A stretch of 64,000 nucleotides of DNA from Mobula hypostoma (Eukaryota). The notes beneath the pieces were generated by a model, which ran no database searches, had not been told where the DNA came from, and worked only from the letters and a program-made list of their open reading frames with translations. The position numbers and the translations under genes are program-made. Of this stretch, positions 1 through 64,000 are shown one piece after another; the stretch's first letter is position 1; each line of letters starts with the position of its first letter. The stretch is from the NCBI RefSeq assembly GCF_963921235.1, contig NC_086097.1, positions 155,374,001 through 155,438,000 on the forward strand, written 5' to 3'.

Positions 1-210
1 ATGTGGAAAGGACGTTTCCAATGGTGGGGGAGTCTAGGACAAGAGTGCACAGCCTCAGGATAGAGGAGCATCCATTTAAAACAGAGATGCAGAGAAATTT
101 CTTTAGCCAGAGGATGGTGAATTTGTTACCAAAGGCAGCTGTGGAGACCAGGTTGTTTGGGTATTTAAGGCAGCGATTGATAGGTTCTTGATTGAACATG
201 GCATCAAAGT
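1..210 (+). mobile_element. CR1-clade LINE 3' fragment
   Basis: FPMVGESRTR...RNFFSQRMVNL. Confidence 0.8.
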
Positions 211-229
211 TGATCTGACATTAACTTTA

Positions 230-900
230 AATTCCTGGATGTCACTATCTCAGAGGACCTATCCCAGACCCGTCATATAAATGTAATTGCAAAGAAAGCA
301 CTTCCTCAGGAGTTTTCAGAGATTTGGCATGATATCAAAAACTTTGACAAACTACTATAGATGTCTACTGGAGGGTGTATTGACTGGCTGCATCATGGCC
401 TGGTATAGGAACACCAATGCATTTGAACAGAAAATCGGACAAAAGATAGTGGATTTGGCCCAGTATATCACAGGTAAAATCCTCCTAACCATTGAGCACA
501 TCTCCATGAGACACTGTCCTAGGAAAGCAGCATCCATTATCAAAGATTCCAGCCTCCCAGACCTTGCTGTCTTCTCACTGCTGCCATCAGATAGAAGGTA
601 CAAGAGCCTCAGGGCCCACAGCACCAGGCTCAAGAACAGTTACTATCCCTCAACCATCAGGCCCTTGAACCAAAGGGGATAGCTACACTCATCTATTGAG
701 ATGTTCCCACAACCAATGATCTCACTTTAAGGGCTCTTTATTGAGTTATTTCATGCTCTTGTTATTTATTGCTATTTATTTATATTTGCATTTGTACAGT
801 TTGTTGTCTTCTATGCACTACGTGATCTTTCATTGATCCTGTTATAGCTACTACTCTATACATTTTCTGAGTGTGGCGCAGGAAAAAGATTCTCAGTTGT
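230..900 (+). mobile_element. Rex1/Babar-like LINE 3' fragment. Related copies at about 2270-3080, 40600-40950, 43550-44030 and 61420-61950.
   Basis: HFLRS...YRC..E.VLTGCI.AWY...AASIIKD...FSLLPS.RRYKSL...RLKNSYYP, the C-terminal motif of this clade. Confidence 0.8.
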
Positions 901-3900
901 ACGTGGAGACGCAGGTCCTCTAATAATAAAATTTACTTTGTTCGATATAATTGAGGAGTGAAAAGGACCATAAATTGACTGTACTTCAGATTCACAGTTT
1001 AATTAACTCAAATACCATAACATAATATTGTGAACTTAAAACTCAGACCATATGAGTGATAGCGTGGGTGAATTTTGATCCTGCTTTATTTTTCTGACAA
1101 AGTAAGAAAGAGAGAATTTATTCCCAACAGGATCATTAATTTCTTTCATGAATGGGAATCTCTATCAGTGACTGATTCACACCCTGCATTCTCCACTTCC
1201 ATGTTATGTAATTGTTTCTTGGTATCCTCTGAAATAATCAAGATCTAATCCTAACTCTGAGCCTTAATGCTGCTTGGCCTGCTGAGTTCCTCCAGCATAA
1301 TGTGTGTGTTGCTTGGATTTCCAGCATCTGCTGATTTTTCTCTTGTGCTAAAGTAAATGCTGTCACTGCTCTTTATCAGGTCACCTAATAGTAGCCAATA
1401 AGTGAAAGTTTCCTACTGATTAATTTTTATATATAACTATTGTTTGGCATGGTTTATAATAAAATAATTGCTTTTCCCTTTCTTTTGTTCCTAAAATAAT
1501 TTGGGTGAGGTGTTGGAAGACAGTGAAGTTAAGATTTTTTTTAATATGTATGCCAAACAGGGTTGCTATCTTCAACGTCAGGTAATTGTGCATGTGGAGT
1601 ATATTTTACCAAAAGATTTGTCATTTTCATTTAGTAAATGGACCAATACCAAGTAGCTTTTTAACGCAGACTTACTCTTGGCAACTTCACGGTACTCCAG
1701 TGTGAGTGGGTACTCCTGGAGTAGAGTTCTTATTGAAGATTAAGCTGCTGAGGTATGATTGTGTGCCACCTGTAGCAACTCAAGTCAATACATCCCTGGA
1801 TCATGGCAGGTCAATATGCAGCTGGAAATAACTGGATGCTCTCCAGCCAGGTGAAGTACAGTTTGATCTCTTGAATGTACCTGAACCATTCATCCTGACT
1901 CTGGGGTTACACGTTTTTTTTTAACATTTTGTTTTGCACAGTAGTCGTGAGGTTCATCAAAGTTGAGAAGAGTCAATGATTCCCAATTTTTTTTTTCTTT
2001 GTTTCTGGCTATTGCTTTAATATAAAGAAAAAAAAATGCCTGATCTCTGTGAGAGTACTAATCTTTGTTTCCAGTAACTGCCACTGAGTTTTTATACTTG
2101 ATTTTTGCAAACAAGTCATGACTAGAAATTATTTTTCTTCTTTTCCTATTTCCTGATCAATCTCTCAGTATTACCTGTCCATCCTCACACTTGAATAATC
2201 TTACTGAGGCACACAGTTCCTTTTTGTTCTGTCTGTCCTTTTTCACTCTCTCTGCAACTTAAAATAACCAGGAAACTGGAGGTCCATGAGCCAGACCTCA
2301 TCAGGGGATGAGGTGGAGAGGGTCAGTAGCTTTCAATTCCTCAGTGTTATCATTTCAGAGGATCTGTCCTCAGCCCAGTATATTAAGTGCATTTACGAAG
2401 AAAACACAGCAGCTTAACTAACTTACAAAGATATGGTATGGCATCTTTAAGCTTTGACAAATTTCTATTAAGTTGTGATGGAGAGTACATTGACTTGGTG
2501 TGTCACAGCCCAGTATGGAAACACCAATGCCACTGAATGGAAAATCTTACAAAAGGTAGTAGATACTGCCCAGTCCATCACGGTTAAAGCCCTTCCCACT
2601 ACTGAGCACATCTCCGTGGAGAATTGTTGTAGGAAAGCAGGGTCCATCATCGGGGACCCCCACCATGCAGGTCATGCTCCCTTCTTGCTTCTGCCTTCAG
2701 GAAGAAGATACAAGAGCCTCAGTACTCCCACCACCAGGTTCAGGAACAGTTATTACCCCACAACCATCAGGGGTAATAACTTCACTCCTCTTCATACCCC
2801 ATCACTGAACTGCTCCCACAAGCCATGGACTTGCTTTCAAGGAGTCTTCATCTTTTGTTCTTGATACTTATTGCATTATTTATTATTATTATTTATTTTT
2901 TCTCTTCTGTATTTGCACTGTTTGTTGTCTTTTGTACACTGGTTGTCCATCCAGTTAGGCATTGTCTTCATTGATTCTATTACGGTTTTGGAATTTACTG
3001 AGTATATACCAAGAAAATGAATCTTGGGGTTCTATATGGTGACATGTATTTACTTTGATAAGTTTACTATGAACTTTGAATTTGAACTTTTCCCTCTTTG
3101 CCAGTTCTGATTAAGAACCTTTTGAGCTGAAGTATTAACTCTGTCTCTCCATCTATGGAAGTTGCCTGTCTTGTTGAATATTTTCAGTATTTTGTTTTTA
3201 TTTTAGATTGCATTTTAAAAAAAATAGTCATTACACAAATTTATCCCAAGACATTTCATTAAGTGCACCACTTGGTTATGCTTATTTATCAGCTTTAATC
3301 TATTGCTTGTTGTATTGAAGCACACATGTGACTCCAGAACTTGTCTGATCTCATTTTCGAGTAGGGCACGTGTTAACTTTTGCTACCACCCCATCCACTC
3401 CTTATCCACCCCGAAACACAGGCTACTGCTAAAATTTCCCATGGCAGGTGTTATGTTCCAGATTATAACCAATCTTTGGATGAAAATGTTCTCCATTAGA
3501 TCCAAAGCTCTTACCCCTTACTTTTAATCTCGGCCCCTTGGTTTAGACATTTCCCTCAAAGCCTGTCCCATTTACTTTTGAAGTAATTGATCATTATTGT
3601 TTCCATCCTCTCCATGAGCACATCAGTTTTATTTGCTGCACGAAAGGAAATTTTTCTTCACATTCTCCGGTCTCTTGTTCAAAATGTTAAACCTTAAGTC
3701 TGTATCTCCGAGTCCTTCTATCTTCAGCTAATGAGCAGAGTATTTATTTATCTCCCTCAGTTAAAACTATGATGATATCTGTTTCAGCTTTCATGGCTTC
3801 CTTGAAAGCAATCCCAGCTGCTCCATTCCAACTTACAAGCAATACTCTCTCTTATTTACAAAATATTAAGTAAATCTCCTCTGCACCCTCTCTAGGATCT

Positions 3901-4349
3901 TCAGATTCTCTTTCTTTATCAGATTCAGTTTAATTTTATTTATGATATGTACATTAAATCATAAGTGAAATGTGTTGTTTTGTGTTAATAGCCTCCACAC
4001 CAAGTGATGTGCTGGGGGTAGCCTGCAAGTGTCACCACACATTCTGTTGCTAACGTACCATGCCTACAGGACAACAAAGCAGAACACCACAAGCAACAAA
4101 ACCGCAAAACAAGCCACATTCCTCCCACCCTCTTACTTACTCACTCACACAAAATCCCTCCAACCCCAGAACAAAGAGTCATTGAACTCAAGTCTCCAGC
4201 CTCCAGTGGACAAGGATTCCGCCATTGGGCTTCAACTTCCTCAGCAGAGGTGTAGTGGACTTGGGGCTCCAGCCATCAGATCTCGATTGCTGGACATTAG
4301 GGTTTCAGTTTTCAGTATCAATCCAAGACTTGCTGATGGAAATGAATGA

Positions 4350-4540
4350 AGACCCCAAATAACGGGCTTTGAATGCAGACCCTTTGTGACCAGGACCTTG
4401 TACACTAGGCCTCATATACCAGACCCTCTGATGACTGGGACACTAAACACTAGGACTTGAATGCCAGACGCTCCAATGATTGGGACCCTGAATAGTAGGC
4501 CTCAAATGCCACACTTGCCTATGGCAGGACCCTGAACACA
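4350..4540. repeat. Degenerate tandem repeat of about 45 bp, about 4 units
   Basis: Recurring Rggacc(c)tgaacactaggcctc...ccagac motif. Confidence 0.6.
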
Positions 4541-4806
4541 ATCTGGTCTCTCCAATTCGCATACCTAGGGGGTTGCCGTCATTCATACTTCCTACCCACC
4601 AGGAATTTCAATATCAGCACCTGCTGTGACTCACTGACCTGGGGAACATGGCTTCCATTCCTTGCTCTCACTGTTCTGCCCCCCTGTTATCCCACTACAG
4701 CTGCCCTTTGTCCCACATCCACGTCACTGGTCTTTGAATGTGGAGCAGAGAGCTGACCTCCGATCCTTATACACTTGTCTCCAACCTGACTTGATTTCTA
4801 ACTCCC

Positions 4807-5053
4807 TGTTGTCTTCAAAACCTTCTGAAGCACCTTCAATAATTCCAAAAGACTGAAGTAGGGAAAATACTGAAAGGCTTTTATTCGCAGTAAATTACGA
4901 ATTCCGTGCTGAGTGCCTGCCCCCGGGCTGAGTGGGAGGAGCAAGGCAAAATCACCTTTATTCAGGGGTCTGTGGGAGGAGCCACGGGGGCAGTCAGCAG
5001 AGGGGCGAGTCCAGACAGTTAACCCAGTTACAACATATATATGGTTTACCACA
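4807..5053 (-). mobile_element. Probable short solo LTR
   Basis: TG...CA termini (minus strand TGTGGT...ACAACA) and internal AATAAA motifs; no clean target-site duplication. Confidence 0.5.
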
Positions 5054-5259
5054 CCTTCCCTACAAATTAAAGATAACTTCTCATTCTTCCTAAAGTGTAG
5101 TGACAGCAAAAAGATGTAGTGACCTCATTGTGGCCTCAGGACAACTTTATGAAGGTTTATCGTAACTTTCTGCTTTTTGCTCATTACTTCTCCTAGTGAA
5201 GCCCAGATTACTGCTCTGCCAACTTCTCTCACAACAGAAACACAAAAATCTATAGGTGC

Positions 5260-6325
5260 TATAAAATCCAAAGCAACACACACAAAGTGCTGGAGGAACT
5301 CAACAGGTCGAGCAGCATCTATAAAAATGAGAATCAGTCGACGTTTCGGAACAAGACCCTTCTTCAGGACTGGAAAAGGAAGGGGGAAGGTGCCAGAATA
5401 AAAAGGTTGGGGAGTGGGGAAGTGGAATGAGGATAACTAGAATGTAATAGGTGAAGCCAGGTGAGTAGGAAAGGCAAAGGGCTGGGGAGGGAAGAATCTG
5501 ATGGGAGAGGAGACTGGACCATTGGAAAAAGGGAAGGAGGGGACCTAGGGGTCCCCTAGGGGAGGTGATGGACAGGTGAGAAGAGGAAGAGGCCAGAGTG
5601 GGGAATTGAAGAAGAGGGAAGTTGGAGGGATTTTTTTTTAACAAAAAAGTGAAATTGATATTCATGTCAGCAGGTTGAAGGTACCCAGATGGAATATACG
5701 GTGCTGGTCTTGCACTCTGAGATTGGCCTCATCGTGGCAAGAGAGGAGGCCATGAATTGACATGTCGGAACAGGAGTGAGAATGGAAATTACAATGCTTA
5801 ACCATCGGTAAGTTAAGCTTCTGACCGATGAAACAGAGGTGCTCGACAAAGCAGTCCCCCAGTTTATAGTGGATCTCACCAATGTAGAGGAGGCCACATC
5901 AGGAGTCAGGAGCACCAGACATAATAGACGACCCCAGAAGGTTCGTAGGTGACGTATTGCTTCGCCTGGAAAGAGTGTTTCAGGTGTTGAATGAAGGTGT
6001 GGGAGGAGTTGAATGGACAGGGTTCAGAACTTTGGCTGCTTGTAGGGATAAGTGCTGGAAAGGCAATTAGTGGGAAAGGACGAATGGACAAGTAAGTCAG
6101 GATGGGAGCAATCCCTGTGGAAAGTGGAGCTGTGGGGAGGTGAAGATGTGTTTGGTAGGATCCCTTTGAAGCTGGTGGAAACTGTGGCAAATGATGTGTT
6201 CGATGCAGAGACTCATGGGTGGTAGGTTAGGACAAGAGGAACTCTATCATTGTTGAGGCTTCAGGAAGATTGGTAGAGTCTGGATGTTTGGGAAATCGAG
6301 GAGATGTGGGTGAGGGCAGCATCAG
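5260..6325 (-). mobile_element. Penelope-like element fragment. Shorter relatives at about 25920-26385 (-), 26790-27040 (-), 44210-44870 (+) and 50720-51170 (-).
   Basis: Decayed GIY-YIG (GVVYYVWCS) and the same purine-rich spacer and tail as 34398-35670. Confidence 0.82.
5335..5372 (-). ncRNA. Minimal type-I hammerhead ribozyme motif in a Penelope tail
   Basis: CAGUC-CUGAAGA-A-GGG(ucuugu)UCC-GAA-ACGU-C-GACUG: intact core, stem I CAGUC/GACUG, palindromic stem III. Confidence 0.7.
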
Positions 6326-7922
6326 TGATCTTTCTCTCAATATATCTCCTCATTTTCAGAAAAATATGTAAATGAACTTCAGATCTTTAGAACATTGTTA
6401 TTAAATTGATACTGCATCTTCTAATCCTTCTTCTCACACCTTCTTCCAGTGAACTCCCATTTTCTAATAGTTTGTTGTTAGCCTACTCATGTCCTGCTGC
6501 TGTTATTTAGTGATAAACTGTCTGCACACTTTCAAGTTTATATCATCAACTAAGTTTAAATTCTTACTCCGTCGTTCAATATTGCCTTTTTACATTAACT
6601 TTAATAATGAAACCCAAATTACAGCTTTATCGACTTTTCCTTCAATATATTAAATAGATCTTGCCACCTTTAGAATATACAGTATACTCATTTCAGACCT
6701 TTATAATGCTATCACTAAATTAATATTGCCACTTATACAAATCAAATTCTTGGGGAACTTCATTACCTGCAGTTCTTTGATTATCCCAGCTCATTGTCCT
6801 TAAACTGAATTTGTACCTAAGCTGACACTGATTCCATTTGCAAGAGTCTCAAATTTGTTGCCTTTAAAAAAAAATTAGAACTTTGTCAAATGTGAAGTGA
6901 AGAAGAAACCATTTGCAGCCTGTGAGTCAAAGATATGAAATGAAGGAGAGAGAAGAGAGAACTAGGATTAAGAATGACTGCATACATTCTCATAATGGAC
7001 CTCATAATGCCTCAGAGCTGCCCTTTCTCATAATAGCCAATGGAGTTCCTAAGTGGAGGTTAAAATGTACATTTGTTTTATCTTCCTCCAGTTCTTTCCA
7101 GCTTATATTTTTTTACCTCTTGAAAGAAAAATGGGACTGTCAGTGAATTTGTGTGGTTGAGGGGGCCATCCTCGTTCAATGTGTGAAACTTAAGATTCTG
7201 CCCATTGAAGGGCTGAGTCTTAATGATAGTGTGTAGATAAGTGTCTGTTGAGGTCTAGTGAATTGTACAGTAAATGCAGTTCTACAAGGCATTGAATACA
7301 AATTTTTGAAGACTACCATTTCTGTGATTTTTTTTTTCTTGCATGGCATCAATGTTCCTGGAATGATACTTCTACCTTTGACGTCTGTCATTATCTCTTA
7401 TTACATAAGAACATAAGAAATAGGAGCAGGAGTAGGCCATCCGGCCCATCGAGCCTGCCCCGCCATTCAATTAGGTCATGACTGGTCTGTCCGTAAACTC
7501 CACTCCATCTACCGGCCGTTTTCGCATAACCCTTAATTCCCTTACTATGTAAAAACATATCTAACTGTTTCTTAAATATATTTAGTAAGGAAGCCTCTTG
7601 AGCATATCTATCCCTGTGTGGCTACAGAATATCTAAAAACCTCTTCTGCCTATGTTTCTAATGGATTCCGTAACATTAACTTTCTCCTTCCACAGATGTT
7701 GTCTGACCTGCTGTGTGCTTGTAGTATTTTTCTACTTGTATTTCAGATTTCCTGCACCTGCAGTGTTTTTATTTTCTTCCCCCATAGGTCACTGGAAAAA
7801 CTTGGTTGTCTCTCTGTGACACATTTCTCAAAGTATTGCAAATTAGTTTCACTTTATTTAATGTGAAGCACCACTGACTGTAGCCACCTAGCATTTTCCC
7901 TTTATGGTGCGTAGTTAGTATT

Positions 7923-8585
7923 TAAATAGTGTTGCCTACATTCACTACTGATCCCTCTACAGAGACATGGAGGCAATGAACTGCATAGGTACCACTGGGT
8001 ATTCATAGAAGCCAATTGAAACAGCAGACAGAAATAATGTTATTGCTTCGATGCAATGAGTTGGACTGATTTAATTGCATATTACTATTGCAATGCCCTT
8101 TATCAAAGGCTGTCAAATTTAACAATTCTGTTATTCCTATAGTAACAGTTGTATAAGTTCACAAGAATGTAAGAAATAGAAGCAGAAGTCTGTTCTTCAC
8201 TTTCCTGCTATTCAGTTAGATCATGACAGATCTTTTACTACAGTGCGTTTTCCTGCACTTTTCCCATTTTCTGTAATTGCCTTTCCATCTAAAAATGTAT
8301 CTGCCTTTGGAAAATTTACTCAGTGTATGAGCTTCCATAGACACCATGGGGTGAGACACCAAATACATGAACAGAAATGTGGACTCACCAAGGCCTCACA
8401 TAATTGCAATAAAATAATTTTATTCTTGTTCTGATAACATTGTCTTGGAATAAAAATCAACATACTGTTTGCCTCTAAATAGTGTTGCCTACATTCACTA
8501 CTGATCTCTCTACAGAGACATGGAGGCAATGAACTGCATAGGTACCACTGGGTATTCACAGAAGCCAATCAAAACAGCAGACAGA
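7923..8585. repeat. Direct repeat of about 110 bp (7923-8032 and 8476-8585)
   Basis: taaatagtgttgcctacattcac...aacagcagacaga occurs twice with few mismatches. Confidence 0.9.
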
Positions 8586-10784
8586 GCTTGTACTAAGTTT
8601 CACTGATCTATGTACAAGCACTAAATGAAACTGAACCTTCAATTTCCCACCACTATGAAGTTACTTAACTATTCTATTTTTTCAACCAATGTCAATAACC
8701 TGATTTTTTTGCCATCATCTCACATCTGTCACATCCTCCCCTGTTCACGTAGCCTGCTTTTCTCCTGCTAAAGCCTTGTTGTATCTTCCATGCTACCACC
8801 CAGTTTGAGGTCACAAGCAAACTTGGATATATTACACTTAGTTCTGTTACCCATTGATATAAATTACTAACAATATATAATGCTCTAGTAAAGGGTTCAC
8901 TGTTAACGTTGTAGGGTATTTCATGTCATGGTCTTTCTGTAGAAACAGTATTTGGGTTATGGTTAGAGATCATGGTTGCTTCAGAATGTGAGCCATCCAG
9001 TCAAGAGCGCGGGTTTTTTTTGTGTGTGTGGCTGACACTGGTGTGAGCTTTGCTCTTTGTTTGGCAGGAGATAAAGAAGATGCTGGAGAGAACCAGTTGT
9101 AGATTTGGACCCGATGGGGACTGTGATTCAGTGCAGTAAGGTGAGGAGTCTACTGAGGATTGGTGAATATGACTTTTGGAAGAGTTGACCTCCAGCCTGT
9201 GCACACTTGACTGTTTAATTGTAATGACCCCTTTTGCTTTTTTCTTTCTTTACTTTACCAACCACTTAGTTAAGTTAATATTCCTAAATATACTTCCTTT
9301 AATTGTATGCGGTGTTCTGTCTGTTATTTCCTGGCAACGAGTTGTAACACGGTTGCCAGTCGCACAGCACTCCCACTAACTGGGATTTGGATGGGAAAGA
9401 TGTCCCAATCCCACGGATTTTGGGGGACCGGAGTGTGTATTCCCTAGAATAGCGCGGCCCGAGAACGGTGGGTCTTTTGGCGCAGAGTCGGAAGGCTGCC
9501 AGCGAGGGCTAATGAGCAGTTTCCAGAGAAACCCGAGAAAGCAGTGTTTCAAGTACTGGCAAACTCTTGGCTATAGCCTTCCAAGTAGAAAATTGCCTAT
9601 TTGTTCCGACTGTCTATTTTGTGATATTGAGCCAACCCTTAGCCCACGCCAGTATATTTGTCCAAATTGTGTGATCCATGTTTGGTTAATAACCTTTCGT
9701 GCATTTAATGAAGGTCATCTGAATGACTGAGGCTAATGTATTGATTCTCCAGGATCTATTTTGCTCGTTGTAACCTTTGTAAACTTTGTCAATTATGTTT
9801 AGTCTTCTATAGATGCATATTGCATTTGCCAATGCTTTTATTACTGTTCACCTGACAACTCCTCACACAATTCATGCTCAACCAAGAGAGATGAAAAATG
9901 AGAGTCCTATTCTAAGATGCTGTGGATAATCCACTGTCAATGATGAACTTTTCAAACGGGCCATAAGCTGAAAAGTAAATCCTTGAGAGTTTATTTACAG
10001 AAACTCGTGGTTTAGGACCTCTGCCATGTTACAATGTCTTTGAAGTAACAGTCATTGTAGAACTAACAAAATTGCTCAGAAATGGCCAAAACTGATTTAA
10101 GCAGTCATTTGAAAGTATAAATAACATTGGAAATAATACCAACTTTTAGATTACAGATCAACTGTTCCATCGCAGCATCTTTGTCATGCTAACGATTGAA
10201 TATGAAATCTTTCTTTTTTGACTAAACTGAATGGAAATGTTACAATGAAAGGGGAACATTGCCTGTGTCAAATTGTCATAAGAATTGGTTTGGATTACAG
10301 ATAAAGGAAGCTCAGAGAGAGGGAGCAAACCAAAAGAGTTGTAGGGAGAAAAAAATTCTGAATAGACACCATGGAGAGCTCTGTCTTAAAGTAATGATAA
10401 AATATATCGGAACAAGTAATATAGAGCTCGAGGGTAGCTCGCAAGCAAAACACAGACAGGATTGACAACTTATTGATAACGTGTGTGTGTAAGTGTGTAA
10501 AATGCTTGGAGTTGCAATTAAAGATAGAAGTACTAGGTAGAGAATAAGAGGTCTAATGGGAATACAATAACGAGAATACTTATACCTTTTGTAATTTCAT
10601 GTTGTTTGTCATCATATTTCTAGATTGTAAATTTATATTATGTTTAATTGTGGGTTTTTTTGGGTTTTAATAAACTTAAAGGGGTTTTGGGTTGTGATTT
10701 TTAAATGCACTTTTACCACATTAATAGAAAGAATTCCAGCATTTCGTACATGCTGTTTGTTTGTTCTATAGTTTCCCATTTTCT

Positions 10785-11050
10785 GTGGCCTCCGCCGGTC
10801 GTGGTGGACCATGGGTCCTGTGCCTGTGTTAGTCACTGGTTTGTCGAGCAGCGTCGACTGTGGCTATTGAGGTCGATCCTGGAACGCAGGCTCTACCACA
10901 AATGCTGCATGTGTCGGGTGTTGTGGAACTGGTGTCTGCTGTGCTCTCTGTTTAGCCCTCCGCTCCTCGAACTGACTCAGGATCACTCTTTCGCCTTGCT
11001 CTCGGTGTTGCTGAAGAGTACCTCGCCATTTGTTGCGGTCTACTGTCTAA
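10785..11050 (-). mobile_element. RTE-clade LINE 3' end
   Basis: DRNKWR helix, then a frameshifted CSICGRAC..RIDLNSHSRRC zinc finger and a short 3' UTR. Confidence 0.7.
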
Positions 11051-12479
11051 GTAATAATCAGGTGAGATCCAGTGCAATCCTTTGATCATGTATATATTAC
11101 AGAGTGCAAATGTGCTGTTTAAGAAGAATTTCAAATTAACCTTGCACGTCATTTCGAGCTCTTCACTTCTCGAGTATTACTCTGCATGTTACCACATAAG
11201 GAATTCATGAGAATAAAGATATCACACTGGTGATGAGGAAGCATTGGAACAGAATGGTGTCCAAAGCAGCAAAATGAGTAAAGGTTTTGAATTGCCTTGC
11301 ACCTCTGTGACAGGCTGAATCACAACACCTCAGTGCAGATTGGAAGAGATAGGTCTTGAGTCAGACTTAAATACAGTTGAATTGTTACTAAACTCAACTC
11401 TGTTAGAACAGGAACAGAGAAAGATGGCAGCACAGATAATCTGACTATATCGCTCTGATGGTATTGGGTTTGCTGTTCATGAAGTTCTAAACTCAAATGA
11501 AGATCTTCAGCCCTGTCTGACATAGATAATACCACTTGGCACATCAAATAGCTGATCTATTAATATTTGGAAGATGTATGTACTGAGAGGGTCAATACCC
11601 TTACTAAAGGGAGGTTATACTGTATCCAAAGGCTAGATTACTTCTCTCTTCATCCTCCATAGCACATTTAGTTGCCAATACCCACTAGTTGAGCGGTGAG
11701 TCCCTCCTCCCTACCAAGGGGAAGATACTTCCAGCTAACATAGCAGATTAAATACAGTTTATTTATTTTTAGTGATACATGCTTAAATCCAGTCAAAATT
11801 CTTAAAGCACATTTAAAACTCGGAGTTTTCCAAATTACAATTTCTAAAACAAAGGATTCCAAAACACAGATACAATTCCAATAAGCTAAAAAAATATAAG
11901 CTGTCTTTTAACTTCAGACTGATTATTGCTTGCTATTTACATTATGAACTGAAGACTGGCTACCGTTTATGACAAGAACCTCAACAAAGCATATTGGTTG
12001 AAATTTTAACTTATTCATTTACTCAAAAACAAATCTTTGATCGCTGCAAGTGTCAGCTGCTTTGCTCGAAAGCTGAGCTTGACAAAAAGGACCCCTGGTT
12101 CTGCACAGTGAATATCCATCATACGGTTGACAAGAAAAGTGGAACCTTTCTTCAACAGGAAGAAGGTTGTGTACTTAAGTTTTAGGAAGCAATGATCACA
12201 GAGGGTTCTTAAGAGTTACAAGGTTGCCAGGGAGGAGCTTAAGAGGAGACTTGGGAGGCGTATGAAGGAGTTGGTGAGTAGGATTAAGGGAAACCCCAAG
12301 GTGTTCTACACAAAGATGGCTAGTGTGAGGGTAGGACTGATCAAGCATAAAAGAAGAAACCTGTGTGGAGTCAGGGAAAGTAGGGAGGTCCTAAATAAAT
12401 ACATGTACCTTGTTTCAGTATTCACCAGTGAATGGGAACTTGACAAATGTCAGGTCAGCATAAATCTATCTTCTGCAGT

Positions 12480-15400
12480 GGTTGGCCTGGTCTTGTTGAT
12501 ATAAGTTGGCTGGCCAGCAACATCTCTCACTTTAGCCCAGTTCTGGCAATAACTCTGTACCAGTTGGTTTTCTGATGGAAGCCTAACCTCCATTTCTTGT
12601 TCTGGGAACAGTAGAGGGCAATGCCGAAATTGGCATCTGAAAGGGGAATTGCTGACAGATGCATGCGGAAGTGTGTTATGTGTAAGCTGTACCCATATCA
12701 GGTTGTTACTCCACTTGGTAGGCTAGACATCTGAGTGTTGGCCCTGTCCGTTTGTCCATTGGTCTGTGGGTGGAACCTGGATGACAGCCTAGCAGAGGCC
12801 CCAGTAAGCTCAAAAAAGCCTTCCAAAGCCTAGAAACAAATTGGAGGTTGTGATCAGAGACAATGAGCTGGTGGAAGATGTGCTGTAACATGAGCTTGAT
12901 GGTCTTTGAAGCTGCTGGTAGTTTTGGAAGGGGTATAAAGTGGCAGTCTTTGGAGAATCAGTCTATAACCACCATGGTCACTCTATTAGCCAAGATGCCA
13001 GAAGATCAGTGACAAAGTCCATAGCTATGTGGGACCAAGGGTGCTTAGCAATGGGGAGCAGACATTGAAGTTATAGTATGCTCAGAGTTCTTTATTTTGT
13101 GTGAATGCTAAAATATATTTCCAGACATCTTTAGTTACACCTGGCGACCAGTAAAATCTCTTGATGAACTCTAGGGTATGAGCCACTCCTGACTGCCCAG
13201 CTGGCTTCGAAGCTTGTCCCTGGTTGAACACCTCCGAATGAACAGGTTTGGAATAAAGATACATCTGGGAGGACTATTACTTGGGTCTGCCCCATGTAGC
13301 TCTTATGTTCAACACAGAATCAAGTCTATGTTTCATCAGATGGGTTCCTCCACTCTCGAGCTTGGAATTATATTTGAAGGGTTCTCTTCCCCATTAGGTG
13401 CTTTGAACTGCTAAGAGAGGGTGTCTGGTTTTTTGATTTTTTTTTTGGATCCTAGGTGGTTAGTGATAAAGAGGTTGAACATATTAAAGGATAGGGAGAA
13501 TAGGGTCCAACATTCCTGCTTGGAATTCAGTCTTTTTGCATCTGGAGATAAGATAGATTTTTTGTGGTCAGCCCATACCACAAACAGATGTGTGGACCTC
13601 TCCAACCAGTACCTCCACTCATCCAGTGCCAGTTGAACGGACAGCAATTCCCAATTCCTAATGTCATAGTTTGTCTCTGCGGGAGAAAGATGTCTTGAGT
13701 AGAAGGCATGAGGATCCAGTTTGTGATCTGAGATGGGTTGTTGAGACAAGATTATCCCTCCTCCCATGTCTGATGCATCAGCCTCCACCTCAAAAGGTAA
13801 GTGCGGATCCAGTTGAACTAGGATAGGTGGAGTTGTGAATGTTTGTTTTATCTGCACAAAAGCCACCTTGGCCTCTGGGGTTCAGTGGAAGGTCCCAGAA
13901 GATGTTTTGGTGAGGTTGAGTGGTGCTGCTACTAAACTGAAATTGTAGATGGACCGCCTGTAAAGTTGGTAAAATCTAAAAACCGCTGGAGTTGTTTCAT
14001 AGAGGTGTGCTGCGGCCAGTTCCGCACTGCCTGGGTCTTATTGGGGTCCATTTGTAAGTTGCTGATTCCCAATGCAATAGTTTACCTCTGTGGGAGAAAG
14101 GACTCTTGAGTAGAAGGCTCAGTGATGCAGTTTGTGGTCTGAGGCAGGTCATTGGGACAAAACGCCCCTACTCCCATGAATGATGCATTGACCAGTTTCC
14201 TGAAAAGCAAGTCCGAGTCTAGTAGAATGAAGATAGGTGCAGACGTGAACTTTTCACTCCACAAAAGCCCCCTCAGCCTCTGGGGTCCAGCAGAAGGACT
14301 CAGCAGATTTCTTGTCATTGTTGGTGAGTGGTGCCGCCACTAAAATGAAATTGTGGATGAACCGTCTGTAAGAATTGGCAAAACCTAGAAACCACTGGGA
14401 TTGTTCATGGAGGTGGATTGCAGCCAACTATGAATAGACGAGGTTTTATCAGGATCCATTTGTAGCTTCCTATTAAATACAACAAAGCCTCGGAAGGAGA
14501 CCAGATTCATGAAATTTGCTCTTGTGTTTGATGAAAAGTTGATTCTTGAAAAATACGTGCTGGACACGTTCTTGAGTGGGGATGGTGATAAAATGAGTAT
14601 ATGTCGAGGTAGGCAAAGATGAAGTGGTGTAGCACCTCCTGGAGCATATGACTGAAGAAGGCTTAAAATGCCTCTGGACCTTTTGCCAACCTGAAAGGCA
14701 CGGCCCAGTATTCATCATGGCCCGTAGGTGTGTTGAGTACCACTTGTATTCATCTCATTCACTCATCCAGATTAGATTGAAGTTGCTATGGAGGTTCAAT
14801 TAGGTAAATATTCTAGCTCCCTGGAGAATCTCAGAGGCTACGTTCATGAGAGAGAGAGAGAGAGAGTACAGTGATCTCATTTAGTCTCTTGTAGTCTATG
14901 CAGGGACTTAGTCCAACATCCTCCTTGGTGATGAAGTAAAACCCATCCCTTGCAGGAGATGTGAACAGTTAAATAAACCCAGATGCCAATGCTTCTTGGA
15001 TGTAGTCCTCCATTGCTTCTCTCTTTGGAGCTGATCGAGAGTAGAACCTTCCCAGAGAAGAACAAGTACCCAGTACCAGATCAAAGGCACAGTCATAGTC
15101 CTGGTGAGGAGGTAGAGTGATGGCCTTTTTCTTGCTGAAGATCTCTGGAAATACTCTAGACATATCAGATTCACTGGGTATAGAGGCTCAACAAGTAATT
15201 TGGGAGGTAGGTATGTCAGAGGTTGTTCCACTTTAGAGGCTTTCTTTTTTCACTTTTTTTTTCTGGCCCAGAATGACGCCAGTAGTCCCATTGACTTTCA
15301 GGTTGTGGGATGTCAGTCAAGGATGACCCAGAATGAATGGTATTTCTGGGGAGAGAATGAAATGGAGCCGGATTGATTTCACAAACTGACCAATCTTGAG

Positions 15401-15950
15401 CTTGATCATGGATATTTGGTGGTTGATCTCTCCTGGCACCAAAGATCACCCATCCAGGGCTGTGGCAACAAGCTACTGGTTGAGATGCAAAACGGGGATT
15501 TTTAATCTCCTAGCCAGACTGAGGTCCAAAAAGTTTCCCATTCCACTGGAGTCAATAGAGGCATCTGAGGAGTGATTTAGGCTTCCCCATGAACCAGGGG
15601 TGAGGCTAGCAACTGTCAGTCCTCCCTACATAAGACAGTTCCAGAAGTTTGCCGGAAACTTGGGACAAAAGGTCTGATAATGTCTGGCCATTTCCACAGT
15701 CAATGCAGCACCTCTCCCCCCTCTCTATTTTGGCTTGAGAGATCCTGGTCCAGTCTGTTTGTTTAGGCTCCTTGGAGGCTGAGATTGGTAGCTGTCAAGG
15801 AGGAGTCCTAGCCTGGGAAATAGGAGAGGACGGAAAATGCTCGGGGCAAAGTCTCCTTCATCTATCCCTTTTCCTTTCCATCAATTGGTTATAGTGTTGA
15901 TTTGCCAGATCTGTAAGACTCCCTAGATCCTCCACTGGGTCTTGGGCTGC
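12480..15950 (-). mobile_element. Decayed Ty3/gypsy (sushi/Tf2-like) LTR retrotransposon internal region: gag, PR, RT, RH, IN
   Basis: Zinc-knuckle remnant near 15690; protease-like SIDSSG near 15550; LPPHQDYDCAFDL (14969-15163); RNase H FEVEADASDMG...NYDIRNWELL (13411-13866); integrase KRFYW and PWSHIAMDFVT near 13000-13200. Many frameshifts; no LTRs found. Confidence 0.88.
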
Positions 15951-16043
15951 AAGGACATGTAGTAGTTTCAGAATCAGGCTTATTATGAAGGACATAGAGG
16001 TGAAATTACTCTGAATTATGATATAAATAAAGAGTACAAAATT

Positions 16044-16570
16044 AAGAAAGGCTGTGCTGATGTTGGAGAGGGTACAGAGAAGATTCACCAGAATGATTCC
16101 AGGAATGACAGGGTTAACATATGAGGAACGTTTGTCCGCTCTTGGACTGTATTCCTTGGAGTTTAGAAGAATGAGGGGGGCCTCTTAGAAACATTTCGAA
16201 TGTGGAAGGGTATGGACAGAGTGGATGTGGCAAAATTGTTTCCCATGGTGGGGGAGTCTGGTACGAGAGGGCATGACTTAAGGATTGAAGGGCGCTCATT
16301 CAGAACAGAGATGCAAAGAAATTTTTTTAGCCAGAGGGTGGTGAATCTATGCAATTTGTTGCCACAGGCGGCAGTGGAGGCCAAATCATTGGGTGTATTT
16401 AAGGCAGAGATTGATGGGTATCTGAGTAGCCAGGGCATCAAAGGTTATGGTGAGAAGGCGGGGGAGTGGGACTAAATGGGAGAATGGATCAGCTCTTGAT
16501 AAAATAGAGGAGCAGACTTGATGGGCCGAATGGCTGACTTCTGCTCCTTTGTCTTATGGTCTTATGGTCT
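16044..16570 (+). mobile_element. Young CR1-clade LINE 3' fragment
   Basis: ORF2 C-terminus RNFFSQRVVNL...GYGEKAGEWD* and a tcttatgg repeat tail; highly similar to 57620-58345. Confidence 0.9.
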
Positions 16571-17293
16571 AAATGATTGTTCATGGGTTCATGGACCATT
16601 CAGAAATTTGAAGGTCAAGATGAAGAAGCAGTTTCTGAGTTGTTGAATGTGGTTTACAGGCTACTGAAGCTCCTCCCTGACGGTAGGAATGAGAAGAGGG
16701 CAGTTCCTGGATGGTCTTCCTGAGGCACGATGTGTTAGGAAACATAGAAAACATGGAAACGTAAGTTGATACAAATGACACATTTCAATGTGTGTGTTGA
16801 TGTTGTGATGTCGATGTGACAAATGAAGCTGATCATTTAATTCGCACAACTGCCAATGCTTTCCATGCACCCACCACTCTCTGTGTAAACATTTTATATC
16901 TGACATACCCCTATGCAGTACCCTCCTCCAATCATCTTCAAAAACTGCCCCCTTGCATTAGCCATTTCTGCGCTCTGTTTATCCACTCGATCAGTTTATC
17001 TCATATTATTCTGCATTGTTTTTGTGTACATTGTTTCAGTGTACTGTGTCATGATTTGAGCTGTATCAGCAGTATCAAAAACAAACCTTCCACTGTATCT
17101 TGGTCCATGTGACAATAATATACCAATACCATAGAGTTGCTTCCCGCCAGTGGGCACACTCGAGGCCTGGGTCCCCATGAACAAGGAGGAATTCTATGGA
17201 CATCACCTGTGAAGCAGAGTGCTTCATTATTGTCGCCTTGCTGTAGACAGAAGCTTGGTCTCTATGCCATCATGATGTGGTGTTTGATTCCAG

Positions 17294-17434
17294 GTCACTC
17301 CTTACCCCTTCATCCTGTTCCTGAGGAGTCAATGCAGCATAGAACAGGAGAAGGTCATGGTGCAGGTCATGGAATCTATCCTGGGAGACAAGATGCTCTA
17401 CAATACCTTGATCGGGAAGATGTCCTCACCTGAG
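17294..17434 (+). pseudogene. Inverted duplicate of PLC exon 8; open frame, intact splice sites
   Basis: VTPYPFILFLRSQCSIEQEKVMVQVMESILGDKMLYNTLIGKMSSPE; 13 of 141 nt differ from 39177-39037. Confidence 0.9.
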
Positions 17435-18524
17435 GTAAGGAGCGGAGTGGGCTTTATTCAAACAACAGGCACCAACCGGACAGGACCCTGCTGATGAGTA
17501 CATTTCTGTGGACCTTGTAACATCTGCCATCTCCCCATCCACCAAGATCATGTTGTGTCCGATTGGGAATCCTGCGGATGTACACTCGAGCTCTGCTGAG
17601 GACGGTCTCGGTCTGACACCTTTGCCTGGGCTGTTGAAGGTGGAGCACATCCCACCAACACTGGAAACGATGCAGAAATACTACTCATTGCTCCTGAGAT
17701 GGTAAGTCTATCTGAAGAAGGAAACGTTTCACAGGCTGGGAGAATGTGTGGATTCAGCAATGGCATGTCAAGAGGCTGCAAAACCAGATCCAGGTTGACT
17801 TGTCACACCTACGTTGAAATATATAATGAAATGCATTGTTTGTGTTCACAGCCAACACACCCAAGGATGTGCTGGGGTAGCCCACAGATGAAGTCACACA
17901 TTGCAGTGCCAACATACCTGCAGTGTGCCCAGAAACCTCGTTAAAACAACAGAGAACACAACAAAATAGAATAGATTGAGTGACAAAACAACAACAGTAA
18001 AACAAACCCTTTCCTCATTCTGTACACATCTCCCCACTGCCCCCCCCCCCCCGCCCGACAGGACAGGCCATCTCTGGCATCCAGCATCCAGTGGACCTGA
18101 ACTTGTAGACATTGAGCCTTTGCTGACTCAATCTTATAGAGGGGTATAAAGTCATGACAGGTATAGAAAGGGTCACTGCAGACACACCTTCTGTTTCCCT
18201 GTTTTGAGGAATCAAGAACTACAGGACATAGGGGAGAGGAAAGAGATTTAATAGGAACCTGACGGGAAAACCTTTTCACTCAGGGTGTCGTCATTACATG
18301 GAATGAGCCACCAGGTGAGGAGGTGAATACACAAGCAACATTTAAATGACACTTGGCAGCTATATGGACAGGAAAGGTCCCGAAGGATATAGGCGAAACA
18401 CTGGCAAGTAAATCTAAATGAGAATCTTCGTCAGCATGCATGAGTTGGGCTGAAAGGCCTGTTACCGTGCTGTATGACTCTATGCTCACTGATTGGTTGC
18501 TTCTTGGCCTTGTGATGGGTGTAG

Positions 18525-18666
18525 CAACTGAAGGGAAAGATGTTGGTGAATGTCCAGAGGGTAAATTAACTAGCAGATGAAATTGATGAGAACGAGGAGG
18601 ACTTGTATAGACATGAGGCTGCTGAAATGGAGGAAGGATGTAAGTAAGCAGAAGCTTAAAGAAAAG
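18525..18666 (+). pseudogene. Inverted duplicate of PLC exon 9; disabled
   Basis: QLKGKMLVNVQRVN* with an in-frame TAA at 18567-18569; 142 nt, so also a +1 frameshift. Homologous to 37985-37845. Confidence 0.88.
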
Positions 18667-19489
18667 GTGGGTCCCCTCTTCCTTCCTTCCTTCCAGTCCT
18701 GGTCAATTCATTCAGTCTCTCTCTTCCTTATTCATTCACCCAGTGACCCCACATTTTCTGACTTGCTCCATCATCCCCTCACTCACTCTCCCTCCTTCCC
18801 TCTCACATTCAATTCCTCCCTCACTGACTGCCTCCACACTCACTTATTCTCCCTTTCTTCACATATTCACTATCTCCCTCCTTCCTCTCAGCTTCACTCC
18901 CTCTTACTCACTTGCTCGCTCACCTCACCCATGCTAGCTCACTCCCTCATTCAACCTCTCCCCCTTCCGCACTCTCCTCTCATTCATTCACTCCCTCCCT
19001 CCTTCAGTCATTTAGATTCAGATTCCTTTATTTACCACATGTACAGAGAAACGTGGAGTGAAATGTGTTGGGTTCTGGTGTCCTCTGGAATGTGTCCCGA
19101 TACATCCTCATCCTCACTGGAATGCGTGGGTTTACTCTGGGCCCTCCGGTCACATGTCACTGGCTGGAGAACAAACATTTTAGGTTGGCATGATGCTTTT
19201 GTGTTAATATCCCTGTCGTACTTTCCAGAAGGAAACTTTTGAAAGAGGCAATTTGCTGCCTTCAACAGTCAGGGCATTGAGTTTGGGAGGTGGGATGTTT
19301 TATTGAAGATGAGCGTATTAGCCACATGTACATTGAAGGATACAGTAAAATGTCACGTTTTGCATCAAATGAAATCAGCAAAGATTTTGCAGGGCAGACC
19401 ACAAATGTTATCACACTTACAGTGCCAGCATAGAATGCCCACAGCTTATTAACCCTAATCTGTACTTGTATCTTTGGAATGTGAGAGGA

Positions 19490-21515
19490 ACATTTGCATG
19501 GAGTTCTGCATAGGTATGTTCCATTGAGGCAGGGAAAGGGTGGTAGAGTTAAAGAACCATGGTGTACAAAGTACATAGAAAATCTCGTTAAGAAGAAAAG
19601 AAAAGCTTACAACAGGTTCAAGAAACTAGGTACAGTTAGTGCTCTGGGAAATTACGAAGTTGCTAGGAAGGAGCTTAAGAATGGAATTGGGAGAGCCAGA
19701 AGGGGCCAAGAGAAGGCCTTGTTGAGCAGGACTAAGGAAAAGTATGTGAAGAGCAAGAGGATGAGCCATGTGAGAATAGGACCAATCAGGTGCGATAGTG
19801 GAAACATGTGCTTGGAGTCAGAGGAGGTAGCAGAGGTACTTAATGGATATTTTGCTTCAGTATTCACCGGTGAAAAAGACCTTGGTAATTGTGGGGATGA
19901 TTTACAGCAGGCTGAAATGCTTGAACATGTAGACATTAAGAAAGGGGACGTGCTGGAACTTTTGAAAAGCATTCAGTTACATAAGTCACCGGGACCAGAT
20001 GAGATGTACCCCAGACTACTGTAGGAAGCGAGGGAGGAGATTGCGGAACCTCTTGCTAGGATATTTGCATCATCAGTAGGGATGGGAGAAGTATTGGAGG
20101 ATTGAAGGGTTGCAAATGTTGTTCCCTTGTTCAAGAAAGGAGTAGAGATAACCCAGGAATTTATAGACCAGTGAGTCTGACCAGTGTTCGGCAAGATGTT
20201 GGAGAAGATCCTGAGAGGCAGGATTTATGAGCATTTGGAGAGAGATAATCTGATTAACGATAGCATAGCTTTGTCAAGGGCAGGTCGTGCCTTACGAGCC
20301 TGATTGAATTCTTTGAGGATGTAACAAAACACATTGATGAAGGTAGAGCAGTGGATGTAGTTTATATGGATTTCATTAAGGCATTTTAAAAGGTTCCCCA
20401 GGCAAAGCACCTTCACAAAGGAGGGAGGCATGGGCTGTAAGGAGACCTTGCCTTGTGGATCCAGAATTGGCTTTCCCACAGAAGGCAAAGGGTGGTTGTA
20501 GATGGTTCGTATTCTGCCTGGAGGTCGGTGACCGGTGGTGTTCCACAGGGATTTCTTCTGGGACTGTCCGCTTTGTGATTCTTATAAATGAGCTGGATGA
20601 AGAAGTAGAAGGGTAGGTAACTAAGTTTGCTGATGACACAAAAGTTGGGGGTGTTGTGGATCGTCTGGAGGGTTATCAGAGGTTACAGCAGGACATCAAT
20701 AGGATGCAGAACTAGGCTGAGAAGTGGCAGATGGACTTCAACTCAGATAAGTGTGAAATGGTTCATTTTGGTAGGTCCAATTTGAAGACAGAATATAAAA
20801 TAAATGGTAAGGCTCTTGGCAGTGTGGAGGATCTGAGAGATCTTGGGTCTGTGTCAATAGGACACTCAGCTGCTATGCAGGTTGACTGTGTGCTAAGGAT
20901 GCGTATGGTGTGTTGGCATTCATCAACCGTGGGATTCAGTTCAAGAGCCATGAGGTAATATTACGGCTATATAAGACCTTGGTTAGACCCCACTTGGAGT
21001 ACTGTGTTCAGTTCTGGTCACCTCACTACAGAAAGGATGTGGATACTTCAGAGAGAGTGCAGAGGAGACTTACAAGGATGTTGCCTGGATTGGTTGAGTG
21101 TACTTGGCCTTTTCACCTTGGAGCGACGGAGGATGAGAAGCACTCTGATAGAGGTGTATAAGATGATGAGGGGCATTGCTGGTGTGGAGAGCCAGAGGCT
21201 TTTTCCCAGGGTTGAAATGGCTAACACAAGTGGGCATAGTTTTAAGGTGCTTGGAAATAGGTACCCAGGGGATGTCAGGGGTAACTATTTCACACAGAGA
21301 GTCGTGGGTGCGTGGAATGCACTGCCGGGGATGGTGGTGTAAGCGGATACAATAGGGTCTTTTAAGAGCCTCTCAGATAGGTACATGGAGCTCCAGAAAA
21401 TAGAGGGTTATGCACAAGGGAAATTCAAGGCAGTCTCTGGAGTAGGTTACATGGTTGGCACAACATCGTGGGCCAAAGGGCTTGTAATGTGCTGTAAATT
21501 ACTCCATTCTATGAA
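19490..21515 (+). mobile_element. 5'-truncated CR1-clade LINE with decayed ORF2 reverse transcriptase
   Basis: KSPGPDEMYPRLL, aagtttgctgatgacaca (KFADDT), LYKTLVRPHLEYCVQFWSP; several stops and frameshifts; CR1-type 3' tail. Confidence 0.9.
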
Positions 21516-21518
21516 ACC

Positions 21519-21937
21519 CTTTTAAGTTGGCATGATGTTTTTGTGTTAATATCCATGCCGTACTTTCCAGAAGGAAACTTTTGAAAGAGGCAATTTGCCT
21601 TCATCAGTCAGGGCATTGAGTTGGAGGTGGGATGCTTTATTGAAGATGAGTGTATTAGTCACATGTACATTGAAGGATACAGTAAAATGTCACGTTTTGC
21701 ATCAAATGAAATAGCAAAGATTTTGCAGGGCAGACCACAAATGTTATCACACTTCCAGTGCCAGCATAGAATGCCCACAGCTCATTAACCCTAACCCGTA
21801 CGTTTATCTTTGGAATGTGAGAGGAAACATTTGTATGGAGTTCTGCATAGGTATGTTCTATTGAGGCAGGGAAAGGGTGGTAGAGTTAAAGAACCATGGT
21901 GTGCAAAGTATGTAGAAAATCTCGTTAAGAAGAAAAG
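21519..21937 (+). repeat. Direct repeat of about 420 bp, copy of 19178-19600
   Basis: Near-identical text from gttggcatgat to ctcgttaagaagaaaag at both places; includes the first ~110 bp of the adjacent CR1. Confidence 0.9.
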
Positions 21938-22797
21938 CCTACGGCAGATTCTTACGATTACAGAGAAGAGGAATCAGAAGTTCCGCATGTATAAACCCTT
22001 TCACTTCCGGGATCATTCCTGTGTACCATGTCTGGACCCTCACAAATGTCATCATATCCTGGCTCAGATCAGGGGCCCCAAACTGTTCACAATACTTCAA
22101 ATGTGATCTGACCAATGCCTTATGAATTCTCTGCATTACATCCTAGACCTCTCCTCTCCACTCCAAATGAGTACTAACATTGCATTTGACTTCCATACCA
22201 CTGACAGAGCGCAATAGCTCGGTGAGAACTAACTCCGTCACATACAAACAGGGAGGGTGATTATCACACATCTTGGATATGTTCAGGGTGGCAGACAATC
22301 TCACAAGCGAATAACCTGCGCTAAAATATGATAATAAGTGAACGTGAACATCTCACCATAATTTTACTGAACATACACACCACGAATGCATTTTCAAAAC
22401 AAGAGCAATAAGTAGCAGTGGATATTGTTTACTTGGATTTTCAGAACACCTTTGAAATGGTGCTGCATGGACTGCTTAACAAGGTAATGGCCCATGATAT
22501 TACTGCAAAAATACCAGCATGAGCGGATGGGCAGAAGGCACAGTAGGAATAAAGGGAGCCTTTTTCTGATGGGCTGCCGGTGACTGGTGGTGTTCTGCAG
22601 GGGGTGGTGTTGGAACCACTTCTTCTTACAGGGTACATCTTTCTTGACATGTGCTGACTGGAAGAATGCACAATCCTCAAGCTGTGATGTACGCCAGTGC
22701 TCTGCACAATTCCAAAATAAACTTTCCCATTTTAACCTCCCTATATCTCTATCTCCCAAAGAAGACAAGGATAAGTGGTGAGTGTGGTAAAATTATT

Positions 22798-22803
22798 TTT
22801 AAT
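22798..22803 (-). terminator. Candidate polyadenylation signal (ATTAAA) of the PLC-delta-like gene
   Basis: ATTAAA hexamer about 350 nt after the stop, followed by T/GT-containing sequence. Not verifiable without transcripts. Confidence 0.35.
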
Positions 22804-23154
22804 TAACATGTAGAGAGTATCTCACAATGTTCGCCATCAATCAGCTCCTGACTTGGTGAGTAATCCCTTCTCTGTCCTCTGACCAGTGTTAAATGTGAAC
22901 ACATGCGGATAATGGAAAGGTCAGTAAGTACATTTGAGCTCCATTCTCAGGCCCCAGAAACAACCCCAATCCCCTTCTCTCTTATCTCCCACTCTATTTC
23001 CCCCTCCCCCCTCCCACTTCCCTGTTCTTTCTTTCAATCTACCCCAACCCAATCCAGCTGTCCCTCTGTCCTTCTCTAGCTGCTCAAGAGGACTCTCTGT
23101 TCCAGCTCCTGGTGAGTCAGGAATCCCAGCGGAGGAGATCATGGCGGTGAGGAT

Positions 23155-23237
23155 TCAGTCGATCCTGATGTTGACGAAGAGTGAGGCTGCGGGCAGGGGG
23201 TCGCCTTTTGCTGACAGAAGGTGGATGTGGCGGTACC
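23155..23237 (-). CDS. PLCD1-like: PLC-delta-like terminal coding exon 15
   Basis: GYRHIHLLSAKGDPLPAASLFVNIRID-TGA; acceptor attctcag|. Confidence 0.94.
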
Positions 23238-26200
23238 CTGAGAATATAAGAGAGAGAGAGGTAATCACCTAGTAACCAACACACCCAACATCCTTGGAGT
23301 TTTGAGTAGATTTGGCACTCCCAATAACCCTGTCCACCATCTCAACAGTGAACTATTTCTTGTTTACTTGTGCTACACACCACATGCACTTTCAACTACA
23401 TTTTATTAACTCATTTGTGTTAATACTTCGGTTTCTGTGCTACGTGTCTGATATGTTTTGTGGGTGCACCATGGTCCGAAGGAAGATTGTTTAATTTGCT
23501 TGTACATATGTATTGTCAGATGAGAATAAATTTGAACTGGAACTTTTACCTCCAATTCTCCCTTCCTAACACCCCGTTCCATTTCCCATTTTATTGTCAT
23601 TCCATTGGGACATGGGCTCAGAGCTGTGCTGGCTGTTCCACCTTTACAAGCATTGCATTGCTTGCTGGTGCACAGATTCTGCCGTCACCATTAGAAATAT
23701 GAGTAATGTGGGTTTCGGGAGAGCAGTCCCTTGCTGCCTCACTGGGGATGGTGGCATTGATCAGAAATGTGGGACTGCCTCAGTCATCAAAGACAGACAT
23801 GGAGGCTCCACCCTCTCCTCCCTGGCCAGATGTGGAACTAATATCCTAAGCCAGATGTGAAGGACCCACATTCTCCTCTCTGGCCAGCTGTAAGACCAAT
23901 TCCTTCAGCCAGATATTTCTTATTGTTTTATTTAGTCAGGGATACAATATGAAATAGGCTCTTCCATCCCACCAAGCTGTGCCAACGAGAAACCTTACCC
24001 TCATCCCAGGAATAATTAGTCACCTAACTGTGACGTCTTTAGATTGAGTGAGCAAGCTACAACACCCAGAGGAATCTCATGCACACCTGAGAAGTACATA
24101 CGTATAGGCATCTGTTAGTCTGGTGAGACCCTGGATTTGCACCTTGGAAGGTTTCCAGGGTGCAGGCCTGGGCAAGGTTGTATGGAAGACCAGCAGTTTC
24201 CCATGCTGCAGGTCTCCCCTCTCCACGCCACCGATGTTGTCCAAGGGAAAGGCATTGGGGCCGCTGCAGCTTGGTGCCGGTGTCATCGCAGAGCAATGTG
24301 TGGTTAAGTGCCTTGCTCAAAGACACAACGCGCCACCTCAGTTGAGGCTCGAATTAGCGACCTTCAGATCACTAGACCAACGCTTTAACTACTTGGCCAC
24401 GTGCCAACATGGGGAAGCACATACTGTACCCACTTTCTTAGAGAGGACGCCAGTACTGAACCTCAAACCCCGAAGCTCTAAGCTGGAATAGCTAAATTAC
24501 ATGATGTCCATCTTTTTCTCCTTGGTGAAACGTGGGATGTTCCTGCTCACTGGGACAGTGCCCCAGGTCCTGGTAGAGGAGCTTGGGATGCGACTGAAAG
24601 AGGTGGAGTGGGAAGCGGGGTGAGGAAGAGCTATTGGATCAAGGTTGGTAGGACCCAGAGAGGGAACCGGAGCATTACTGGAGTTACATACGTGGTTAGG
24701 ATGGGGTTAGAACACGTCACCCAGGACCAGCATAGCCACAGTTGGCCATGTCCTACTACTAGTCGTCTCACTCACACCAGAGCAAGTATAACCTTGTGGC
24801 CTTGGTGGCAGGGGGGATGGGGTTACAGCCCACCTGCACATTGACACCCTTGTCAGAACTACTTGTTGGTCTCAGGGCCACTTGGCCTATCATGGCTGAG
24901 TTATTAAACCTCTCAACCCCACTCTCCTGCCCGTAACTTTTGTTGCACTGATTAATCAAGAACCCAACAACACTGGTTTAAATCACCTCATGACCTGGCC
25001 TCCACAGCCATCTGATGAATGAATTCCACAGATTCACCACCCTCTGGCTGACGAAATTCATCCTCAGCTCTGTCCCACTATTCTGAGAATGCACCCTTTA
25101 CTGCTAGACTGTCGAACTATAGGGAATACCCTCTGCACATCCACTCTATCTAGTCCTTTCAAGATTCAATAGGTTTCTCGGTCTTCGAAACTCCAGTGAG
25201 TACAGGCCCAGAACCATTAAATGTTCCTCAAAAATTAACCACTGAATTCAAGAGATCATTCTCATTCTTGTGACTCACGTCTGGACGCTCTGCAATTCCA
25301 GCACATTTTCTCTTGGGTGAAGGGCCCATAACTGCTCACAATACACAAGTGTGGTCTGACAAACAACTTATAAAGTCTCTGTATCACATCCTTGTTCTTA
25401 TATTCTTGTCCTCTTGAAATGAGCTTTAACAGCAGGCTTCTCTGGCTGAGGGAGAGTGAAGGATGGGACAAAGCACACGACCCCATTCCTGGAGAAGGGG
25501 TGGGTCTCGGTGAACCAGATCTGGCTCTCTCACTGCCCAAACTCTCCACACTCTTCCCTCCACTCCTTCCAGTTTTAAAGGGGTGGGGTCTTGATACAAT
25601 ACCTTGCTGTAAGCTAGTGAATGGTAGTGTGAACTGTCCGATGAAGTCATTCCTCGAGGAGCCGGGAAAGTCCTGAGCCAAGAAATGAACAAAGGCCAGC
25701 TCGGGCATGCACACGTCGAACTGAAAGTATGTGTTCCACATGGGGTTGAAACCTGAAACAGTGAAGGGGAAGATGGGTCAGACACAATGCCAACACTAAT
25801 ACCTCCAGCATGAACATGGGTTCAAATCCAAACAACACTGGCTCAGAAACGATATTGTAAGTATGAACACAGTCATTTCCACGTGTTGATCTCAGTAGTT
25901 TCAAAAGATGCTGCTATCCAGAGCAATACACACAAAATGCTGGAGGAACTCAGCAGGTCTGGCGGCATCTATGAAAGAGAATCAACAGTCAATATTTCAG
26001 GCTGAGACCATTTATCAGGACTGTAAAGGAAGGTGGAAGATGGCAGAATAATAAAGTAGTGGGAGGGGAAGGTGATAGACAGGAGGGGTTGAAGTAAGAA
26101 GCTGGGAGACGATAGGTGGAAAAGGCAGGAGGAGTCTGATAAGGAGAGGAGAGCAGACCTTGGCAGAGGAGGAGGAAATAGGGACACCGGGGAGGGTGTG

Positions 26201-29200
26201 ATATGCAGGAGGGGAGAAGAGGGAAAGGGCCAGAGTGCGAAATTGAAGAGAAGGGAAGGAAGAGGAGAAGAAAGTTCCAGAACTTGGAGAAATCAATGTT
26301 CGTGGCATTAGATTGGAAGCTACGTAAAAGGAGTAAGAGGTGCTGCTCCACAAACCTGAAAGTGGCGTCGTCATGGCAGAAATCAAAGCTGTCAGAGTGA
26401 GTTTGTTTGGGTATGTGATTTGTTTACACTTAAATGACTTTGGCCACCAGACTTCAATTTGACAATGCGCTTCCTAAAAATGAATACCAGATGCTTCTGG
26501 CACCATAGTTTGACCAGATGCTGTAGTTTCAAAGACAGTATTACCTATACATAGCTATAGCTTTTTAAGTAGCGATTGCCTTTGTGTTTAGCATATAAAT
26601 ATCGAGCCCACATTGAGCTAGCAGACCTTTCTGCGGAAAGCGTCTCCGTCTGTAAGGTGCCTGCTGTTCCTTGTTGTGTAGAGTAAAGAAGCTGCTTTGT
26701 GTCTACCAGTGACTCTGTGTCTCCGCTGATTTCATCCATGCTACAACAGCCATGGAACAACATGTTGGAATAGGAATTAATATTGTTGGTCACTGATGAA
26801 TTCTGCTTTTTGTGGATAGAGCAGAGGTACTCAACCAAACAGTGCCCAATCTACAATAGATTTCACCAAGCTGGAGAAGGCTGCACCAAGAGGGCTGGTA
26901 ACAGCAGGTGAAGACAACAGCTTCACGGGTGGTGTTGCTTCACCCGGAAGGGCTGTTTGAGGCCCAGAATGAAGGTGAGCGAGGAGGTGAACGGGTAGGT
27001 GTAGCACCTTAGCTGTTTGCAGGAATAAATGCCTGGAGGAGATTCATGGGGAGGAACACAGAGCATAGAACAGTACAGCACAGGAACAAGCCATTCAGCC
27101 CACAGTGTTGTGTTGTGTCGAACCAGGTAAAAAGCAAATCAGAAACACCCAACCACCAATCCCTTCTACCTACACAATTTCCATATCCTTCCATCCATGT
27201 GCCTATCTGGAGGTCTGTTAAAAGCCTCTAACAATTTGTCTTTACCACCATACCAGGCAGCACATTCCAGGAATCCACGGTTCTCTCAGTAGGAAAACTT
27301 GCTGCTCACACCCCACTTGAACCTACCCCCTCTCACATTCACTGCATGCCTTCCAGTATTAGACATTTCAACCCTAGGAAACATGCACTCTTTCCACTCT
27401 ACCTACACCTATCATAATCTCATAAGCCTCTATCAGAAATTCCCTCAGCCTCTGCAGAGAAAATAACACAAGCTTATCCAGCCTCTTGTGACCGCACATG
27501 CCCTCTAAACCAGGCAGGATCCTGAGAAAAGTCTTTTGCACCCTCTCCAAGTCTCAGAGGTCACGGCACAGATCCCTATGGAACTCCACAAATTTCAGGC
27601 CTTCTGCTCCAATAAACCCCTTCAATCACAACACACTGTCTTCCATGTGCAAGCCAGTTTTGAATCCAAACAGCCAATTCGTCATGACCCCATGTATCTT
27701 AATTTCTGATTAGCCTCCAATGAGGGAATTTGTCAAACACCTCTCTAAAATCCATGTGGACAAGATCCATAGCCCTACTCTCATGCATCTGTCTTGATAT
27801 CTTGTCAAAAAAACTCAATTAACTTGGTAAGGCATGATCTGCTATGCACAAGACCATGCTGGCTCTCCCTCATTGGACATGGGTCTTTCTGCTATGCAAT
27901 AGGAGAGGTGAGAAGACAGAATGTGTTGGAAAGCCACACGGCCACAATGACAATATGCAAACTCCCATCAAGTTTCTGCTATCAAGGCTGATTTACATTT
28001 CCACTCAATCCCGTTCTCCTGCCTTTTACCCGTAACCTTTGCATTGACTGTACCTGTCAAACGCTGCTTTAAATATAACTTAGCAACTTGGCCTAAACAA
28101 CTATCTGTGGTCATGAATTCCAGATTCACCACCCCCTGGTGAAAGAAATTCCACCCAATCTGTCTTCTATAGTCATATCTCTATCCTGAGGCTGCACTCT
28201 CCAGTCTCAGACTCTCCTATTGGAAACATCATCTTCACGATCACTCTATCCAGGCCTTTAAATATTTGATAGCTTCCCCAATTTGAGATTCCCCCTCATT
28301 ATTCTAAACTCCAATGAGTACAGGCCCAGAACCACCAAACGCTTCTCATATGTTAACTCCTGACTTCCTGGGAGCATGCTGGTGAGCCTCCTCTGGACCT
28401 TCTCCAATACCAGTACATCCTTTCTTAGATATGGGGCCCACTACTACTTAGACTCCAAAGATCTGAAAAAAGTTGGACCTGGACCCACCAACTACCATTC
28501 ACCCCCGCCATGCTGGAATGACTCCAAACTTACCATTGTTGGAAACATGTGGTGTCACTTTCTGATCATTGTCGTCTTTGACTCCAAAAACCTGCACCTT
28601 CACAAGTGGGTCCACCACCGAGCTGGGTTTCGCCTTGTTTGTCTTGGGGAGTTGCTGGGCAGAGAGGACCTGTGGAGAGGCGAGGACATGATGTGAGAGT
28701 CGACTGGTGCAACAGTAACTTAATGTATTTGATGACTGGATGATATTAACAATCGAGGAACACAGAGTACAGGGCAGTTAAGTCCCTTCAGCCCACAATG
28801 CTGTGCTGACCTTTTAAAGAAGATTTAGCATTATTTGTCACGTGTACATCAAACACAGTGAAATGTGTCATCTGTGTCAACAACCGACAGACCAAGGGCA
28901 GTCTGGGGTGAACCGTAAATGTTGCCATGTTTCTGATGCCAACTCAGCATGCATACAACTTAGGAATCATAAGCCAAACATCTTTGGAAGGTCGGAGGAA
29001 ATCCATGTGGTCATGGGGAGAATGTACAAAGTCCTCAGAGACAGTGGCTGGAATTAGAACCCAATCTTACAGCAAGCACTGTAAAATGCTATGTTGATCG
29101 TTACATCACTCTGCTGCACAACCTCCCTTAATTAACTCGAAATGTAATGCTAACTAATCCCCTCTGCCTGCACATCATCCCTATCTTTCCATTCTCTGAA

Positions 29201-32200
29201 CACTAATGTGCCTATCTAAAAGCCTCTCATATCTGCTTCCACCATCTCCCCTGACATCCCGCTCCAGACACCTACGGCTCTCTTAAAAAAAAGCATGATC
29301 TGTACAAGCTGTTACGTACCCCGTAACTGGGTTGCCAAACCAGCAGAAATGGATCACTCAGTTGGAGTCTGGAGTACTAGAACTAAGAAAGTTTTATTAA
29401 AGAAACAAGCAACACAGTAATCGAAAGGATAATAAATGCAACAGTTCAGTGATGATAAACACACATGTGCACAGAATTAAGATAACAGCATCAATCAAGC
29501 TCTATCGTTGTCTAGGGGTAAATGACCAAATTTCAAAATGACTCAAAGTTCAGTTCGCAGTAATCATTGCCATGGCGATGGACAACGTGGGGGAAGAGAC
29601 AGAGAGAACAGGAACAACTGATCATTCAGAACACTGCTTCACTCACAGACCAGCGAGATGGCTCACAAACAGCTTTTGGGCGGGTCCTTGGTGATGTCAC
29701 CTGAGGTCACCGACTGTGACCCCTCCTCCAGATGCGGTCGATCCTCTGCAGTGAACCCGGCACCCAGGCAAGGGCGGACACACACCGGGTTCCCGCTGAT
29801 CGTACCTTTCCACCCTTGTCGTTGTCTGATGCTTCTCACCCACTCGTGAGAGGCGCACCGCTTCCAGGGTCTCGTTACCTCGGGTGGCGTGTGTCCCTGT
29901 CTTAGCGAACCTGTCCCTTTTTATCCCCCTGCTGGGGTATCGCCTGTCCATCACTTCAAACAGTTCAGGGTTCAAAGGGGGGGAGCCGCTCCAGACAGCT
30001 CTCTCTCCCACATCCCTTCATTACACGTCTCCAGACGCTGCTCCATTGTTCCTTATCTCTCCTTCCCCTGAGGGCAGGTGGCAGACCAACTGCTGATGCC
30101 ACTGAAGCTAGCCCAGGCCAGCAAACATCTTAATTTTATGTGTATTCTCGTAACAAAGCCCTTTGAACAGCCTCTCTCATCTTGAATATATGCCCTCTGA
30201 TAATACGCATTTTGAACAAAGGAAAAAATATTGTGTGTCCACTATCTCTATACCTCTCGTAATTTTATAAACATATCAGAGCTCCCCTCAGCCTCTGACA
30301 CTCCAGAGAAAAGCAACCCAAGTTTGTTCAACTTCCCTTAATCGTGCATGCCCTCTATTCCAGGCACAGTGCTAATGAACCCCTTCTGCACCCTCTCTAA
30401 AGCCTCCACACTGTTCTTGTGATGGGTTGGTGTGACTTGGTAGGCTGAAGGGACAGTTTTTATGCAGCCCAACCAACGGTGTTTATCCAACATTTCCTGC
30501 TCTTACCAGCACGCTCAGCTTCTTTCTGTTCAGCCAGAGTCTCATCTGGATCCTTGAGGCACACGTTGTCTTACGCTTCCTCAGGAACTTAGGCTTCAGG
30601 ATATAACCAGAGAAACCGTTGTTTCGAAATTTACTCCGGTAGATGTCCATCTCCTGCCCAAAGGTCTGAAAGTTCACGGCCACTGCAGGCATTGTGGTGG
30701 AAGTGCAGAAGGAAGAGGGTGGGGAGGAGAACCAGAGGGAGGATAGAGTGTTGTGTGGGAGAAGAGGAGGAAGGATGGGCAATGGAATGAAAGGAGAGGG
30801 TGTGCGCATGTCATTGAGAGAGAGAGAGAGGGAGAGAAAATGAGAACATTTTTAAAAACATTTCATTATCACCTCTGCACTGAATATCAGCAAGTAATAA
30901 ATGTGTTTGTAGCTGCGGTGATTACAAGGAACTGAAACAGTTACTGGGTTACCATTCTGTGTGGTATCAGACATAGTTTGGTACTGAACAATCTCCCAAT
31001 TAAAAGCCAATTGAGTTGTACACACAAACCGATCAGGAGCTGCATTGGTGTTCGGCAAGGGTGGTTGGGTGGGATGGGGAATGTACAGGCAAATTCTTGG
31101 AAAGTATCCAGGGAATCTGGGCTGACTAGGATCCTGTGCATAACCAGTGATTGGGGGTGTTAATACTTTACTGAAGCCTGTCTTCCCTGTGAGTTGGCTA
31201 TAATGGGAGAGTGTGAGTCAGGGACTCCCATCCATGACGTGGTGTGTGAGAGTGTGTATCTCTAAGGGTGTGTAGCATTTCGATTGTGTGTGTGTGTATG
31301 TGAGAGATTCAAAAACAGTTACTCTCCCCAAGATGTCAGATATGAGGTTTGCATCCATGATGGGGTGTGCGCGTGATGTGCATGCATGTCCATCTCTCTG
31401 GTGGGGGTGGGTGGGTGTGTGTGTGTGTGTGTTCGTGTTCATGTTCATGTTCGTTTTGAGCGGGTGGAGGATGGAATGAGGGAAGGTGGTCCTTACGGGA
31501 GAAAGGAATGCTGGTTGAGGTGGTAGCAGAGCCAGTCAGGAACATAACGGCCAGTATTTACACTCAATGCCTTGGCTGTGAGGGCAAGCATAATGACTTC
31601 TTCACCAGCCTCTCCACATGTGTCAGTGACCACTCGACTTGCACCTCGATGTCCCTCTACGTCAACACTCCTTAGGTCTGTGCTACATACTCTGCAAGTT
31701 TTATCGCAATTTGAGCTCCCAAAAGGCATAACCTCACACTTGTCTGTCCCCTTTGGCAGCAGGGTGGGGGACGGATGATTGAGAAAGGACCAAAAAGAGT
31801 CTAGCCTGAATGTGGTGGACACCTCTGACCTCTAACCCCAGTGATGAAGCTCCTCAAGGGAAAGCTCCCAGAAGGCTTTTCAGGGTCAAGATCAGGGAAT
31901 AAAGTCCACACCATCTGGGCCACTCCCTTTTTTCAATGCTGCCATCGGGCAGGAGGCACAGGAGCCAGAGGATGCCTCACCCCCTGGTGTAACGACAGAA
32001 GAGGCATAATGTTATGTGACTGGAGGAATAGATAGGGGTGATGTCAGAGGTAGTTCCATATTTTGCTTAGGGAATGGTGAGTGCATGGAACATCCCTCCA
32101 GGGGAGGTGGTAGAGGGAGATGCACAAGGGACATTGAAGAAGCTCTTAGAGAGGTGCATGGATGATAGAGGGAAGCAGTAGATTGACATCAGAGTGGATG

Positions 32201-35200
32201 AAAAGGATTGTACAAAGTCAGGGCCAAAGGGCCTGTGTTCTATGTTCTCGTAGCTTCTTCCCCACTGAGACCAGATGACCATATTGCATAGAGGCAGAAT
32301 TAGGCCATTGGGCCCATCAAGTGTGGTCTGACATTTCATCATACTGATCTATTATCCCTCTCAACCTGTTTATCCTGGTTTCTCCCATAACCTTTGCCTG
32401 CCATCAGTTTCATGAACCTTAGTTCTGTCTCAGACTATATTTGGCTACTTGGCAAATGTTATTTTGCTTAACATTTATTATGCCTCATGTATAACATAAG
32501 TTAACCTAAATTTATATCATTTACAGTTGTGGATATTTTGTAATGTAAAATATTACGGCTGTAAAAACTTAATTTTCATGTTGTTTATACGCACGACAAA
32601 TTGTGTTTACATAGTGCACAGAAAAACCATGCGATGCAGTCGGCTGATTTGTTTGACAGACAGGCAGGAGTGATCTAATCAGGGTCCGCTTATGATGCAG
32701 GAAGGTGAGGCAGTGCAAGATGGACATTTCCACTGCCCAATGCCGGGAGGCAAGGGTTGGGTTTGGGCGATCAGATGTTCAAAGGAAGAGCTGGCGACAC
32801 AGATGACAGGTTTACCTATCTGGTAGCCGGCGTTCCACATGTCAATGGCAGAGTAGTTCGGCGAGTCTGTCTTCCAGTCTTCTGGATATACCCTGTCCAG
32901 TTGTTGGGCATCGCACTGGAAAGTGGAGCCTGCAAACAGAAAATGTGTTTGTTGGAATATAAAGACAAAAGATTCTGTAAATGCTGGAAATTCAAAGCAG
33001 CGCGCAATAAATGCTTGAGGAATTCAGCAGGTCAGGCAGCATCAAATGAAAGGAATTAACAGTCCTGATGAAGAGCCTCAACCAACTGCTGAGTTCCCTA
33101 AGCATTTTGAGCCATCTCTCCTTGCCAAGTTCAGGCTTCCAAGCTTCCTGCCAGGACAGAAAATCTGACCATATGACATGGGAGCACAATGAGGACATTC
33201 AGCCCATTCAGCCTGCTGCAACATTCCATCGTGACTGATCTATTATCCCTCCCAATCTCATTCACCTGCCTTCTCTCTGTAACTTTTGACGGCCTTATTT
33301 ATCAAGAACCTATCTCCCTTCGGTTAAAATATACCCAGTGACTGTCTCTACAGCCATCTGTGGCAATGAATTGCATAGATTCACCACTCTCAGGCCAAGG
33401 AAATTCCTTCGCATCTCTCTCCTAAATGGACTGTTCTATTCTGAAGCTGTGCCCTCTGGTCTAGGACTCTCTCACGACTGGAAACATCCTTTCCACGTTC
33501 AGTCTATCTCGGCATTTCAATATTCGATAGATTTCGATCAGATCTCCCTCTCATTCTTCTAAACTGCAGCGAGTACGGGTTAAGAGCCATCAGATGCTCC
33601 CACTGCTCTGTGCACCCACCAGCTGATTTATGTCCCTCTGTATCCTGGGGTGACCTTCCTTGCTATCTACGATTCGAACAACTTTTGTATTGTCTACAAA
33701 CTTAGGAATCAGATCACCTACATTGATAACAGTATATTACAAACAACAGAGGTCCCAGCACCAGACCGCTTGTTACAAACTTCCAGTTGAAGGAACACCT
33801 GTTCAGCACTATCCTCTGATTCCTGTGACTTCATATGTTGTCCTTCCAGTCTTCCAACCATTCTCCCTGCAGTTTCAAATCGCCTGCATTTTTGAGTTTC
33901 TCACAGATGTTGCCTGACTTATCAATAAACCAATAAACGCACCACTGAGTACATTCAAAAGGCACGCTGCCATCAGGAAGTACCATCCATTATCAAAGAC
34001 CCTCTCCATCGAGACCTTGTTAATCCAACATATTTTTGTTAGTTCTATTGTATTTCTTGATTTTCTGTAAATGTCTGCAAGAAATTGAGCCTCAAGTTTG
34101 TACGTGTTGGGCCTACATGTACTTGGATAATGAAGTTACTTAGACTTTGACTTGGTTCACCTGTTACTTTACATTGCACAGAAACTATATTTCCTTCATC
34201 AAACATTGCTGTCATTTCACTGTAATTTATTAAAGTCAAACATTAACACTGGTTTACTCCCATCATTCCACGTTTGCAAGTAACTGCTAATTCCATCCCA
34301 GATCTTCATTTCTACAGCTTAGCTAACTATCAAGTTCAGAGAGACTGCTCTGTAGTTATTGGCTCTTTTTTTGAGAAACATGATGGAACAGATTTTATCA
34401 ACACACATAAAAAATGCTGGTGAACGCAGCAGGCCAGGCAGCCTCTGCAGGAAGAGGTACAGTCGACGTTTTGGGCCGAGACCCTTTGTCAGGACTAACT
34501 GAAAGAGAGATAGTCAGGGATTTGAAATTGGGAGGGGGAGGGGGAGATCCAAAATGATAGGAGAAGACAGGAGGGGGAGGGATGGAGCTAAGAGCTGGAA
34601 AGTTGTTTGGCAAAAGGGATACAAGGCTGGAGAAAGGAGAGGATCGTGGGACGGGAGGCCTAGGGGGAAAGAAAGGGGGAGGGGAGCCCAGAGGATGGGC
34701 AAGGAATTATAGTCAGAGGGAGAAAGAGAGAGAGAGAAAAAAAGGGAAATAAATAAATAAGGGATGGGGTACGAAGGGGAGGAAGGGAATTAACAGAAGT
34801 TAGAGAAGTCAATGTTCATGCCATCAGGTTGGAGGCTACGCAGACGGAATATAAGGTGGTGTTCCTCCAACCTGAGTGTGGCTTCATCTTGACAATAGAG
34901 GAGGCCATGGATAGACATATCAGAATGGGAATGAGACATAGAATTAAAATGTGTGGCCACTGGGAGACCCTGCTTTCTCTGGCAGACAGAGCGTAGGTGT
35001 TCAGCGAAACGGTTTCCCAGCCTGCGTCGGGTCTCGCCAATATATAGAAGGCCGCATCGGGAGCACCGGACGCAGTATATCGCCGCAGCCGACTCACAGG
35101 TGAAGTGTTGCCTCACCTGGAAGGACTGTCTGGGGCCCTGAATGGTGGTGAGAGAGGAAGTGTAAGGGCATGTGTAGCACTTGTTCCGCTTACAAGGATA

Positions 35201-38200
35201 AGTACCAGGAGGGAGATTAGTGGGAAGGAATTGGGGGGACGAATGGACAAGGGAGTCGCGTAGAGAGCGATCCCTGCGGAAAGCAGGGGGGGTGGTGAGG
35301 GAAAGATGTGCTTAGTGGTGGGATCCCATTGGAGGTGGCGGAAGTTATGGAGAATTATATGTTGGACCCGGTGGTTGGTGGGGAGGTTGGTGTGGACAAG
35401 GGGAACCCTATTCCTAGTGGGGTGGTGGGAGGATGGGGTGAGAGCAGGTGTGCATGAAATGGGAGAGATGTGTTTGAGAGCAGAGTTGATGGTGGAGGAA
35501 GGGAAGCCCCTTTCTTTAAAAAAAGGAGGACATCTCCTTCGTCCTGGAATGAAAAGCCTCATCCTGAGAGCAGATGTGGCGGAGATGGAGGAATTGCGAG
35601 AAGGGGATGGCATTTTTGCAAAAGACAGGGTGGGAAGGAGAATAGTCCAGGTAGCTGTGCGAGTCGGATTTTATATTGGCAGAGTGAAGCCTTTGAACTT
35701 GATATATTTCCAGTTTCCACTTACCTGAGTCCTGCACCAGTTCATTGAACTTGTTTTCCACGAAGGACAATATCTCATAGGAGACCTGGTTGCTCATGGC
35801 ACCCTCAATCCTGTCGGAGGGGAGGATGTTGCAGTTGATGAGCAGGCCGGGCAACTCCTTGACTCGGTACAGCTTTGCATCCTGGGAGGAAGAGGTCACA
35901 GACACACAGATTGTCCTTCCACAGTTCACTGAGCAACCTTCAGTATCAATAAGACCAAGGATATGATGGTGGATTTGAGGGAACACACACCAGTCCTCTC
36001 CTTGGGGTCAGCACTGTTCCGTCATTAAAGACTCCTGTCACCCTGTGATAATAGATTTGATTCCTTTTCTGAGCAAATCAATCTTGTTGCCAGTGAGTGC
36101 TGTCTTAGGTGTTTAGACCAGTTACAAGGTCTTTTGGAGGCTTTACTCAACCCTCCTGGGATCTCCGCACATCTCCAGCTCTGGCCAAAGTTGTACAGCA
36201 GGGAAACAGGCCATTTGGCCCATCTTGTCCATGTCACTGGATTTGCCCAGTGAGCTGGTCGCAACGGTCAGTGTTTGGCCCATGGCCCTTTAAACTCCTC
36301 CTGTCCCTATTACTTAGCAAGATGCTTTTAGCCAATGCTTATGCCCCTGCCTCAACCGCGATCTCACATAGCTCATTCTGAAAACACTCCTGGCATGAAA
36401 AAGATACCCTTGGTGTCCTTTAGAAATCTTTCAGTTCTGATCTTAAACCTGTACCATCTTGTAGTAGCACCCTCTCCTTGGGGGGAAAAAAAACTGTGTG
36501 CTTTCTCTCTCTCTATGCACCTTATTATTGTAAACTCCTCTATTAGGTTACCCCTTAATCTCATGCATTCCAGGGAATAAAATCAACTTTGCAATCTCTC
36601 ATTGTAGCTCTAGCCCCTTAGTCTGAGCAGCATCCTGGTAAATCCCTTCTGCACTCTTCCCAGTTTAATAATACAAGACCATAAGAAATAGGAGCAGAAT
36701 TAGGCCATTTGACCCATTCAGTCTGCTCCAGCATTTCATTATGGCTGATCCATTTTCCCTCTACCCCCAATCTCCTCCCTTCTCCCCACATCCCTTCATG
36801 CCGGTTTGTGCAATCACTTTGCAGCACCAACTCCAAGATCAGAATTCAATTTCGATTGCTTTCTGTAAGGGGTTTGTACCTTCTCTGTGTGAATGCATAG
36901 GTTTCATCCAGGGTGCTCTGGTTGCCTGTCACATTCCAAATAAAATGTACGGGTTGGGCTTAGTGAGCTGTGGGCATTCTACGCTGGCACTGCAAGTGTG
37001 GCAACATTTGTGGTCTGCCCTGCAAACTTTTTTCCTGATTTGATGCAAAACGTGACATTTTACTGTATGCTTCAATGTGCATGTGTCAAAAAACACTCAC
37101 CTTTAACACAACATCCCACCTCCTATGCTCAATGCCCTGACTGATGAAGGCAGCAAATTGCCTCTTTCAAAAGTTTCCTTCTGAAAAGTACTATTAACAC
37201 AAAAACATCATGCCATCTTGAAATATTTGTTCTCTAGCCAGTGAATGTGACCAGAGGACCCAGAGAAAACCCACAGATTCCACAGTAAGTGTGTATAGGG
37301 ACACCTTCTAGAGGAGCTGGGATTGAAACCTAAAATATGATGCCCCGAGCTTTAATAGTGTTGTGCTAACTGCTCTGCTACCACGGTGCACTGGCTGTTA
37401 ACACAATGACACATTTCACTCCATCTTTCTCTGGACACATGGTAAATAAAAGAATCTGAATCACTAAAGGATGGAGGGAGTGAATGAATGAGTGTGGAGA
37501 GGAAGAGGTTGAATGAGGGAGTGAGCAATCAAGGGCGAGGTGAGTGATCAAGTGAGTATGAGAGGAAGTGAATGAGAGGGAAGGAGGGAAAGTGAATATG
37601 TGAGGGAAGAGGGAGAGAAAGCGAGCATGGAGGGAGTGAGTGAGGGAGGAAATGAGTATCAGAGGGAAGGAGGGAGAGTGAGTGAGGGCGAGTGAATAAG
37701 GGAAGGAGGAGTTGATGGCGCAAGTCAGAAAATGTGGGGTCACTGGGTGAATAACTGAGCAAGGAAAAGAGAGACGGAATGAATTGGCCGGGACTGAGGG
37801 AAGGAATTCAGTGAGGTGAACGACGGAAGAGAAAGGGGACTCACCTTTTCTTGAGACTTCTGCTTTCTTGCGACCTCCTCCATTTCAGCAGCCTCATCTT
37901 CGTCCAAGGCTTCCTCGTTCTCAACAATTGTACCGATCACTCGGTTTACTCTCTTAAGCTTCACCAGGATCTTTCCCTTCAGTTCCTACATCCACCACAA
38001 GGCCAAGAAGCAACAAATCAGTCAGCATAGAGTCATACAGCATGGTAACAGGCCCTTCAGACCAACTCTTGCTGACCAAGATTCCTATTTAGAGCTACTT
38101 GTCAGTGTTTCGCCCATATCCCTCAGAACCTTTGCTGTCCATACCCCTGCCCAAGTATCATTTAAATGTTCTTCATGTGTTCACCTCTTCACCTGGCAGC

Positions 38201-41200
38201 TCATTGCATGTAATGACACTCTGAGTGAAAAGGCTTCCCCTCAGATACCTACTAAATCTATATCCTCTCCCCTGTGTCCTGCAGTTCCAGATTACTCAAC
38301 ACAGGGAAGAAGAAGCTGTGTCTGCATTCACCCGTTCTATGCCCCTCATGATTTTATACCCCTCCATAAGACTAAGACAGCTGAACAATCACGGGAGGCC
38401 AAAGGTGTCCTGTCCTGGAGGTTGGAGGTGTGTGTGTGTCTGTCTGTCTGCAAGGACATAATGAGGGAAGGGGTTTGTTTTGCTGTTGTTGTGTTACTTG
38501 GTCTATTCTGTTTTGTTGTGTTCTCTGTTGTTTTGTCTAGGATTGTGGGCACACTACTGGTATGCCGGTGCTGCAACGTGTGGGCTGGCCCAGAACATCC
38601 TTGGGTGTGTTGGTTGTGAACACAAACAATGCACTTCACTGTATATTTCGATGTGGGTGTGACAAGTAAACCTGAATCTGAATCTGGCATCACGGCCTCT
38701 CGCCACACCGTTACCGAATCCACCCATTCTCCCACCCTGTTAAATGTTTCCTTCTTCAGATTGACTTCTCATCTCGGGAGCAATCAGTAATATTTCTGCA
38801 TCATTCCGGTGTTGGTGGGCTGTGCTCCACCTTCAGTAGATCAGGCAAATGTGTCTGACAGACACTGTCCTAGGCAGAGCTCTAATGTATGTCCACAAGA
38901 CTCCCAATCGGACACAACACGGTCTTGGTGCATGGGGAGATAGCAGATGTCACAAGGTTCGCAGAAATGGTGTTCATCAGCTGGGCACTGTCTGGATTGT
39001 GCTTGTTGTTTGAATAAAGCCCACTCCGCTCCTTACCTCAGGTGAGGGCATCGTCCCAATGAAGGGCTTGTAGAGCAGCTTGTCCCCCAGGATAGATTCC
39101 ATGACCTGCACCATGACCTTCTCCTGTTCTATGCTGCAGTAGCTCCTCAACAACAGGATGAAGGGGTAAGGAGTGACCTGGAATCAAACACCACATCATG
39201 ATGGCATAGAGACCATGCTTCTGTCTACAGCAAGGCGACAATAATGAAGCACTCTGCTTCTCAGGTGACGTCCATAGAATTCCTCCTTGTTCATGGGGAC
39301 CCAGGCCTCGAGTGTGCCCACTGGTGGGAAGCAACTCTATGGTATTGGTATATTATTGTCACATGGACCAAGATACAGTGAAAGGTTTGTTTTGCATATT
39401 ACTCATACAGCTTAAATCATTACACAGTACACTGAAACAGAACAATGTATTAAAAAAATGCAGAATAAGATGAGTGATGTTGATCGAGTGAATAACCAGA
39501 GGGCAGAAATGGCTAATGCAAGGGGGACATTATTTGAAGGTGATTGGAGGAAAATACTGCATGGGGGTATGTTAGAGATAAAAATTATTTTTACACAGAG
39601 AGTTGCGAGTGCATGGAAGGCATTGCCAGGAGTGCCAAATTAACTGATTAGCTTTATTCGTCACATCGACATCACAACATCAAAATACACAGTGAAATGT
39701 GTCATTTGTATCAATATAGCATGTCCTCAACTTACCAACCTATTAACCTGTACATTGTTAGAATGTGGGAGGAAACTCAGCACCCACAGGAAATTTGTTG
39801 TTTTATTCTTGTGCCAGCTGTGTCGTGTCAAGATGGTGCCAGCGTACAACACTCACTCAGTCAACATCTTTCATACAACGAAACGGCTTATTTAACTTTT
39901 TTGATGCCTGTTTTTTGTTTTAAACATCTTTCTGGAACTGTTAGAGCCTTTGATTTAGTTTGGAGATTAGCTGAGAGATCTGGCACTTTGCAGCCATTGA
40001 GAATAATCTGGGGAATGAGTGTGAACTCAAGCTTGAATCTCGAGACCACAAAGTGAAGAAACTTCGAGACTGGTCACAAGCTGAAGTTCGACTACAGTTC
40101 ACTGCTGAAAGCATCCATTATTTGTTGATTAAAGCATCAAGGATGATTAAAACATCAAGGAGAATGCAGAAGGCAAGCGAGGGTTTGGGATCCTTCTGCC
40201 GGAGAAGGAGCCTGTGTGGCCGATCGCTCTGTTTTTAAGCAAACAATGACAAAGCAGTGTCTGGATTCCAGAGCTGTGAGGATTCAAAGCAATATGATTT
40301 GGTGTGTATTTCATATGTCCCTTTATCTGAAGGAACGACGTGTATGTGTTCATAGCAGCTGATACCTGGAATAGATGGAGCATCTTATGGTCAAAGCTCC
40401 ACTCATTTTCCTGCACTCTAGGGAAAAAAATTCTAACCTACTCAACATTTCTGTATTAGTCATGATATGGAGTTAAGGTGATCATTACTTGATTGGCAGT
40501 CATATTAAGTGACAGAGCAGGTTCAAGTAGCTGAGTGGTGCACTTTCTGCCTAATCTGTATACTCCTATTTAAGTTCCAATTGACACAGCCTGTGGAGTC
40601 TACATCTGCAGAGGGTTGTAGAATCATCCAGCACCATCGCGGGAACTGCCTTCCCATGATCGAGGACATCTTCAAGAGGTAGTAATCTCAATAAAATGGC
40701 ATCCATCAGTAATGGCTCTCACCCTCCAGGATGTCCCCTCTTCTCATTCCTACCGTCAGGGAGGAGGTACAGGAGCCTGTCGACCATACTTAATGATTCA
40801 AAACAGCTTCTTCCACTTCACCTTCAAATCTCTGAATAGTCCACGAACCCATGAACAACCATTTTATTTTGTACTCTTTATTTATATCATAGTTTATCAT
40901 TTTTTAATGTCTTTATACATTGTACTGCTGCTGCAAAGCACGATATTTCACAACATCAAACTTATGAGTAATGCAGTGCTTAGTTTAATGCTTTACAACA
41001 TCAGCAATCACAATTGGGGTTCAATTCTTGCTGCTGTTTGGAAAGGAGTTTTCACGTTCTCCACATGATCATGTGGGTGTCCTCCAGATGGTCCACGTTC
41101 TTTCCACATTCCCAATGTGTGCGGGTCAGGGTTTGAAGTTGTGGGCAATCTATGTTGGTGCCAGAAGAATGATTAAACCTTCAGGCTGCACCAGCATATC

Positions 41201-44200
41201 ATCGGACTGCGTTGGTCATTGTCACAAAGCATCGCATTTCACTGTATATTTCGATGTACGTGTGACAAATAAAGCTATTCTGTAATCTTTTAATTTTACT
41301 TATATTAAACTTGATTCTGATTTTATTATCCCTGGTTACAAAAGCATTATTGAATGATTGGAGTACTGCTAATACTGTATTTCTCTTTCATGAGGGATAA
41401 ATCAAGTAATGACAGTTCAGTTTGATGTTCATGGTGTACAAATTATTGGAATCAGTTCTGAGGAACATTCTAAACTTTTAATTGCAAAGGGCACTTCGTA
41501 TCCTCTTGAAATCTGAAATGGCTGCCACAAGGGGGCACAGGTTTAAAGTGCTTGGGAGTAGGTAAAGAGGAGATGTTGGGGTAAGTTTTTTTTACGCAGA
41601 GAGCGGTGAGTGCGTGGAATAGGCTGCCGGCAACGCTGGTGGAGGCAGTTACGATAGGGTCCTTTAAGAGACTTTTGGATAGGTACATGCAGCTTAGAAA
41701 AATAGAGGGCTATGGGTAACCCTAGTAATTTCTAAGGCAGGGACATGTGCAGCACAACTTTGTGGGCCGAAGGGCCTGTGTTGTGCTGTAGGTTTTCTAT
41801 GTTTCTATCTAGGGCCAGACAGTGTGGATTTGTTACAGGTAGTGTGTTGCTTTTGAGGAGATAGTAAGGTTTCTAAAGCCACTGCATTTTATGGGGTCAA
41901 TAAGGACAATGTCAAGCTCATAGTGATAGTCATAGTCATACTTTATTGATCCCGGGGGAAATTGGTTAAGATCCCGGGGGAAAGCTTCTTGACAGGGTCT
42001 TATGAGACAGGCTGTTTAGAAAGATAGGTCCAAGTGATCAGAGAGAGAAACAAAACTGGCTGAGTTACAGGCAGGCGGGATGGGTGACAGGGAGGATATT
42101 ACTTTTGGCATAATTCCATACAGGATATTAATGTATTAGAGAGGGAATGCAATGCAGATGTTTGCAGATGACACAAAAATTGGCCATGTGGTTAACACTG
42201 ACCTCAGAATCAGAATCAGGTTTATTATCACCAACATATGATGAGAAACTTGTTCTTTTGGCAGCAGTGCAGTGCAAGACCTTAAAACTTATGAGGTCAC
42301 AATAAATAAACAGAGACATACATACATAATAGATAAATGACCAGTCAGACAGAAAGAGAGATAGTGCAAAAGAGGAATAGTGAGGGGATTCAGAGTCCAT
42401 TCTGATGGCACGTGGGAGGAAACTGTTTCTTAATCACTGAATGTGTGTCATCAGACCCCTGTACATCCTCACTGATGTTAGAAATGAGAAGAGGATATGC
42501 CCTGTACGGTCAGGGTCCTTAGTAATGGATGTGGACTTCTTGAGACACTGGTTCTTGATGATGTCCTTGATGACATGGAGGCGTGTGACTGTGATAATGT
42601 GATTAAGTTTGTGAGGATGTAGACAAGACTAAGAAGAAAGCTGTCTGTAATAAGGGAACAGGCCCTGTATGCTCGGGGTCCTTAGAAATGGATGCAGTTT
42701 TCTTGACACACTGGCTCTTGCTTGTCCTTGATGGCATGGAGGTTTGTGCTTGTGATGGAACTAGCTGAATCTCAAACCCGCTGCAGCCCCTTGTGAACCT
42801 CCATACCTGACTGTGATGCTCTTCTGTCAGAATACTGTTCATGATACAGGGGATGACATACATGATCCAACCAGTTGTCAAGTGACAAATGGAATTTAAT
42901 CTGGAGTAGTATGTGGGTGAAGGTGGTGTGTGGCACACTCGTCTTCATTGGCCAAGGCAATGAAAACAAGAGTTGGGACTTGGTACCTCAATCCTACAAA
43001 ATGTTGGTTCGACCTCACTTGGAGTAGTGTGCAGTCCCATTCACCATGCGAGAGTAAGGATATGATGAAGTTTGTGAGAATGTAGAGAAGATTAATTAGA
43101 AAGCTGTCTGGAATGGAGGGCTTGAGTGACATTGAACGATGTTGGGACTGTTTTCCTTGGAGTGAAGGAGTCTGAGAGATGATGTTACAGAGGTTTATGA
43201 ACATATCAGAGGCATAGATAGGGGAGACAGTCATTCACTTTCCAGGAGAGGGCAGTCAAAACAAAGAGGGCATTGGTTTAAGATGAGAAGGAAGAATTTA
43301 AAGTGGACATGAGTGGTACGTTTCTTGCACAGAGGGTGGTGGGAAAATGGCATCTGCTGCCAGAGGAAGTGGGTGAGGTGGGTACAATTACAAACATAGG
43401 GCAAGTCGGGACATAATTTGGAAATATTTAGAGGGATATTGGCCTAATGCAGCCACATGGGATCATCTTGGTCAGGCATTTTGGTCAGTGTGAACCAGTT
43501 AGGCAGAAGGGCCTATTTCTGTGGTGTATAATGCTATGGATACAGTATGTAACCAAAGACTTATGCAAATTTCTACAGAAGTACTGTGGACAGCATTCTA
43601 ATAGGTTGCATTGCTGTCTGCAATGTAGCAGCCACCGTGCAGAATCAGAAAAAGCTGCAGAAAGTTGTAAACTCAGCCAGCTCTATCATGGGCACTAGCC
43701 TCCCAAGCATCGAGCACATCTTCAGAAGGCGATGCCTCAAAAATGCAGCATCCATCATTAAGGAACCCCATCATCCAAGACATACCCTCTTCTCTTTGCT
43801 ACTATCACTGAGAAGGTACTGGAGCCTGAAGACACATATTCAGCGTTTCCCCCTCCACCATCAGATTTCTGAATGGACAATTAACCCATGAACATTACCT
43901 CACTCTTTTTTCATATATTATATAGATTACAATTCTCATTGTAATTTATCTTTTTTATAGTGTACTGCTGCTGGAAAACAACAACTTTCATGGCAGCTGA
44001 CAGTGATATTAGCCCTGATTCTGATTCTGATTAAAATAAGGTGTAAGGTAATACATTTGGGGATGGACATGCACATTTCCCATCTGTAGAATTAATGCCA
44101 AATGTGAAAGATCGGTGACAGTCTCCTCATTACCCAGTGGCCCGACCCTCACTGTTACTTCCAAACACACCTTCCAAGTTACAGGAAAACCGAGTATACA

Positions 44201-47200
44201 ACACAAGAATGAGAAAATCTGCAAATGCTGGAAATCCAATCAACACAAAATGCTGAAGAAACTTAACAGGCCAGGCAGCATCTCCAGAAAAGAGCAAACA
44301 GTCAGAGTCGACAGAATTTCCTGGTGGCCAACCATTTCAATTCTACTTCCAATTCCCATTCCGACATGTCAATCGAAGGCTGCCTCTAATGCCGCACTCA
44401 GGCTGGAGAAGCAACACCTTATATTCCATCTGGGTAACCTCCAACCTGATGGCCTGAATGTATATTTCTCGAGCTTCCGGTCATTGCTCCACTCCACCTT
44501 CACAATTCCCGCGTTCCCTTTTCCCTCCCTCACCTGATTTCCTTACTTCTACGTCACCATCCTCTGGTGCTCCTCCCCCTTCCCTTTCTTCCACAGTCCT
44601 CTATCCTCCACAGTCAGATTTCCCCTTCTCCAGCCTTTTGTCTCTTTCACCCATCTGCTTCCCAGCTTCTTACTTCATCTCTGCACCTCTCCCAGTTTCA
44701 TCCATCACCTCCCACCTTGTACTTCCTCCCCTCCCCCCACCACCTTACTTTCACTTCTCATCTTTTCTCTCCCAGTACTGATGTAAGGTCTCGGGCTGAA
44801 ACGTTCACTATTTACTCCTTTCCATGATGCTGCCGAGCCTGATGCGTTCCTCCAGCATCTTGTTTGTGTTTCTACAACACAAGCTTTGCATGGAGCATGT
44901 CAGCTTACCGTAAAGGCATAATTATTTATGACTTCCATGACGTCCCGTAAGAGGACTTCTGAGGTGAGGGCGAAGCCGTGATAAATAACAGGCTCACCGT
45001 TCCGTCCATTCCAGCATTCCAGTTCCATCCAGCGGCAGCCTTTATTCAGTTCACTGATGATGAGAGAGGATAAGACATACAATATAAATACAGTACAGGC
45101 CCTTCACCAACCTCTTAATTTACTCCAAGATCAGACTAACCCTTCCCTCTCACATAGCCCTCCAATTTTATTTCATTCATGTGCCTATCTAAGAGTGACT
45201 TAAATGTTGCTAATGTATCTGCCTCTGCACAATGCCTGGAAGTCATTCTGACATTTCCCCCGCCACGACCTGTACTTTCCTCCAATGACCTTAAAATTGT
45301 GACCCGTCATATTTATGCCCTGGGAAAAGTCTCTGGTTGACCACTCTATCTGTGCCGCTTATCAGGGTCCCAGAACAGAGATCCCTGCAGAACATCATCG
45401 GTCACTGATCTCCAAGCAGTTTATGATCCAACTACGACCAGCCTCTGTGTTTTTTGGGCAATCCAATGCTGAATCCAAAAAGCCAAATGTCCCTGGATCC
45501 CATGCCTCTTGACCTTCTGAGTCCACCATGGGGAACTTCATCAAACCGAATAAACTTTGCAATGGCACAGTTAAAGAGTTATACTGTGCAGAAACAGGCC
45601 ATTTGGTCCAAACGGTCCACGTTAGTCAACATTGCAATCTGACCTCGTCTCATTTGCCATCGTTTGATCCATATCCCCATAAATCTTTCCTATCTGTGAG
45701 TCTTTAAATGTGGTTAATGTCCTGTGTCTACTTCAAACACTTCCTTTGGCAGCTTGTTCCATATACTGATAACTCTCTTTGAGAAAGTTTTGCCCCTTGG
45801 GTTCAAATGAAGTTTCTGGCCCCTCACCTTAAAACTATGTCCTCGAGTTCTTGATTTCTCAACCCTAGAGAAAAGACTGTGTGCATTCACCCTAACTGCA
45901 CTCTTCGTGATTTTACACATTTCGGCAGAATCACCCTTCAGTTTCCTGTGTTCCAAGGAAAAAAGCCCCAGCTTGTCCAACCTATAACTCAGGCTCTTGA
46001 GTCCAGAAAACATCGTTGTGAATCTCCTCTGCATTCTTTCCAATTTAATTTATCTCTTAATATTGTTTTACATGCTGTATGTAATATGTGTACTGTGTTT
46101 TGCACCTTGGTTCCAGAGGAACATTGTTTAATTTATCTAATCTGTGTGCATGATTGAATGAAAGTAAAACTGAACTTGCAGTTAAGCCCAAACTTTCAGG
46201 TAACCATGTATTTCTACTCCAAGGTCTTTCTGTTCTATAATACTCTCCAGGGTCCTGCCATCAACTGTAAAGGTACGATTATGGTTTGACTTCACAAGAA
46301 AGCAGTATCTTGCATTCATCTGAATTAAACTCCATTTGCCATTCCTCAGACTACATTCCCAGCTGATTAAGATCCCTTTGTAAATCCTGATAATCATTTT
46401 CACTGTCTATGATACCAGTAATCTTGGCAATGACCATAGCCACAGGATTTTCACTATGCCAGGCCCGCAATGATCATACACCATAAAGCAGTCAGACCTT
46501 AAGATATAGGAGCAGAATTAAGCCGGTTATTTCATTAAGTCTGCTCCATCATTCCATCATGGCTGATTTATTAACCCTCTCAATTTCATTCGGTTGCCTT
46601 CTTCCTGAAATCTTTGATATCCATATTAATCAAGAATCTGTCAACCTCCACTGTAAATGTGCTGAATGATTTGGCCTCCACAGCTGTCTGTGGCAATGAA
46701 CTCTACAGATTCACCAATCCCAGCTGAAGAAATTCCTCCTCATCTCTGTTCTAAAGAGATACCTTTCCATTCTTGGGCTCTTGCCACTGGTCCTAAACTC
46801 TCGCACTGTAGGAAATATCCTCTACACATTCACTCTCTCCAGATTATTCAAGATCCAGTCAGTTCAATGAGATTGACCTCCACCCTACTTCCCTCTTATC
46901 CTTCTCAATCCCATCAAGTACAGTCTGAGAGACATCAAACGATTCTCATACTTTAGGACTTTTGTCTTGGGATCGTTCCGGCAAATCTCCTCTGTACCAG
47001 GACATCTTTCTTTGGGAATGGAGCCTAAAAGCGCAAGGAATTTGTATGTTTTCCCCATGGCTGCATGGGTTCCTCCTGACACACCGGTTTCCTCCCACAG
47101 TCCCAAGACAAACCATTATTAGGATAATTGGTCATTGTAAATTGTCCTGGTGATTAGGTGACTGTTTACTAGATGGGTAGTTGGACAGCGTGACTCGTTG

Positions 47201-50200
47201 GGCCAGTAGGGCCTGTTCCGAGCTGTATCTCAAAATAAAACAAAAAAAATACAATTGCTCGCAATATCCCAAATGAGATCTGACCAACACTTCACAAAGA
47301 CTCAGCTGTACATCCTTGCCTTTATTTTCCAGTCCTCTTGAAATGTACTAAGACCTTTTCTGTAGCTCTCTTGAGAAATCCTAGGCTGCATTTTTCATCT
47401 CCCACCCTTTCGCATCAGCTAAACACAGACTTAAAAAAAAACCTTTGCTGCCCATTTAATCCCAAGCCCCCTTCTGCAATATGGTGCCAGTACCTGATGA
47501 TGGCCTCGGTGCTACTGGAATCCTCCAGCAGATTTGTGAGCAGGTGGATATTGTGAGAGGAAGAAATGTAATATTGATCGAGTGGCTTTGTCATGTCTTG
47601 GTAAACCTTGTCATGTTCTTGGTTGAAAATGTCCCCTCTCGGTGACATCAGGAAGAACAGAAATCCATCCTTGGTCATGAAGAAATGACGCTTCGCTAAC
47701 AAAAGAACACACTGCTATTAATGCCATTCATGTATTACCCACACTGTAATTAGGGTTATGATTTCTTAAGATTAGCTTTATTTTTCACATGTATATCGAA
47801 ATATGTACATGTGGTGAAATGTGTTATTTTCAGTTAATGACCAGCATAATCTGAGAATGTGCTGAGGGCAGCCCAGAAGTTTCTCCATGCTTCTGGCACC
47901 AACAAAGCATGCTCATAACTTACTAACCCACACCCATCCGTACTTGAAATGTGCAAGGACCTGGAGAAAAAGCACGTGGGCACAGAGAAGACGTATAAAT
48001 TACAGTCAGTGATGAGGTTTGAACCTACATCGGTGATCGCTGGCACTGTAAAATGATTGCAATCCAGAAATTTGGTGTTGAAGAAAGGTAGATTCATGGA
48101 CAAGCTTTTCTTCTCCTTGGAAGGTACTGCTTTCCCATTCATCACTGAAGAACCAGACAAGAGTCTTTGACTGCAGCCTTAGAGATGTAGCTGCCATCTG
48201 GAAGACCAACAAGGAGTTTGAAGTCTGGCTTACCAATGTGAATAAATCAGGCTAAGCTGCCAGGATGTCATACTTCCCCGAATCTACTGCCCCTTGCTGG
48301 TATAAGGGAAACTCATGAAAACAGCTGAGGCTCTTGAAAAAATGACCCGTGGCTATCTTCGAAAATAGCTAGACCTCCATCGTCGCCTGAGCAGATTTGC
48401 TCTGTACAGGGAGGTGAATAAACTATAACTTCCTTTTAGCAGCCTGGACAAGGAGTTCATTGTTGCCTGCACAGGAGAATTGCTGCTGTACAGAGATTCC
48501 AGCGACCACGTCTTATCAGCAGGCACAGATGTCTGGACAGGCAGGGAATAGAAGGCCAAAGATGCAGTGAAGATGGTTGAGTCACACCTGAGGCACTGGG
48601 ATCTGGTAGGGACAGTGGTGTCCGGTCAGGCAGAGTGGGACAATTTCCCTGCAACCCTCTTCAACAGAGATCAGGGTAGGGACAGATGCAGAATGGTACA
48701 GGAAGAGTTGTGAGCAGCTATCAAAGAAGTGCATACCAACAGGGTGGTAGGTATGGGGTAACACTGAGCTGGGATATGGTGGGAGGGTGCGCTGATACGG
48801 AAGATCTCCTGGTCCAACATCTGGCAGGGAGGTCCCCTGCACGTTGTTCTTTTCCAGATTGTGTAAAAATTTCTCGCCAAGTCTCAGTCAACCTTTATGC
48901 TTGGGGCAAAAGTGAGGCAACATCATGTCTTCTCTGCCCTGGCAGAGGGACCCTGGAACACATCCTCAGCAGCTGCCAAAAAGCCTTGCGACAAGGACGC
49001 TACTGCTGGTGCCATAACCAGCAGGATTGAGAATAAATGTGATCCAAGTGACTTTGACTATTTAATGATCACTAGTGCCAGATGGGATGTTTTGAGCATT
49101 TCAGAAACTGCAGATCTCCTGCAATTTTCATGCACAACAGTTTCAGGAGTTTACAGATAATGATGTAAAACAAAGAAAACTCCAGTCAGCAGCAGTTCTG
49201 TGGGCGAAAATGCCTTGTTAATGAGAGAGGTTAGGGGAGAATGTCGAGAGTAGTTCAAGCTATCAGGAGAGGGACAGAAACGCAACTAACCATGTGTTAA
49301 AACAGCAATATGCAGAAAAACATTTCCGTATGCACAGCACATTGAATCATGAAGTGGATAGACTGCACCACACACTACTGCCCTCTACTGTGCCTATTGT
49401 CTTGTTTATTATTTATTGTAATGCCTGCACTGTTTTGTGCACTTAATGCAGTCCCGAGTAGGTCTGTAGTCTAGTGTAGTTTTTTTTGTGTTGTTTTACG
49501 TAGTTCAGTGTAGATTTTGTATTGTTTCATGTAGCACCATGGTCCTGAAAAACGTTGTCTTGTTTTTACTGTGTACTATACCAGCAGTTATGGTCAAAAT
49601 GACAATAAAAAGTGACTTGACTTGAGTACAGTAGCAGGAGACCATGAATGTACACTCTGTTGTTACTTCATTAGATACTGGAGGTATCTAATAAAGTGGC
49701 CACTTGAGTATATGTTCTGAGGTGACAGGTCATGTGATTAAACATCCCCAAAGTGTAGGCAACACAACTTCAAGGTGATGGATGTGGCTTACCTTCCTCG
49801 TTTAATTCATACATCTGGATGAGATGTGATGCATTCTCCTGTGTCACACTCTCCCTTTGTTCCTTCCATAGGAATTCCTGGAGTTTTCCCACGCTGATCA
49901 GCTGCTCCTTGTTGCAGTAGAAATCAAAGATGGTGGTGATCTCCTTGCGGTCCGTGAGCATGTGATAAAACTCTTTAATCTCCCTGCCACAGATGGTACC
50001 GTCTTTCGCCTTGTCACATTTCTGAGGGTGGAAGTAAGGACTAGAGACAGTTACGATGAAAGAACGGCCGAAATTGTATTGCTACTGAATCTGTGCTGCC
50101 TTCACCCCAGTGAAAACAGTTCACCTCATTCAACCACTTTGCCTGAGAATATTGGGCCCTTTTATAAGAAAGTGTGCACTAGCATTGGAGAGTGTCCAGA

Positions 50201-53200
50201 GGAGGCTCATGGAAATCATCCTGGGAAAGAAAGCCTCACTGCATAAGGAACAATTGAAGACTCTGGACTGGCGCTCACTGGAGTTTCTAACAATGAGGCT
50301 GAGGGGTGGCGGGGTGGCAGGGGGAATCTCATTGAAATCTACCACATATTCCAAGGCCCAGACAGAGTGGATGTGAAGGTGATGCTTCCTATAGTGTTAG
50401 AGTCTGAGACCAGGAGGTACAGCCTAAGAATAGAAGGATGTCCCTTTACAGGTGTTGAGGGGTGATTCATTTAGCCAGAGGCTGGTGACACTATGGAATT
50501 CATTGTGACAAATGGCTGTGGAGGGCAAGTCAATGGCTATATTTAAAGCAGTGGTTGATAGGTTCTTGATTAGTAGGGGAGTTGAAGGTTATAGAGAGGA
50601 AGCAAGAGAATGCAGTTGAGAGGGATAATAAATCAGCCATGATGGAATGGTGGAAGAGACTGAATGCCTTAATTTGCTCCGATGTCTTATCTTCTTTTGA
50701 ATTTATGGTTAGTGGAGCAATGCAGAGAAAATGTCGCAGGAACTGAGCAGGTCAGACAGCATTCATGAAGAGAAGTAAACAGTCTGCTTTATGGGCTAAG
50801 ATCCTTCACCAGGACTGGAAAGGGAGGGAGCAGAAGCGAGAATATGAAGGCATAGGAGGCTGGTAGGAGAAGCTGGCGGCTGTAGCTGAGACCAGATGAG
50901 GGGGAAGGTGACTGGGTGGGGAGGTGAGGATGAAGTAAAAAGCTGGGAGATGATTGGTGGAAGAGCTGAAAGGCTGAAGAAGGAGGATTCTAATAGGAAA
51001 CGAGAGTGGACCATGGAAGAATGAGGAGGAGGAGGAGGGGAACGACAGGAAAGTCATGAGCAGGTGGGAGCAAAGCGGGTGAGAGTGGAACCATGAAGAG
51101 GAATGGAGAAAGATTGAAGGGGACAGGGGGAGAAAACACCATAAAGAAAAAAAATCTAATGTTCAGTAACATTACCCTTTCACCTCAGCTGCTCCAGCGA
51201 AAATAGTCCCAGTCTATCTAAGACTCAAGTTCTCTGGTCCCAGCAGTACATGTTCTGCAGTTTTCCAGCTTAATGACAGCATTGATGCCTGTCGCTGGTG
51301 GGTAAAGGAGAAGGAAGGTGCCGTGACATGCAGACTAGGGAGGCCTGGCTGTTAGTACAAAAATCTCACAGGCCTGGAACATCCAGTTGCGGGGAGAGAT
51401 AGATGGGACAACACAGTAGCGTAGTGGTTAGTGTAAGTACAGGGTTCAATTCCTAACACAGTCTGTCAGGAGTTTCTACATTCTTCCCATGATTGTGTGG
51501 TTTTCCTCTGTGCTCTGCTTTCCTCTCACATCCCAAGACACGTGGGTTAGGGTTAGTGAGTTGTGGGCATGCTACGTTGATGCTGACGCGTGAACTCAGT
51601 TGCGGGATGCTCCCAATGCAGTATCAGACTGTGTTGGTTGTTGACACAAATGACACATTTTACTGTATGTTTTGATGTACATGTGACAAATAAGGGTAAC
51701 TATAAGGGTTCTCATTGTGATTGCATGCATTTCCCCAGCTGATCCAGTTTACTCCCACATTCCAAAAAAAGCATGGTGACCCTTGCACACTGAGCCCAGT
51801 ACATAGATGGGCTGTATCCATCTCCAAAACAAGGTACTGTATTTCACTGTATGCTTCGATGCACACGTGACAAATAAAGCTTATCTGTCTTTTAGGCACC
51901 GCAGTAGGGTAGCGGTTAAAGTGACACTATTACACTCGAGTGGAGTTCAGAGTTCAATTCGACACCATCTGTACATTCTCCCTGTGACTGCACGTCTTAC
52001 CTCTGAGTGCTCCCATCTCCCTCTCACAGACCAAAGACGTACCAGTTAGTTGGTTAATTGGTCATTGTAAATTGTCCTGTAATTAGGCTGGGGTTAAATA
52101 GGTGTGTTGTTGGGCAGTGCACCTGAAGGTCCAGAAGTGCCTATTCCGCACTGTATCTCTCAATAACAATAATTAAATTAATTAAATCATTAAGATACAG
52201 TGTTGTACCTTGAACAGGTCCATTGCATGCATACTATCCACTTCTATATTCATCATATGCATAAACTGCTTCACTTCTTCCAGCGTCATTTTGGCGTTCT
52301 TATCAATATTGGCCTTCTGCAGGTAAAGTTGGAACAATCTGCGAAGTGATGCAAGGAAACAACTCAAGCAGTGGGGTACAGCCCCATCCAAACCCAAGCA
52401 ATGGGGTACAGCCCCATCCAAACCCAAACAGTGGGGTACAGTCCCATCCAATCCCAAACAGTGGGGTACAGTCCCATCCAAACCCAAAGAGTGGGGTACA
52501 GTCCCATGAGAGTCACACACAGTAATGCACACAAACATAGATCACAGACACACTCATGCAAACACATATACACAGACACACAGATACACAAACACAAGGC
52601 TGATGTCAGTGACAATAAACATGATTCTCATTATGTGTTCTTATACCTATAGGCTTATGTACTTCTAAGTCAGGTTACGTGACTTGGAGGTGAAGTAGTT
52701 CCCACGTGCCTGCTACCATTGACTTCTACACGGGGATGGACTTAGGTGCCAATGTCGAAGAAGACAAAGGATGAAATGGTACCCTCCCTTTCTGACATAC
52801 TTAGCAAAGGATACTGGTCCAGCTGCTCTCTCCGTTTCATGCTGGAGTTTCTGATCTTCAGTTTTGTAAGGCCATTGACCCAGTGCTGGGCCTCCTCAGC
52901 GCTGTTGGCCACCAGGTCCAGTTTAGTGTTCCTCTCCTTAAAGAGGATGGAGAAGCTGCAATCAGTGCGCTTCTCCAATATCACCTCTGACCAGTGGCCT
53001 GCCCTCACCTCTTGGATGTCAGCGATGGAGACTGGAGGGGATTGGGGGGTGGGTGGGTTAGAACAGCAACAGAGATCAGAACAAAATACTCAGATTCAGA
53101 TTAATAAACACAAGAGATTCTGCAGATGCTGGAAATCCATATTAGCACACAGAAAATGCTGGATGGACTGAGCAGGTCAGGCAGCATCGGTGCAGAAAAA

Positions 53201-56200
53201 TAAACAGTCAATGTATCAGATTTTCCAAAATTGGCCAGAGTCCTGATGAAGTGTCTCAGCTCAGAACGTCAACTCTTTATCCTCTCCAGAGAGCAGCCTG
53301 ACCTGCAGATTCAGATTTATTTATTACGTGTACATCAAAACACACAGAATCCTCAAAGATCACCCTCAATCCAGACATGCACGCTTCTCCTCTCTCCCAT
53401 CAAAATAAAAAAGCTTGAAAACACATATCCCCAGGCTCAAGGACAGCTTCTATCCCATGGACTCAGTTCTCTTTGCCTTATTGCAGGAAGGATGTGGCAG
53501 TTTCAGGAAGAGTGCAGATGAGATTTACCCAGATGCTGACTGGACTGGTGGGCATGTCTATGAATACAGGTTGAGCACACTATGGCTGAATTGAGTGCAG
53601 TTGATATTATGAAAGAGAAGGTACATGGAAAACTGGAAGGCCTAAGGTACATAAGACAAATGCACCAGGATAGACAGAGGAGAATCAATGGATGTTTTTT
53701 TTACTTGGATTTGCATTGACAACATGTCGCACACGAAGCTGCTTAAGAAGAGCCCATGGTATAAGTTGCATGAACAGAAGATTGCCTGCGTAATGTGAGG
53801 CAAACAGTGGGAATAAAGGAGGCCTGTTCTGTTTGGCTGTTGATAACATGTTGTGTTCCGCACACATTGTATATCAATAATTTGGATGACGAACTTGATC
53901 ACTTTGTGGCCGGGTTTTCAGATGATGATACAAAGATAGGTGGAGGGGCAGGTAATATTGAGGAAGCAGGGTCTACAGAGAGATTTAGACAGATGAGGAG
54001 AATGGGCAAAGAAGTGGCAGATGGAATATAATTTAGGGACGTGTATGTCATGCAATTTGGTCAAAGGAATAAAGGCATAAGGCTATTTTCCAAATGGGAA
54101 GAAAATTAAAGATTCAGAAGTGCAAAGGGATTGGATGTCCTTGTTGAGGATTCCCTGAAGGTTAACTTGCAGGTTAAGTTGGTGGCATGGAAGGCAAATG
54201 CAATATTAGCATTCATTTCGAGAGGACAAGAATATGAGCAGGATGAAATGCTGAGGCTTAAATAGATATTGGTCAAATTGCACCAGTATTGTGAACAGTT
54301 CTGGGCCCCTTCAAAAAGATGTGTGGTATTGGAGATCATCCGGAAGTTGTTCATGAGAATGAGTCCTGGAATGAAAGGATGAACAGATGAGGAGAGTTTG
54401 CTGTCTCTGGGCCTGTAACTGTTGGAGTTTCGAAGAAAGAGGGGAGATCTCATTGAAACCTAATGAGATTTAAAGTCCTACATAGAGTGCATGTGGAGTG
54501 GATGTTTCCTGTTATCACTTGACTCCCAAGCAGACCTCTCATCAAATTGTCCTCCTTTCTCTCCCCCCATTTTTTTATTTGGTTGTCTTCCTCTCTTTTC
54601 CTTTTGGTCCGAAACATTAACTACTTATTTTTCTGGATGCTGACATAACACCTGAAGCGTCCAGCAGGCAGCACCAACATCTCCAAGAGCAATGATGCCA
54701 TCTGTCTGGATGGTGATGCTCACCCCAACTCACTGGGACTGATTAAGTGGCGTTCAAGGCTGGTGGCTGCATGTATTAGTTCTTCAATCATGATACTTAA
54801 TCTGCTTGTTAGAATCAACTGCTAAGGTTAGTCAATCTCTGTGGAATTGCTTTTGCATGTTTGGTACTGAAAAAAGACTTACCTGGAATCTAGCCTGTGG
54901 AAACACCCCTTTTGTTTTGTGGACTGACTGCATCATTTTCTCCTGAGCCCTGAATCTTGTGAGACAGTCTATCTGAAGCCTTTATAGTGTATTCTTCGTG
55001 AACTCTTAAATTGCCTGTGTATTTTTGTTGGAATCTGAACAAGTGAATGTGGCAAGACAGTTGTACTGAGAACTTCTCACTGTTGAAGTAAAGTCTGAAG
55101 TCATTTGAGTCAGTGTCTGTGTACAATTGTACTTTAACCCACCTACATCTTTTCTGCTGACTTATCCAGAGTTGTGTATGTGTTGCTCTAGATGTCCAGC
55201 ATCTGCAGAGTTTCTTGTGTTCATGCAGGAAAATTATTCTTTTGATCTTTCAACCCATCTGACTTGATTTGATGCAAAATGACAGATTTCACTGTCTGTC
55301 TCGATGCACATGTCACAAATACACTCACTGGCCACTTTATTAGGTACCTCCTGTGCTGAGTACAGGTTTGTGGTCTTCTGCTGCCATTGTCTGCCCACTT
55401 CAAGGTTTGGCATGTTGTGCTTTCAGAGACATTCTTCTTCCAACCACTTGTACCACATGGCTACTTAAGTTACGTCCAACTTCCAGGCAGCTTGATCCAG
55501 ATTGGACTTCGTTCTCTGGCCTCTCTCATTAACAAAACATTCTGCCCACAGAAATGAGACTCACTAGATGTTCTTTAGTTTTGTGTTTTGTTTTGAACCA
55601 TCTGTAAATACTAGATGATCAGCCATGATCACAGTGAATGGCGGTGCTGGCTCGAAGGGCCGAATGGCCTACTCCTGCACCTATTGTCTATTGTCTCGAG
55701 AGCATTGTGCATGAAAATACCAGCATGACTGGCTGATTAGATATTTGCCTTAATGAGCAGGTGTACCTAATGTGCCAGTGATTATATTCTACATTCTGTA
55801 GTGATTTTTGCTTTTACTACCTCAATGTATTGCTTCAAAGTAATGTGTGTCTAGCTGTCAAAGTCAAAATTGAGTTTATTGTCTTGTGTGCAACTACATG
55901 TTTGCACAGGGCACTGAAAAACTGGCTTCCAGCAACATATATGGCTCATAGCATCAGATAAGCACCATTCACAAGAAATTAAATTAATAGACAATATCTT
56001 CAAGAATGAACACCATTAGAAAATGAAGTGATCAAAGCAAAACCAAGTTTTACACTTCATCTCATTACATGTGACAATAACAAACCAATATTAAATAGAG
56101 GGAGGAAGTTAAAGCTCCCAGGGCAAACACGTGTGTTCACATGGAGAACGTACAAGCTCCACACAGACAGCACAAAGGTCAAGGGGCATCACTCTTGCGT

Positions 56201-56825
56201 GGCAGTTACCAGGACGCTATGACAGCTCAGGTCGTCAGAGTTCACATTTCAATTTTGGCACCGTCTGCAAGGGGCTTATTCATACTCCCTGTGATCAAGT
56301 GGGTTTCCTCCACAGTCCAAAGTCGTACAATTTAGTAGGATAATTAGTAATTGAGTATTGTCCTGCCATTGGGGTCATGTTAAGTAGGCGAGTTGTTGGA
56401 CCAGAAAGGCCTGTTCTGCGTTCTATCTCAAAATAAAATGAATTAAATTTTATTTCATTCTGCTGTTTCTGCCCAGATCAGAGCTGCCTTCAGGCAGCAA
56501 ATCTACTGGCTCCAACATGGTGTCATACCATCAATCAAGCCCACCAGTCCAGTCTCATCACTGGCATTGTTGGCCCCTTGGACAAATATTTTAGTAAACT
56601 TTCTACCAACACTCTCACTGTCCCGTCCCACCATCCCTCTAAGACTTGCACAGCACTCACAAATTTGGTTCCTGGCTCTCTTGAAGATTTTCTGAGAGTC
56701 ATACCACACCGTCTGACAGTCCTCCTGGAGCCTGTAATAACGGAACTTCATCCAAAAATGAGACTTAATTTTCAGCAGACGGCTCCCTTTGAGCATGACT
56801 TCAAGATCTTCTTCGTTGAAGTCTT
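23155..56825 (-). CDS. PLCD1-like: Phosphoinositide phospholipase C delta-1-like gene, divergent paralog. Exons 2-15: join(56825-56661, 53031-52815, 52338-52209, 50021-49793, 47695-47494, 45053-44909, 39177-39037, 37985-37845, 35881-35725, 32929-32816, 30682-30507, 28669-28534, 25752-25603, 23237-23155)
   Basis: Fourteen exons totalling 2186 nt, read by hand. All have GT..AG boundaries, phases match at every junction, and there is no internal stop. The translation aligns colinearly with PLC-delta1 in the order PH, EF, X, linker, Y, C2 and ends ...LFVNIRID*. Confidence 0.93.
24102..24405 (-). mobile_element. tRNA-derived SINE
   Basis: Head GGCACGTGGCCAAGTAGTTAAAGCG...AATTCGAGCC contains A-box and B-box-like motifs, followed by a non-tRNA body. 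Confidence 0.65.
25603..25752 (-). CDS. PLCD1-like: PLC-delta-like exon 14, C2 domain
   Basis: GFNPMWNTYFQFDVCMPELAFVHFLAQDFPGSSRNDFIGQFTLPFTSLQQG; boundaries tttcag| and |gtattg; 150 nt. Confidence 0.94.
26519..26748 (+). mobile_element. Probable short solo LTR
   Basis: Near-inverted termini TGCTGTAG...CTACAACA, a TATAAAT box and AGTAAA; no clean target-site duplication. Confidence 0.45.
28534..28669 (-). CDS. PLCD1-like: PLC-delta-like exon 13, C2 domain
   Basis: VLSAQQLPKTNKAKPSSVVDPLVKVQVFGVKDDNDQKVTPHVSNNG; boundaries ccacag| and |gtaagt; 136 nt. Confidence 0.93.
29310..30155 (-). mobile_element. Solo LTR, 846 bp
   Basis: Termini TGTTACG...CGTAACA form a perfect 7-bp inverted repeat. 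A 4-bp target-site duplication AAGC lies at 29306-29309 and 30156-30159. AATAAA is on the minus strand near 29395. Confidence 0.88.
30507..30682 (-). CDS. PLCD1-like: PLC-delta-like exon 12, end of Y box
   Basis: [35 protein letters not shown]; boundaries ctgcag| and |gtaaga; 176 nt. Confidence 0.94.
32816..32929 (-). CDS. PLCD1-like: PLC-delta-like exon 11, Y box
   Basis: [38 protein letters not shown]; boundaries tttgcag| and |gtaaac; 114 nt. Confidence 0.92.
   Translation of the reverse strand, partial: APLSSAMPNNWTGYIQKTGRQTRRTTLPLTCGTPATR
34398..35670 (-). mobile_element. Penelope-like retroelement 3' part with an intact GIY-YIG endonuclease segment
   Basis: ORF 34790-35116 reads IYCVRCSRCGLLYIGETRRRLGNRFAEH...PVATHFN...LQPDGMN. 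It is preceded by an RT C-terminus (LRHICS) and followed by a hammerhead-bearing tail. Confidence 0.9.
35725..35881 (-). CDS. PLCD1-like: PLC-delta-like exon 10, start of Y box
   Basis: DAKLYRVKELPGLLINCN...YEILSFVENKFNELVQDSG; boundaries ctcccag| and |gtaagt; 157 nt. Confidence 0.88.
37845..37985 (-). CDS. PLCD1-like: PLC-delta-like exon 9, end of X box and acidic X-Y linker
   Basis: ELKGKILVKLKRVNRVIGTIVENEEALDEDEAAEMEEVARKQKSQEK; boundaries atgtag| and |gtgagt; 141 nt. Confidence 0.92.
39037..39177 (-). CDS. PLCD1-like: PLC-delta-like exon 8, X box
   Basis: VTPYPFILLLRSYCSIEQEKVMVQVMESILGDKLLYKPFIGTMPSPE, a frame absent from the ORF track; boundaries ttccag| and |gtaagg; 141 nt. Confidence 0.92.
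44909..45053 (-). CDS. PLCD1-like: PLC-delta-like exon 7, X box
   Basis: ELNKGCRWMELECWNGRNGEPVIYHGFALTSEVLLRDVMEVINNYAFT; boundaries catcag| and |gtaagc; 145 nt. Confidence 0.95.
47494..47695 (-). CDS. PLCD1-like: PLC-delta-like exon 6, end of EF region and start of X box
   Basis: MTKDGFLFFLMS...VYQDMTKPLDQYYISSSHNIHLL; boundaries ttgttag| and |gtactg; 202 nt. Confidence 0.95.
48060..49025 (+). mobile_element. Decayed R2-superfamily (Hero/NeSL-like, REL endonuclease) non-LTR fragment
   Basis: NLYAWG...CLLCPGRGTLEHILSSC...GRYCWCHNQ is a CCHC knuckle followed by an RHN-like motif. Confidence 0.7.
49026..49712 (+). mobile_element. Tc1/mariner non-autonomous remnant, interrupted by another repeat
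   Basis: SDFD..MI..AR....SISETADLL.FS.TTVS.VY HTH motif; terminal ctaataaagtggccact inverted-repeat motif near 49690-49710. Confidence 0.75.
49793..50021 (-). CDS. PLCD1-like: PLC-delta-like exon 5, EF-hand region
   Basis: KCDKAKDGTICGREIKEFYHMLTDRKEI...QEFLWKEQRE...LIQMYELNEE; boundaries ccctcag| and |gtaagc; 229 nt. Confidence 0.92.
52209..52338 (-). CDS. PLCD1-like: PLC-delta-like exon 4, EF-hand 1
   Basis: LFQLYLQKANIDKNAKMTLEEVKQFMHMMNIEVDSMHAMDLFK; boundaries cgcag| and |gtacaa; 130 nt. Confidence 0.9.
52339..52814 (-). other. U12-type (minor spliceosome) GT-AG intron, 476 nt
   Basis: Donor |GTATCCTTT matches the U12 consensus. A branch-point-like TTTCCTTGCAT lies at 52359-52349, about 10 nt before CAG|. 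Confidence 0.8.
52371..52507. repeat. 30-bp minisatellite, about 4.6 copies
   Basis: gtggggtacagYcccatccaaacccaaRca units start at 52371, 52401, 52431, 52461 and 52491. Confidence 0.95.
52815..53031 (-). CDS. PLCD1-like: PLC-delta-like exon 3, C-terminal half of PH domain
   Basis: FSIADIQEVRAGH...FSILFKERNTKLDLVANSAEEAQHWVNGL; boundaries ccctccag| and |gtatcctttg; 217 nt. Confidence 0.92.
55322..55782 (-). mobile_element. Tc1-derived non-autonomous element; another fragment at about 62835-63000
   Basis: TA-flanked terminal repeat cactcactggccactttattaggtac and a degenerate partner gtacctaatgtgccagtga; contains a CR1 tail near 55616-55695. Confidence 0.7.
56661..56825 (-). CDS. PLCD1-like: PLC-delta-like exon 2, N-terminal half of PH domain
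   Basis: EDFNEEDLEVMLKGSRLLKIKSHFWMKFRYYRLQEDCQTVWYDSQK; boundaries ttcttcag| and |gtgagt; 165 nt, phase 1-1. Confidence 0.93.
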
Positions 56826-57049
56826 CTGAAGAAAACAGAGAGGACACATCAGTCAGAGAGACGTCAGAAAGGCAGAAAGGAAGTGAAGGCTAAGAAGGTA
56901 ATGAAGGAAAAGAGGGAGCGAGGGAGGAATGGGATAGGTAACTGGAGAATGCCTGGAGCAGGGAAAAGGTGTTAGTGTTCAGGAGAGAGCAAAAAATAAG
57001 ATATGATACTGATCAACAACACAGGCCCTTGTTATGTGACAGAACCCAT

Positions 57050-57617
57050 GGAAATCATGCAGCCCAGACAGTGAACCTGGCTGAATTTCTAAAGATCTCT
57101 GCTCATCAACTGTATGGAGTATTTACTGTTATCTTTAACTTTTCGCTACAGCAGTCTGAGGTACCCACCTACCTCAAGCAGATATCGATCATACTGGTAC
57201 CCAAGGAGATTCAGGTATCCTGCTTCAATGATGATCATTCAGTAGCATTTATATCCAATCCAATCCACCTACCATCACAACAGGTTACAGCAGATGCTAT
57301 TTCATTGACTCTCCCCTCAGCCCTAGAACATCTGCACAGGGAAGATGCACACAGCAGGACACTCTTCATTGATTACAGATCAGTAGTCAATGCTATCATT
57401 GCATCAAAACTAATCAATAAACTACAAGACCCTGACTTCAATACCTCTTTGCAAATGGGTCCTCAATTTGCTCACTTATTGACGCCAGTCACCAGACTGA
57501 CATCTCTTCCACAATCACCATCAACACAGGTGCACCACAAGGCAGTGTGCTTAACCCCATACTCTACTTGCTTTATACTTGAGACTGTGAGGCTAAAGAT
57601 AACTCCAATGGTACATT
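57050..57617 (+). mobile_element. Rex1-like LINE reverse transcriptase fragment; continues at about 58346-58440 after the CR1 insertion
   Basis: QLYGVFTVIFNFSLQQSEVPT...DAISLTL...RTLFIDY; an ADNTT (FADD-like) remnant follows the nested CR1. Confidence 0.75.
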
Positions 57618-57619
57618 AA

Positions 57620-58345
57620 GACCATAAAACAAAGGAGCAGAAGTCGGCCATTCGGCCCATCAAGTCTGCTCTGCCATTTTTTCATGAGCTGATCCATTCT
57701 CCCATTTAGTCCCACTCCCCCGCCTTCTCACCATAACCTTTGATGCCCTGGCTACTCAGATACCTATCAATCTCTGCCTTAAATACACCCAATGACTTGG
57801 CCTCCACTGCTGCCCGTGGCAACAAATTCCATAGATTCACCACCCTCTGACTAAAAAAATTTCTTCGCATTTCTGTTCTGAATGGGCGCCCTTCAATCCT
57901 TAAGTCATGCCCTCTCGTACTGGACTCCTGCATCATGGGAAAAAACTTTGCCACATCCACTCTATCCATGCCTTTCAACATTCGAAATGTTTCTATGAGG
58001 TCTCCCCTCATTCTTCTAAACTCCAAGGAATACAGTCCAAGAGCGGACAAATGTTCCTCATATTTAACCCTCTCATTCCCGGAATCATTCTTGAGAATCT
58101 TCTCTGCACCCTCTCCAACGTCAGTACATCCTTTCTTAAATAAGGAGACCAAAACTGTCCACAGTACTCCAAGTGAGGTCTCACCAGCGCCTTATAGAGC
58201 CTCAACATCACATCCCTGCTCCTATACTCTACTCCTCTAGAAATGAATGCCAACATTGCATTCACCTTCTTCACTACTGACTCAACCTGGAGGTTAACTT
58301 TAAGGGTATCCTGTACGAGGACTCCCAAGTCCCGTTGCATTCTGC
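57620..58345 (-). mobile_element. Young CR1-clade LINE 3' fragment nested in a Rex1-like element
   Basis: ORFs 58008-58361 and 57706-58152 (LYKALVRPHLEYC, RNFFSQRVVNLWN). Confidence 0.9.
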
Positions 58346-58559
58346 TTGCTGACAATACCACTGGTTTTGGGCTAAATCAAAGCTAAATAACATATAGGGA
58401 GAATGAAAATCTAGATGAATGGTGCCACAACAAACATATTATTGTGTGGGCCCTCTCAGCGGTGGCAACTGAACTCGACGAAGAAGTGCTTCTCGCAGGT
58501 CAGAGACGGTTATTTAAAACAAGAGCTTTGCAGGCATTAGTCCATTGTGCGGGGCCTAT

Positions 58560-60531
58560 CAGCGGTGGCAACTGAGCTCAACGAACTTACTAAAAGTACA
58601 GATGGGATAAGCGGAGCGGCCATTGTCGGGAGCAGGCCAGTGGCGAGAGTAGAAGCGACAGGCTTTGGCTCATTTGGGCTTCGGCGAGGTAAGTGGGTAG
58701 GTGGACTTCATTTTTGGGTTTTCATTGCATTTTTTTGAGGAATACAGAGCATGCCCAATAGGGTTAGTATTTTGTTCTGGGTGTCGGATGTGGGAATCCT
58801 GGGAATTTTCCTGTCTCCCAGATGGCCACATCTGCTCTAGGTGCACCGAGGTGCAGCTCCTGAGAAACGGTGTTAGGGATCTGGAGCTGCGGCTCGACGA
58901 CCTACAGCTTATTAGCGAGAGTGAACAGGAGATAGAGAGGAGCTACAGGGAGTTAATCACCCCAAGGCTGCAGGAGGTAGATAAGTGGGTGACGGTCAGG
59001 GAAGCGAAAGGAAGAGCTCTGATAGCAGAGAGCACCCCTGTGGCCATCCACCTCAGTAATCTTTATCTCACTTTGGATGCGATTGAGGGGGATGACCATG
59101 GCACTGAGCGTGGTGCAGAAGGGAAAGAGGAAGACGAGGAATGTGGTAGTCATAGAGGGATCCAGAGTGAGGGGAAAGAAAGGAGGTTCTGTCAGCCTGA
59201 TAGAGATACCCACATGGTGTGTTGCCTCCCAGGTGCCAGGGTACGGGATGTCTTGGTTCGGGTGCAGGGTATTCTGAAGGGAGAGGGTGAACAGCCAGAA
59301 GTCTTGGTACACGTTGGTACCAATGACAAAGGTAGAAAAAGTGAGGAGCTATTGGAGAGAAAATTCAGGGAGTTAGGAAGGAAGCTGAAAAGCAGGACCT
59401 CTTGGGTAGCAATCTCAGGATTGCTGCCTGTGCCACGTGCTAGCAAGTGGAAGAATAGCATGATCAGGTGTCTTAATGCGTGGCTGAGAGACTGATGTAA
59501 GGGGCAGGGCTTCAAATTCCTGGATCACTGGGGCCTCTTCTGGGGAGGTACGACCTGTACAAAATGTATGGGTTACACTTGAACCCAAAGGGGTCCAATA
59601 TCCGAGCGGGCATATTTACTTGAGCTGTTAGGGAGGGTTTAAACTAATTTGGTAGGGGGATGGGAACTGGGATGATAGGGCTGAGGAAGGGGAAAACAGA
59701 AATAAATCAAAGATAGCATGCAACAGAGATGATAGAAAGGACAGGCAGAAGATGAGGCATAATCACATCCAGTGGGATGAGTTACAGGGCAATAGAGGCG
59801 TGGTGCAGTTAAAACAGAAAGCAACAAATACTGGACCAAAAATGTTATGTTTGAATGCATGCAGCACAAGAAATAAAATGGCCAATCTTGAAATTCAGCT
59901 ATAGATTAGCAAGATTGACGTTGTGGCCATTTCTGAAACTTGGCTAAAGGATGGCTGTCACTGGGAGCTGAACGTGCAAAGATATTCAGTGTATCGGAAA
60001 GATAGGTTAGTAGGCAGAGGGGGTGGTGTGGCCCTGCGTATAAGAAATAATATTAAATCATTAGAAAGGGATGACATAGGATAGGAAGGTGTAGAGTGTC
60101 TATGGGTTGAGTTAAGAAATGACAAGGGTAAAAGGAACCAAATGGCAGTTGTATTCAGGCCTCCAAACAGCAGCCAGGATGTGGATTACAAATTACAGCA
60201 GAAGACAGAAAAGGCGTGTCAGAAGGCAGTCTCATGATAATCTTTGGGGATTTTAACATGAAAGTGGATTGGAAAAAGCAGGCAAGTACTGGACCTCAAG
60301 AGAGAGAATTTGTAGAATGTCTAAGGGATGGATTTTTGGAACACCCAAGTCATTGGGTGTATTTAAGGCAGAGATAGATAGGTTCTTGATTAGCCAGGAC
60401 ATCAAAGGATATGGGGTGAAGGCAGCGAAATGGGGATGACTGGAAGAAATGCATCAGCCCATGATTGAATGGCGGAGCAGACTCGATGCCGAGTGGCCTA
60501 CTTCTGTTCCTATATCTTATGGTCTTATGGT
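58560..60531 (+). mobile_element. CR1 LINE 5' region (ORF1 zinc finger, coiled coil and SGNH esterase; start of ORF2 AP endonuclease) joined to a CR1 3' tail
   Basis: ORF 58701-59495 has CxxC...CxxC, CLPGAR and VHVGTND. The endonuclease motifs DVVAISETWL, GGGVAL and GDFN lie at 59840-60260. A tcttatgg tail ends near 60531. Confidence 0.85.
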
Positions 60532-60599
60532 CCAACATCAGCCAAGCCAAATATGTGTTTCTTTGACTGCAGGAGGAAGAAATCAGGGGATTATCAGCA

Positions 60600-62222
60600 T
60601 GAGCACAACCTTTGAACACACTTGCAAAGACAGTACAACTCATGTTCTCAAAGTTATTTACTTATTATTATTATATTGTATTAGCATAGTTTCTCATCTT
60701 TTACACGTTGGTTGTTTATCAGTCTTTGTGTGCAGTTTAGCTTTGATTCTATTGTATTGTGGCGAGCATTCGGTACATGATGACAAACGAGGAAAGCTCA
60801 TTCATCTCAACTGCTCTTTCTATTGCGACATGCACAATAGCAGAGCGCAAAGCTTGGTGAGAAGTAACTCAATCACATACAGATAGGGAGGTTATTAGTG
60901 CACATCCTGGTTACAGTCAGGGTGGCACACAAACACACAAATGAACAACTGAATAACCCAAGATAAAATGTAACAAAAACTGAACTCGAACATCTCACTA
61001 TAATTGTACTGAATACGCACATTATGAATGCAATTTTCAAACATAAATGCTGGGGGCGTGAATAACCCCCAGATCTTTGGAGCTGTCCCACACCAGATAC
61101 TTTCTCTTCTCCCGTCTCCCATCAGTCGGAAGATGCAAAAGCCTTAAAGCACAAACCAGCACCAGACACAAGAACAGCTTCTATCTTCCTGTTATAAGAC
61201 GATTGAACGGTCCCCTTGTACAATAAGATGGACTCTTTATTTCACAATCTATCTCAATATAATCTCGCGTGTAATCAAAAAGATCTGCAGTGTTATGGAC
61301 ATAGAGACCATGGAGTGGAGGCAGGTTTCTCCATGATGTGGAAAGCTGTCTGTATTTCTCACTGCCTCAGTAAAGCAGCCAGCATCATCAAAGACCTTCC
61401 CACCTCAGACATTCTTTCTTCTGGAGTTGCACAGTGGAGAGTATCCTGACTGGTTGCCTAATGGCCTGGTATGGAAAGACCAATGTTCAAAAATGTCAAG
61501 GCCGACAAAAAGTGATGGATACGGCCCAGTCCAGAGGAAAAGCCCCAACATCCACCATTGAACACATCTATCAGAAGCACTGCCAGAAGAAAGCAGCATC
61601 GATTTTCAAGGACGTCCGCCATCTAGGCCACGCTCCCTTCTCATTGTTGCCATCAGGACGGAGACACAGGATCTATATTTCCCACACCACCAAGTTCAGG
61701 AACAGTTATTACCCTTCAACCATGAGGCTCCTGAACCAGTGTGGATAATTTCCCTCACCTTAACACTGAACAGATCACTGAGCACAACCTTTGAACACAC
61801 TTTCAATGGCAATACAGCTCATGTTCTCAAAGTTATTTATTTACTTGTTATTATTATTATGTTGTATCAGCATAATGTGTCATCTTTTGCACAATGGTTG
61901 TTTGTCAGACTTTGTGTGTAGTTTATCTTTGATTCTATCGTATTATGGCGAGCATTTGGTACATAATGGCAGATGACAAAAGCTCACTCATCTCAACTGC
62001 TCTTCCTATTGCGACATGCACAATAACAGAGCGCAAAGCTTGGTGAGAACTCAGTCACACACCGACAGAGGAGATGATTACTACACACCTCGGTTACATT
62101 CAGGATGGCACACAAACACACAAGTGAACAACTGAACTGAAATGTAACAAAAACTAAATTTGAACATCTCAACATAATTGTACTAAACACAGCGCTGGCG
62201 GCTAGGAATGCTGGGGGCGTGC
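60600..62222. repeat. Diverged direct repeat of about 450 bp (60600-61060 and 61779-62222)
   Basis: Colinear from gagcacaacctttgaacacac to tgctgggggcgtg in both copies. Confidence 0.85.
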
Positions 62223-63132
62223 TGACAACCACACCCCCGGTGTGCAACGCTATTATTAATTGTATTGGGAAGGTCTGGAAGAAAATGAATTTCAGGATAG
62301 TATATGGTGACATATATGGAATTTGAAAATAAATTTACTGTGAACTTTAAACTTTGAGAAATAAATCTGAACTTAGCCATTAAATTTCTTCCCTCTCACC
62401 TTTAACATGTGCCCTCTAGTCCTCGATTCACCAGTCCAAGGAAAAAGACTTAGTACATTCACACTATCTATGCCCCTTATAATTTTAGACACTGCTATAA
62501 GGTCACGCTTCAGCCTGCTGCACTTCAATTAAAGTTCTCGACTATCCAAGTTGGGATAGATGCAGAGATACAGCTTGTTTTCACATCTCTCTTCATCCAG
62601 GGTTTAATTGTGACTTGGGATTGTTAATTCCACTCTGCTGGTTTGTGCTCATCATTGTATTTATTGTTGGAATCATTGACATGGTCTCAGCATACAAGGA
62701 CACGGGAACCAATTCCTTGAAGAGCACCCGTCAGTTCACTGGAAGAAACCAGTACGTCTGCAGAAGTGTAGTGGTCAGTGGCGATCACTTAAAAGTGCTA
62801 GCAATCACTGGTAAGGGTTCGATTCCCACTGCTGCCTGACAAACAAGCTCAAGCTGACAGGAAGACACTGGGAACACAAATAACCATATATTACAACAGT
62901 GCGGTGTAGAACAGCATCTCTGAATGCACAATACATCAAACCTTGAAGTGAATGGGTTACAGCAGCAGAAGACCAAGAAAATACACCCAGTGGCCACTTT
63001 TTTTTAGATACAGTTGGCAACTGTATTTAATATAAAAACCTTGATACAGCGATCGCGCCTTAACATCTATTCTTTCACATTTTCTCTCACACTCACTCTC
63101 TCACACATCTATTGGTATGAGACAATTTTTAC

Positions 63133-64000
63133 CTTCAGCTTCTTTGTGAGAGTTTGCATTCAAATCTTCTGTATATGTTGTGATGTGAACTGAATCCTCT
63201 TTGCAGAATCTTGACTGCAGTGTCATATCCGCGGGCACCATTCCCTCACCTCGGCAGCCCTCTTGTTCACATCTTTGCCGATCCCTGTGGAGTTTTTGAT
63301 TTGTTCTTGGCCATCTTTTCTTGTATTCTGTCTTCCCATCCTCAGCCAATCTCACCTCTGCATACCTTCGTTTCTTAACGCCAAGAAACTTTCCTACCGA
63401 TTGCAATCTTCCACTCAATGGAGCTCTTCTGTCACCCACCTTTGTGGTGTCATCTGACCCACACTCTGGACTCTGTTCATCGTTCTGCACTTGTTCTTCA
63501 CTGCTCATTCCTTGATCCCCTCTTTTAAGTCCCACTTTCTCTTCTCCCACAATTACATTGTCTTTCCTTTCATTATTCACTTCCTCCTCCGCAATGATTC
63601 CTTCATCCTTACTTTCATTTATCGTGTTCTCATCCCAGGTATCTCCGTTTTTGAACACTTGGTTCATTGTTGGAACAGCCACCTCCGACGGAAAATTCCC
63701 AACAGCTAGCTCGGGACCTGGCTTTCCATCTGGCTGTTCTAGTAAACTAATTCCATGCTGCTTTCCTTCATCCCCTTCTTCCATATTATCACCCCCAATA
63801 TTCTGGCTCTCTGGTTTCCTATTCAGAGCTCCTTCCTCTGAATAACCTTCCTGGAAATCCAGGCTACCCTCACCTGGACACAAATATTCCGTTTCATGTT
63901 CTGACTCTCTAACCTCAGGAGCCAAGCTTTCAGCTTCGAGATTTTCTGTCTCGATGATTACTGGTAGACTCGAGCATCCCAAGTTTTCTAGCTCCACTCG
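63133..64000 (-). CDS. Large acidic, low-complexity coding exon, open to the window edge; probable upstream exon ('exon 1') of the PLC-delta-like gene
   Basis: Stop-free frame of about 289 codons, E/D/G-rich. The donor GAAG|GTAAAA at 63133/63132 is phase 1, matching the phase-1 acceptor of the PH exon at 56825 (G+AA=Glu). Alternatively it could be the last exon of another gene, with a stop at 63101. Confidence 0.65.

Follow-up and report, generated by a model that had tools for sequence, protein, structure and literature searches.

The 64,000-nucleotide stretch of Mobula hypostoma DNA analysed here (the window) carries on its minus strand, except for the very start of its first exon, an intact 15-exon gene, a chimera in which an orphan first exon is joined to exons 2-15 of a duplicated PLCD1. 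Its product is probably a membrane-tethered pseudo-phospholipase, which would hold phosphoinositides through its PH domain with little or no hydrolysis and would have arisen independently of PLCL1/2.

Organization of the window gene

Spliced together, the 14 PLC-derived exons give a continuous frame of 728 amino acids, with no internal stop in the window copy, as an earlier sequence-only reading had described; that reading missed a 15th exon, the first, of 342 codons, which brings the frame to 1070 amino acids, and with this predicted anchor exon it also missed the gene family to which the window gene belongs. Splice dinucleotides were canonical at 28 of 28 sites, with AG/GT at every intron (Table 1). 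The public model of the gene (P0002) splices exons 9-10 differently and yields 1080 amino acids, also in frame. The domain order PH-EF-X-Y-C2 was recovered by a Pfam scan of P0002 and by a structure model with fold search.

Table 1 Exons of the window gene and a decayed partial copy of two of them
Feature	Position in window	Strand	Remarks
Exon 1 (342 codons; partly in window)	63133..64000, start codon 159 bases past window end	-	Predicted hydrophobic helix 6-29, basic residues, acidic predicted-disordered spacer
Exon 2, PH domain, first part	56661..56825	-	0/165 bases differ from sister copy; 78 genome matches
Exon 3, PH domain, second part	52815..53031	-	4-aa in-frame deletion; exact match of a run X4 contig
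Exon 4, EF hands	52209..52338	-	Joins in frame
Exon 5, EF hands	49793..50021	-	Joins in frame
Exon 6, end of EF region, H311 (47555-47553), N312 (47552-47550), hypervariable loop 313-330	47494..47695	-	
Exon 7, E341 (45025-45023), D343E (45019-45017), H356 (44980-44978)	44909..45053	-	
Exon 8, S388L, E390R (39147-39145), N391S, H392Y	39037..39177	-	4-aa in-frame deletion
Exon 9, K438, G439L, K440, X-Y linker	37845..37985	-	
Exon 10, start of Y box, S522	35725..35881	-	Hypervariable between sister copies; alternative acceptor of public model
Exon 11, R549, Y551	32816..32929	-	
Exon 12, end of Y box	30507..30682	-	
Exon 13, C2 domain	28534..28669	-	
Exon 14, C2 domain	25603..25752	-	
Exon 15, C2 end and stop codon	23155..23237	-	
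Inverted decayed partial copy of exons 8-9	16766..19488	+	About 80% identical; exon 8 copy retains R390, exon 9 copy with stops

Origin from PLCD1 and the wider gene family

The phylogenetic tree, which left out PLCD4, PLCZ1 and PLCL, grouped four full-length duplicates in one clade (100/100) on a stem of 0.46, sister to Mobula and Hemitrygon PLCD1 (81/89), inside the chondrichthyan PLCD1 clade (100/100) and apart from PLCD3. The duplicate stem branch is about six times the parent's path across the same span, and 185 of 194 polarisable amino-acid differences fall on the duplicate lineage, with 31 more ambiguous. Intron flanks of the window gene also align with the genome's PLCD1. Sequence comparison thus places the window gene as a ray-lineage duplicate of PLCD1, nested in batoid PLCD1. 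The sequence-only reading had proposed looking for a canonical PLCD1 elsewhere, and one was found intact on contig C5 (13 exons fetched), which rejects the window gene as the species' sole PLCD1. Two full-length annotated copies occur in M. birostris; among annotated copies, no full-length relative outside Mobula appeared in the best 120 of 1602 matches, nor in 28 of another search. A literature search for duplication of phospholipases in Mobula genomes found no paper.

The PH exon has 78 matches in the genome, four of them at canonical PLC-delta loci, and the exon bearing R390 has nine; the family keeps the predicted anchor and the PH domain and mostly loses the enzyme part. Many decayed fragments of the family are present, two decayed sister copies carry K390, and a stop at codon 34 interrupts exon 1 of the neighbouring sister copy. 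The proposed codon path at position 390 would run from E (GAG) through K (AAG) to R (AGG), with a positive charge kept from K on. The genome also holds three separate PLCL-type genes, with the X and Y boxes in one open frame of 844-883 amino acids and H356 lost in all three; one of them, an intronless gene on contig C18, carries H311Y, H356K and E390R.

Erosion of the catalytic barrel

Rat numbering follows a gap-free alignment, made here, of M. birostris P0003 to 1DJG with the offset fixed on H311; across the stretch used, P0003 and the window copy align colinearly. Passages of PMC11174929 and PMC12195575 give the Ca2+ ligands as N312, E341, D343 and E390. The window gene lacks the complete set: its minus-strand codons are GAA (Glu) at 343 and AGG (Arg) at 390, both substitutions having been read correctly from the sequence before. 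The residues then listed as kept are likewise all present, namely the catalytic H311 and H356, the ligands N312 and E341, and the substrate residues K438, K440, S522, R549 and Y551. All four full-length copies have the two histidines, N312, E341 and the complete set of five residues that bind phosphate or inositol, and all four also carry R390 and E343. With R390 and E343 present in the sister copy and in the two M. birostris copies, as found by a conservation check that the sequence-only reading had called for, an assembly error at the AGG codon was rejected.

The window gene has changed at 48 of 212 near-invariant PLCD1 positions, D343E and E390R being two of these, compared with 1-3 of 212 in other batoid PLCD1s and 42-43 in the other duplicates, so erosion is greatest in the window copy. 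By domain, 20/70 such positions were changed in the X box, 15/47 in the Y box, 5/31 in C2, 4/29 in the EF hands and 2/27 in the PH domain, the least changed of all. Given this overall rate, retention of 9 of 11 catalytic residues equals the background expectation (P=0.53). Around the active site, residues that 117-118 of the 118 reference proteins share have been replaced, among them S388, N391, H392, D318, Q319, T313, Y314, C339 and G439. The catalytic barrel of the window gene is eroded.

Selection on the open frame

The open frame has been kept by selection, in agreement with the earlier view that the gene did not look like neutral decay: it holds no stop, against 7-14 simulated under neutral change of 0.10-0.25 per site, with clean runs in 0 of 300 simulations at each divergence level. 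A long-dead pseudogene is rejected by this simulation. Across the 280 codons of the PH and EF regions, the sister copies show two differences that alter an amino acid (pN 0.003; the intron value is about 0.028, a figure summed by hand; P ~1e-6), and exon 3 holds two differences. The X box after residue 330, which includes E343, H356 and R390, has a pN of 0.008, the flanking introns being partly close too. Sister-copy differences are clustered rather than spread, in two segments on the active-site face (loop 313-330 and exon 10) that differ 5-10 times faster than introns. Gene conversion of these segments from the canonical gene or from the decayed copies seen was rejected, neither being the donor, with an unseen donor as a possibility. 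The dN/dS between the window gene and its sister copy was 0.52-0.69, its intervals extending to 1 when kappa was 2-3, and the estimate for the duplicate lineage was about 0.6-0.8 with silent change assumed to be evenly split.

The first exon

Exon 1 encodes a segment with a hydropathy peak of 2.27 and 20% Asp/Glu, and its structure model contains a helix at residues 6-29 at low confidence, with pLDDT<50 across almost all of 1-343. Hydropathy and this low-confidence model suggest an N-terminal helix that serves as a membrane anchor. The dN/dS of exon 1 relative to the sister copy was 0.31 (interval 0.15-0.65). No homologue outside the gene family was found among 1.84e9 representatives, where exon 1 matched only itself, and the ESM Atlas gave no usable match; a word search returned 3 of 4388 candidates, all three being Mobula family members. 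Copies of exon 1 on contig C76 were considered as an unrelated parent gene and rejected, as all three examples examined are followed by PH exons of PLCD1 origin and by remnants of later exons. No PLC exon was found within 28 kb after the copy of exon 1 on contig C21.

Expression and structure model

One contig of run X4, guessed to be RNA, covers exon 3 exactly over its whole length and ceases to match beyond either exon border, which suggests that the window gene is expressed; pieces of run X1 span introns, as expected of DNA, and at the exon-exon joints repeat-derived rows masked any spliced match. The structure model was closest to rat PLC-delta1 in the fold search (TM 0.80 by target length). 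It was built on the public splice form, without the first Y-box segment, and its low Y-box confidence was therefore not used as evidence. Low confidence at 635-646, the loop after H311, is suggestive at most.

A probable pseudo-phospholipase and competing explanations

In the proposed mechanism, the N-terminal helix would tether the protein in the membrane while the PH domain, almost frozen between sister copies, would bind PI(4,5)P2/IP3 and compete with other proteins that read this lipid, as in PRIP/PLCL. Ca2+ binding would have been lost first, followed by Lys and later Arg at position 390, where a basic residue would balance the acidic cluster (E341, E343) and not take over the catalytic job of the metal. 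The barrel would persist as a folded scaffold, with diversification of its open face (loop 313-330, exon 10) that may serve the binding of new ligands. Points against a pseudo-phospholipase are the conservative nature of D343E, the catalytic residues kept in all four copies, the conserved X box after residue 330, the stop in the sister copy, the single-contig expression, the low confidence of the anchor prediction and the engineered E390K rat enzyme described below. The sequence-only reading had offered either an enzyme in which Arg substitutes for Ca2+ or a dead PLC that arose apart from PLCL1/2. The latter, as a dead or crippled enzyme, gained support because the gene nests in batoid PLCD1, a canonical PLCD1 exists and the frame is selected; the former fared poorly because catalytic retention equals background, R390 recurs in a PLCL-type gene without the catalytic histidines, and decayed copies carry K390.

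An active membrane-anchored PLC, Ca2+-independent or weakly dependent, with R390 occupying the cation site and a substrate choice adjusted by the changing loops, is unlikely, as is its fuller form: a Ca2+-free vertebrate PLC that owes a permanent anchor to a newly acquired exon and uses Arg390 in place of the metal, with active-site loops under diversifying selection and sister copies cutting or binding different lipids. Such activity would fit the 9 of 11 catalytic residues, with R390 and E343, shared by four copies of two species, the conserved X box, the positive charge retained along the GAG-AAG-AGG path and the predicted fold, still best matched by rat PLC-delta1; an engineered E390K rat enzyme reportedly retained low activity with little Ca2+ dependence. 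Against it, besides the background-level retention and the R390 of the PLCL-type gene, stand the many changed residues near the site and the position of Arg69 in Bacillus PI-PLC, which would correspond to D343, not E390. Literature searches on E390 and Arg69 variants found nothing about calcium-free mutants and no paper in support of the Bacillus analogy. Lipid cleavage in the absence of calcium, if it did occur, would make the protein a natural exception to the Ca2+ requirement of animal PI-PLCs. We consider very unlikely a much weakened but Ca2+-dependent PLC whose lost catalytic rate is offset by the permanent tether: N312, E341 and E343 do supply an amide or carboxylate at three of the four ligand positions, and an anchor would raise the local substrate concentration, but the guanidinium group of R390 should keep the cation away and 29-32% of the invariant X/Y positions have changed. 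Recent decay of a gene once selected and now drifting or silent, as a by-product of the amplified family, is also unlikely. The dN/dS values with intervals reaching 1, the greatest erosion in the window copy, the nonsense codon in its sister and the many decayed fragments are compatible with such decay, whereas the near-frozen PH and EF codons, the low dN/dS of exon 1, the two full-length annotated copies in M. birostris, the exon-exact contig and the clustering of differences in two segments argue against it.

If the pseudo-phospholipase reading is true, a PRIP-like pseudo-PLC would have arisen for a second time, and recently, in devil rays. The parent gene, K390 intermediates and dozens of PH-only derivatives would then coexist in one genome, so that the path from enzyme to pseudoenzyme could be tested step by step.

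Comparison with known phospholipases

The window gene shares with PLC-delta1 (rat 1DJG/1DJH; batoid PLCD1a P0005, P0006 and P0032) the PH-EF-X-Y-C2 order and both histidines, with equal exon phases over the 13 exons compared and 66.5% identity to the genome's own PLCD1; it differs in the added 342-aa predicted anchor exon, in D343E and E390R and in the other near-invariant changes. Metal-independent Bacillus PI-PLC, by the account of the sequence-only reading, places the guanidinium of Arg69 in the region of the cation site. PRIP, as presented in PMC12998161, is an inactive PLC-like protein whose likely mode of action is to bind PI(4,5)P2 through its PH domain. PRIP/PLCL1/PLCL2 have the PLC-delta architecture with a spoiled active site, and R390 also occurs in one PLCL-type gene here; the window gene differs in its PLCD1 origin, 14 introns, kept H356 and predicted membrane anchor. 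Its PLCD1 exon pattern and H356 speak against descent from PLCL genes, and by analogy its product may work like PRIP without being PRIP. A section of PMC11209554 describes E390K and loss of both histidines in Arabidopsis PLC8/PLC9; these presumably inactive proteins of another lineage share a basic residue at the E390 position with the window gene, but not its histidines. The occurrence of Arg or Lys at 390 in the window gene, a PLCL-type gene and plant PLC8/9 points to a signature that recurs where the metal is lost.

Gene structure and catalytic codons

Fourteen in-frame exons, with AG/GT at every intron, encode 728 PLC-delta-type residues in the window, as the sequence-only reading had proposed, although it had overlooked an additional first exon. 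Rat PLC-delta1 numbering is valid because P0003, a full-length M. birostris copy, aligns with the rat enzyme without gaps over residues 311-390, a stretch in which P0003 and the window copy are colinear. The claimed codons for D343E (GAA) and E390R (AGG) were both found, and all nine residues listed as retained (H311, N312, E341, H356, K438, K440, S522, R549 and Y551) are present. P0002, the public protein model of the locus, joins exons 9 and 10 by a different splice; the form first proposed is that of the M. birostris models. Through changes peculiar to the window copy, part of exon 10 has become a pyrimidine-rich stretch ending in CAG, the acceptor in the public model. Open frames in intron 10 may resemble a Penelope-like retroelement at its GIY-YIG end. 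The earlier assignment of N312, E341, D343 and E390 as catalytic Ca2+ ligands agrees with PMC11174929 and PMC12195575.

Exon 1, mapped from the N-terminal 342 residues of P0002, ends in the phase required by exon 2 and brings the total open frame to 1070 residues. Its product opens with a hydrophobic segment (peak 2.27), after which come basic residues and then an acidic spacer; the structure model of P0002 has a helix at residues 6-29 and nothing confident up to 343. The part of exon 1 inside the window matched only itself among 1.84 billion representatives. Exon 1 behaves as coding sequence, since dN/dS was 0.31 (0.15-0.65) against the neighbouring sister copy and 0.69 (0.53-0.92) against a copy on contig C76, with all indels in-frame in the latter comparison. 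X4, a sequencing run whose identity as RNA is a guess (depth 6.2), contains one 250-letter contig that matches exactly exon 3 with three differences and non-matching flanks on both sides, as would be expected of a spliced transcript of the window or the neighbouring copy, which are indistinguishable here.

Coordinates of the window gene and related loci in the M. hypostoma genome (G000)
Feature	Location	Strand	Remarks
Exon 1	window 63133-64000	-	start 159 bases past window end
Exons 2-15	window 56825 to 23155	-
Exon 3, X4 match	window 52815-53031	-
Codon 343	window 45019-45017	-
Codon 390	window 39147-39145	-
Exon 10 stretch	window 35790-35850	-
Intron 10 open frames	window 34790-35670	-
Neighbouring copy	G000:C1:155194077-155244878		stop at codon 34 of own first exon
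Second first exon	G000:C1:155281626-155283455		intact; three 138-aa repeat units
Decayed copy	G000:C1:155494106-155546083	+	some exons absent; K390; further fragments adjoin
PLCL-type gene	G000:C18:146191119-146193326		intronless; H311Y, H356K, E390R (CGA)
PLC-delta3-like loci	C91:9.78-9.81 Mb; C91:11.33-11.41 Mb		exon around D343/H356 canonical in both
PH-exon clusters	C45; C5:121.2-121.6 Mb; C1:94-98 Mb; C52; C40; C76; others		dozens of copies; open frames in many

Origin and gene family

The named relatives are all from devil rays, namely two full-length M. birostris copies and the neighbouring copy in the same genome. A canonical PLCD1, whose existence elsewhere had been posed as a check, lies on C5, intact across the 13 exons fetched; it shares 99.1% identity with M. 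birostris PLCD1 and 66.5% with the window copy. A 22-protein tree built without PLCD4, PLCZ1 and PLCL unites the four duplicates in a 100/100 clade (stem 0.46), sister to Mobula and Hemitrygon PLCD1 with moderate support (81/89). Because ten sites place the duplicate outside Mobula plus Hemitrygon, three with Hemitrygon and none with Mobula alone, the duplication is likely older than their split; no stingray copy was found among the best 120 of 1602 matches.

The window gene is a member of an amplified family. Genome-wide, 78 matches to its PH exon occur, four of them at canonical PLC-delta loci, against nine to the exon bearing R390. Three members on C76 share the first exon and PH exons, with all later exons decayed. 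The intact second first exon, 38 kb upstream of the neighbouring copy, might splice into that copy in place of its own. First-exon repeats number one in the window copy, two in M. birostris and three in this upstream exon.

Selection

Pairwise against the parent PLCD1, the window copy gave dS of 0.47-0.64, dN of 0.20-0.21 and dN/dS, the check initially suggested, of 0.31-0.45, depending on kappa. The duplicate's lineage accounts for 185 of the 194 amino-acid changes that could be polarised, so its own dN/dS would be about 0.6-0.8, a strongly relaxed value, assuming an even split of silent change. Neutral simulation at 0.10-0.25 change per site produced 7-14 stops, with clean frames in 0/300 runs at each level, whereas the gene has no internal stop; its change is thus not neutral, as had been argued from the open frames.

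Introns of the window and neighbouring copies differ by about 2.8% (1035/37,121 bases, summed by hand over 22 collinear blocks). Between the coding sequences of these copies, pN is 0.003 in PH plus EF (280 codons) and 0.008 in the X box past residue 330, versus 0.27 in loop 313-330 and 0.16 in exon 10. For these two segments, chosen post hoc, P was 1e-9 to 6e-6 against a 3% or 5% background, uncorrected values that would survive correction for exon count. Both lineages are altered there, sometimes at the same codon, and the segments hold or adjoin S522 and also L320 and L529, membrane-facing ridge residues according to PMC12195575. Diversifying selection is the simplest reading, with gene conversion from an unseen copy as the alternative.

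Enzyme or pseudoenzyme

The reference set comprised 118 PLCD1-type proteins, isoforms included, in which 212 columns reach 98% invariance or more. Of these columns, 48 are changed in the window copy and 42-43 in the other duplicates, versus 1 in Hemitrygon PLCD1 and 3 each in those of Narcine and Amblyraja; changes at these positions in the window copy were most frequent in X (20/70) and Y (15/47) and least in PH (2/27). At this 23% background, two or fewer changes among 11 catalytic residues have P=0.53, so the kept histidines give no sign of selection for catalysis. One of this genome's three intronless PLCL-type genes, on C18, encodes a protein without either catalytic histidine and carries E390R independently of the window gene; it is more eroded than the other two (C5, C91). 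A Lys codon (AAG) occupies position 390 in two decayed sister copies, which suggests a path from GAG through AAG to AGG. Together with Arabidopsis PLC8/9, presumed inactive, in which E390K accompanies loss of both histidines (PMC11209554), these genes argue that a basic residue at 390 is not peculiar to a working active site. A literature search, with subscription papers mostly outside its scope, returned no paper joining Mobula, phospholipase, genome and duplication. The present analysis contributes the catalytic-residue background test, the finding that one PLCL-type gene carries R390 independently, and the two fast-changing segments.

Between the two alternatives originally posed, a dead PLC that arose independently of PLCL1/2 is probably the correct one. 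The protein would be tethered by its predicted N-terminal helix, its conserved PH domain would bind PI(4,5)P2 or IP3, and it would compete for PI(4,5)P2, as PRIP/PLCL does according to PMC12998161, with the metal-free barrel retained as scaffold. The gene's structure, its ancestry and the selection on it have been demonstrated, and the anchor, the lipid binding and the inactivity are inferred. By analogy its mode of action would be like that of PRIP, whereas the gene is not one of the PLCL genes. Recent decay is unlikely. An enzyme in which Arg stands in for Ca2+, the other alternative posed, is slightly more doubtful still. In favour of an active enzyme, both histidines and the phosphate-binding residues are present in 4/4 full-length copies, D343E is a mild change and an engineered rat E390K enzyme reportedly retains slight Ca2+-insensitive activity. 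Arg69 of Bacillus PI-PLC would correspond to the D343 position, for which literature searches returned no confirming paper. Least probable is a weak Ca2+-dependent enzyme.
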